Positions 1 through 64,000 of a stretch of 64,000 nt of DNA are shown piece by piece. The DNA is taken from assembly GCF_963921235.1 (NCBI RefSeq), contig NC_086108.1, positions 23,932,001 through 23,996,000 on the forward strand, written 5' to 3'. A program made the translations under genes and the position numbers. The notes beneath the pieces were generated by a model. That model had not been told where the DNA came from. It was given only the letters and a program-made list of their open reading frames with translations, and searched no databases. This DNA is from Mobula hypostoma (taxonomy: Eukaryota). Numbering within the stretch: position 1 is the first letter of the stretch; each line of letters begins with the position of its first letter.

Positions 1-2160
1 TGGCCACTCGGTAGTACAGTCCACCATGGTGAGAAGGTGCGTGAAACCATGGGAGGGGCAAAGAGGACCAACAAGGTCTGCATTGACATGGTCAAACTGT
101 CACTCAGAAAGTGCCAATGGCACCTGAACATGACAGTTCATTTTTCCCTGCTGGCACTCCACACTAGCTGCAGTCCAATCATGCATATCCTTTCTGAGGC
201 TGTGCCAAACAGACTTTAGTACAACCAGTTTCTATGAGTCCTTCCAGCCTGGATGTGAGAGGCCGTGTATGGAGTCAAAAACAGTCCCTCTCTGGTTTGC
301 GGTCATGATGGGGTGAGGGTGATCATTTGAGACATTGCACAGAAGAGCAACCCCAGCTTCCCTGATCTTAATGTCAGCCAACCTCAGGTCTGTGATGCTG
401 TTTGGTAAGCCTGGACTTCTGGGTCAGTAACTTGGTCAGCTGTTATGCTGGCGTGGTTAACCTCTATGTGTAAGTCTCAACGACTGGCCTTGAGAGGCAA
501 TTGGATTATTTTTCCCTTTGATATGTTGTATATTTGTTGTGAGCTTGGATATGTAGGCCAGGTGACGTTGCTGTTGTGTAGACCAAGGGTCTGACATCTC
601 AGCCATCATGTGCACAAGGGGTTTGTGGCCAGTGAATGCTGTGAAATGGTGACTCTGTAGAAGAAAATGAAATGGTGGACAGCCAGATAGAGACCGAGAA
701 ACTCATGATCAAACGTCCTTTCAGGGGAATGGAGCTGCTGACTGAAGAAGGTTAGCTGCTGCCACAGCTCTGACCAGCTGTTTGTGCACAGCACCCACAG
801 CATAGTCTGAAGCATCAGTAATAATGGCTATAGGTGCACTGGGGAGTAGGTGCTCATTTAGTATCATCAAATGTCCTCGTCCTATCTGCTGACCAGTCAA
901 GCACATGATTGGGGTATTGCCTTCAAGTGCACTGCACAGGGGAAGCATAAACTCAGCAGCTCACAGAATAGAACGTTACCATACTTAAAATCTCCTATAG
1001 ATTTTTTTTGTATCGTGGGGCAGTGGGAAATCTATTATAATAGCTACTTTTGATGGGAGGGGTTTTGCACCTGCAGAGATGCGATGGCCTAGAAAGTCAG
1101 TGATTGACAACCCAAACTGGCTTTTAGCAGGGTTAATAATCAATTCGTGTTGGCTTAAGTGCTCGAAAAGTGTGTGGAAATGAGATACGTGTTCAGATTT
1201 AGACACAATTGCGACAAGAATGTCATCCAGGTAAACAAAAAAAAGTCTAAGTTTTTTAATACAGAGTCCATCAGCTGTTAAAAGCCTGTGCTGCATTTTT
1301 CAGTCCAAACGGCATGAGCGGAAACTCAGAAAGGACAAATGGGGTTATCACAGCTACTGTTGGAAAGTCCTCTGAGCACACAGGTACTTGATGGTAGCCC
1401 TAAGTAGGTCGACTTCAGAAAAAATTATCACTGTGGCTAAATGTGCTGAAAAATCTTAGATGTGTGGAACCGGGCAATGATCAGTGGTGGTGGCTTCGTT
1501 AAGGCATCTGTAATCACCACAGCCAGGGACCAAGGACCCATATGGAGGGGTAAAGCCCAGGGGCTATTCAACAGGTGTACAAGGCTGAGTTGTTCCATAT
1601 TGGCAAACTCAGCTTTCACAGTTGCCAGCTTTTCTGGGTCTAGTCCAAGCACACGGGCATGGACTGGTGGGCCATTTGTGGGAATGTGGTGTTCGATCCC
1701 ATGCCTTCTAGCTGTAGTGGAGAATGTGAATTTGGTGAGGTCTGAGAATTCACCCAGTAGTCAAGTAAACTCACATGCAGTGGTGTGTGTGCTTGGCAGA
1801 GCCATTGTGGGAAACTGACTGGGGAGACCGGGTCACACCCAAAGTCCTTGACATCCACAAGCCGGCAGTTCAAAAGATCCTACAGTCCTTGGGTACACAG
1901 GAATTCTGCACTGAGCAGAGGTCAAGCCACTTTAGCCAGAATGATGTGTAACGTTGCCGACTGAAGCAGAGCATCACCCATCGTGTTCCATAGGTCTGGA
2001 TCTTGCTGCTGTTGGAAGCCTCTAGCAAGCTTTTGTTGCTCTTTGCCTTCTCATCAACAGGTGATGCTGGTAGCATATTCACCTGAGCACCCATATCACA
2101 TAAGAGGCATCGTCCTGAAAGGGAGTCTGTAATTAACAGTAAGTGGTCCTGGCAGCTGGA
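1..2160 (-). pseudogene. pol: Gypsy pol remnant (PR-RT-RH-INT)
   Basis: ORF-track fragments 1870-2319, 1437-1652, 985-1296 (YLDD), 721-948 (TDAS), 606-815. Confidence 0.85.
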
Positions 2161-2258
2161 ACCCATGGTGTCCACCGGCCTCTGATGTCCCGATGTGCTG
2201 CCACTGTTGAAGGTGCGAGGTGATTGGCACTTCCTACCAAAGTGAGTGTGGTAAAAAC

Positions 2259-2835
2259 TCAGGGCAGGTGCTTCACAGCTGCAGGTGTCCTTATGTTGAG
2301 GGCCTTGCTGACTAGGCATATTGAGGTAGAGAAAGGAGGCAGAATGATGTACTGCTGTCTAGCTGAGTGTAGGCTACCAGCCATTTTAGCAAGCTCCCTA
2401 TGGTCCGTCATGGGTGCATTAGTGAAGGCTATGCAAACTTGATCAGGCATTTGCTGCATGAAGAGTTCATTAAAAATAAAACAAGGATGGTGATTTCCCA
2501 GGAGAGACAGCATGTGGTCCATTAGCTCTGAAGGCCAAGCATCCCCTAGGCCAGGAAAGGAGATAACTGTTTGGCATGCTCATACTCCGATAGCCCATAA
2601 GTTTGTAAAAAGTGAGTTTTCAGTTATCAGTATTTATCGTTTACAGGCGGGTGTTCAAGCGGACTCAACACTCTCGCTGCCATGGAACTGCTGAGCAACG
2701 CTACCACTTAGTATAATTTGGTGTCCTCAGCGGTGATTTCTTGCAGATTGAACTGGGCCTCAGTTTATATAAACCAAGTGACGACCTTTTGCTCCCAAGC
2801 TCTGGCAGCTTCAAAGCAACTGTGTTGGCTGACAT
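2259..2835 (-). pseudogene. gag: Gypsy gag remnant
   Basis: KLP..W..WF..EAQF...IT..DTK N-terminal motif; ORF 2259-2522 MDHMLSLLGNHHPCFIFNELFMQQMPDQV. Confidence 0.8.
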
Positions 2836-2878
2836 GTTCAATAACCCTGGAATTGTCGTAGAGCATAGGCATCACCAA

Positions 2879-3092
2879 CGTAGGTGTTAGCAAATAAAAC
2901 AAAGTGAGGTATTTTATGGATAATGAAACGTGTAACACATTTTATTGCACTCCAAAATCCAAACACAAAAGCCTGCTAAAAATCCTTAAGTAACAATGTC
3001 ATCACGTCAGACCAGTCTCTTAAAGCAAAACCCCAACTCAATATTGGGTGGATGTGAATAACGCACATTTCTCCCAGTTTCATTACTCTACG
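2879..3092 (-). repeat. Putative 5' LTR (about 214 bp) of the Gypsy element
   Basis: Bounded by inverted termini cgtag...ctacg (degenerate TG...CA). Contains AATAAA on the minus strand (~2942-2947). Followed on the minus strand by a PBS-like TGGTGATGCC (2877-2868), then the gag ATG at 2835. Confidence 0.7.
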
Positions 3093-3399
3093 ATGCCAAT
3101 TTATGTTTATGCTGTTTAACTGAAGAGGTATTGCTGAAGACAGCTAATTTTCACCTTAGATTCATACCCCAAAATATACACCTATGACAACAACAAACTT
3201 GACTTGGGAAGAATAGTAACTAATAATTCCTTAAGATGCAAGAGATGCTGAAATCTGAGGAACTCAGCATCATCTGTTGAAGGAATGGACTTGTGGAACT
3301 TCAGATCGAAACTACATCTGGATGTAACAATTCCTATTAGAATGTAAACTGTGATTAAAATGTACTTTCTGAAAGATCAGAAATTTTCTTTTTTTTTGT

Positions 3400-3525
3400 A
3401 GAAACACACGCAAAATGTTAGAGGAATTCAGCAGGCCAGGCAGCATCTTTTGAAAAGAGTAGATAGTCAACATTTCGGGCCGAGACCCTTCTTCAGAACT
3501 GGGAAGGAAGGGGAAAATCCTGAAT
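3400..3525 (-). mobile_element. Short Penelope-derived 3' tail element
   Basis: acacacgcaaaatgttagaggaattcagcaggccaggcagcatc matches, reverse-complemented, the 3' end of the Penelope element at 37095-37185. Confidence 0.8.
3465..3500 (-). ncRNA. Minimal type-I hammerhead ribozyme motif
   Basis: Minus strand reads AGTT-CTGAAGA-a-GGGT-ctcg-GCCC-GAAA-tgtt-GACT: CUGANGA box, stem II, GAAA box, UH triplet (GUU), stem I agtt/gact. Confidence 0.7.
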
Positions 3526-3679
3526 CTTTTTTTTTGTTTTTGACAAAGATGCACAGGAAAATCTCACCATTAAAATCAGAACGTCTGTTGCACATACATT
3601 GACATTTTCAGTGGTAATGATGCAGCCACATAGCTTGCATGGTATGAGGAGGTTGCTCTGGCAAGGAATGATTGTGGAT

Positions 3680-4050
3680 GACAGAACTGTATGCACTGGA
3701 ATTCAGAAGCAGTTTGAAAGTGTGGAAACAGGATATTTCTCCTGTACTGGGATCTAGAACTAAGAGATACAGGTTCAGAATAAGGGATCAATCACTTAAA
3801 GACAGAAATGAGAAATTTCCTCTCATAGAATGGATCATGAATGTTGGAAGATATCCGCTCCAGAGAGCTATGAATGTCTACTCTTTGTGTATTTTCAGGA
3901 GTGGCTTAATTCTTGGAGGACAGTAGATTGAAGGGTTTTGGCAATTGTGCAAAAAATATTAGAGCAAGGTCTGGTCAGTCACTAACTAACTGAATAGCAG
4001 AGCAGGTTGCCAATGACTTGGTGTCTACTCCTGGTCTAGCTTTTTAGATT
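3680..4050 (+). mobile_element. Old CR1 LINE 3' fragment
   Basis: Degenerate LYALEFR..., tctagaactaagagatacagg and CR1-type 3' UTR. Confidence 0.6.
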
Positions 4051-4224
4051 TTTATGACTCATTGTCAGTCATGTCCAACTATCTCCAGGGTTGACAGTGA
4101 AATCAACGCCTTTATCAAAAATGCACACACAACCCTCAAGACCCCAACTTCCCCAGGCCCATTAATGGCTGAACAAGTGGAGGAAACTCCATGGTGTTTA
4201 AGAGTTATGCATGTGCAATGGGCA

Positions 4225-4947
4225 GTTATGAGAATGGAAAAGAAATGGCAGATGGAGTACGGTGTCGGGAAGTGTATGGTCATGCACTTGGGTAGAAGGA
4301 ACAAAAGCATAGACTATTTTCTAAATGGGTAGAAAATTAAAAAATCTGAGGTGCAAAGGGTCTTGTGCATGATTCCCTCAAGGTTGAGTGACATGTTGAG
4401 TCAGTGGTGAGGATGGCAAATGCAATGTTCGCATTCATTTTGAGAAGACTCAAATATAAAATCAAGGATGTAATGCTGAGGCCTCACTTGGAGCATTGTG
4501 AGTAGCTTTGAGTCCCTTATCTGAGAAAGGATGTGCTGACATTGGAGAGAATTCAGAGGAAGTTCACAAGAAAAATTTGGGAATGGAGGAGTTATTGTAT
4601 GAGGAGTGTTTGATGGTCCTGGGTCTATACTCCTTGGAATTTAGAAGAATGTGTGTGTAGGGGGGGTGGGGTGTGGATATCATTGAAACCTATCAAATGT
4701 TGTAAGGCCGAGACAGAGTGGATGTGGAGAGGATGTTTCCTATATTGGGGGGAGTCCAGGACCAGAGAGGGATGTCCATTTAGAACAGAGATGAGGAGGA
4801 ATTTCTTTAGTCAGAGGGTGGTGTATCTGTGGAATTTATTGCCATAGGTGGCTGTGAAAGTCAGGTCATTGGGTGTACTTAAGGCAGAGATTGATGGGTT
4901 CTTGATTACTCAGGCCTAATTATTCTCCTATCTCTTATGGGCTTATG
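4225..4947 (+). mobile_element. CR1 LINE 3' fragment
   Basis: KKWQMEYGVGKCMVMHLGRRNKSIDYFLNG...FRTEMRRNFFSQRVVYLWNLLP; ends in cttatgggcttatg tail. Confidence 0.9.
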
Positions 4948-5389
4948 ACCTGTTTCATTGCAAAAGTCTTGTGACAAATATGCATTAGTATGTCACATGC
5001 AGCATATTTAACATAACCTTCACAACAATTTCTAGAGTAGGATATTTTGACAATTTCAGACATTCTATTATGTTATTGCTTCATTGACAAGAGTTAGCAA
5101 ATGTATGCTTAACTTCAGGTCAAGATAGTACCAAGCTGTGGTCTCCATCCAGGTCATTACTCACACCTAGCTGTTCTATAGGTTCATAGGGATCGTTTTG
5201 GGGAAAGAGAAGGGAGTTGGGGGTCAGATTAGGGTTTAGGATGTTGGGGATGTGGGGAAGTTAGAGTCAGTCTAGAGTCTAGGATTCCGCTCTGTGTTCA
5301 AAGGCTAGAAATGTGGACATCTAACAAAGAACGTCTGTGGTTGGATGTCGGACTGGCAGATCAGCAATGACAGGGCTGATGGCCTCCAC

Positions 5390-5892
5390 TAGGTCAACGA
5401 GTCATTATCGTGTTCTGGTATCGGAGTTCTGTGCGGGCAGGAAGCATGCGGGTTAAAATTGTTGAGTCTGGAGTTTGAGGCCTATAATTTGGAGTCCTCA
5501 TCCAGGGCCCTAACTGGCGAATCCTGGGATCGATAATGAATGTTGGGAAGTTGAGGCTTGATGGATGAGGCCTGTGTCTGTGAGTCTCTGTGAGACTGTT
5601 GGGGAAGTCAAATGCCCAGTGTCTTGAGTCTGAGTCCATTGGAAGCTGGAGGCCTGTCCTGTGGTTACAGGACCATCTGTGTGCGTATGTGGATGGGCAG
5701 GAGAGGTAAGGGGCTTGTTCTGCTCTTGTTATTGCTTGTGTATCCTGCAGACATGGTGGATATGCTATACTGGCACTGGAATTTGTGGTGACACTTGTGG
5801 GCTGCCCCCAGCACAATCTTAGGATGTGTTGGTTGTTTCACTGTATATTTTGATGTTCATGTGATAAATTAATGAATATGAATCTGATCTGA
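5390..5892 (+). mobile_element. Unclassified SINE/LINE-tail repeat
   Basis: Ends in a LINE-like 3' tail (tttcactgtatattttgatgttcatgtgataaat...gaatctgatctgaa); no coding motif recognised. Confidence 0.45.
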
Positions 5893-6387
5893 ACTTGAAT
5901 TTGGATAAGATCTCTTATGAAATGCTTTTTGTAAAGTACCAATCTTTACGGGAACAAAAATTAGAGAAAAACTGCTTGGAAGAATACTCCTTTGATAATT
6001 TCATCCTTGAGTATTGGGATAACAGTGCTGAGTGGAACGTCTTGCTTGGTAAAACATTGAGTTGGTATCATGTGAAATGAATCAAGTTGATTATTTTTAC
6101 TCTTCTTAAGATAAGGGGAGAAGCTCAAGTAAGAGTAGCTCAGCAATCATTTTTATTCCCAAGAAGCTGGCAAACAGAATAGTGTGAAGTCAGCAAAGAA
6201 GATGGGAAAAGGGTCAAGAAAAGAAGCAGTAATAGAAAAGAAAAGCAGTTTACACCAATGTAAAATGAGGAGGGGCAAAATAGAGGGTGGGAGGGGGAAA
6301 GGAAAGACACAGAAGAAAACCTTTCTGCAAGCAACTATTTTATATTCTCTTTTTTTGACTTGGTTTACTTGTGCATGTATGCAGGTA

Positions 6388-7173
6388 CAGTGGATTCTGA
6401 TTAACTGGGCCATCAGTTAATTAAGGTAGCAACATTCCTGGGACAACACTTGAAGAAAGAAAAAACAAGTTGTATGGATTCCCTTCATTTATTTGGGACA
6501 CCATGTGGCTTAATTGCGACAGGACAGTGTCGCTGATGAGATTCCACTTAGCGTCAGATTTGTGTGACCGTTAGACGTTATACGATACCTGGAATGAACA
6601 GTTTTTAAATAGCATCTGTTGTGTGTGTTGTTTGTGTTCAAAAATCAGTCATTTTTGTCATTGATAGTAGATGAGAAATAAGCAGTAAGATAACTCAGAA
6701 CCGTTTTGTTCACTGTGGTTTCAAGCATTCAGGCTTAGAAATGGCAGAAACGGCTGAGAGTGAAAATGAAATTATTTCACTGCTTCAACAACTTAGAAAC
6801 TACAAAGAATTTGAAGATATTGAGAATGTTACAATGACAATGAAGATTTGAAGAATGCAATCATCGATAGCATTGTATGAAAGCAGGCACTAGGTGTCCA
6901 AGCTGATTTTGTTCAATGCGTCAATGTGTACATTGGATGAATTCTTCTATCAGTAACTACTTGGAACCAAAATACAATTTTATAAAACTGTAGTACTATT
7001 GGTAGTGTTATAATTATATTGTATTTTGTTTAAATATATAATTTGTTACTTGGTTTGCCTTTTTTATACCTTTTTTAACTATTTCCATGACACTGGCTAA
7101 TTGGGGCAACTACTAAATTGGGCCAAAATGTGCTGGTCCTGATATGTCCCAATTAACCCTAATGCATCCATTC
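6388..7173. mobile_element. Non-autonomous pogo/Tigger-like DNA transposon (MITE)
   Basis: TA-cagtggattctgattaactgggcc left end; degenerate inverted right end tgtcccaattaaccctaatgcatccattc-TA; repeated subterminal aattggg/cccaatt motifs. Confidence 0.65.
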
Positions 7174-7196
7174 TAAACACATGCATTTCAAGGGGT

Positions 7197-7305
7197 GCGT
7201 GTGTGCCTGTGTGTGTCTGTGTGTGTGTCTGTGTGCGCGTGTGTGTGTGTGTGTGTGTGTGTGCCTGTGTGTGTGCCTGTGTGTGTGTGTGTGTGTGTGT
7301 GTGTA
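7197..7305. repeat. (TG)n microsatellite
   Basis: Imperfect TG dinucleotide tract; explains the CV/HT ORFs here. Confidence 0.97.
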
Positions 7306-8206
7306 AGTGCATGCATGAGAGAGAGAATCAGGTAGTGTGTGTATACATTGTTGTTACAGAATTAGTAAATGAGAAAGTTTTCAAGATTTACAGTCACTAA
7401 AATTGCAACTGCTTGCTCCTCAACTGAGTGAAAACTCCTAATGTTTTATAGAAAAAGAATACTAAACAGAGAGGCATCTGAAACATTAACATTTTAAGCA
7501 TCCCCAGAAATACGGTTCTCCTTTGCAACATCTCTCCAGCCCTTGCATGCCATAGTACCTGTGTGATTTTCTTTCTCTATCATCTATAATTGGGTTGAGA
7601 CTTCAGAGTCCACTTGTCCGGTATTTTGCATATATCACCTGCAGCAAGCTGTTGGCAAGGCAATAAATTCATTATGAGAGAGTCTGAGGGGAGCCTTGGC
7701 ACTGTGAAATACTGCACAGTGACCTTATCTTCCACACTGTTCATCCCAATCACTGCTCTGTCACCCACCACTGGTTACATCTCCAACAACCACGACAGAA
7801 TAGAATAACACTACCCATAAAAATCAAAATGCTCTGTGAACTCTCCATCCTTGCCATTTGTCAAAATAGCATTCTTCAGACATAATTGGGTAGAAACAGC
7901 CCAGAATTTCAAAATCTATTGACTCATTTTTCATCAATGCTTGGTTAAGCACATTAAAAAATCCAATCCTTTTTGTGACATGTACATCCGGAATCTGGTA
8001 GGCTTTTAAAGGGATATCATGTTTGAGTAAGCAACTGCATAAAGTGACACAGAAAAACACACGCATTGTAAAGTTCTAAAGTACTGCAAGAAAAATTGCA
8101 AGGCAATATCAGAAACAAAATATTCTGAGAGGAAAAGTAAAATGTTTTACAAAGTGAGGATTCTCAAAGGATAAACAAACTGCTGGAAATACTCAGTTGA
8201 TCAGGC

Positions 8207-8329
8207 AAGAGAGAGAGAGCGAGAGAGAGTGAGAGAAAGAGAGAGAGAGGGAGAGGGAGTAGGAGAGGGAGAGGGAGAGGGAGAGAAAGAGAGAGAGAGG
8301 TAGAGAGAGAGTGAGAGGGAGAGAGAGAC
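8207..8329. repeat. (GA)n polypurine microsatellite
   Basis: Imperfect GA tract flanked by Penelope-tail remnants (8175-8207 minus, 8365-8420 plus). Confidence 0.95.
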
Positions 8330-9831
8330 AGTCAGACAAAATACCTTCCAATGGGTTGTTCATTCTGTTACTCTTTCTGCAAATGCTGCCTTATCTGCTG
8401 AGCATCCCAGCACATTCCTGATTTTGGAATCTGTAACAGCGTAAGATTCTTATGGAGTTGTATTGTAGGCCTGACAAGCCTAGGGATTCTGAATGGAGCA
8501 GGTTCATGTTGGGATGTGACTCCATTGTACATTTACAACCCCACTGTCCTTCACCTGATCAACCATAAATAAACCAAGACTCTCTTGTCAGTGGAAGCCA
8601 GAGAGCTTTAATGCACTCAGTATAAGCATAGGAATAAGCTATATGGTACATAGTCTTAAACATTTCCATTGTATCAACTCCCACCATTTCCCAGGGCAGT
8701 ACATTCTGGGCACCTATCTCTCCCTCTGTAGAAAGTTCCCCCTCAAATTCTTTGACATTTCCATCCTTGAAAAGGAAGCTCAGACTATCTATCCTATCTA
8801 TACCTCATAAGTTTATAAAGTTCGATAAGCTGGCCCCTCAGACTCTCCAGAGAAAAGAATCCAAGTTTGATCAACCTCTCCTTTTTGCTAATACTCTCTA
8901 ATCCAGGTAACATCTTGTTGAATTTCTTCTGAACACTCCCCAAAGCATTCACATCCAACTATTCCAAATGCCGGCTAACCAATAGAATATGTGAGAGCGA
9001 TTCTGGATGGAGCTGTGGGATGTGTTACATGTGAGAAGTTGGGGAGGGGGAATTAAGGGATATACTTTCTGTTCTGGGCTCCTTGTTAGAGTACTGTCCC
9101 CATATTAGGGCCAATTGTTTTCCGGGAACTGCAGTAGTTTCTGCAACATTACTCCCATTGCTTTACAATAATGCAATGGTCAAGTGGGTGTCTATAGTGG
9201 GATAAAGCATATGACAAGTACCATCAGTCTACCTGTGAAGCATGACACATCACTCAGTACCATTTTGAACGGGTCAGTCAGCTGCTTGGACTGCTTAAGG
9301 GGACGTGAACCACAATGTGTCACTCAGAGACACATCATTCAACAACACAGACACTCTTCAGTCAGTGCATCATCTGCAGCTACAGACAAGCGTTAATTAC
9401 ATCCTGCTTTGAAACATAAAATTGCGTGGCTACATCATGTTTATGCACCTCAAGGCAAGTTATATGCCAATTTAGTAAAACACTTAGACACCTGCGTGTA
9501 GCTTAAATAATTGAATTTTATTATTACATGGACAATTTTTTCTGCAAGTTTTTAGAATCACGTGCTGACATGCACAGCAACACACACAAAGTGCAGGAGG
9601 AACCCAACAGGTCAGGCAACATCAATGGAGGGATAATGAGCTGACATTTTGGGCCAATGTGTTTATAATTATAATGATCATATTTTAATGTGTTTGTAAT
9701 AATCAATGAAGTTGAATTTATTTTTTATTGCATGCAACATAGAATTTCTATCAGTGTTACATTGATACTCAATCTCCAATTCTGACAACGTTTCTGTGAA
9801 AACTGACTGACAAGATGAAAATTGAGGCTCA

Positions 9832-10030
9832 AGAAACACACACAAAATGCTGGAGAAATGCAGCAGGTCAGGCAGCATCTATGGAAAAGAGCACAGTTGA
9901 CGTTTCAGGCTGAGACCCTTCATCAGGACTGGAGAAAAAATGCTGAGAAGGGGGAATCTGATAGAAGAAGACAGAAGGCCATGGAAGAAAGAAACGGGGA
10001 AGGAGCATCAGATGGGCAGGTAAGGAGATG
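9832..10030 (-). mobile_element. Short Penelope-derived 3' tail element
   Basis: aaacacacacaaaatgctggagaaatgcagcaggtcaggcagcatctatgg...cccttcatcaggactgg. A truncated same-strand copy lies at 9578-9657. Confidence 0.85.
9894..9931 (-). ncRNA. Minimal type-I hammerhead ribozyme motif (best-preserved copy)
   Basis: Minus strand reads CAGTc-CTGATGA-a-GGGT-ctca-GCCT-GAAA-C-GTC-aACTG: canonical CUGAUGA and GAAAC boxes, GUC cleavage triplet, stem I cagt/actg. Confidence 0.8.
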
Positions 10031-10204
10031 TTGTTCCATCTTGTTCCATTGGAATAACTAAAAAACCTCTTGACCTTGCATTTCTATGCTATAAATTGTA
10101 ACTTTCTGTGTCTTCAGAAATTTAGATTAAAATAATTAATTTTACTTTAGCTAACCTATGATATGGACAAAGCTTGCAATATTACCTATTACCTTGTGTT
10201 TCTA

Positions 10205-10380
10205 CCTATCCCTCCACCTCCCAACTCTGCCTCCTCATCTTTTTTCCTCCAGTCCTAATGAAGGGTTTCGGCCCAAAACGTCCACTATTCTCTTTTCCAT
10301 AGTTACTGCCTGGCCTGCTGAGTTTCTCCAGCATTTTGTGTGTGTTGCTTGAATTTCCAGCAACTGCAGATTTTCTCCTG
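10205..10380 (+). mobile_element. Short Penelope-derived 3' tail element with mutated hammerhead core
   Basis: cagtcctaatgaagggtttcggcccaaaacgtccact...gcctggcctgctgagtttctccagcattttgtgtgtgttg. Confidence 0.85.
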
Positions 10381-10778
10381 TTTGGGGGAAAATCTGAATA
10401 CATTCATCCTATATAAAAAAGAGCTTTAACCAGGGCCAATCTGGACATTGGAAGTTTTGAGTGGAGGGGATATCGATCAGGTCCACTGCCTGAGAATAAA
10501 AGGCAGCAGTGGGTCAGTACAATGAAAAAGCTCTGACCAGCGACCAATCGGCGTTTGGGATTGATTAGCAAGAGAAAATTAAAGGAAGGCAGAAGCAAGC
10601 ACTGCGGCCATTGTCTAAGTGGACAGAGTCAGAGTAGTGATCTTGAGGCTTTAACTCTTTGAAGCTTCAACGAACGGATGCTTCAGTCAGGAAAAACAAC
10701 GGAAATAAAAGCTCAAGTTTTTTCCCTCTCTTCTTTATATCTGCTCAGCAAGGACAGTAGGGATGACAGGCAAGATAG

Positions 10779-13700
10779 AAACATAGAAACAAAGAAAATA
10801 GGTGCAGGAGTAGGCCATTCGGTCCTTCGAGCCTGCACCGCCATTCAGTATGATCATAGCTGATCATCCAACTCAGAACCCTGCCCCAGCCTTCCCTCCA
10901 TACCCCCTGATCCCCGTAGCCACAAGGGCCATATCTAACTCCCTCTTAAATACAGCCAATGAACTGGCCTCAACTGTTTCCTGTGGCAGAGAATTCCACA
11001 GATTCACCACTCTCTGTGTGAAGAAGTTTTTCTTAATCTCGGTACTAAAAGGCTTCCCCTTTATCCTCAAACGGTGACCCCTCATTCTGGACTTCCCCAA
11101 CATCGGGAACAATCTTCCTGCAACTAGCCTGTCCAATCCCTTTAGGATTTTATACATTTCAATCAGATCCCCCCTCAATCTTCTAAATTCCAACGAGTAC
11201 AAGCCCAGTTCATCCAGTCTTTCTTCATATGAAAGTCCTGCCATCCCAGGAATCAATCTGGTGAACCTTCTTTGCACTCCCTCTATGGCAGGGATGTCTT
11301 TCCTCAGATTAGGGGACCAAAACTGCACACAATACTCCAGGTGTGGTCTCACCAAGGCCTTGTACAACTGCAGTAGTACCTCCCTGCTCCTGTACTTGAA
11401 TCCTCTTGCTATGAATGCCAGCATACCATTCGCCTTTTTCACCACCTGCTGTACCTGCATGCCCACTTTCAATGACTGGTGTATAATGACACCCAGGTCT
11501 CGTTGCACCTCCCCTTTTCCTAATCGGCCACCATTCAGATAATAATCTGTTTTCCTGTTTTTGCCACAAAAAGTGGATAACCTCACATTTATCCACATTA
11601 AATTGCATCTGCCATGAATTTGCCCACTCACCTAACCTATCCAAGTCACCCTGCATCCTCTTAGCATCCTCCTCAGAGCTAACACTGCTGCCCAGCTTTG
11701 TGTCATCTGCAAACTTGGAGATGCTGCATCTAATTCCATCATCTAAGTCATTAATATATATTGTTAAACAACTGGAGTCCCAGCACTGAGCCTTGCGGTA
11801 CCCCACTAGTCACTGCCTGCCATTCTGAAAAGGTCCCATTTATTCTCACTCTGCTTCCTGTCTGCCAACCAATTCTCTATCCACATCAATACTTTACCCC
11901 CAGTAACATGTGCTTTAAGTTTGCACACTAATCTCCTGTATGGGACCCTGTCAAAAGCCTTTTGAAAATCCAAATATACCACATCCGCTGGTTCTCCCCT
12001 ATCCACTCTACTAGTTACATCCTCAAAAAATTCTATGAGATTCGTCAGACATGATTTTCCTTTCACAAATCCATGCTGACTTTGTCTGATGATTTCACCA
12101 CTTTCCAAATGTGCTGTTATCACATCTTTGATAATTGACTCTAGCATTTTCCCCACCACTGATGTTAGGCTAACCGGTCTATAATTCCCCGGTTTCTCTC
12201 TCCCTCCTTTGTTAAAAAGTGAGGTTACATTAACCACCCTCCAATCCTCAGGAACTAGTCCAGAATCTAAAGAGTATTGAAAAATTATCACTAATGCATC
12301 CACTATTTCTTGGGCTACTTCCTTAAGCACTCTGGGATGCAGACCATCTGACCCTAGGGATTTATCTGTCTTTAATCCCTTCAATTTACCTAACACCACT
12401 TCCCTACTAACATGTATTTCCCTCAGTTCCTCCATCTAACTGGACCCTCTGTTCCCTACTATTTCTGGAAGATTATTTATGGCCTCCTTAGTGAAGACAG
12501 AACCAAAGTAGTTATTCAATTGGTCTGCCATGTCCTTGCTCCCCATAATCAATTCACCTGTTTCTGTCTGTAGGAGACCTACATTTATCTTAACCAATCT
12601 TTTTCTTTTCACATATCTATAAAAGCTTTTACAGTCCGTTTTTATGTTCCCTGCCAGTTTTCTCTCATAATCTTTTTTCCCTTTCCTAATTAAGCCCTTT
12701 GTTCTCCTCTGCTGGGCTCTGAATTTCTCCCAGTCCTCAGGTGAGCCAGTTTTTCTGGCTAATTTGTATGCTTCTTCTTTGGAATTGATACTATCCCTAA
12801 TTTCCCTTGTCAGCCACGAGTGCACTACCTTCCCCAATTTATTCTTTTGCCAAACTGGGATGAACAATTGTTGTAGTTCATCCATGTGATCTTTAAATGC
12901 TTGCTATTGCATATGCACCGTCAACCCTTTAAGTGTCATTTGCCAGTCTATCTTAGCTAATTCACGTTTCATACCTTCAAAGTTACCCTTCTTTAAGTTC
13001 AGAACCTTTGTTTCTGAATTAACTGTGTCACTCTCCATCTTAATGAAGAATTCCACCATATTATGGTCACTCTTTCCCAAGGGGCCTCTCACGACAAGAT
13101 TGCTGATTAACCCTTCCTCATTGCTCAATACCCAGTCTAGAATAGCCTGCTCTCTAGTTGGTTCCTCGACATGTTGGTTCAAAAAACCATCCCGCATACA
13201 TTCCAAGAAATCCTCTTCCTCAGCACCCTTACCAATTTGGTTCACCCAATCTATATGTAGATTGAAGTCACCCATTATAACTGCTGTTCCTTTATTGCAC
13301 GCATTTCTAATTTCCTGTTTAATACCATCCCCAACCTGACTACTACTGTTAGGTGGCCTGTACACAACTTCCACCAGCGCTTTCTGCCTCTTAGTGTTAT
13401 GCAGCTCTACCCATATCGATTCCACATCCTCCCGGCTAATGTCCTTCCTTTCTATTGTGTTAATCTCCTCTCTAACCAGCAATGCTACCCCACCTCCTTT
13501 TCTTTCATGTCTATCCCTCCTGAATATTGAATATCCCTGAATTCCTTGTTACGACTGCTCCTTGCATTGACAGACAAAGCCTTCAGGCTCACTTTTACAA
13601 CACTCTTAGCCCTTATACAATTATGCTGAAAAGTGGCCCTTTTTGATTTCTGCCCCGGATTTGCTGGCCTGCCACTTTTATTTTTCAACTTACTACTTGT

Positions 13701-13823
13701 TGCTTCTACCCTCATTTTACACCCCTCTGTCTCTCTGCACTTGTTCACATCTCCCTGTTGTGAACTAACTTCCTCTCTCCTAGTCTCTTTAATTTGATTC
13801 CCACCCCGCAACCATTCTAGTTT
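10779..13823 (-). mobile_element. CR1 LINE with near-complete ORF2 (APE endonuclease + RT), 5'-truncated, 8-bp TSD
   Basis: ORFs 12904-13482 (VYRPP, IMGDFN, SDHN), 11806-12435 (NYRPVSLTS, QHGF, LDFQKAFD), 11309-11806 (SKFADDTKL), 10873-11631. (TTCTATG)-type tail at 10779. TSD caagatag at 10771-10778 and 13824-13831. Confidence 0.96.
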
Positions 13824-14446
13824 CAAGATAGTGAAATGCTCCTCTTGCAGGATATGGGAAGGCAGCAAGATGTCCAGTGTCCCTGATGACTACAATGGTG
13901 AAAAATGCATCCAGCTGTTGCTGTTAACAAACGGCATTGTGGAGTTGGAGCCAGAACTGGATGAACTCTGGATCATTTAGGAGGCTAATGGAGTGAGAGA
14001 AAGGACATATAGAGAGGTAGTTACACCCAAGATAGGAAACCAGGTGACAGTCAGGAGGGGAAAGGGATTAAAGAGCCAGTGCAAAGTATCCCTGAGGCCA
14101 TCCCCCTCAACAACAGATATATCAGTTAGGATACTGTTGAGGTGGATGACCTAACAGGGGAAAGTCACAGTGGTTGAGTCTCTGGCACTGAGTCTGCCTC
14201 TGTGACTCAGAAGTGAAGAGGCGGGAAGAAGAGGTACATTCTGCTGCTAGGGGGTTCGTTAATTAGGGAAATGGACAGAAGGATCAGTGGACGAAAATGA
14301 GATTCCTAGTTGGTATGTTGCCTCTTGGGTGCCAGGGTCCGGGATATTTCAGATTGAGTCCTCAGCATTCTTTAAGTGAGAGGGTAAACAGCCAGAAGTC
14401 GTTGTCCATGTTGGTACCAATGAAATGGGTAAGATGAGTGATGTTG

Positions 14447-14818
14447 AGGTGATAGAGGCTTAATACCTGATAGATGTGTATAAGATGATGAGAGGCATTG
14501 ATCGTGTGGATAGTCAGAGGCTTTTTCCCAGGGCCGAAAGGGCTAGCACGAGAGGGCACAGTTTTAAGGTGCTTGGAAGTAGGTACAGAGGAGATGTCAG
14601 GGTTATGTTTTTTACACAGAGAATGGTGAGTGCGTGGAATGGGCTGCCAATGGAGGTGGGTACGATAGGGTCTTTTAAGAGATTCCTGGATAGGTACATG
14701 GAGCTTAGAAAAGTAGAGGGCTATGAGTAAGCCTAGGTTATTACTAAAGGAAGTACATGTTTGGCACAGCACTGTAGGCCGAGGGTCCTGTATTTTGCTG
14801 ATGGTTTTCTATGCTTCT
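14447..14818 (+). mobile_element. Short 5'-truncated CR1 3' end inserted in host ORF1, 6-bp TSD
   Basis: MYKMMRGIDRVDSQRLFPR...FFTQRMVSAWNGLP; ttctatg tail; TSD atgttg at 14441-14446 and 14819-14824. Confidence 0.9.
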
Positions 14819-16691
14819 ATGTTGTTCTGCATAGGGAGTTCAGGGAGCTATGTGCTAAGTTAAAGGGTAGGACTTCCAGGATTATGATCTCAGGGTTGCT
14901 ACCCATGCCAAGTGCTTGTGTTGGCAGTTCGTGGTTGAGCCCACTAGAGGATCAGCAATTCTGGATTGGGTGTTCTGCAATGAACCAGACTTGATCGGAG
15001 ACATTAAGGTAAAAGAACCCTCAGGGGAAAGTGATAATAATTTGATCAAATTCACCCTGAAATTTGAGAAGGAGAGCCAAAAGTCAAATGTATCAGTATT
15101 ATAGTGGAGTAAAGGGAATTACAGTGGCATGAGAGAGGAGTTGGCCAGAATTGATTGGAAAAAGACACTGGCAGGGATGATGGCAGAGCAGAAATGGCTG
15201 GAATTTCTGGAAGCAATTTGGAAGGCACAGGATATATACAGCAAAAGAGGAAGAAGTATTCTAAAGGCAAGATGGCACAACCATGGCTAACAAGAGAAGT
15301 CAAAGCTAACATAAAAGCCAAAGAGAGGGCATATAATAAAGCAAAAATTAGTGGACAGTTAGAGGATTGGAAAGCTTTTAAATACCAACAAAAGGTAACG
15401 AAAAAAGTAATTAAGAAGGTAAAGATGGAATATGAAAGTAAGCTAGCTAATAATATTAAAGAGGGTATCAAAAGTTTCTTCAGATACATAAAGTGTAAAA
15501 GAAAGATGAAAGTGGATATCGGACCTCTGGAAAACGGTGCAGAAGAGGTAGTATTGGGGGACAAGGATATGGCAGATGTACTGACTAAGTATTTTGCATC
15601 AGTCTTCATGGTGGAAGACACTATCAGTATGGTGGAAGTTCCATTAAGGATGAGGTCTCAGGATAATTAGCGGCTCATGTTAAAATAGGCCATAGTCAGC
15701 ACGGTTTCTTCAAGGGAAAATCTTGCCTGACAAATATGTTGCAATTCTTTGAAGAAATAACAAGCAGGATAGACAAAGGAGAATTGGTAGATTTTGTGTA
15801 CTTAGGACTTTCAGAAGGCCTTTGACAAGGTTCATGCATGAGGCTGCTTAACAAGCTATAGGCCCATGGTATTACAGGAAAGATTCTAGCATGGATAAAG
15901 CAGTGGCTGATTGGCAGGAAGCAAAGAGTGGGAATAAAGGGAGCCTTTTCTGGCTGGCTGCCAGTGACTAGTGGTGTTGCACAGGAGTCTCTGCTGGGAC
16001 TGATTCTTTTTATCTTATATGTCAATGATTTGAATGATGGAGTTGATGGCTTTGTTGCAAACTTTGCAGATGAGTATGAAGACAGGTGGAGGGGTAGGTA
16101 GTTTGAGGAAGTGGAGAGGCTACAGATGGACTTAAACAGACAAGGAGAATGGGCAAAGATATGGCAGATGGAATATAGTGTCGAGAAGTGTATGGTCATG
16201 CACTTTGGGAGATGAAATGAAAGGGTTGACTATTTTCTAAATGGAGAGAAAACACGAAAAAGTGAGGTGCAAAGGGATTTGGGAGTCCATGTGCAGGATT
16301 CCATAAAGGTTAGTTTGTAGGGTGATTCTGTGGTGAGGAAGGCAAATGCAATGTTAACATTCATTTCAAGGTGACTAGAATATAGTGAGTCTAAGACCAG
16401 AGGCCTCAGAATAGATAGGTATCCTTTTAAAACAGATGAAGTGGAATTTCTTCAGCCAGAGAGTGGTGAATCTTTGGAATTCTTTGCCGCAGGCAGTTGT
16501 GATGGCCAAGTCTTTATGTACATTTAAGGCAGAGGTTGACAGATTCTAGATTGGTCAGGGTGTGAAGGGATATAGGGAGAAAACAGGAGATCAAGATTGA
16601 GAAGGATATGATATCAGCCACGATGAAGTGGTGGAGCAGACTCAATGGGCCAGATGTCCTAATTCTGCTCCTATATCTCAGGTTCTTATAT

Positions 16692-18815
16692 ATCCTTCAT
16701 AATTTGGTATACTTCTAAAGATCTCCCCTCTGTTCTCCTGTGCTGCAGGGAGTAAAGTCAAAAACTTTCCCTAAGTCAGACACTCATCCCAGCAACATCC
16801 TTGTAAATGTTCTTTGTTTTCTTTCAGTCTTATTGATATTTTACCCAGAGGTACGTGACCAGAACTACACCTAATACTCCAAATCTGGCCTCACCAATCT
16901 CTTATACAACTTTAAAATAACATCTGAACTCCTGTACTCAGTGCCCTGATTTTCTAAAGGCCAATGTGCTAACAGCTTTCTTTATGACCCTATCTACCTG
17001 TGATGCTACTTTCAAGGAATTATAGAGCAGTATTTTCAGGCCCCTTTGTCTCACAGCAGTTGTCAATACCCTACCATTCACTCTGTAAGTCCTGCTCTGG
17101 TTTGTTCTCAAAGCTGCAAAACTTCACACTCGTCTGTGTTACATTCCATCTGCATTTTTCAGCCTACTTTCCTAACTGGTATAAATGACACTGCATGCTT
17201 CGATAGACTTCCTCACTGACCACCACACTCTCAACCTTGGTGTAATCTGCAAATTTGCTGATCCAGTTTACTACATTATCATCAAAATCATGATGAACAT
17301 CAATGGACCCAGCACCAATCGCTGCAGCACAGCACCAGCTGAAGGCCTCCAGTTTAAGAGACAACCATCTACTATGACTCTATGGCTTCTCCCGTTAAGC
17401 TAATATTGGACCCACTTAGCAACTTCATTCTGAATGCCAAGCAACATGCTCTTCTGGACTAATTTCCTATGCCGGACTTTGTCAAAAGCTTCGTTAAAGT
17501 CCAGGCAGACTATGTCTACTGCCTTTTCTTCATCAACTTTCTTGGTAACCTCTACAAAAACTCTATAAGTTTGGTTAGACCATATTTAACATGCACAAAG
17601 CCATGTTGACTGTCCCTGATCAGGACCTGTCTATCCAGATACTTATATATCTTTTCCCTTACAGTGCCTTCCAATAATTTACCAACGACTAATGTCAGGC
17701 ACACCAATCTACAATTTCCCAGCTTATTGTTGGGCTGTTTCTTGAAATATAGAACATTAGCTATCCTCCAGTCCTCTGGCAACTCACCCGTAGCCAAAGG
17801 GCATTTTAAATATCTCTGTCAGATCCCCTGCAGTTTCTGCACCAGTTTCCCACAAGGTTTGAGTGTATACCTTGTCAGGCCCTAGGGATTTACTCACCCT
17901 AATTCACCTCACACCACCAGCACCTCCTCTTTCATTTTCAGATATGTTCCATGACCTCACTACTCTTTTGGCCTCAGTTCTATAGTCTGTATCTGTCTCC
18001 TGACTAAATACAGATGTAGCCCCCCCCCGCCCGGCCAACCTTAGGGTCGCTCAGCTCGCTGTCGTCTAGGGAAACAGCCCTCGGCCCCACCAAACTGGGT
18101 AATTAGTTTGTGTGAATGCTGTGTGATGTATCCCACCCCACCCAAATAACAGACAATACACCAGATACGATTAAGTGATTTACAGTTTATAGATATTACT
18201 GGAACTGTATGATTAATAGAGAATAAAACATAAAAGGAAAATAAAAGGCTCCACATTTTATCAAAGTTCAATCTCTTCGTGCACAAACAGTTAGAGCTCA
18301 GGACCCTCCTTCTTCACTCTGCGACCCCTCGGACCACATCGACCTGCCACTTGGGACCAACAACGGTGGTCGACCAGATGCTCCACACGAGTCCATCTCC
18401 TTCTCCTCTCCTTGCCAAACACCCTGGACCTCGGACTCCTGCTCGGGGTCCAACCCCATTAGCGAACTCACAGCACCTGGTCCATCCTCTGTCTCTCTCT
18501 CCCGCCTTCTGCCCAAAAACCCGCGCATACAATATCTTACAGACACACAGAAAGCATAACAACTATCCCAATTGGTTCGTAACATCTTCTTATCAGTAAC
18601 GTGATCCAAACAAACTGCTAGCGGGAGGATTTTCTCAGCAGTTAACATAACAAAGAAGCCCTTTCAATTATAACATAAAAAAGAAGCCTCTCACACAGAT
18701 GAGAAACATTCATTTAATATCTCCTTCATCTCTTTTGGCTCTATGCATAGATGACCACACTGATCCTCAAGAAAGCCAATTTTGTCCCTAGCTATCCTTT
18801 TGTTCTTAATATAGC
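16692..18815 (-). mobile_element. Older CR1 RT fragment, split by a solo LTR
   Basis: MATGELPEDWRIANV...RDSQHGFV, WISKFADYTKV; host sequence is continuous across 18014/18700 (aaatacaga|tgagaaacattc). Confidence 0.85.
18015..18695. mobile_element. Solo LTR (681 bp) with 4-bp TSD
   Basis: Starts TGT, ends ACA; flanked by caga (18011-18014 and 18696-18699); CpG-rich relative to flanks. Confidence 0.88.
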
Positions 18816-19904
18816 TATATATTGCTGTTGCACACTGCATTTTGCTTGCTAATTATATAATGAAGACCATGTCCAAGTTACTTCCAGACAGAATCTACAG
18901 TGTCTGTGTCTATGTTAGGGAGAGAGCTTGGGCAATGATCTTCTGCACTAGATGGTGAGAAATCTCTCTGCAGTAATGGCAGCCTGCCCTGTCTTCTTTT
19001 GTCATGATAATCAAGTCTATGCATCTCTAAACTCTCCTGGCAAGCTCTCATCTTCCCAGTGAAGGGGGATGAGGTTATAAATTCAAGTCAGGAGCCTGAA
19101 CCCAATAAGTTTTAGAATTCTAGTCAGGGCACCAAACTGCTCCAGAGGGCTTGTTTTTTCCCCCCAGTTAGCTTAGGGCCTTGTCAAGTTCCTGGTGTGG
19201 AGTGACTGTGAGGATGGATCACATGACATTGGAAAGATTCAAGAACTCTCATGTTAAGGACAAGCCACAGTTGGAGGGGGCGGGGGGTACTTCAAAACAT
19301 TCCTACCAGTGGGCACAGGCGGACACTCCATGATCAGCTCATCTTCAGTCTTGGTTCCCTGCACGGAAGTGAGCCCTGGCCTTTATAAGAATCTCCTCCA
19401 CTTTTGGATGACATGGTCAACAGCTTTGAAGTTGCATGCATACAAACTAATACAGCATACTGCTATAAATGCATGGTGGTTTAACATTTTGAAATATCAG
19501 TCGGTTCATGCCTTCATAATATAAGCACTAGCTGTAAGTATTCTTCAGCATGTAAGTAAATCCTATTAGTAATTACAAAGGGATTTACGATTTTAATTAT
19601 GAGATGTGGCTACATTTGCAGAGTTGCTAATTTATGAGCTGATAAAGAGACTTCATTTAAAATGGGCTGCCTGTTGCAAGGCATGGTGTGCTATTCAGTG
19701 TGAGTGAATCTACTCCTGGCTTATGAATGCAAAGTGAGGAAGAGACAATGTTGACGATGATAGAAAATTAGAACCTGGAGAACTATGATTTCTTTGTGAT
19801 TTGAGCAGTTAGAAACCTTCATTCAGGGTATAATTACAAGAAATATCACCACTTCATTTCAATGAAACACCATAGTAGCAGAAGCAGGGTCCAGAACTGT
19901 AACT

Positions 19905-21105
19905 TCTACCATATCCAAAAGGATCTTACCACTAAACACATCTTTCCGCTTCCTCCACGCTTCACTTTTGGCAGAGATCACACTCTATGGGTCTCCCTTC
20001 CAAACTGATCTCCCTCTGCTCACTTAAGCTGTAAGCAGGACAAGTGCTACACCTGCCCCTACATCTCCTCCCTCAATATCATTCAGGGTCCCAAGCAGCC
20101 CTTCCAGGTGAGGTGATACTTCACCTGGGAGTCTGTCGGGGTCATCTACTATATCCAGTGCTCCCAGTGCAGCCTTCAATACATCGGAGACACCTGATGT
20201 AGATTGGCTGACTGCTTCGTCGAGAACCTTTGCTCTATCTGCCACAAAAGTTGGTCTTTCCCAGTGGCCATCCATTTTGGTTTCACTTCCCATTCCCATT
20301 TCAACATGTGAGGGGGAAGGTAAGCAGATGGGGAAAGACAGATGAAATGAGAAGCCAGGAAGTAACAGGTGGCAGAGGTAAAGGGCTGCAGAATAAGGGG
20401 TCTGATAGGAGAGGAGAGGGCACCAACTGAAAAAGGGAAAGAGGAGAAGGAGGAAAAGAGATTGCTTTGACAATCACCTTCGCTCAGTCTGCCGCAAAAG
20501 GTGGACTTACCCGATGGCCACCCATTTTAATTCTACTTCCCTTTCCCATTTTTACATGTCAGTCCATGGCCTCCTCCACTGCCACAGTGAGGCCACTCTC
20601 GAGCTGCAGAGAAGCACCTCTTATTCCATCTGGATAGCTTCAAACCTGATGGCATGAACATCAATTTCTCTAAATTCTGATAATTTCTCCCCCTTTCCCT
20701 TCTCTGTTAATCCAGTCCTCATTCAGACTCCCCTCTTATCCCTACCCTTCTCTTCACTGGCCCATCAACTCCCTCTTGGTGTCCCTCCTCCTTCCCTTTC
20801 TCCCATGGTTCACTCTCCTTTCCTACCAGATTCCTTCTTCTTCAGCTCTTTACTTATCATCTCTCAGCTTCTGACTTCATTCCCATTCTCCCGCCCTCCT
20901 ATCTAGCCCCTCACCTGGTTTCACCCATTACTTGCCAGCTCATACTCTTCTCCATCCCCACATCCCATCTTCTTATTCTGGATTTTTCCCTCTCCCTATC
21001 CAGCCTGATGAAGGGTCTTGGCCAAAATGTTGACCATTTGTTCTTCTCCACAGATGCTGCCTGACCTGCTGAGTTCCTCCAGCATATAATGTTTGTTTCT
21101 TTGAA
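19905..21105 (+). mobile_element. Rearranged Penelope-like element 3' part (GIY-YIG remnant, internal inverted segment, tail)
   Basis: ggggtcatctactatatccagtgctcccagtgcagccttcaatacatcggagacacc is the GIY-YIG region, homologous to 36595-36655. 20308-20460 is an inverted 3' UTR piece. Tail has cctgatgaagggtcttggccaaaatgttgac at 21004-21034. Confidence 0.85.
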
Positions 21106-23494
21106 TTTTTAGCATTACAGAATCTATGGTGTTTAAGAAAATACTTGATAACTGTTCTTAACTGAAGGCAGTGCAACAAGAAAAGAGGAAGAACATTGAA
21201 GCAGTTGTCAACTTAATTTATAAAAATAATTTGAAATTGAAATTGCACTTGTGAATACTGAGAAATATATAAGTATTTTCTTTGTATTCCTGCAACCTTC
21301 ATATGAGTATGGCTTAACAATACATGAACAAATCATTAATCATGCAACAGGTAATGTTCAATGACACCCCACATGGGATAGTGGATGTTAACACTAATGG
21401 AATTGTCCTTTAAAGCTTCCATTAATTAAAATGTAATTGATGGAAAGGATGTGCTTAATTTCAAAACACTACCCAATGAACTGAATAAATACCTGGTGCA
21501 TCTTTTGTCTCTTGATTGAATACAACATTACTGAAAGGTCTTCACAAATATAAATACAGCGGCAACAATGGGGGGATTGTAATCAAGAGATAATTAAACT
21601 CCTAATAAGCCTGTCAAGGAACAAACAAATAGATTGAGATGTGGCTCTCAGTCACTGGAACCATGCAGACTTCTACAGCAGGTGAACGCACTCGGGTGTG
21701 ATTTAACTTGACGACAGATTCCTTTGTTTAGTAACACGTGGTACTCTTTTGTCAATTTTACAGAAGGAACATTGCATTGCTATTTAAAATGTATTCGAGA
21801 AGATTTTTCTTTAAATTCTTGTCTTTTTAATTGTCATTTCCTTCCACAGGAACATCCTGCCTTCTATTATTTGTTTTCTCTGCTTCCTGATTCCTCCTTC
21901 ATTTGCCAAATTCCCATTGATTCCCCTTCCCCTAACAATCAGTGGCATGACAGTCTTACTTGGTGACAAGAAGCTACCAGTGCTTTCATGTTCACTTAGG
22001 TGTCAATCACCATAATGTACTATCATAGCTCGTTCACTTTCATCAGCTTAGGTCGAGTTCCTGTAATGAGTTGTCATGAATTGTCACCTCAGGCACTGTC
22101 ACATACCTCCCTGCACATTAATTCATTAAGTACAGCTTGCCGTCCAAACAAATACTGTAGTACTTAAATGCAGCCCACACCTCTTATAACTTGGCACATG
22201 AATATACCCATATACAATCTAGAACAGGCATGGTCCTAGATTAATATCTTCAATCTATTAAATACTATTGCTTTAGCTGATTGTTGGATATTGACGGAAG
22301 CAGATATAACTGGCCAGGTTGGTGCAATTTATATTTTGGGAAGAAGTGTTACTGGTCTGTAGGAGGTTCCAGGGGAATTAAAAAAAAGAAGACATTGAAG
22401 AGTTTGAAACAGGAATATGCAACATTGAGACTGGGGAAAACAGGAGGCAAAATAGGTCAGAAAGAAGAAAGGATAATGGAAGCCTGGTTAGGTGTGGGGT
22501 AGATGAAGGGGAACAGAGATTGGAAGAACATAAGTTCACAGAAACTGGTGGGTGGGAGGCTGCAGAAATATCATGAGAACAGTTAAAATCTGGTCCATGT
22601 ATATCGACTCCACATTATACCTCTTGCATAAATACTTTCTTGTGTAGTCTTACTTCTGAAACTGATAAAGGATAGAATTGGCAGGAACCGATGGTAGTAT
22701 ATGTGCAGCTTGCAAACGGGTTAGGGACTTGTCTTTCAGAAGTCCTTGTGCTGGATCCTAAATCTTTACTGAGCTAGTTGGTCTCAGGGAATGATACTAC
22801 AGATGACCTCAATCAACTAAGGGAGGAGATAAAAAATTAATAGGGTCCCTGCTATGAATTCACTTCCTCCCTGCTGGAAAGTAAATACTTCTGTATATTT
22901 GAGTGCGAAGAAATGTACAATGCTGTTCTTGCTTTGATGCCAACACTTACCAATCCCTTTTTCGAACATCACTCAAGGTTCAGTTATAAGATCCCTTGCT
23001 CCAAGTCAGCAGCTTGTAAATTCAAGTAAATTCAAATCTAGCCTGCCTCTTGACCATAATCAAGTCCATGTTTTAAAGCTATATCTTCTTTTTCCGTAAG
23101 CTGTACTTTTGAACGGTATCATTAATATCCTTATCTAAAACAATAGCATTTCTCCCATTTCTGCATATGATTTTGCTCTCAACGAACCGATAGAGAAATG
23201 GGAAAGCAAATGGTCTCAATCTGCACTAAGTAATTCTCTGAATATAAAAAATATGCATTTCAATCATTAACCAAGTTTTAAAAGGTGTTAGTGTCGGCCT
23301 ACTTAGTCCCCAGTAATCTACTTATCAATATCGAGTTGGATTTCATCAGGATTATTTTGAAAAACTGAAGTCAAAGAGAAAACAAGGTCACACCTCATAC
23401 AAAGGAAGATTGTTGTGGTTGTCTGAGATCAGTCATTCCAGTCCCAGAATATCAGTGCAAGAAAATTTCAGTTGATCAAATCAGTAATGTTTAC

Positions 23495-23885
23495 AACCTC
23501 AAAATCTGATAGATACAAGATGATAAGAGGCATAGATTGACTGGATAGCCAGAGACTTTTTTCTCAGGGCAGAAATGGTTAATACAAGTAGAATTCATTT
23601 TAAGATGATTGGAGGAAAGTATAGAGGGGATGTCAGAGGTAAGTTCTTTACACAGAGAGTGCCGAATGCAGGAACTACCCTGTCAGGAGTGGTAGTAGAC
23701 AGAGGCTGATACATTCAGGACACTTAAGGAACTCGTAGATAGGCACATGGATGATAGAAAATGGAGGGCTATGTAGGAGGGAAGGGTTAGATTGATCTTA
23801 CAGCAGGTTAAAAAGCCAGCACAACATTGTGGGATGAAAGGTCTGTACAGTTCTGTCAAATATGTTCCATGTTCTATGTTCTATA
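23495..23885 (+). mobile_element. CR1 3' end
   Basis: agatacaagatgataagaggcatagattgactggatagccagagac...gttccatgttctatgttctat tail. Confidence 0.85.
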
Positions 23886-24039
23886 AGAAGAAAGGACCAT
23901 AGCTAATGTCAATCTGGAATTCAATTTACTTTTCCCAGGAGGAACCCAGATTCCTTCAAATTTAACCTAACAGAAATCTATCATTTGGCTCCAAATCTCA
24001 TCGCATCCTGAGGAGTCAAACATGGAGAGAAGAGCTGAT

Positions 24040-24240
24040 TTCCAAAGGTGAGGTGAGAGTCACTGCCCTTGACATCAAGGCAGCATTGTGGCATTGTGAG
24101 TTCTGGTAAAAACTGAAGTTAACAAGCATCAAAGAGAAACTCATTGAACTTTTGGGAGTTATACTTCCTACAATATTAGATGATTAATCATCCCAGCCAC
24201 ATGTCATTGCATAAATTCCTCAGGGCTGTGACCAAGGGAA
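24040..24240 (+). mobile_element. Degenerate CR1/L2-group RT fragment
   Basis: ggtgaggtgagagtcactgcccttgacatcaaggcagca = GEVRVTALDIKAA; a related piece lies at 23340-23465. Confidence 0.55.
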
Positions 24241-25621
24241 AGTGGTACACTGCCTGTTCATTCCAGCCAAGTCACCCACTTGGAAATCTATTGGCAGAAC
24301 TGCTGACTTTGCCACTGACACCTGTGTGTCAGAAATTAATAAACTAAAAAGGCTTGGAACTTTTATTTCCTTAAACTCAACAACTTGCTCTTGGAATGCT
24401 TTTGATTGCCATTATCCTTGCAGTTTTATAGCAGAGAATGATTGCAAGGGATGATGGAATTTTTAGAATACTTTGAACTGAGTTTACTTAAATGTTTCCA
24501 GATAACTCTTGGTTATTTTGGTCATTCAGTATCCAACTTTCCAATTGTTTTAACAGTCAGAGCAAGTGAAATGACCTCCACTGCTGCTGTGCAGATCCCA
24601 CAGTAATGGATGGATACGGTTTCTCTCCACAATCTCCCATTGGGGAACCATGAAGCTTAACAATAACTGCAATGTCAGGGCCATTAATTTCATTTCTCCA
24701 CATCAGTACATTAAACTGAGAGACTGAAAGAATAAGTGGAATAATTTAGATCTCATGTATATTTTTATACAAGATTTATTTGTACAGCCTTAGAGGGCGA
24801 AGAGGAATAAATTCCTGATTAAGTCTGATGAAAAAGTTAATTACTTGGCCAGTTTTATTAAACAAAAACATTTGAGAATTTACTTTGATTTTTATCTTTG
24901 AATTGGATAATAAAGACTGGTAGATGAGAAAGTGTCAATACACCTATTTTGAGGGGCAGTTTGCAGATTGACGTAGTAATCAAAAAGCACAGGTCTCTGA
25001 GATTATTAACTTCCAAATACTTCTAATCGGCAGGAGCCTAAAAACTCCTGCTAGAGTTTTCTGGAATAACTTCTAGGATATTGACGAAATGATAGAAGAA
25101 GTGGCAATTCAAAGAGACTGTCTGCCCTTTCCCGTTTTGTATTTCCAGCTCTGCAAGACTGGTAATCACTTCTACTTCTGTGACATGAATCAGCTCCCCA
25201 AAATGACTGTGCTGATGGATTCAAATTGGTCTGGTGCCTGACGATGATTGGCGTTACTCTATACTTTTTAAACGCTGAGCTCCATAACTGTGATATGTTA
25301 AAGTCTACTCATCAGGCACTCACCACTGATACGTAGGTGTATGCTGGCATTAACTGCATATAGATATATCTACTGGTGTCTTTGTCTCCTTTGATTCGAA
25401 GGAGCACTCTCCATTCATTTGCATTGAATTAAAATCTAGACACTACTGAAGACAAGGAAAGAAGATAAGGTAAACTATGCAGGAACTAGGGGCATGAAAA
25501 AGAGTTTTTCGAGATAGTTGATCGAAGGGCAGCATATAGCTTCACAGATGCCAATCCCCCAGACATTCTTAGTTGCCTGAACAAGTGCCCATTCATAAGT
25601 TACTGAAAGCAAGCACTGTGT

Positions 25622-26553
25622 ATAGATAGATAGATATACTTTATTGATCCCGAGGGAAATTGGGTTTCATTACAGCCGTACCAACCAAGAATAGAGCATA
25701 AATATAGCAATACAAAAACCACAAACAATCAAACAACAAAATGCAAACTGTGCCAGATGGAAAAAGTCCAGGACCAGCCTATTGGCTCAGGGTGTCTGAC
25801 CCTCCACGGGAGGAGCTGCAAAGTTCGATGGCCACAGGCAGGAACAACCTCCCATGATGCCCAGTGTTGTATCTCGGTGGAATATGGCCGGAGTCCAACA
25901 GCAAGAAGTTCAATATCCAGTCTACAAATACGTTCCTCGATCGTAATATGACCCGGATTGCACAATCCGTTGTTAACCAGAACAGTAAGCATCCAACTCT
26001 TTTACGCTTACCACTTTCAGTGCACTTCCGGTCAGCCCGAACGGTCTGGAAGCCATCCATGGAAAAGTTTTGATCAGTTATGTCCTCGTGCAGCCCCGTT
26101 CTAGTAAAACACATAACACTGCACACCTGAAATGTTCTCTGACACCTGGCTAGCGCCGTGAACTCATCCATTTTATTACCCACCGAACTCCTCTTCTCCA
26201 TAAGTCTCTGTTGTCTCGACCTGGTCCTCTTTCCTTGCCTTTGTGATCCCCCTCTGCATTCTCTGTGTGTTTTCCTCCAGATTTCAGCAGGGGTGTCCGT
26301 CGCTCTGTTTGCTAAACCCGGCCAGCATAAGCTCAATCAGCTGGTCCCTGGAATAAACAATGCGACCATGCTTCTGCCCCACTAATGAGACGTGTCCGAA
26401 TGTAACTATTTCCAGTGCTAAAAACCCAAATAAAACTCTCTCCACCAGCATGTTAGAGAGGGTGCAGCTTCAACGTGTTACCGTGAAAAAAAAATACGAA
26501 AAATAACGTAAGTTAAGAAAGTAAGAAGAAAAAAGTAAGAATGCATGCGCACT
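25622..26553 (-). mobile_element. Non-autonomous, internally deleted Rex1/Babar element, copy 1
   Basis: 5' UTR and N-terminal APE fragment (NKMDE...CSVMCFT...DGFQTVRADRK..ESGKRK; DIELLAVGLRPY) joined directly to the last ~30 codons (PPRY...FLPVAIEL..SS.GGSDTLSQ*), 3' UTR and (TATC)n tail. Confidence 0.9.
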
Positions 26554-27365
26554 GACGACCGGTGCATATACAGTGATTGACTAAGTGTGGAAGAGCATGC
26601 TGTTGAATCTGGACTGGTTTACATGGTTGATACACTTCACATGCACTTGGGCAAATGGACTTGCCTGTCAAGTACTGTCGAGAATGAAGAGAGCTTCCAA
26701 CAGATAACGTTAAGCCATTATTGAAGTCAGACTAAATGTATTAGGATAATGCAGCTTAAACATTTTATCTTAGGTACAAATCCATTCCAGAGGGAAGAAT
26801 GAAACGTTGTAATTCTGTTAATCTCTTGAAATTAGTCTCAAAGCATAAGGCTATAGGTATGGAAAATATGTCCTCTTTCTGGTCTAATAATAGATCCTTA
26901 ATTAATATTTTGCAGACACAATGCCAGCGAGATCACTAATTTAGAACTGAGCATAATTAATCAATCTCACAGAAAAGGCATGAGGAAGATGAACATTTTG
27001 AAACAGTACTTGAGATAAAGTTGCCGTCACAGAGCTTTACTTGTAACTAGCACAAACTTGTCTGCTGCTATTTGCAGTTTCAAAGGCCAGACAGCTGAAA
27101 GTTCAAGTAAGCCGGAAATGCTGGAAATATTCAACGGGTTAAGCAGCATCTGCTAAAAAAGAAATGAGCTTGGTGTTTCAGGTCAATGACACTTCATTTG
27201 TGTTGTATGTGGAATAGTCCAGAAACTTGGATGCATTTTTCAGTATCTTGAATTTTCTGCTGGATGGAGGAGGATAGTGCCTGCTCTTGAAATCCCAGCA
27301 GACACATCCAACCACAGTTCACTCTTGTACTGGTGATACTTCCACCTCAGTTATGCATATGATCA

Positions 27366-30300
27366 TGTGACGACATTAGTAGTGATCTTTCAAGAATTAC
27401 TAGATTCTGGATTGGTCCGAGAGGACTGGAAAATTATAAAAGTCACTCCACTCTTTAAGAAGAGAAGGAGGCAAAAGAAAGGAAATTATAGGCTTGTGAG
27501 CCTGACTTCAGTGGTTGGGAAGATGTTGGAGTCTATTATTAAGGATGTACTTTCGGGGTGCTTGGAACATGATAAAATAGGTCAAAGTCAGCATGGTTTC
27601 CTTAAGGGAAAATCTTGACTGACAAATCTATTTGAATTCTTTGAGGAATTAACAGGCAGGATAGACAAGGAAGAGTTAGTGAATGTTATTTACTTGGATT
27701 TTCAGAAGGCTGTTGACAAGGTGCCGTACATGAGGCTGCTAAACACGATAAGACCCTATAGCAAAGATATTAGCATGGATAGAAGATTGGCTGACTGGCA
27801 GGAGGCAAAGAATGGGAAAAAAGGGGGACTTTTGTGGTTGGTTGTCGGTGACATAGTCATAGTCATACTTTATTAATCCCGGGGGAAACTGGTTTTCGTT
27901 ACAGTTGCTCCATAAATAATAAATAGTAATAGAAACATAAATAGTTAAATAGTAATATGTAAATTATGCCAGTAAATTATGAGATAAGTCCAGGACCAGC
28001 CTATTGGCTCAGGATGTCTGACCCTCCAAGGGAGGAGTTGTAAAGTTTGATGGCCACAGGCAGGAATGACTTCCTATGACGCTTAGTGCTGCATCTCGGT
28101 GGAATGAGTCTCTGGCTGAATGTACTCCTGTGCCCACCCAGTACATTATGTAGTGGATGGGAGACATTGTCCAAGATGGCATGCAACTTAGACAGCATCC
28201 TCTTTTCAGACACCACCGTGAGAGAGTCCAGTTCCATCCCCACAACATCACTGGCCTTACGGATGAGTTTGTTGATTCTGTTGGTGTCTGTTACCCCCAG
28301 CCTGCTGCCCCAGCACACAACAGCAAACATGATAGCACTGGCCACCACAGACTCGTAGAACATCCTCAGCATTGTCCGGCAGATGTTCAAGGACCTCAGT
28401 CTCCTCAGGAAATACAGATGGCTCTGACCCTTCTTGTAGTCAGCCTCAGTGTTCTTTGACCAGTCCAGTTTATTGTCAATTCGTATCCCCAGGTATTTGT
28501 AATCCTCCACCATGTCCACACTGACCCCCTGGATGGAAACAGGGGTCATCGGTACCTTAGCTCTCCTCAGGTCTACCACCAGCTCCTTAGTCTTTTTCAC
28601 ATTAAGCTACAGATAATTCTGCTCACACCATGTGACAACGGTTCCTACCGTAGCCCTGTACTCAGCTTCATCTCCCTTGCTGATGCATCCAACTATGGCA
28701 GAGTCATCCGAAAACTTCTGAAGATGACAAGACTCTGTGCAGTAGTTGAAGTCCGAGGTGTAAATGGTGAAGAGAAAGGGAGACAAGACAGTCACATGTG
28801 GAGCCCCAGTGCTGCTGATCACTCTGTCGGACACACAGTGTTGCAAGCACACGTACTGTGGTCTGCCAGTCAGGTAATCAAGAATCCATGATACCAGGGA
28901 AGCATCCACCTGCATCGCTGTCAGCTTCTCCCCCAGCAGAGCAGGGCAGATGGTGTTGAACGCACTGGAGAAGTCACAAAACATGACCCTCACAGTGCTC
29001 CCTGGCTTGTCCAGGTGGGCGTAGACACGGTTCAGCAGGAAGGCGATGGCATCCTCAACTCCTAGTCAGGGCTGGTAGGTGAACTGGAGGGGATCTAAGT
29101 GTGGCCTGACCATAGGCCGGAGCAGCTCCAGAACAAGTGTCTCCAGGGTCTTCATGATGTGGGAGGTCAATGCCACCGGTCTGTAGTCATTGAGGCCGCA
29201 GGGGCGCGGCGTCTTCGGCACAGGGACGAGGCAGGACGTCTTCCACAGTACAGGAACCCTCCGGAGCCTCAGGCTCAGGTTGAATACATGGCGAAGTACT
29301 CCACATAGCTGAGGGGCACAGGCTTTGAGCACCCTGGTACTGACACCATCCGGTCCTGCAGCCTTGCTTGAGTTGAGACGTTTCAGCTGTCTTCTCACCT
29401 GTTCAGCTGTGAAGCCCACCATGGTGGTTTTGTATGGGGAAGGGGTATAGTCATGAGAGCAGGGTGGGGGACTGTGAGGAGGGGTAGGAAGGGAGAGTGG
29501 AATATGTGTTGGTTGGAGGCCAACAACAGATGGCTCATGTGTGGGATGGGCAGGGGCCACAATGTCAAATCTGTTAAAGAACAGGTTAAGTTCATTGGCC
29601 CTGTCCACACTGCCTTCCGCTCCTCTGTTGCTAGTTTGCTGGAACCCAGTGATGGTCCTCATCCCCCTCCAGACCTCTCTCATGTTATTCTGCTGGAGTT
29701 TCCACTCAAACTTCCTCCTGTACCTGTCATTAGCCTCCCTGATCCTGGCTTTCAGGTCACACTGTATTGCCCTCAGCTCCTCCCTATTTCCATCTCTAAA
29801 CACCCTCTAGACCCCTGCGGAACTAGGGATGTTCCACAGGGGTCTGTGTAAAGACTGCTTCTCGTCATGTTATATGTCAATGATTTAGATAATGGAATTG
29901 ATGGCTTTATGGCCAGGTTTGTGGTTGATGTGAAGACAGGTGGAGGAGCAGGTAGTATTGAAGAAGCAGGGAGCTTGCAGAAGGACTTAGACAGATTGGG
30001 GGAATAGGCAAATAAGTGGCAGATGGAATATAGAGTAGGGAAGTGCATGCACCTTGGTAGAAGGAATAATGGTGTAGACTATTTTCTAAATAGGGAGAAA
30101 ATTCAGAAATCAGTGGTACAAAGGAACTTGGGAGTCCTCAAGGCTAACTTGCAGGTTGAGTCGGTGGTAAGGAAGCATGTTAGCATTCATTTAGAGAGGA
30201 CTAGAATATAAAAGCAAGGAAGTAATTCTGAGGCTTGAAAATGCATCGGTTAGACCACACTTGGCGTACAGTGAGCAGTTTAGGGCCCCTTATCTAGGAA

Positions 30301-30597
30301 CAGATCTGCTAGCATTGGAGAGGGTCCAGAAGAGGTTCACAAGAATGATTCCAGGAATGAAAGTGTCAATATATAAGGAGCATTTGGTGGCTCTGGATCT
30401 GTACTTGCTGGAGTTCAGAAGAATGACAGCGATCTCATAAAAAACTATTAAATATTGAATTGCCTAGATAGAGTAGTTGTGGAGAGGATGACCAGAGGAC
30501 ACAGCCTCAAAATCGAGGTATGTCCCTTTGGAACAGAGATGAGGAGGAATGTCTTTGAAGAGAATGGCCTAATTATGCTCCTTATGGTCTTATGGCA
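27366..30597 (+). mobile_element. CR1 RT/3' fragment interrupted by a Rex1/Babar insertion
   Basis: NYRLVSLTSVVGKMLESIIKD..QSQHGFLKGKS (27367-27618); resumes at 29824 (tagggatgttccacagggg); ends cttatggtcttatgg. Confidence 0.88.
27853..29807 (-). mobile_element. Rex1/Babar LINE, 5'-truncated, RT largely intact
   Basis: KAAGPDGV..VLKACAPQL, NDYRPVALTSHIMK, DFSSAFNTI, LSPFLFTIYT, QKFSDDSAIVG, KTKELVVD, YKYLGIRIDNKLDW; (TATGAC)n tail at 27853. Confidence 0.95.
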
Positions 30598-30744
30598 TTC
30601 CTCATGCAATGGTCTTTTGGAGAATGCTTATTAAGTTCATGTTATTCTGAAGTATGCCAGCTGGATACAAAGTTAGCTTGGTAGAAGGACTCAGAGGGTG
30701 GAATACGAATTTTAACTTGGACAAGTGCTTGCTTCTAATTACCT

Positions 30745-31070
30745 CGATCAATGACTTTGATATAAATGTAAGTGTGTGGCCATAGCACCAGGGCAAGTCA
30801 TTGGTGATATTTACACCTAGAAACCTAAACCTTTCAATCATCTGTGCTCAATACCATTGATACAGACAGGGGCATGTATCCTGCCCTGCTGTTGGTGTAA
30901 TTGACTAGCTCCTTTGTCTTGCTGACATTGACAAAATGGCTGTTTTCTTGTTACTATGCCATTTGGCTCACTGTGTCATTCCTCTGCTCGTCATTGTTTG
31001 AGATCCAAACCGCTACACAGCTGTCGTCTGCACACTTGTAGATGGAGTTAGAGCTGGTGCTGAGTAGAGT
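30745..31070 (-). mobile_element. Old Rex1/Babar RT fragment
   Basis: ERFRFLGVNITNDLPW in ORF 30602-30841. Confidence 0.6.
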
Positions 31071-31514
31071 GCAGTGTTAACAGTCCAGGATATTACAGTA
31101 CTTATTTTTATTTCACTGAGCATGTCCTAGGCACATCAGTAATGATGTACTTACTTTTACAGTACAAAGTCATTGAGGGAATTAGAAGCAAACACTGTTC
31201 TCCTTTTTTTGTAGGCCTTTCTACAAGAATAAAGATACTTGTGATGTTTAATTACTATAATTAATTACAGTCCTTTATAAGGCCCACTTTTCTGGTTGCA
31301 GAGACGCACTGATAAGATTAATTTGGAAAGCAAACATACTAATCATCCACTTGAATGACTAAATGCAATATTGTTGAATTAAAAAATAAGAAGAATGTTT
31401 GTGTAACTGCTCAATCATCCATGTCTTCCAGTCTCAAAGGAAAAGAGGTACTTGTCTTAAACTCAGTGATATAAAGTATACCTGATTGAATCAGGTTTCC
31501 ATTATGGGAGCAAG

Positions 31515-31860
31515 AATCAATCTGCCGGGGGCACTCAATAGGTCAAGCAGTAGCGGTGTGGACTTGCTGATTTTTCAGGTTGAAACACTATATCAGCTCT
31601 GAGAGCCGAGAGTGAAGATAGCTAGTACAGTATAAAGAAGTAAGGAAAAGAGTTGAGACAGGGACCGATAGGTAATTGATGGACTGAGGAAGGAAAGGTG
31701 ATAACGGGTGGATTGAGCTTGTTGGGGAAGGGGAGGAGAGGAGTTGAGAGACAAGAAGCGGGTGGATGATGGATGGAGGCAGGCAAAATTAAAAAGCAGA
31801 TGGAGTTGAGAGGGGGAGGGGAGGATGAAGATGGAGACAGCTAGGAGGGAGAAAAGTGGG
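31515..31860 (-). mobile_element. Degenerate Penelope-derived 3' tail
   Basis: tctgccgggggcactcaataggtcaagcagtagc followed by the purine-rich block typical of the reverse-complemented Penelope 3' UTR. Confidence 0.55.
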
Positions 31861-33067
31861 AAAACTGAGACTATGGTACTGGGATTTTACGAGTCAGAAT
31901 CAATGCAGGAATGTGATACAAAATGATCAGAACTGGAATCTGATACATCAGCGCCGGAATATGATAGGACAGATTCCAGAGCTGAAATCTGCCCTGGGAG
32001 GCTGGGGCGGGCCAACAAAATGCTACAAAACATATGACTGCTGCCCTTCATGAGCCAGGCAGGTATCACCCAACATTTCCAAAGGGGTATCCTGGTATCC
32101 AGTGGCAGCACAGATGCATAAGATGTACCAGATTAACTCAAAATACCATTTGGCATTACAATTAATTACAAAGTATATTTGATCCTTCTCAACTAAATTA
32201 CCAGATATTTAACCGCAACTCAGATGAACATGATATCAGTGCCTCTTTTCTTGGGATTGTCAGGCACAATTCTAAAACTTGTCTTTTTGTAGGGCTTCCA
32301 AACAGCCAAAATAAAACTCCTCATAAAGTAAAATTACATACTTTTATCCCTTTTAAAAACCAGCTACAGAATTTATAAGGCTTTATTGGTCTCCTGACAG
32401 GTTCACTGGAGTTGACAAGAATTATTGCTTCACAGCGTCCCGCGCTGACAATGGCTGATGGTCCCCAGAGACCTTCCTTTGAGAGGTTGTCATCAGCACT
32501 TCATCCATCTGATCACATCATTAAACTGGAGGTCATGTTTAAATATCAAAGACAAAACGAACAGAGATGGCTTTAGCTTTGATCTCCAAAAAGGCATTAC
32601 TCAAGCAGAGCTATGAACTGTGCCTCAGTTAGCTTAAAATATGACCTTTATGTCTGGTGCATACTGTAATGCAATAGCCCAGTATGGTCTCCCTTTGAGA
32701 CAAAAGCACAATTATACCATAATCTACCCCCTTTTGTGCTTCATATGATCGACCATTATATAGGGCAGGAATATTAAAAGGCCTTTTAGCCTCTCACTTT
32801 CAATTTAATGTTGGCTGAGCTTGGCGTCATCTATTAGCCTTGCAATTTAATGGAGAGAGATGACCAAATGGGTGAACCTAACAGCCCAGGCAAAGTTACT
32901 AAACAGATTTGCATGCCTTCATGCATTTTTTCACTGGGTTATTCAAGCTTCTTCCTCTCTTTGCCAATTTTGTTCATGGTATTGATTTCTTATTCAAAAT
33001 AAGCATTTACATTTACTATTTTCTCATGACACAGGAGGCAATTCAACCCTCTCAGTGAATTCCCATA

Positions 33068-33432
33068 GGCTCAAAGGTTGAAAGGTACAATTTATTGTCA
33101 GAGAAATATATACAATATACATCCTGAAATGCTTTTACTTTGCAACCGTCCACGAAAACAGTGGAGTGCCCCAAAGAATGAACGACAGTTAAATGGTAGA
33201 ACCCCAAAGTCCCCCCCCCCACAGCTCCCCCTCCCACATGTAAGCGGCAGCGAGTAACAATCCCCCATCCCCCCACCGGCAAAACAATACATCGGCACTG
33301 CCACCAAGCACTCAAGCGTGAGCAAAGCAATAGCAAAGACACAGACTTGCAGTTACCCCGAAGACTTCACGTTTCTCCCGGTATTTGCATACCACAGGTT
33401 CTCTCTCTCCCTAATAAGGGAGGAAGAAGTGT
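33068..33432 (-). mobile_element. Unclassified retroposon 3' end
   Basis: Minus strand ends ...tctctgacaataaattgtacctttcaacctttga, a short-repeat LINE/SINE tail; inserted in a V-SINE-like host. Confidence 0.5.
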
Positions 33433-33529
33433 CTCCATTTTCCCAATTTTTCTAATTATTTCCTCTAACCCATTCTCTATCACATCACTATTAATGTCCC
33501 CTGCATTTTTCTGCCACCACCTACAGTAG

Positions 33530-33730
33530 CTGATTGGAAGTGTGGTGGCATCCGCACTGGACTTTGAGGCAAAAGGTCCAGGGTTCGAATCCGACCAGCT
33601 TCTTAAACACTTTCCATTCATGCTAGGTTGAATGTTGAGCTAGTAGCTCAGCCTCATAAAGAACAAACAAATGTTAAAGAAATGGCAATTGCAGCCCGAT
33701 ATGCCACAAGGCACTGAGAGGAACAACAAT
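33530..33730 (+). mobile_element. tRNA-derived SINE (about 200 bp) with 9-bp TSD
   Basis: Pol III B box GGTTCGAATCC (33582-33592), degenerate A box upstream, tail gccacaaggcactgagaggaacaacaa. TSD ctacagtag / ctacggtag (33521-33529, 33731-33739). Confidence 0.85.
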
Positions 33731-33799
33731 CTACGGTAGGGGCAACTTATAGTAACAAATTAACTTACCAGTACATTTGGTGTCAATATGGATGTTGTG

Positions 33800-34482
33800 A
33801 TGTTTCTAATGTGGTACTGTAGTGGGTAGTGCTTGTCGCTCTCACTTCCAGCTTCCAGCACTGGCTAGCAGCCTTGCGAAAAGGAGAGCTGAATGTGTAA
33901 GTCTCTCCCTACCAGTACATACTCTGTCCAACAGCAAGCCTCATGTAGTGCCTCCACTCTGGCGACACACGGACACTGAACTCCTTTCTGACTCTGTCCA
34001 ACAGCAAGCCTCATGTAGTGTCTCCTCTCTGGCGACACACAGACACTGAACTCCTTTCTGACTCAGGAAGAACCACAGAGGACAGGGAGGAGGTCTGGCC
34101 CCTGTACACCTAGCACGCAGGCCTACCGGTGTGTGAACGCACCTTGGTGCTCATGAACCAGGTCCCCAGCTGTGGGTAAATAGCCCCCCTGCCTTGTGGG
34201 CAGCCTTGGGAGAGGCGAAGGCTATGGGAGTCAACCCAGATAGCAAATCCGGAGTGGAGTCCCTAAGGTGGCAGGACGTAATTGAACATCCTTCCAGCAG
34301 TTCCTGTAGCCAAGCAAGTGCAAAAGGTATTGCTTTGTAAGCTTTCCTTTGGACTGTGCTGGTGAGGCCAAGAGAGGTATCTTGATGGCTAGGCATCTCA
34401 GGATCTCCACACCTTCCGCCCAGGCTTGTGATGATGATCATTATCACCCATTGTCCTTCAAGACGGGTGGATGCCAACCATG
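33800..34482 (+). mobile_element. Bipartite RTE-derived non-autonomous element
   Basis: RTE-type 5' UTR (gccttgtgggcagccttgggagaggcgaaggctatgggagtcaacccaga...aatccggagtggagtccctaagg) joined to an RTE-type 3' end (cccattgtccttcaagacgggtggatgccaac) with no ORF between. Confidence 0.65.
33921..34064 (+). repeat. 70-bp tandem duplication (2 copies)
   Basis: actctgtccaacagcaagcc...ctcctttctg at 33921-33990 and 33991-34060, 3 mismatches. Confidence 0.95.
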
Positions 34483-35059
34483 TTGTTATGATACGGTAAG
34501 ACTCTAGAACAGCCAGAGGAAATACACATGGCGATGGAGAGAATAGGCAATTCCACACTAATAAACAGAAGTCAGGACCACTGGGGTTGTGTAGCAGCAG
34601 CAGCACCAACTGCAGTTCCACTGTGCTCCCTGCATACACCAATGTACATCAAGTTCAAATTCAAGTTGATTGTCATCTCATTGTACTTCATACAACTAAA
34701 TGAAACAACATTCCTCTGGACCATGGTAAGTTTGAACTGGTCAGTCTCATATTCAAGAAGCCTTTAATATCTTAGCATTATTGACTCTAGGCTATTCCAA
34801 GAAAGTTAATTGCTTTGCTGGAAGGTGTAATGATATTGCTGAAAAAACAAACAATCATCCAAGATCAGCCAAAATGTTTACTAATTGTTGAATGCAATGA
34901 ATGTTCAGAATTCCAGCTGGCCAAACTCAAAATGCTCCTGGCTTTTACCTGATAATGCATTGTCACAAGAGATTCTCTTCTTTGTGATTCCTGATCATGC
35001 AATGGTTTGGGCTTCAGGAGGCCAATTGGCTCATTGAATCTGGGTCTGGTGAGAGGACA

Positions 35060-36892
35060 AAGCGCTGCCCTCCACTCTCTCCGCACTAATCCCAACCTTA
35101 CCATCAAACCTGCTGACAAAGGTGGTGCCGTAGTAGTCTGGCGGATGAACCTCTACCTCACTGAGGCAAAACGTCAGCTCCCTGACACCTCCTCTTACTT
35201 ACCACTGGAACAGGACCCCACCAAAAAACATCAAACCATTGTCTCCCACACCATCACCGCCCTGATCAACTCCGGAGACCTTCCATCCTCAGCTGCTAAA
35301 CTCATTATTCCCACACCCCACACCACTCGGTTTTACCTCCTCCCAAAGATACAAAAGCCTGACTGTCTTGGTAGACCCATAGTTTCTGCCTGCTCCTGTC
35401 CCACCGAACTTGTATCTGTCTACCTGGACTCCATTTTGTCACCCATAGTTCAGTCCCTCCCCACCTACATCCGGGATACATCCCATGCCCTCCAACTCTT
35501 CAATAACTTCCAATTCCCCGGTCCCAACTGCTACATTTTTACTATGGATGTCCAATCCTTATACACCTCCATTCCCCATCAAGGAGGCCTCAAAGCCTTC
35601 CGCTACTTCCTGGATGATAGACCTCACCAGTTCCCCACCACTACTACCCTCCTCTGGTTGGCGGAACTGATTCTCACACTTAATAACTTCTCTTTTGGCT
35701 CTTCCCACTTTCTTCAGACTAAGCGTGTAGCTATGGGAACTCACATGGGACCCAGCTATGCCTGCCTCTTCGTTGGTTATGTGGAACAGTCTGTGCTCCA
35801 AACCTATTCTGGTACTGCTCCCCAACTTGTCCTTCGGTACATTGACGACTACATTGGTGCTGCTTCCTGCACCCATGCTGAACTCGTCAATTTCATCGAC
35901 TTTACTTCAAACTTCCACCCAGCCCTCAAATTCACTTGCTCTTTCTCAGACACTTCTCTCCCCTTTCTCGATGTCTCAGTCTCCATCTCTGGAGACAGAC
36001 TGTCCACTGACATCTTCTACAAGCCCACTGACTCTCATAACTACCACGACTATACCTCTTCCCACCCCACCACATGCAAAAATGCCATTCCCTATTCCCA
36101 GTTCCTCCGTCTCTGCTGCATCTGCTCCCAGGATGAGGCTTTCCGTTCCAGGACATTTCGAATGTCCTCTTTCTTTAAGGATTGTGGTTTCCCTTCTGCT
36201 ATCATCAATGATGCCCTCACCCACATCTCCTCCATTTACCACACTTCGGCCCTCACCCTATCCTCCCGCAACCACAACAGGGACAGAGTTCCCCTTGTCC
36301 TTACCTACCACCCCACCACCCTCTGGATCCAGCACATTATCCTCCACAACTTCTGCCACCTTCAACAGGACCCCACCACTAAGTACATTTTCCCTCTCCA
36401 CCCCTCTCCACTTTCCGCAGGGATCGATCCCTCCGCGACTCCCTTATCTGCATGTCCATCCCCACTGATCTCCCACCCGGCACTTATCCCTGTAAGCGTA
36501 AGTGCTACACCTGTCCCTACACCTCATCTCTTGCAACCATTCAGGGCCCCAAACAGTCCTTCCAGGTGAGACAACACTTCACTTGTGAGTCTGTTGGGGT
36601 CATCTACTGCATCCGGTGCTCCCGGTGCAGCCTCCTCTACATCGGTGAAACCCGACACAGATTGGGGGACCGCTTCATCGAGCACCTCCACTCCGTCCGC
36701 CACAACAGACAGGATCTCCTGGTAGCCACCCACTTCAACTCTGCTTCCCATTCCCATTCAGATATGTCCATACATGGCCTCCTCTACTGCCATGATGAGG
36801 CTAAACTCAGGTTGGAGGAGCAACACCTGATATACCGTCTAGGTAGTCTCCAGCCCCTTGGTATGAACATAGATTTCTCCAATTTCTGGTAA
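35060..36892 (+). pseudogene. Penelope RT + GIY-YIG endonuclease ORF with one apparent frameshift near 36400
   Basis: ORF 35007-36569 (no stop through RT) overlaps ORF 36452-36892 (GIY-YIG) in a different frame. Confidence 0.9.
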
Positions 36893-37098
36893 TTCACTCC
36901 CTCTCCCTTCCTCCAACCCTATTTCACTCCACCCCCTCCCCCAGCTCCCTCATGGTTCCGCCACCTTCTTCTACTATCCATTGTTTTCAGGGCTATGACG
37001 TCAATGCTTCCCCTCACCCACCCCTTTGTCTTTCAAATTACTGGTCTTTCAACTGACGCTACAAGCATTCTTCAAATCCTTCCCCATCTTTCATTCTT

Positions 37099-37135
37099 CA
37101 GTCTTGACGAAGAGTTCCGGGCGAAACGTCGAATC
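37099..37135 (+). ncRNA. Hammerhead-like motif in Penelope 3' terminal region (mutated)
   Basis: cagtc-TTGACGA-agagttccgggc-GAAAC-GTC-gaatc; first core base is T instead of C and stem II is imperfect. Confidence 0.55.
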
Positions 37136-37699
37136 ATCATTTCTAACTGATGCTGCCCGACCTGCTGAGCTCATCCAAGCTATTTATTACCAGGAAGAAC
37201 ACTGGGACCCCAGTTAGACAGTAGTGCAGGCCATGTGGATTGCCACTGACATAAATGAAGAGTGGAGGGATTAAAAGAAAAATGGAGCAACGTTTCCTAA
37301 CTTACTTTAACAAAAACAATCAGTCATTATAAAGATGTTAGAATTCAAATGATTCAGGAACTACTTTCAAAGGAACTTGCCATGATTTTATGCAGCTGAG
37401 TGCAGAATTGTGACTGAATGAAAGCAACTTCAGCTGCAAGTGTAAGGTTTCAAATTCCATTCTAAGACTAGGCTTTAGGAAAAGGAAAATGGGACTGATG
37501 GAGTTGTCCTGCTGGAAGCTGGATTGAACTGATTGGCCTCCTTCCATTTTGAAGAATATAAGAATGTATTGGTGTGCTTGGCATAATGAATGAAGAAATG
37601 GAATTGACTGTATTGCATAACTGGAGATTTGATTAATAAAGTTTATTTGGGGGGCGGGTGAATGGTAGATTAGGTAACAGGCAGGCAATGGAGGAGTCC

Positions 37700-38285
37700 C
37701 ATTCATACAGATCAATATACTACACTGCATTGAGGCAGTAAAAGGTAAAGCAGTAACAGAGTGCAGAATAAATTCCACAGAGAAAGTGCAATAAGGTGCA
37801 AGGTTACAGTGAGGTAGATTGAGCTCACAACTCCATTTTATCATCCTGGGGAATGTTCAATAGTCTTATAACAGTGGATAGAAGATGTCCTTCACTCTGA
37901 TGGTACATGCTTTTAGGATTTTGTATCTCCTATCCAATGGAACGGGGAAGAAGAGGGAATGTCCAGGTGGGTAGGGTCTTTGCCTATGTTGGCTGCTTTC
38001 CTGTGGCAGCGAGAAGTGTGGACAAAGTCCAGGGAGGGGAGAGTCCACAACTCTCTGCAGTTTCTTGCAATCACAGGCAGAGCAATTATGACATCAAGCC
38101 ATGATATTTTCAATGGTGAATTGGGAAAAATTTGTGATGTTCAAAGATTTTATTTTAGCCTCTGGAGGAAGTAGAGACACTGGTAAGCTTTCCTGGCCCT
38201 GGCATCAACATGGTTGGACCAGGACAGCCTTTTGGTGATGTTCACTCTTATACATGATATTCTCAACCCTCTCAGCTTCAACACC
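37700..38285 (-). mobile_element. Old Rex1/Babar 3' fragment
   Basis: HTSRCHRKAANIGKDPTH / PGHSLFFPVPLDRRYKILKACTIRVKDIFYP. Confidence 0.75.
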
Positions 38286-38351
38286 TGATGTCTAAACCCC
38301 TAACCTGAAAAACTAAACTTCTAATAAAATAGAATTCCCGCATGGAGAGAC

Positions 38352-38625
38352 AGGGTCATAGAGAATCATGCAGTATGAAAACAGGCTGCTTTTCTCACCA
38401 ACTCCTCACTAACCATCGAGAGGGTCATGGACAGTCATACAGCACAGAAACAGGCCATTTCTCCCACCAAGTCCTCACTAACCATTGAGAGGGTCATGGA
38501 CAGTCATGCAGTACAGAAGCAGGCTGCTTCTCCCACCAAGTCCTCACTAACCATTGAGAGGGTCATGGACAGTCATGCAGTACAGAAGCAGGCTGCTTCT
38601 CCCACCAAGTCCTCTCTAACTATCA
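38352..38625. repeat. 69-bp minisatellite (4 copies)
   Basis: agggtcat... units start at 38352, 38421, 38490 and 38559. Confidence 0.95.
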
Positions 38626-38880
38626 GCCACCTATTTGCACTAATCCCATTTTGTTCTTCCCACATTCTTAACTCCAGACAGATTCTATTTCTCACATACT
38701 CCCTCAGAGCAATTTACAATGGAAAATTAACCTAACAACTTGCATGACTTTGGAATGTGGGAGGAAACCAGAACACCTGGGAAAAATCCACACGTCAAAG
38801 GGAGAATGTGCAAATTTCACACAGGCACCTCCATAGAGGGGGTCAGGATTAAACTTGTCTCTGGCACTATTAGTTGCAGT
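38352..38880 (-). mobile_element. V-SINE (HE1-like) with tandemly amplified tail
   Basis: ctttggaatgtgggaggaaaccagaacacctgggaaaaatccacacgtcaaagggagaatgtgcaaatttcacacag is the reverse complement of the V-domain. Confidence 0.75.
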
Positions 38881-39654
38881 TTAGTGGTTGCGGCTCAAGG
38901 TGAGTGAGGGATTTTAACCCTATGGGTGTGAAGGTTTGGCCAAGTAGAAATGACACTGCAGTGAAATCTTGGCACCAGCTCTCTAACTTGTGCATCTCAC
39001 CTGCTATCTGCTTCTAAAGTTCAGTGAAGAACTAGAGAAAATTACATTTTGAAACATCCAGACTTACTTTATCTGTAATTTTTTTGATATATTGTTGAAG
39101 TAATTTGAATCTTAGGGAAATAAAAATGCTTTCACTGCATATCTAATATAAAGATCAGTATTCTCTCGCTGCTGGTACTCCAGGAAACCCCTCATTTTAC
39201 TTAACACAACTGTCACCAAAGTGAAAGAAAACATTCCTGCTATGATACATCCTTGTGTACTAAAGCATACTGTGATTACCTGCCAGTGTTTTGAAATTTA
39301 TTGTTTTAAGTTTTCAAACTTTGTCCTTTTGTTGCAACTACTTCATCAAAACAGCTGTTTGGTTGCAGAATTTGCTCTTACAGAATTCATGAGTGATTGT
39401 CCAAATATTTGAGGTATGGAATGAATTTGGTCTCATGGAATTCATGTGAAAAAGAACATAAGTCAAAACAAAATTTATTTTTTCCTCATGTTTCTTGATT
39501 CATACACAGATTATGCAGCTTAGTGACATGGAAAAATGTGATATGTCCTCTTTCTAGGAATGCAACCATGTGTAATGTGGGTGCTGCCTGCAACCAGCAA
39601 AATCTGCAGGATACCCTTAGAATTGATCAAAGACAGAAAGCGATTGCAGTACTG

Positions 39655-40095
39655 ATTGATTGCACCATCCAGGCCATGCTCTCTTCTCGCTACTGCCATC
39701 AGGAAGAAGATACAGCAGTCCTAGGTTCAACATCACCAGCTTCAGGAACTGTTAGTACCCTTCAACCATCAGGCTCCTGAACCAGCCTGGATGACTGAAC
39801 TCAGCTCAACTCTGAATGGATTCCACAACCAATGGACTCAGTTTCAATGACTCTACAACTCATATTCTCATTATTTATTTATTTGTTTGTTTGTTCGTTT
39901 ATTTATTTTTTGCCTAGTTTGTCTTCTTGTGCACGTCGTTTGCCAGTCTTTATATATGTGTAGCTTTTCATTGATTCTCTGGTATTTCTCTGTTCTACTG
40001 TGAATGCTTGCAATAAAATTAATTTCAAGGTAGCATATATTGACATATACATACTTTGATAATAAGTTTACTTTGAACTTACTTTGAATTTTGAA
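39655..40095 (+). mobile_element. Rex1/Babar 3' end
   Basis: caccatccaggccatgctctcttctcgctactgccatcaggaagaagatacagcag...ctttgaactt tail. Confidence 0.75.
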
Positions 40096-42574
40096 CAAGA
40101 CCAAAAGAAAATCACTAATAAGCGATCACTAATAAACTCTGATGTATTACTCCAATAATTCCCTTCTTTGAATATGATGTTGCATCCCCAGCATTTTGTG
40201 CAATTAAAAAAGACCCACAAGGATGAAACATAACAAGGTGCATTGGAGAACAAAGCCACAACCATCTCCAGACTGGGGTCAGCAAGGGTTGTGCTGTGAA
40301 GCCCTTGAGATGACAGTTCAAAGTTCTAGCAAATATTGCACAAAGTTCTGCTTATATCGCCGATAAATTAGTCCACCCATAGCAACGGTCTTAACTCTGA
40401 TACCAGGACTAAAGATGCTCAGGCTTTAAAGAGGTGGGGTAAAAATGCCTGTCCTCCTTTAACCCTGCTGATCTTTTGCCTCCCACTGCAGCTCAGATGA
40501 ATGGCCTTCACCTGAACAAAGCTGAATAGATTACACCAAATCATTAAATTAATAGATTATGCACAACTAAATAATACTGTTTAACTTCAGCAAAAACAGA
40601 GTAGAGGAGTTTAAATAGTGTATTGAGGCAGGAACTAGGTGCTTCTCTAATGATTAGGAAAGTGCGGAGGACAGTCTGATTTCCTAAGCAACACACACAA
40701 AATGCTGAAGGAACTCAACAGGCCAGGCAGCATCTATGGAAATGAATAGACTCTCAATGTTTTGGACTGAGAACTCTCCTGTTGAATGTGCACACTGGAA
40801 CTTTGTCTCATCGGAACAAAGCTAAAGGTGTGCTGACCAAACACCACTCAGGTGAACAAAGTGCACTGGCAACTGGAGGAGACATCTCACTGTGCCTATC
40901 CCTATCCCTATCCCTATTCCTGTCCGGCTCCACTTCCTCCTTCTGCTACCCCACCCCCACAACCACATCAGGTGTCAATAGATGGGCATGGTGCATCAAG
41001 CAATAATTCTGCCATTTCCACTACTCTCTATTTTTACATATGATATTGTGCAAGTGACTGTAATAAGGAAGAGTTAATTTTTATCTTCCACAGAGATGTT
41101 GGCTCTGAGGTCCTTAATCCACCCTACTTAAATTAAACTAAAAGGAACAGACAAAAATCTTGGACAAGGGATTTTCAAGGGGTGTGTGTGTGTGTGTCTC
41201 TCAACTGTAATTAAATTCTTGAGGGAGATGAGGGAGGATGTTTAGTGAGGCAGAACACAACTATTGGAATATTGCCTTGGGGGTCAATCAGGTCATTAGT
41301 ACCCAGAGGTGTTAGACTATAAATTATGCACATATCTTAACTAAATAAACCATACTTTCTGAGCAGTGGCACAGTGGCAGATGGAATACACAGGTGACCA
41401 CACAAGCTACATTTGTGTATGATCGTCCTGCAGGAACAGAGCGACAGAACATTACTTAAACTGTAGCTTTCTGGAGTCTCTTGTTCTGTAACTGCTCAGT
41501 TCTATTTCCTTATTCTGGTACTTACGCCTCCTGAGTTTTGGACAGAACTAGAGGGCTTTCAGGGAGCTTTGTAAGCAAAATTACACGTCTAATGATGAAA
41601 AAAACACAGAACAGTACATGCTGTGCAAAAGCTTCAAGAAGGCTGATACAACTTCCCTCTGGTCCCTCAGAAATAAAACTGGCAACTTACAAGCTGCCGT
41701 AAATCTGTGACATGAGGATAAGGAGATAACTGAAGAATGTATTGAGCTATGCGACTTCAAAACTGAACTGCAGTTTTAAGAAAACATCCATCATTTCTAT
41801 GCAGCACTAACAGTGCCACTGCTGGTTAAAAAATTCAGAGAAGAATTTTCAATAATCCCATACATGACACAGCCTCTTTAGACCTAAAATGGATCACATA
41901 TTGCTCATTGGATATACAACTTAATGAAATTAATGGTCTAATTAGACTCCAGTCTTGGCAAAACACGTGGTAACAAGGATTGCTAAACAGATCCAGTTCA
42001 AGAAATCACACAGAAGAGAATACATCTTATTTTACAGAAGTTGCCACCAACACTGAAAATGTATGTTATATGAGTTGGTTGCGTCAGTAAAGTTGCTTGA
42101 GGAAAACAGATTTTTTTTTCCCCAGAAACAATGCTTTAGCATTTAATTAGTAAGACAATGTGTACCTGGGGATAAATGAACAAACACAATCTATAATTAG
42201 GACTGAAACCAACAGTTCAATTTAAATATCTCAGGATTCAATTTATACACAACAAATACTGGGACCGATTACAGCTGATTCTTTGCAATAGCAATTCCAA
42301 TGTATCAGATTCTGACAAGTGCTAAACCTAGTCTTCAAATTCTCCATCATTTATATTGATAATATTCAGCACCAGTGAATAACTGAAATGTCTTAAGAGA
42401 AGTGTTATTTTAAATTTTGGATTGCTCTTTGCCCTTCTACTTCTCTTGCTCAATGTTTATGTTCTTCTCATGTAGATACTCTCACAAGCATCATAGCAGT
42501 CTTGGCCTGAGCTAAAATAAATACACTGTACTTTTCTGGCTTTCCACCCCACATTTGTGGGATCTCTCAAAGCA

Positions 42575-42920
42575 GTATGTAGTCCCCTTCTCTCTTCTTC
42601 TGTTTCCCACTCTAGCTTTTTACCTCTCCTCACCTACCTATCGCCTCCCCGTGAGTCCCTTCCTCTTTCCCTTTCTCCTATGGTCCATTCTCCTCTCCTA
42701 TCAGATTTCTTTCTCTCCAGCCCTTTACGTTTCCCTCCCACCTTATTTCATTGATCACCTTCTAACTATCCTCCTCCCCCTCCCCCCACCTTCTTATTCT
42801 GGCATCTTCCTCCTTCCTTTCCAGTCCCGAAGAAGGGTCTCGGCCCAAAATGTTGACTGTCTATTAATTTCTATAGATGCGCTTGACCTGCTGAGCTCCC
42901 CTAGCATTCTGTAAGTATTA
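42575..42920 (+). mobile_element. Penelope-derived 3' tail element with mutated hammerhead core
   Basis: Pyrimidine-rich 3' UTR, then cagtcccgaagaagggtctcggcccaaaatgttgactg (42822-42859) and gacctgctgagctcccctagcatt. A shorter minus-strand copy lies at 40686-40780. Confidence 0.85.
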
Positions 42921-43269
42921 TTCTTGTTGCTTTGGGGGAGTTCACAACAGCAATCTCACAAATAGCTGAGATGAATAAATGCCTTTGATTCAACGATAAA
43001 TATCAACCAGGACAGCAGATTTCTGTTGAAAGCACCTCTAACAACCACTAGAACAGTGACATCACCTTAGCCTTCCCTGGAAAATGCAGACACACAACAA
43101 TCCTTCAGTACAGCATTTAGGCCTCTGTCTGGCAAATGAATTTGAGTCATGGAGTGGGACCCAGATCTCTGATCCAGACAGCTGAACCAAAAGAAAGGAA
43201 GAACTCAAAGGAAAATTTTGAATAAACACCAATTTAAAAAAGCTAAAATTAAAGGAAATATATCAAAAT

Positions 43270-43313
<44 letters not shown>

Positions 43314-43324
43314 TATATATATAT
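43270..43324. repeat. (TA)n(TG)n microsatellite
   Basis: Direct reading. Confidence 0.95.
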
Positions 43325-44982
43325 TTGATTCATTATAATGGCTGTTATCTTTTGAAACATTTACAAAACTAGAATATCCTCAGCTGTTGTTGTGCAATGA
43401 GGTATGGATGTATCATGCTTGCAAAGGCAGTAAGTATAAACAGAGCAGCCTAGTTCCATTCTTGTTGGTTGTCAATTAGCTAAGTCAAGATGGGTGAATT
43501 GTGGGCCAAGAATTGTCATACTTATTCTGCCAACTATTTCTCGCTAACACTGAAACAAACATAGACTTGATCCAACAGTGCCTACCTAGCCAGCCACATT
43601 GGAATTATGGCTTGGGAGCATGTCTTCTTATGGTCAAATTCGGCTTCTGGCAACTCTGAAGGAGTGTGTTCCTGAAAGTGGAGGCTCCGGTATTTGACTG
43701 ATCATGACTTACAGATGCAAGTGAGAGCAAAGGCCAATTGCTCATCATGTGGACAGTAGTGATGGCAGAGGAAGTGAGTTAGGGAGAGGATAGTGGGGCA
43801 AAAGTTGTTTAGAGGGAGGATGCTACCAGAAATACTTGAAAATAGCACAGGGAAGAGGTCGGAGATTGGATCAGTATTGGGAAAGGAGAAGGAACCACAA
43901 TAGCATGGATTAACCACATGGCTGATGACTCAGGACTTTAGGATCATATTGTGAAAAGATTGGGAAGGGGAGAAATTTCTGAAAGATGATCAGTTTGTGC
44001 ATTTGGTTGTGAGGGTGTTGGCTGATAGGTGGTCCAAGGCTTCTTAAACAGGAGGTGCAGGCAAAATGCTATGTTTGGGGTTAGTATGTTTTCTGGACAA
44101 GCTGCCATTCCTCTTCAGAAGATGCTATTTTTACCAACAATTGTCCTGCACATGGGGTTATAGAAGAGGCTGTTCAAAAACTGAAGCAGGATTGAATAAT
44201 ACACTTTGAAGGATATCCACCATGGATCTTAAGTTCTTATCTACTTCTTGTTTGCCTCTTTCATTCCTGTACGTTGATTCACGTCTCTTTCCATGTATCA
44301 TTCTGTTTATTTCAGTTTCAACAGTCTGTTTCTCTGACTGTTTCATTGTCTCCTCTTATCATTCCATCTCTGTCTCTTGCATCATACCTCTCCTTTCCAC
44401 TGTATCTCTCCCACATTGAGTTTCTGTACTAATTTAAAAAGTGCAACTGGGCATTGATGATTGAATTCTACGTTCTTATCTTACACTGGACTGACAGGGA
44501 TGATCATGACCAGTGTTGTTGATCATTTCTAAATGTTTAAGAGCCATTATAGGTTCTGGCTAATAGATGAAGTACAAATTATGCTCAATTCACCGATTTT
44601 AGATGAGTTACATAATTAAGTACACGAGAAAGAGCAATTCATCCCAGTCCACCGACTGCATGAGAAGGGAAGAGTATAAATGGATTTGATTCAAGTTGAG
44701 AATAATTAATTTTGGTTGAAAGGTACAATATGAGAATTAGAGCCTAACCAGCCTCTCAACAGTCTCCAAAGTGATGGACCATCATGCACATATCAAGATG
44801 ATTGCAAGGACATGGGATTAATAAACAGGAAGTTGAATGAATCGAAGTGAATCCTTAGGCATGAATGAACTGATGGGTAAGCAAGCACCACGTGGAGTAT
44901 CTGACATTTACCACCTTTGTGTGTGACTGCTTCAAGCTGAAAGAAGTTGAGTGAAGATCTTGAGCTTGTGTGGGCTGACGTA

Positions 44983-45517
44983 CAGTCCTGTGCAAAAGAC
45001 TTAGGCACATATATTTAGCTAGGGTGCCTAAGACTGTTGCACAGTACTGTAGTAGTTTTATGTATTACACCATTCAACTGCAAAAAAAATCATGACATAT
45101 GTGAGTGATGATAAACCTGATTCTGATATGGGTCTCTATTGTGCACAGAGTGAGAAGGGGGCAATGAGAAGGGAATCGTGGTTTGAAAATGGGGAATGGA
45201 GAGGGGAGTGAGCAGGAAGCACCAGAAAGATATTCTGAAATGATCAATAAACCAATTATTTGGAATCAAATGACCTTGCCTGGGGTCTCAGGGCTGGGTA
45301 TCTCTTGCACCTGTGCCAACCCCCACCCCTGACACTCCTTTTCTGCCACCTGTTCCATACTCCTCAAACAGCACTCGACCCTCACCACTCCCAACATTCT
45401 TCGTTCCCGGCAGATTTATAAACTCACTCTCTGCTTCATGTTGACAAATACACTATTGTGCAAAAGTCTTAGGCACCCTAGTTATATATATGTGCCCAAG
45501 GCTTCTGTGCAGTACTG
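44983..45517. mobile_element. Tc1/mariner-type MITE made of two inverted 67-bp palindromic end units
   Basis: TA-cagtcctgtgcaaaagacttaggcac...gtgcctaagactgttgcacagtactg-TA (44983-45049) and TA-cactattgtgcaaaagtcttaggcac...gtgcccaaggcttctgtgcagtactg (45451-45517). Confidence 0.8.
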
Positions 45518-45774
45518 GAGCTGGAACAGGTTTGATTGTTGGGGAACCCATGGGAGACCAGGGTACAAAAAAAACATTATGCATCATTATGTGCAGCTTG
45601 TTCCCAGCATTGCAAAGGGTGTGTTTGCCCAGGTTTCATGGAGCATAACACCTATGGCCACATGTCAATTTGGCAGCGGGCTGCACAAAAATGACTTCAG
45701 TACAAGGTGATGATAGATATGGTTGGATGCTTCCCCAGTCAATTTGAATCATTGGGCAGAATCCTCCAAGAGGA

Positions 45775-46084
45775 TTACAACTTTGTCGTGGATTGGAGGC
45801 TTGTGTACCTCAATGACCTGGAGTGCTATGTTGGCTGGAGTCACGGTTCTTGGTAGGGTCCAACATGCTATAAAGGTCAAAGGGTAGAGGCCAAACTAAG
45901 GGTGGTCCATTGGCCCTCCAGGTTTGGGAGTTCAGATCAGGGCTAACAACCTTGATTGGTAAAACAAAATTATTACAGAAATAGCAAAGAAGAATTTTTT
46001 TGAGTAGCCAAGGACAGGCAGAGATGGAGGACTTTCATTGCTGCCCCAAATTCCAGCAGCATAAAGGGAGTAAGTAAGTAAGTA
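45775..46084 (+). mobile_element. Bipartite RTE-derived SINE-like element
   Basis: RTE/Expander-type 5' UTR (ctttgtcgtggattggaggcttgtgtacctcaatgacctggagtgctatgttggc...ttggtagggtc) plus RTE-type 3' end and (TAAG)n tail. Confidence 0.7.
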
Positions 46085-47559
46085 TGGGACAGAATGCCTC
46101 ATCTTCAGAACTTCCAAGTATGCATCAGACCTTGCTTGGCTGATGGTGGTCATACCCTTCAAGAAATTCCATTGCACATTGCTTTGAGATGGCTGCATCA
46201 CAGATGAGTTTGTCATCCTTCTCCTGGAATGGTCACTAAGGAAGAAGGTCTGGAAAAAGAGGTGCAGTGGTCTTTATTGAAGTTCATCCCACCTAGCTGT
46301 GGAATGTAGAACTCTGCCTGTTCACAAGCACATATGCCGAGACAAGCATCAACTCTGCTGATGAAGCGTGACACCAGCTGGTGTGAGAGAACTTCACTAC
46401 TCAGTGCACAAAACACAGTGAGATGTACCAAGCATTTACTGGACAGTCAATCTGGCATCTTTTCTCCACAAAGGCAACTGTTTGATAGGCTCCACTGGTG
46501 CTGGTAAGGATGCTGGGCAAAGCAAAGCTAGTAATTAGAGTCAGCTGTGGCAGAGCCTCATACATGATAACAACACAAAGCTGACATAGGAAGGTCCAGT
46601 TTTGCATCATTGCCAAAACGTTTTGTGGATATGGTATTAAACAGAAGAATTTGTGGCAGTATTTTGAAGAAGCGCATTCTTCCAATGCTCAGGCCAATAT
46701 TTAATCTGATCATAATCACACTATGTGTTCATCGTGTGCTGTTTATCAGCACCATTCATTACAATACTGTATAGAGGACAGTCAACAGTAAGAGATTGGC
46801 TGCAAAGTACAATGGGATATCCTGCAAAGGACATTAAACATGCTATTTAAATGCAAATCTTCCTTACTTTCAATGGTGGCATATTGTTCCATCAGCTATT
46901 TTTGGTTTCCTTATTACTATACTCCCACCCCAGTCAGACAATTCCAAGCTGGGTACCCAAGTTAGATCCCAAACCACTTCCCACAAAAACAATCATGTAG
47001 AAAACTTTATCGAACCTTTCAATTATTTCAGTGAAGTTACGGTCTGCCTTGACAACCTGCCTCCAAGCATGACCATGGCTAAATGAAGAAGAGATCAGGC
47101 AGAACTGATTCCTAGTTAACATACTACTTTTGTTAATTAGGAATATAATTTTGCATGCTGTGTTAGAGATGAAAATTAGTCCCTCTTATTTTTACTGCCT
47201 CCTAACAATGCATCCTAATGACAAAGACTCTGACAGTATAATAATGGCTGTTCGTTTGCTTACTCTAACTACCTAACTCTTGGTCACGCAGCCTTTCTCT
47301 ATATAATATTACCTACTAAACAGCATTTCTCTGCGTATAATACAGGAGCCTTTTAAAATGTCTGAGCTGTCTAATTAATGCCACTCCCTCACACATCACC
47401 TTTCAGCCAAAGCAAAGCCTTGAACCATAGATGCCTATTACAAAACAGATTCCTCACCCACTATGCCCAGGCATTACTTTATTCCTTCTCTTGGTATTTT
47501 GTCTATATATGACACCCCAACTGCAAAGGGTTAAAACCCAAACACTGCATTAATATTGT

Positions 47560-48380
47560 GAATTTCAGATGGTGACAAGGAGGCATACAGAAGTGAGATA
47601 GATCAGCTGGTTGAGTGGTGTTGTAACAACAACCTTGCACTCAACATCAGTAAGACCAAGGAATTGATGGTGGACTTCAGGAAGGGGAAGTCGAGGGAAC
47701 ACACACCAGTCCTCGAGATACCACAGGTAGAAAGGGTGAGCAGTTTCAAGTTCTTGGGCGTCCGCATCTCTGAGGATCGGAACATATTGATGGAATTATA
47801 AAGAAGGCATGACAGTGGCTGTATTTCATTAGGAGTTTGATGACGCTTGGTATGTTGCCAAAGACAATTGCAACTTTCTATAGATGTACCATGGGGGGCG
47901 TTCTAACTGGTTGCTTCACAATCTGGTATGGAGGGGCCAGTGCACAGGATCAGAAAAAGCTGCAGAAAGTTGTAAACTCAGCCAGTTCCATCATGGGCAC
48001 TCGCCTTCCCAGCTCTGAGGACACTTCAAAAGGCAATGGCTCAAAAAGGCAGCATCCATCATTAAGGACCCCATCACCCAGGACATACCCTTTTCACATT
48101 GCTACCATCAAGGAGGAGTGAAACAAGCCTTAAGACACACACTTAACATTTAAGGAACAGCTTCTTCCCCACTGCCATCAGAATTCTGAGTGGACAATGA
48201 AACCCATTAACACTACCACCGTATTTTTCCCTCTCTCTTTGCACTACTTATTTAATATTTATACATATATTTTATATACATTTTAATTTATTGTTTTTAT
48301 TATATTTTTCAATGTACCGCTGCTGCAAAACGAAAGAAGAATCATGACATTTGCCAGTGATATTTAACCTGATTCTGATA
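47560..48380 (+). mobile_element. Rex1/Babar 3' fragment
   Basis: NNLALNISKTKELMVDFR; FYRCTMGGVLTGCFTIWYGGASAQDQKKLQKVV; cctgattctgat tail. Confidence 0.85.
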
Positions 48381-49599
48381 TCAGCAGGAAAGGATGGTAC
48401 TATTTCACCATTGGCTGACAAGCAACAACCACAGTGGAAGCACACTCTGGGCTGAAATCACAACACGTGGTTGCAGGCATGGACATGCACAAAATAAACA
48501 GGGTTTTCTTGCAAGTCTCAAGCAACTACTGTCAGCCTACCGTGCAAAAATCTATTGAAAGACTCCAACCATGAGTTTGATAGGACGTACAGGATATTCT
48601 CAGAGCTGGGAAGAATTAATCCTGACTTCATATGGGGATCTGTTGTGGAATTTTTCATGTAACAAGTATCCTAGTTGGGGAAAAGAAAGGTGAGAAATTG
48701 CATGGTTGTGAATTCTCATAAATGCAGTTTCTCAGTCAATATTGCCTCGCTGCCAATTCACATCGGTGCTTCTAAGGGGTGGTGAATTTGATCCCAGCAT
48801 CGATCCCTGAATAATTTATACTTTCTGCTTGATTGTAGTTCTTTAAAATGTAAATGTGAGAAGCTCTTTAGGTTCTCTGGAGCACCAACTACCCCCACCT
48901 TTCTCCTGCCCATTGTAACTCATAGTGAGTCTATCTGGGAAGTCATGGGCATAGTGGCCCTGGTGCTTGGCACCAGGATCTTAAAGGGACCAGATGTTCT
49001 TCATTTCAAGAAATTAAATCCCAACAGTTTAACTTCCTGGCCAAAGGCCTCCTGTCATGGGCTACCTTTGTCCCTGTAAAGTCTTCTCTTTTTTTGTCTC
49101 TCAAGGCCAAGAATAGCTTGCCTTTATTCCAGTTCTGTGGGATTTGTGATGACAGATGAGACCAATGGGTGACTCACAGACTTCAACACAGGTGGAACAG
49201 GTAGAACCTGATGGGCCAATGGGTGCCTACACAGTCCTTCCATTGATTGATCTGATCACCGTGTACTCCTGTAAAGATCAAAGTTATTGGTGCATCCCCA
49301 GAAGTTCCTCCCATGATCTGCATAAACTTAGGCCAGGAACTCCCTTGGGCTGGTAAAAGAGCTACAACTTCCAATGGAGGTCTTGATGATTTACTTACAG
49401 TATTTTCCCTATCCTTGAAATTCTCTGGTCAGGGAGACAAGCTGAGTTTGGAATCTGATGCCAGGTTTGCAAATGGGTTGGGCAGCTCACCAGACCTGGC
49501 TACATGGTAAGAATCTAGATTTTACAGTGCTGGTACTAAAGGTGATTCACCTGTCCCTCCCAGTAGATTCGGAAGATTTTCAGAAGACAGAGTTGGTAA

Positions 49600-50685
49600 T
49601 TTAAGGTGTCCATCATTAGTTGCCTAAGTCTCTGTAAGCGTACATTTTACTTATAGGTAGTCATGATCTTTTCTAGTGCTTTGCAATGAGTAGTGGATTT
49701 CATCCAACTGTAATCCCTCCCAGCTGTGAGGTTTCTGCTGCGATATGGGAAAGACCTATGTTGATGTGATGAATCCTGATTGTCCGGAGTCTCTTGCAGT
49801 GGGACAGCTTGGTAAAGGTTATGTTTAGCATAAGCCCCGATTTCTCATATGCCTCCATGAAGGAAACAAAATTGTTTGAAACGTGGCCTCTTAGTGTGCT
49901 CCTGCGCATCCATTGCCTTCATACTGTGTTCTGACAACTGACATTGGAGTGATCTTGGTCTTGGAGTGGAGACAACTAAAGTTGAACAGCTTCCTGATCA
50001 TTCCGCAGATTATCTCTGAAGTAGCAGGGAATATACTGGAAGTGATGTGCTGCATTAACGCAAGCAAAATTGAGAAGAGTGTTAGTGCTTGACACCAGTC
50101 TGCCCTTGGACTGTTTCTATACTGAACATGTAGTGAAATATCATTATTTACACATCATTATGGAGTAGGCAGAGGATGGAAAGCAAATTTTAGAGGGCAG
50201 GCAATGATTCTTTTAGCACTTTTAGGCTTCTGGAGTTTAAAGCTTTCACAAGGTCAAAGTAGGTCAAATGCTGTGCAAGAATCTGCTCTCTGTATTTCTT
50301 TTGAATATCAATATTCATTATTTTCAAACTGATTTTGGAGATTTTGCCCATGGTGCTTTTTGATGGGTGTATACTGCAAGTCAGAGGGGTATGCTTTGAT
50401 CAGGGACAAAATGTCATAACACAGACAGGTGGGAGACCCCACTACAATCACTGAATTTGGATGTCTCCCATCAGGAAGATAATGACAGTTGTGGTGTCTC
50501 TAAAATTCCCAGACATGTTCTCCACTTCCCAGCTCTGAGTGACAATGTCATGAACTAAGACCAAAAACTGCCTCTCTGCCATGATGGAGTGCTTCATTAG
50601 GTACTTCTGCGGATCCAGAGTCTTTGTTACTTATTTTATTTGCTGGATGATCTTCCCAACCTCTTGTCAGCCAGGAAAACCTAAA
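49600..50685 (-). mobile_element. Highly degenerate RTE-clade LINE RT fragment
   Basis: Minus strand: KLFN...SKTKITP and FMEAYEKSGLMLNI, typical of RTE/BovB-like RT. Confidence 0.6.
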
Positions 50686-50881
50686 CTGTAGTATATTATT
50701 AAGAAAGGCATCAAGTAGGCTTACATCAAAGATGGAGACTTAGTTCAGGAGATCTTCGAAGTGTTCCTTCCAGTGCATACCCTACCCATAATGAGATCTC
50801 CTCCATTCCAAATGGGAGGATACTTGGGCAGAAGGTGATAGAGGTTCAGCAACCAACTGCCAACTACAATATATATATATA

Positions 50882-51133
50882 CCTTAGAGAGGAGGGTTAG
50901 CAACCACCTCAGGAGATGGCTGGGGCTGCCAAAGAGCCTGAGCAGCATCACACTCTTATGGGCACCACAACAAACTGCAACTGCCCTTCAAATCCTTGGA
51001 GGAAGAATTCAAGTTAACAAGAGCCAGAGAAGTGCTACGGTATAGGGACTCAAGTGACCAGAAGGTGGCTACAGCAGGGATCCAAGTAAGTACTGGCAGG
51101 AAGTGGAGGGCAGAGGAAGCTGTTCAGGAGGCA
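50882..51133 (+). mobile_element. HERO-like (restriction-like endonuclease clade) non-LTR fragment
   Basis: LERRVSNHLRRWLGLPKSLSSITL..GHHNKLQLPFKSLEEEFKLTRAREVLRYRDSSDQKVATAGIQVSTGRKWRAEEAVQEA resembles the post-RT region of HERO elements. Confidence 0.75.
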
Positions 51134-54100
51134 CGACTACGCACCAGGGATTCTTGCCAGACGGAAGGAACATGCAGAAACACGGAGGCTCCTGAAGGAA
51201 AACAACATCAGATTTCAGACCCTGTATCGAGTTCGGCTGAAAGTCTTTTACGACGAAGGGACAAAAACTTACGCTACGGTGGAGGAGGCAACGTTGGACC
51301 TGGTGGACCGGAGACTACCTATTAAAGTTATCACCCAACCGGAGTCGCTACTGGAGAGGATTCGGCAGAAGTCGTGGCAGCTAGTGGGGCGAAGACGCTC
51401 CACACGAACCAGAGTGTCAAACTACAAGGAAAAGCTGCAAATATTCAGACGCGAATGTACAGAGAATACAGATTAATTAAGAGAAATGACTGAAAAGAGT
51501 AAATCGTACTTAAAGGTAAAATGAAAACTGGTAACTGAAAATAAACTAGGCGGAATAACTTGAATGATAGCAATATGGTCGAGACATAAATAGGAGAAAA
51601 TTCTCTATGATTAATCAAACTGCTGAGGGCCCTCTAACACAGGGTGAAGATAGAGGTTATCCCTCTGAACTGAGGCGGGTCAGTGCTCAGGCATCACTGT
51701 GGGAAGTCGGGAAAAATTTTCAAATGTTATACGTTCAAAAATGTCTAGGGTGTGGTTATATATTTTGGTTTACTGTTGAGAAGGGATTGCTTACTGTTTG
51801 GTTAGAAAAGGAAATTTTTTTTTCTACTAGAGAAAAATGCAAATTGAATTGGTAAAAATAATTTCCTATAATGTTAATAGGGTTTTGAATCCAATTAAAA
51901 GAAATAAGATTATGTCTAAATTGAAAAAAGAGTGGGCACAAATAGTCTTCCTCCAGGAAACACATATGAGCCAATCTGAAGATGAAAAATTAAAAAGAAT
52001 GGGCTTTAAGCATGTATATTATTCATCATATAAATTGAGCCACAAAAGAGGGGTAGCTACTTTAATATCAAGTACTCTTAATTATAAACATATTTCAGAG
52101 ACTAAAGACAAAGATGGAAGATTTGTAAAAATTACAGGAAGAATAGAAGGTACAGAAATAACACTGCTGAATGTTTATGCTCCTCCAGGTAGTGAATGGT
52201 CATTTTATAGACACATTTTTGACCTAATGGTCAGTTCTCAAGGGGTAGTAATTTGTGGAGGGGATTTTAATATTAGATTAAATCCTATATTAGATTCTTC
52301 AAGAATAGTTACTCAGAATAAACCTCTGACTCGGAAAATGAATTTATTGATGGAGGAGTTGGGAATTATAGATGTGTGGAGGGAATTACATCCCACTAGT
52401 AAAGATTATACATATTACTCTTTCCCTCATTCAGTCTATTCAAGGATAGACTATTTCTTTATCTTTAATACAGATAGACTCAGGATAAAAAACTGTAATA
52501 TTGCAACAATTGATCTGTCAGATCACAGCCCAGTCTCTATAACTCTAATCCTGGAAAGAAAAATGAGGAAAACACTATGGAGGCTAAACTCAAATATACT
52601 CAATAACCTGAAAGTAATGGAGAGATTAAGGGGAGAAATCAAAGAATACCCGGACTTTAATGACACGGGAGAAACATCACCAGTGATCTTATGGGATACA
52701 TTGAAAGCTGTACTGAGAGGGAAAATTATTTCCATTACCACTCACATGAAAAAAATCAACGCACAAAAATTAGCAGACCTTCGAGGAAAATTAAAATAAC
52801 TTCAAGTTGTAGATAGCAACAAAAGAAATTCAAATCTAAAACAGGAAATTAGGAAATTGCAAAGTGAAATTGACGATATTTATACACTGAAAACTCAAAG
52901 AAATTTTCTTTACCTGAGACAAAAGAATTATGAAGTAGGAGGTAAATCAGCTAGTTTACTAGCATATAAATTACGAAAACAACAAGCAGACAATACAATT
53001 CATAAAATAAAGAATCCAAAGACAAAGCTTGTGGAATAGGGAAAATTCAAGAGAGTTTTGAAACATATTATCGAGAGCTGTACTCCCAACCCCGGGCCCC
53101 CAATGAGCCCTATATAGACAGCTTATTGAATTCTTTATATCTAGCTAAACTTACAGAATTACAAAATGAAAGTCTATTAGAACCAGTAACTGCCAAAGAA
53201 CTGAATGTGGCCATCTCTAGGTTAAAGGCTGGAAAGCCCCCGGGTTCAGATGGGTTTACCTCAGAGTGGTACAAATCCCTGAAGTCACAGTTAGCCCCAT
53301 TACTACTTAACACCTTTAATTGGATCTTACAGAGAAGAGAAACTCCACCTTCCTGGAGAGAAGCGATTATTTCAGTTATTCCTAAAGAGGGTAAAGATAA
53401 ATTAGAATGTGGCAATTATCGGCTAATTAGTGTTCTTAATTTAGATTACAAACTATTTACATCTATATTAGCAGACAGATTGGAAAAGCTCTTACCTGGC
53501 CTAATCCACTTAGACCAGACTGGATTTATTCAACAAAGACAAACACAGGACAACATAAGGAGAACTCTACACATATTAGAACAGGTTAATAAGAAGAGAC
53601 AGAGACAATGGTAGTAGGATTAGATGCTGAGAAAGCTTTTGATTCGGTTAATTGGGCATTCCTATACAGAGTGTTAGGAAGATTCGGCTTTCAAGAAAAA
53701 TTTATTAAAGTAATCCAGACTCTATATGACAGCCCTACAGCTCGAATTAAGATAAATGGGGACCTCTCTGACTCCTTTATTTTAGAGAGAGGCACTAGAC
53801 AGGGATGCCCAATTTCTCCTCTCCTTTTTGCGCTATATATTGAACTGCTTGCCCAACTAATAAGACAGAGCGAAATCGTAAGAGGTATCAAGGTGGCAGG
53901 GATTGAACAGAAAGTGGCGTTATTCGCAGATGATGTCTTAGTCTATCTGAGTGAATCAGAAAAATCATTTATAGGATTGTTTACATTGTTGGATGTGTTG
54001 GATAACTTTGGGAAAATATCAGGTTATAAAATAAATGTAAAGAAAATGCAGGTTATGTCCCTAAATTATACACCATCCAAAAAATTGCAGGATACATATG

Positions 54101-56189
54101 ATCTTAAGTGGGAAGCTAAATCATTAAAATATTTAGGAATAACCCTGCCAAAGGATCTTTCAACGCTGTCACAAGTAAATTATTGGCCATTAATCTCAGA
54201 GATAAAAGCAGATATGCATAGATGGAATCTTATCCCCTTTTTAAGTTTAAATTCAAGGATAAATACTATAAAAATGAATATTCTTCCTCAATTACTGTAT
54301 CTTTTCCGTACTTTGCCTGTGGAGGTGGATGATAATCAATTCAGGGAATGGGACAAATGGATTTCTCGCTTCATTTGACAAGGAAAGAAACCTAGAATTC
54401 GATATAACACCTTACAATTAGGGAAGGAAGAAGGAGGTATGGTTCTTCCTTGCCTGAGAAATTATTTTTATGCCTCACAGATAACCCTTCTGTTATATTG
54501 GTGTAATAGGGAATATAAGGCTAGATGGAAGGAAATAGAATTTGGATTGGTTAACAGTTTTCCTCTACAGGCCTCAATAGCTGACAAAGGCTTAATGGCC
54601 CAATTGGAAAAATTTAAAAACAGTTGGATTAAAAATATGGCAGAAGGTGGTTAATTCATGTGGAATTAATAACATGCTAAAACTCTTCAGATGGTGTGCA
54701 TATGATACCGAATTCCTTCCCAACAGAGGAGATAAAAGATTTGAATTATGGATAAAGAAAGGTCTTACAACCTACCTCTCATTTATACATAAAAGAGTAT
54801 TACAAAGTTTCCAAATCCTGCAGGACAAACATGGCCTAGAACACAATGACTTTTTTAGGTACCTTCAAGTACGAAATTATGTTAACCAGAGTTGTAGATA
54901 TACAGACCTATCAACAGTAGAATTAGAATTTTTCAAGATTCTTAATTCGGCTTGCGGTTCAATACTTAGTAAATCAGTTTCTCGATTATATAATGCACTC
55001 TCCCATGCTAAAAATGTAAACACATTGTATATTAAAGAGAAGTGGGAGAAAGAAGCGGGGTTGGTACTTTCAGAGGAGGCTTGGGGGAAAATATGCAGCT
55101 TTCAGTAGTCTTCGACTAATTCTTTGACTTGGAGAGAACATTGTTGGAAAAATATTATAAGATACTTTAAGACCCCATATCAGGAAAAATATAAAGATAC
55201 AAATGTGACGTGTTGGAGAAAGTGCGGCTCCAAGAAGGCAAATCGTTTCCATATTTTCTGGGATTGTCCTAAATTAAGTCTATATTGGGAAGGTATTTAT
55301 AGAACATTAGTTAAGGTATTTAGGACCCAGATACCTCTGAACTTTGAGACGCTCTATTTGGGGCATGTATTGTTTCTTGAACAGAAGGAAGACATAAAGT
55401 TGCTGCAGGCCCTTTTAGCGGCAAGTAAGAAATCAATCACTAGAAAGTGGCTAAATCCAATACCACCTACATTAGAAGATTGGCACGAAATTATCTTGGA
55501 AATATTTAAAATGGAAAAGTTGACTTACTCCCTGAGAATTCAAAAAGAAAAATTTTATCAAATCTGGAATAAATGGATTGAATATATAACCCCAATGCGA
55601 GCAGACTTTAGATGAATCTCCTAATGATTTATACTGCTCTTCTCATCAACTCAGTAATATTGCTAATGTAAGCACCCCTAGTCTAAATGTTTACTGTTTT
55701 TGTCTTTTTTTTGTTTGGAAAATAGAGAATTAATACAAGTAAAGGAAAAGATTTGGGTAAGGGATAAAAAATGATAAAATTAAGTAAATAAGTACATAGG
55801 GATCAGATAATTATGTTTGGGGGCAGGAGCAAGCATGAACAAGTTAGGATATAAACACCTATAATGGTTGTTACATAGGCTTACACACAACATTTTGAAC
55901 CAGAAGAAGTGATCCAGAAGAGATGTATGGAAACTATTACTAATCCACTATCATTACTACTTCCCTTAACAATTAACACCATTTCTTGGCCTAATAGATT
56001 AGAATTTCTACTGTGCATAATTATCTATTTAAGTGTCTAATTTCTTTTTATATCATCTCAATGTGTACCTAAGAATGTATAAATAATTATAGTTTTATAC
56101 ATAAAAAAATGGAAAAGGTTATACATGTGAAAAAGTACATGATGCTTGTGAATTCCTTATCCAAATAAAAAATAAAATTAAAAAAAAAA
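51132..56189 (+). mobile_element. L1-clade LINE: ORF1 C-terminus, near-complete ORF2, 3' UTR, poly(A)
   Basis: ORF1 CTD-like HDYAPGILARRKE..LLKENNIRFQTLY..RLKV; ORF2 51837-55615; AATAAA motifs and A-tail at 56164-56189. Confidence 0.93.
51837..55615 (+). pseudogene. L1 ORF2 (APE endonuclease, RT, CCHC knuckle) with about 6 lesions
   Basis: [62 protein letters not shown]....HIFWDC. Split into six ORF-track pieces. Confidence 0.93.
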
Positions 56190-58519
56190 TCAATTATGTG
56201 TTTGGAATTTTGTATCCTTGGAGGTATATTGGCACAGTAAATATATTATAAGCTTAAGATGGATGGAATCAAAGTGCCTCACTGGAATCATTGAACAAAT
56301 GCCCCATTCCTTCAAACTCTACTTAGGAAGATGCACTCTCACCAATAAGTTATAGCTAACTATGGGCCTGTCTGATGGATTTTACATGCAAGGAGCCATC
56401 GGAGCACCTTCTTAGTGACGTGCTTTGGTTAAGAGAAAAAACACAGTTATTTTATCTTGTTATTTAAAGTTTAAGAAGACATAAGATCAACAAGGAAGGT
56501 CATTACTGTGCTAGAAGAGTACCTTCCATAAAATACTTGACACTGCACGAAAGATAACGTTTCAGATTTATTTCAAAATTGTTATAATCTCCAAGAGCTC
56601 TCTAACTAAATAAATGAAATTGGAAAGCTTTCTTAAAAAGACATTAATGCCTTTTTTTCTAGGCTTAACAATATCCCCTAGTCATTGTTACATGCATATT
56701 TAGTATGTACTGTATATCCTGAGGTACAAAATAATATATAAATGTAATTTACTCTTAGAAATTCAGACAAGCTACATTTATTTTCCAGAGTTGCGCATCT
56801 GAAAAATTTTATTTTGAGAGCAAGATATGTTTGTGGAAATTTATCCAGCTCTATAAATGTGACCAAGATGCAAAACATGCTTACGTGGTTGATGTTTCCA
56901 TATCTGTCATAGTTGAGATAAGTCAGTCTTTTGCCTGGGGCATCGTTCCTTTGAGTAATGCCCCTGTTATTCCAAAGAACACCAGCTACTGGGCATTCCC
57001 ATGCTTTCATTGTCGTGCTTAATCTATCAAAGAATGTCTCCAGGATCACAGAACACAACCTGTGAAGGTTGCTTTCAGCATTTGAAAAAATTCCCATGCA
57101 CCCCTTAAACTCTGCACAACTCTTAAGGTCATAATTTCCTGAGCAAGTGCCCCACCTCCAGATTTCCAGGTGCTCTACAGATCTCTGGACTTAATATACT
57201 CAGAATGACCTGGATGGTAGAATGTCTGGGCACTACTCCACCCACAAGCTCCAAAGTTCTGGTATCTGTATGTAAGCACTAATCTCGGGAGATGGCTCCC
57301 ACATCATGTCCAGGTCTCTTACCCACCCAATCCCCAAGGCCCAGGTCTTCTGATTTGTTGCACCAAGCCTCAGTCTCCAGGCATTCTCCCATCTTATCCC
57401 AATTAATTCTATCTCTCCTCTCGCAAACTCACTACCTATTTGCTTCCATTAAGGTAATCTCTGCACACCCTCCCCCCCACCAAGACCCCATTTACTGACC
57501 TTCTCTCCCCAATGGACTGCTGCTAGACCCAGTCAGGACACTGAATTTTACTTCATGAACTGCAGAGTTCTCAAAGAAAGAGCATGCATGGCTTAACCCT
57601 CGAGCTCTACCTGACAGCAGTTCGCTGGTTGCTGTGTAGCCTTGGTATCCGCTAACATTCCATCAAAGGAGCCAATCAATTACTACCCATTAGTTTGCTC
57701 AGAAGGCTTTGCACTTCATATTGAGTTGTTTCTGAAGTCCTCAGTTTTTGACAACTATTCCACAAGTTGATTACACAGGACTTATTTTTGATGTTTGAGA
57801 CGTGTCCTTCAGCTTTTCCTAGAATCTCAAAATTCTACTCTTTTAAGGCAACTGTCAGACAGAACAACCTGCAATTATATTTAGTTTCACTGCATCCCTG
57901 AAACATGGCCCAGTAGTTCTTCTGCAATGAATTGTGATTTCCAGTGCAGTGAGTGTTGATGTGTTATCAAATATTATCAACCACTCATATCAAACAATAA
58001 AGACTAACTGGATCACTGAACAGTTAATCTGAAATCATTAAGGTTTGTCTGGCATCACCATCTCCAAAGATATACAGCATGTAGAATTATTCCACAACAA
58101 ATTGACATGAATAAAGTGACTTTTAACCAGGTAGAAAACAGCTAAAACTTCTCAAACTGGTCAAACACCTGACAATTTTTAATACTTTTTTTCTATTTTC
58201 CTCCAAAAGCAATCCTAAGTTGCTTCCTCGTGTAACACTTGACTTCACAATAGATGTGTCACAGAAACTGAGCTGAATGGAACCTGAGACTTGTTTTATT
58301 TGATAGTACAGATTTACGTTAATCTTCTGTGACTTTCATTTCTGATTCAGACTGAACACAAAAAAAAACATAGCATTGTGATTCCAAAATCAAAATGGAG
58401 GAGTATTTGTTAATACATAGAATCTGTCCTTAAATCCCTGACTTTCAAAAGATCATAACTTTGAAATGAAAAATCTCAACTGGAAGGAAAAAGAGGGTCC
58501 TGTGCTTAGAACAAGCACA

Positions 58520-58678
58520 GGAACACAAGAAAACAGGAGCAAGAGCAGGTCACCTCGCTCCTCAAGCCTGCCACACATTCAGTATGATTGGGCTGATCTA
58601 TCTCAAGGCTCAACTCCAATTCTCAGCTAAATCCCTGATCTTTCAAGAAGTTATCTGCCTCCTCTTTAAATACTTCAA
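58520..58678 (-). mobile_element. CR1 3' tail fragment
   Basis: gaacacaagaaaacaggagcaagagcaggtcacc...aagcctgcc...cattcagtatgat, homologous to 10780-10860. Confidence 0.7.
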
Positions 58679-58679
58679 G

Positions 58680-59114
58680 TCAGGTTGCACTTGGAATACT
58701 GTGTGAGAGTTTTGGTTACCTTGTAGGGAGGATGTGGTTAAACTGGAAAGAGTGCATAAAAGATTTACAAGAATTTTGCCAGAATTAGAGGGTCTGGTTT
58801 ATCGAGAGAGGTTGTCCAGGTTAGGTCTTTATTCCTTGGAACATAGCAGAATGAAGAACGACCTTGTAGGAATGTTTGAGATTATGAGAGTCTTTGATAA
58901 AATGGACAGTGAACATTTTTTCCCCAGGCGGGGAAGTACAAAACTAAAGGGAATAGATTTAGAGTTAGGGAGGAAAGATTTAATAAAAGACCTGAGGGAC
59001 AACTTTTCCATGCAGAGCGTGGTGAGTACTTGGAATGAGTTGCCAGAAGAAGTTGCTGAGGCAGGTAGAGTAGCATCATTTGAGGAGCAATTGGATAGCT
59101 ACATGCAGGAGTGG
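58680..59114 (+). mobile_element. CR1 3' fragment cut by the Gmr1-like LTR insertion
   Basis: LERVHKRFTRILPELEGLVYRERLSRLGLYSLE...VVSTWNELPEEV; stops abruptly at the TG of the LTR. Confidence 0.88.
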
Positions 59115-59819
59115 TGTGACGGGGTCCTGAATTATCCCTATGATCTGTGCTTTTAAAAGAGAGAGAAAGGGTTGTTCAACACAAGCACCTTGTTATTAAG
59201 AGAGAGAAGGGCGAAGATTGCTCACAGTTTGTTTGGAATTTCTGCGAGGACACTGGCAACTTCTAAGTTCCTACAGAGAGAGAAGGGAGGAGCAACTTGA
59301 TGGACAGCTGGTGTTCAGCACAACAGTATTTAAACCAGCGTAATTGCCTGTTTCACAGGACACGCAGACACATTAAGGTGTGGTGAAGTTACCACTATCC
59401 TGTTCAGGTGCCCACGAATGTGGGACTGAGGATCGATTCTGAGGGATAGATCTGTGATTGTTAGTGCGTGAAAGAGCGCCCCTGTGGAGTCTACCAGTGT
59501 ATCTAACCTTTGTCTGGGTTGGTAAACTATCACTTGAAGACGGGGCTCTTAAGTTGGTCAAGTTTGGCTAACTTGGAAGTTTCGGAAGACAACGGGAAGA
59601 TCGACAGCATCAGCTCATCTGGAGAACTAAATATCTCTCTCTCTCTCTCCATCAGTAATCAATTCAATACCACAAACTGAACTGAACTTTACTCATCATC
59701 GTAAGACTGTATCCATTTACCCCTAGATTTGAAGAAGTTTGGTTTTTCTGTTTCCACACTTTTTCCACAAGTATTTTCCATTTCTGTTGGTTCTTTAACC
59801 CGTCACGGGGTACGAGACA
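59115..59819 (+). repeat. 5' LTR (705 bp)
   Basis: TGTGAC...GAGACA termini, directly followed by a PBS. Confidence 0.85.
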
Positions 59820-59823
59820 AATT

Positions 59824-59841
59824 TGGGGGCTTGTCCGGGTT
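59824..59841 (+). promoter_or_regulatory. Primer-binding site complementary to tRNA-Pro
   Basis: TGGGGGCTTGTCCGGGTT versus canonical PBS-Pro TGGGGGCTCGTCCGGGAT (2 mismatches), 4 nt after the LTR end. Confidence 0.85.
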
Positions 59842-59922
59842 TCTAAAAATTGTTTGGGGGCTTGTTTGAATTGATTGGGGGAAAATACCTTTTTTATTTG
59901 GTTGTGTGAAAACACAGCAGAA

Positions 59923-60717
59923 ATGGATGTTGATAAATTTCTGGAAGTGCCAACCTCTGAGGCACTAGAGGTTGCCAGAAGGTTCGAGTTGTTGAGTATT
60001 GCTAAGAAGTTGAAACTTACTGAGGTGAAATCGACCATGAGGGGGTCGCAGATGCAGAGGATAATAGCGGAGTATTATGTTTCTAAGGATGTGTTTAAAG
60101 TGGAGGAGTTGGAGTTGTTTCCTGAAAATAAACCTAGCGGGTTTGATCACCAGTATCAGATGGAAAGATTAAGGATCGAGGCTGAGGAGAAGTGAAGACA
60201 GCAACAGCTCGAGTTTAAGCTGTGAGTAAAACACCTCGAGGCTGAGGAGGCAGACAAGCAGAAGCGGTCTGAGCTGGGAAAGATAGAGAAATTGCAGCAA
60301 CGATGTTTAGTGTTAGACCCTACTGATTTTTACAGCTTGGAAGAGCTGGTTTTGATTGAAAAATTTAAAAGTTGTGTTCCTCATGATGTAAGGGCATACC
60401 TAGATGAAAAGGATGCCACCACCCTGCGGGGGTCTGCTAAGACAGCAGACGAGTTTGTTTTAACCCACGAGGTTGAGTTTACTCCAGATGAGAATTTCTC
60501 AGAGAGTAGCTGGGAGGTTCAGGGTGACCTTGAATTTGAAACTGGGACAAGTGATGGAAGGCCAGAAGAGGCAGCTGTCCCGATTGCTTGTGTTCAGGTT
60601 GTTGAAGTACCTGTGGATCCACAGGGTACTGAACCTTGTGTTGAAGCTCAGTTAAGGTCTAAGGAGTCTGACTCGGTTGAAAAAGACTGCAGTCTTTTTG
60701 TGTCAGATGTTCAGTGA
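59923..60717 (+). pseudogene. gag: gag remnant with SCAN-like capsid C-terminal domain
   Basis: LEELVLIEKFKSCVPHDVRAYLDEKDATTLRGSAKTADEFVLTH resembles the SCAN/Gmr1 capsid consensus (ELxxxEQFL..LP......V.E..P.T...A..LAD). Confidence 0.75.
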
Positions 60718-61407
60718 ATAAGGGGTTAACCTTGGTACCAGTGGAAATTGAGGATTCTCAGTCACTTGTATTAGACAGTGTTCTGAAAGTTAATGATGAG
60801 ATGAAAATTGGTGAGGTAAATTTACTGAAGATATTGAGGAAAGTGTTGTTTCTGGACTTTTGAATAAAGTATTTGTGAAGTTTGGATTGGTTTCATGACC
60901 TTTGATCCTACTGGTAGGACAAGGGCCTATTTAAGATGTATGTGCCACTCTGTTGAATTTTGTTTTAACATCAGGTTGTAAGCACCTCCAAGGATATGAG
61001 GTTGCTTTTCACAATGGTGTTGTGGAGAAGAAAGATTGTTTTGGTTTTGAGAGGCTGTTTAAAGAGGTTACTCTGGAGACAAATCGAGATAAAGGTTGTA
61101 GGAATAAAATAAATGGATTGTTTGGCATTTTTCACAATAGACACATGGTTTTTGTAAGTCTGGTGATAGTACTGAGTTTAGTAAACATTGGAAGGAGGTT
61201 AACACCAATCCAAGGTAATGTTGATCCAACAGTTCAGCTAACGAGCAAAGCTACTGCTAATGATCCATACAGAAAATCTACTGAGGCCCATGATAGCAAA
61301 ACCAGGGGTTTAAATCATGATGATTTGTCACAGACTTCTCTACCTTCCATGTTACAACAGGATTTGGAGAGTAAGGTTGATGAGAAAGGCTTGTCCTTAT
61401 CTCGGAA

Positions 61408-63403
61408 TGTCATGGTCCGGTCCGTGAAGTCCATATTCCGGTTCACGGTCCGGTCCATCGACCCTTGCTCCAGGTTTTCCTATTTACCCTGTTTCTGTTC
61501 TTGTTGAGCTAACTGAGGCAGCTGATGATGCTCATTGGGGCTGGCTGCATAAATACCTTCAGAGACCCAGGCATGGCTGCTGGATTGTTCTTGTCCTTAC
61601 TCCTTGTATCCCTTCTCCTGCCTTCTGTTTCCTGGCCTGTAGTCCTGCCTTGTCTTGCTGGTAACTCTCGCCTCTCCTGAAGTTCTTGTCTTGCCTTGCC
61701 TTGCCTGAAGCCTTGCCTTGTCTTGCTGGTAACTCTCACCTCGTCTCACCTGCAGTCTTGTCCTGGAGCCACCCTGTACCTAGCTCCTTTCCTGTCCCTT
61801 GCCTCTACCCAGGTAAGTCAGGCCGTCTTGCTGTTACCTGGGGTTGGTTCTGTCCCTTCCTGTCCCTTGCCTCTGTCGGGTGGTGATCCGCGCCCTGCCC
61901 AGGAGGAGCCTGCCAAGCCTCGCCTCAAGTCTCCTGTCTCCAGCCTCCAACCTTGCCTCGCCTCAAGTCTCATAGATAGATAGATAGATAGATAGATATA
62001 CTTTATTAATCCCGAGGGAAATTTGGTTTCGTTATAGCCGCACCAACCAAGAATAGAGCGTAGACATAGCAATACAAAAAAACCCAACAATCAAACACAA
62101 AAATACAAACTATGCCAGATGGAAAATAAGTCCAGGACCAGTCTATTGGCTCAGGGTGTCTGACCCTCCATGGGAGGAGCTGCACATTCGATGGCCACAG
62201 GCAGGAACGACCTCCCCTGCCGCCAAGTGTTGTATCACGGTGGAATATGGCCGAAGTCCAACAGTAAAAAGTTCAATATCCAGTCTGCAGACACGTTCCT
62301 TGATCGTAATATACCCTGGATTGCACCATCCGTTGTTGGCTAGAACAGTAAGCACCCAACTCCTTCACGCTTACCGCTCTCAGTGCACTTCCGGTCAGCT
62401 GGAACGGTATTACCCACCGAACTCCTCTTCTCCAAAAGTCTCTGTTGTCTCGACCTGGTCCTCTTTCCTCGGCTTTGTGATCCCCCTCTGTGTGTTTTCC
62501 GCTGGATTTCAGCAGGGGTGTCCGCCGCTCTGTTCGCTAAGCCGGCCGGTATTTCCTGGTCCGTGGGATACACAATGCGACCTTGCTCCTGTCCCACATG
62601 TCGGGATGTAACCATTTCCAGCGCTAAAGAAAACCCAAATAAAACTCTGTCTACCAGCACGTTAGAGAGGGAGCAGCTTTGACGTGTTACCGTGTAAAAA
62701 AAAATACAAAAAATAACGTAAATTAAAAAGTAAGAAGAAGGAAGTAAGAATAAATCAGAAAGGCTGTACCAGGCTGCATGCACAACCAGCGCATGCGCAC
62801 TCCAGCCTCCTGCCAAGCCTCGCCTCGTTTCCTGCCTAGCCTCAAGCCTGAAGATTCCAGCCTCGTCCTGCCTGCCTGCCAAGCCTCGTCCTTGCCTGGT
62901 TCTGGGGTACGAGCCAGAGGCAAGACCCAGGTACTGGGTCCTTGTCCAGTCTCTGGCTCGGAGTCCATCCTACCTCCTGCCAAGCCTTGCCTATAGCCTC
63001 AAGCCTGAAGACTCCGGCCTCTAGCCTCTAGCCTCTTGCCAAGCCAAGCCAAGTTTCTAGCCTCTAGCCTCAAGCCTGAAGACTCCAGCCTCCTGCCTCC
63101 TGCCAAGCCTCACCTCTAGCCTCAAGCCTGAGGATTCCAGCCTCATCCTGCCTGCCTGCCAAGACTCGTCCTTGCCTAGTTCTGGGGTCCGAGCCAGAGG
63201 CAAGACCAAGGTACTGGGTTCTTGTCCAGTCTCTGGCTCGGCGTCCAAGCCCGCGTTCCTAGCTGTCTTTTCCAGTCCTGTTCCAGGTTCCTGGTTTTCC
63301 TGTCCATGTCCTTGCCATCGCCCTGTATCCTAGTCCTGTCCCTTGTCCTTCAGTGTCTGTGTCTTGCACTTGGGTCCGTTCCCAGCCACCCCGCCTTATG
63401 ACA
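61408..63403. mobile_element. Solo LTR (about 1.17 kb without its Rex1 insert) inside the Gmr1-like pol
   Basis: Perfect TGTCAT...ATGACA termini; 5-bp TSD cggaa/aggaa; removal restores the frame ...GLSLSR|KEFIEEQNKDPEI; internal gcctcaagcctgaagactccagcc tandem repeats. Confidence 0.88.
61972..62801 (-). mobile_element. Non-autonomous, internally deleted Rex1/Babar element, copy 2
   Basis: Same 5' end, deletion junction, 3' UTR and (TATC)n tail as 25622-26553. Confidence 0.9.
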
Positions 63404-64000
63404 AGGAAGGAATTTATAGAGGAACAAAATAAAGATCCTGAAATTGTGGCCATGTTAAAGGAGACAGCTCTCACAGAAGAGGACGTTCAGGAAGAATCAG
63501 TAGGATATTATCTGAAAGGTGGGGTGCTAATGAAGGACCCTCACCCTAACCCTAACCCTACTGTGCTTGCAAGTGAGAATTGGGCCATTGAACATCAAGT
63601 AGTGGTTCCAAAAGTTTACAGGGCTGAAATTTTAAACATGGCTCACAGTATGCCTTTAGGTGGACATTTTGGAGTGAGAAAGACAGTGAACAGGATTACG
63701 AAAGATTTCTACTGACCTAATTTAAGAAAGGATGTTGTGAATTTTTGCCGGATTCGCCATACCTGCCAGGTTGTGGGGAAACCTAATCAGGTTATTCAAG
63801 TAGCACCACTTAAACTGATACCTGCTTTTGGTGAACCATTTTCCTAGGATCATAGAGGATTGTGTTGGCCCATTGCCAAAGACTGCAGCTTGTTATCAGT
63901 ACTTGTTAACAATTATGTGTGCTGCATCTAGGTTCCCTGAAACTGTGCCTCCCGGAAACATCCAGGCCAAGACTGTGTTAAAAGCACTCATCAAGTTTTC
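63404..64000 (+). pseudogene. Integrase remnant (HHCC region and start of catalytic core)
   Basis: AH...GGHFG..KT, C..C-type region, D-x-x-GPLP; one stop at 63713-63715 and a frameshift near 63845. Confidence 0.85.

Follow-up and report, generated by a model that had tools for sequence, protein, structure and literature searches.

The minus strand of the window (the whole 64-kb stretch of DNA that was analyzed) reads CAGTC CTGATGA AGGGTCTCAGCCT GAAAC GTC AACTG from position 9931 to 9894, and the letters, a descriptor search, pair probabilities and the comparison of copies identify this site (9894..9931) as a decayed copy of a minimal type-I hammerhead ribozyme motif (min-HHR), hereafter the 9900 copy. 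The 5' and 3' strands of stem I (9931-9927 and 9898-9894) enclose the box CUGAUGA (9926-9920), an extra A between positions 9 and 10.1 (9919), stem II (9918-9907), GAAA (9906-9903), the palindrome ACGU (9903-9900) and C17 (9899). The cut is predicted after the GUC triplet, between 9899 and 9898, position 1.1 being the A at 9898 and position 2.1 being 9927. These letters and coordinates, together with the ACGT palindrome and the cut site, had been given in an initial annotation of this DNA, and all of them are correct. Both core boxes (CUGANGA and GAAA) are there, as is a UH triplet, here GUC, with 11/11 core bases kept, and positions 15.2-16.2 form the palindrome in place of a developed stem III, without a loop 3.

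The descriptor combined a 5-base stem I with at most one mismatch, CUGANGA, a stem II of at least 4 pairs, GAAA, the palindrome and UH. In this relaxed form, with one stem I mismatch allowed, 9931-9894 was the sole site on both strands of the 64 kb, and a match was obtained in 1 of 300 dinucleotide shuffles. With zero mismatches, or with the 2.1/1.1 pair required, no site was found in the 64-kb window. The two hammerhead boxes alone matched nine times in the window, against 6.7 matches expected, which is chance level. The Rfam search that the initial annotation had proposed as a check came out negative: at E ≤ 10, no hammerhead family was present among the 11 matches to the whole window or among the 7 matches to 9850-9980. 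This negative result may reflect the models themselves. According to the available text of PMC4209133, the published minimal motifs were detected with a relaxed RNAmotif descriptor and not with a covariance model.

The insertion and its repeat family

The motif lies in an insertion of ~200 bp on the minus strand (9829..10028), which by alignment is a 5'-truncated Penelope 3' untranslated region/pLTR. Pairwise alignments of this insertion (10028-9829) with the copies at 21000 and 42820 reveal an internal deletion of ~90-140 bp, and no target-site duplication of over 5 bp was found at 9829-10028. Eight tail copies were identified in the 64 kb by BLAST and alignment, at 3480(-), 9640(-), 9900(-), 10255(+), 21000(+), 37100(+), 40740(-) and 42820(+). 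The same hammerhead architecture recurs in seven homologous copies, and none of the eight copies in the window (0/8) holds a whole, undamaged hammerhead.

Downstream on the same strand lies a truncated tail (9575..9664, minus) without the 5' strand of stem I and the CUGANGA box, and 6.4 kb downstream lies another same-strand tail (3399..3525, minus) with its hammerhead at 3465-3501. The latter motif keeps 11/11 core bases and the G10.1-C11.1 pair, has a U·G at 2.1/1.1, the triplet GUU and a G·U in the palindrome, and on paper is no worse a candidate than the 9900 copy. An inverted tail (10230..10362, plus) stands back-to-back with the insertion, and its hammerhead lacks G5, G12 and the 1.1 pair. 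The remaining tails without coding sequence are a decayed copy with a broken core (40686..40793, minus) and a longer 3' untranslated region with its tail (42614..42922, plus), the hammerhead of which lacks U4 and G12. A profile built from the eight copies added two older pieces (27116-27199 and 31517-31603). These two, both on the minus strand, as well as 8175-8207 (minus) and 8373-8416 (plus), are older, heavily diverged tail pieces of related families from which the hammerhead boxes are gone.

Two of the eight tails stand behind GIY-YIG or RT plus GIY-YIG remnants of the Neptune type. Tails homologous to that of the 9900 copy follow GIY-YIG at 19901-20702 and RT plus GIY-YIG at 34995-36892, which places this tail among the terminal repeats of such elements. 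The first remnant (19901..21114, plus) comprises a broken GIY-YIG, an inverted internal piece, a 3' untranslated region and a tail with a broken hammerhead, and it is the closest coding link to the 9900 copy (80% identity across 105 nt, and 77% across a further 53 nt upstream). The broken GIY-YIG sequence before the 21000 copy is 71-72% identical to 36348-36910. Its endonuclease region is split by an inverted piece of the element's own 3' untranslated region (~20310-20460) and restarts with a short duplication.

The second remnant (34995..37191, plus) is a 5'-truncated and frameshifted Neptune-type Penelope element with RT, a CX3CxxC linker, GIY-YIG and a tail. Pfam detected RVT_1 (E=1.7e-7) and GIY-YIG (E=1.2e-4) in it, and the linker CKRKCYTC lies in frame 36383-36892, giving the Neptune-type order of RT, linker and C-terminal GIY-YIG. 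The RT stretch is open over 524 codons, and a frameshift separates it from the endonuclease. The tail, the 37100 copy, belongs to another subfamily (73% identity over 77 nt), and its hammerhead (37097-37134, plus) is diverged and broken. Three of the 47 homologues of the endonuclease frame name an organism, and these come from a skate and a stingray, which suggests a ray or a relative as the source of the DNA. A stingray protein named as an ATP synthase subunit C3-like isoform (P0042) shares 90% identity with the Penelope endonuclease frame over 36% of the query and is probably an annotated isoform including repeat sequence. A PDB search with the window's RT gave 0 matches, and the ESM Atlas returned eukaryotic RT clusters at 0.95-0.98 that carry no clade name. 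A CX2-5CxxC linker marks Neptune or Nematis in the available text of Craig et al. (2021, PMC8557442). Domain layout and linker point to a Neptune-type parent, with Nematis as the other candidate.

The initial annotation had placed a minimal type-I hammerhead, its stem III reduced to a palindrome, in a Penelope tail that lacks an ORF, and the homologous tails bear this out. Judged from its sequence, the 9931-9894 motif is a genuine min-HHR of a Penelope-like 3' end and not a chance match.

The window contains various other repeats. Between the inverted tail and a LINE at ~10773 lies another repeat (10389-10668), on which the contig depth of the sequencing runs is lower. LINE remnants with RT and apurinic-endonuclease domains are found at 10876-13548(-), 15052-16560(+), 25622-26542, 27859-29806(-), 50942-55615(+) and 61984-62751, and by appearance they may be CR1-like, Rex-like and L1/Tx1-like. 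LTR-retrotransposon remnants at 460-2358(-) and 60226-63715(+) carry RT, RNase H and integrase zinc-binding domains. Tandem repeats occupy 38352-38624 (69 bp, 4 copies) and 33921-34064 (70 bp, 2 copies), and the hammerhead descriptor gave no match in either of them.

Decay and surroundings of the 9900 copy

Four of the five stem I pairs of the 9900 copy close. The missing pair, 2.1/1.1, adjoins the cut and is a C·A mismatch, with A at position 1.1 (9898) where five of the seven other copies have G. The predicted register of stem II, with the A at 9919 bulged and a G10.1·U11.1 wobble, has a probability of 0.96, against 0.02 for the A-U register of the initial annotation. All seven other copies have C11.1, where the 9900 copy has U; the G10.1-C11.1 pair is thus present in the family and was lost here. 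With these two pairs damaged, the earlier description of the motif as intact-looking does not hold. The G10.1-C11.1 pair is highly conserved in the min-HHRs described in PMC4209133. In trans-acting minimal ribozymes, cleavage is at least 500-fold slower when the position just 3' of the triplet is mispaired, a figure that the available text of PMC3138052 gives for mismatches in general without singling out C·A.

Compared with the family state, the 9900 copy carries three changes (loop II G→A, C11.1→U and G1.1→A), all of which are CpG transitions. The family hammerhead contains four CpG sites (11.1/12, 15.2/16.2, 17/1.1 and loop II), and three of them are lost in the 9900 copy, one at the pair beside the cut. 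Since the family hammerhead has four such sites, ordinary methylation decay knocks copies out fast. The family state was inferred from the same eight copies that were tested, and the following numbers are rough, with statistics on 6-8 copies. Among the six full-length copies of the same subfamily (excluding the truncated 9640 copy and the 37100 copy of the other subfamily), CpG positions differ in 18/48 cells, compared with 21/178 elsewhere in the motif (p=1e-4). In these six copies, the non-CpG core was changed in 5/60 cells and the tail in 36/329 (p=0.65), i.e., the core is no better kept. All 11 core bases are kept in two of the seven full-length copies, with 1.4 expected from neutral rates. 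The 9900 copy shows no non-CpG change in 30 positions, for which the chance is 0.03 at the pooled rate and 0.19 at the rate of its own tail. A covariation test on the eight copies, which are few and decayed, found 77.8% of the cells paired and one two-sided change, not above shuffles.

Min-HHRs require a partner copy, joined to them through the palindrome, as described in the parts of PMC4209133 and PMC6765202 available to us, and in the former a single Schistosoma motif gave no cleavage in vitro and dimers gave little. The closest copy on the same strand (9575-9664) has neither the 5' strand of stem I nor the first box, CUGANGA, and is therefore no dimer partner. The active homodimer was calculated to lie 10.9 kcal/mol above two monomers for the 9900 copy and 5.5 kcal/mol above them for the family state, in nearest-neighbor energies that omit tertiary contacts and of which only the differences between gaps count.

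The inverted copy (10230-10352) is 85% identical over 123 nt and lies 318 bp upstream of the 9900 motif. When the minus strand from 10370 to 9820 was folded, 35 of the 38 motif bases paired with the antisense of the inverted copy, the probability of stems I and II was 0, and freeing the motif cost 48 kcal/mol. The hairpin formed by 9829-10352 in read-through RNA reaches -247 kcal/mol (z=-13). A minus-strand transcript from upstream makes the antisense of the inverted copy before the motif, and escape from the hairpin is predicted only for transcripts that begin between ~10200 and 9931. It is possible that the hairpin would serve as an A-to-I editing substrate in read-through RNA. The initial annotation had suggested that the copy may still cleave itself, for example in a host intron, an idea that is undercut by the burial of the motif in the hairpin of read-through RNA; the C·A pair, the lack of a close tandem partner with two boxes and the lack of any host exon among our results speak against it as well.

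In the window, Pfam detected no host-gene domain above the cut-off in 341 non-element frames, a scan by which shorter exons are missed. It covered 148 of the 188 frames of at least 50 aa at 1-24 kb (the others being simple repeats or lying within LINE or Penelope pieces) and, at 24-64 kb, 193 of 194 non-element frames together and the remaining one separately. The frame scans returned mobile-element domains only, plus three stray matches below the cut-off. No RNA data set was listed as matching 8900-10700. A sequencing run that we guessed to be RNA gave 8,167 contig records, which fell on repeat bins and not on most unique ones (15 of 30 bins with depth); this pattern speaks neither for nor against expression, and contigs show no cut ends. 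Three related organisms gave 53,818, 80,030 and 58,044 contig records, which are not copy numbers, with nearly all of the depth on the tail; the tail family is high-copy in ray-like genomes.

From organism B, one contig covers 8903-9864 and differs from the window at 13 of ~960 bases. Since it bridges the 3' junction of the insertion, organism B shares the insertion; B is a close relative, and its motif letters are indistinguishable from those of paralogues. In organisms C and D, contigs agree with the window at 10049/10062-10207 and depart from it further to the left, over ~980 and 2,750 bases, so that the arrangement differs there and is not plainly conserved. This suggests a lineage-specific deletion or insertion beside the element at 10049-10207. 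The absence of cover of 9754-9814 in organisms C and D proves nothing.

Interpretation and alternative readings

We consider it very probable that the 9900 copy is a real motif of a known kind that has decayed to a relic and is most likely silent. A Neptune-type Penelope-like element would have been copied in from its 3' end, by the mechanism known from the literature, and would have stopped after ~200 bases. Such a truncated insertion would leave only the tail with its minimal hammerhead, and the tails behind the coding remnants provide the link to an ORF. In an active parent, two tandem motifs would pair via ACGU into a double hammerhead and cut after GUC, as the literature describes for such elements. 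After insertion, the copy decayed in the manner of methylated DNA, and the three of its four CpG sites that are gone include the one beside the cut. It has no tandem partner, its read-through RNA is computed to be held in a long hairpin by the inverted neighbor, and cleavage in the cell is most likely absent. As counterpoints, the copy keeps 11/11 core bases, GUC and the palindrome with no non-CpG change in 30 positions, and the insertion is common to organism B and has thus persisted, though B is close.

It is unlikely that the 9900 copy still cleaves itself as a monomer or homodimer when transcribed, for example in a host intron. Boxes, GUC, palindrome, 4/5 stem I pairs and stem II are in place, and an anole Penelope hammerhead cleaves in vitro (PMC11167929). 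However, the C·A at 2.1/1.1 and the G·U at 10.1/11.1, the hairpin with the inverted copy and the lack of host-gene domains above the cut-off in 341 non-element frames argue against it, as do the inactivity of monomers in the published test (PMC4209133) and the anole element itself, for which the available text of PMC11167929 reports no RNA-seq reads ending at the cut site. We give slightly less credit still to a split complementation, in which the 9900 copy would work solely when joined with another copy in a mixed dimer: its enzyme half would cut a family-type partner, and its own GUC would be cut by 3465-3501. The two copies share the minus strand at a distance of 6.4 kb, and U2.1 of 3465-3501 would pair with A1.1 of the 9900 copy, giving the site in the latter 5/5 Watson-Crick stem I pairs, G10.1-C11.1 and intact boxes; the mixed-dimer energy gap of 5.5 kcal/mol equals that of the family homodimer. 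But this match was noticed post hoc, with a rough neutral chance of 1-4% for one pattern where other patterns would also have been eye-catching, and it needs a shared transcript, in which the motif would be sequestered if the start lies above 10370. Moreover, stem II of the 3480 copy has a probability of 0.008 in its own 450-nt context, stem III of the mixed dimer carries one G·U, and pair counts over the eight copies show no covariation above shuffles. The complementarity between the 9900 copy and 3465-3501 is probably a coincidence.

The lack of non-CpG change in the motif, the insertion common to organism B and the strong hairpin with the neighbor could also be read as signs that the host kept the copy for a purpose, as a regulatory ribozyme or a double-stranded RNA element. 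We regard this as highly improbable: the changes follow CpG decay and strike a pair that matters, to the left of 10049/10062-10207 the contigs of organisms C and D depart from the window, and Penelope insertion has been described to yield, as a by-product, pairs on opposite strands 100-700 bp from each other (PMC4209133). A mere chance match to the hammerhead boxes would agree with the absence of hammerhead families in Rfam and with the chance-level frequency of the boxes alone. Yet the full descriptor was matched in 1/300 shuffles and the same architecture recurs in seven homologous copies at the 3' ends of Penelope remnants, a repeat-family context that refutes this reading and leaves it a negligible probability.

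As a silent relic, the 9900 copy matters little, since the motif has been described before and exists in very many copies, of which this is a worn one. What it adds is that ray-like genomes carry a high-copy Neptune-type tail with four CpG sites in its hammerhead. We very much doubt that scattered decayed min-HHRs complement each other, such that the 9900 copy and 3465-3501, each crippled by itself, would together make up a functional double hammerhead that cuts a host transcript, with the enzyme half of the 9900 copy also cutting family-type RNAs in trans. Should decayed copies nevertheless cleave as mixed dimers, relics by the thousand could serve as cryptic cleavage sites within long transcripts, with consequences for RNA processing in these animals.

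Comparison with known systems

The 9900 copy resembles the min-HHRs of metazoan Penelope pLTRs (Cervera and de la Pena, 2014, PMC4209133), the available text of which describes type-I motifs with a 5-bp stem I, an extra base between positions 9 and 10.1, and a palindromic 15.2-16.2 segment with no loop 3, mostly as dispersed single copies of truncated elements. Opposite-strand pairs lie 100-700 bp apart there and 318 bp apart here. Stem II has 4 bp here, compared with 7-8 in the Schistosoma families, and, unlike those min-HHRs, the 9900 copy lacks the G10.1-C11.1 and 2.1/1.1 pairs. The hosts named in that text are bony fishes, coelacanth, frog and reptiles; names of sharks, skates and rays are absent from two of its supplement files, and a narrow search found no paper describing the motif of this ray family.

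The window's elements share with the Neptune clade, as presented in the available text of PMC8557442, an RT followed by a C-terminal GIY-YIG, the CX2-5CxxC linker, a hammerhead near the 3' end and inverted 5'-truncated neighbors, whereas the coding element of the window is truncated and frameshifted and has a tail of a different subfamily. The 9900 copy is also like the animal non-LTR retrozymes in being non-coding and Penelope-derived with a type-I hammerhead, and such retrozymes are reported in the one cartilaginous fish sampled (bioRxiv 10.64898/2026.07.22.740005). In the available part of that preprint, however, retrozymes consist of units arrayed in tandem, of which two or more in a row contain the complete motif, while the 9900 copy is solitary. 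A non-LTR retrozyme was rejected, as there is no tandem array at the locus and the same-strand neighbor lacks the first box.

In the Anolis Poseidon element PAc (Frangieh et al., 2024, PMC11167929), a Penelope-like element of a vertebrate, the hammerhead likewise lies at the pLTR; according to the available text, it cleaves in vitro and is dispensable for insertion. PAc is active, tandem and ORF-bearing, whereas the 9900 copy is ORF-less, decayed and of another clade. The 9900 motif works like, and descends from, the min-HHRs of Penelope terminal repeats.
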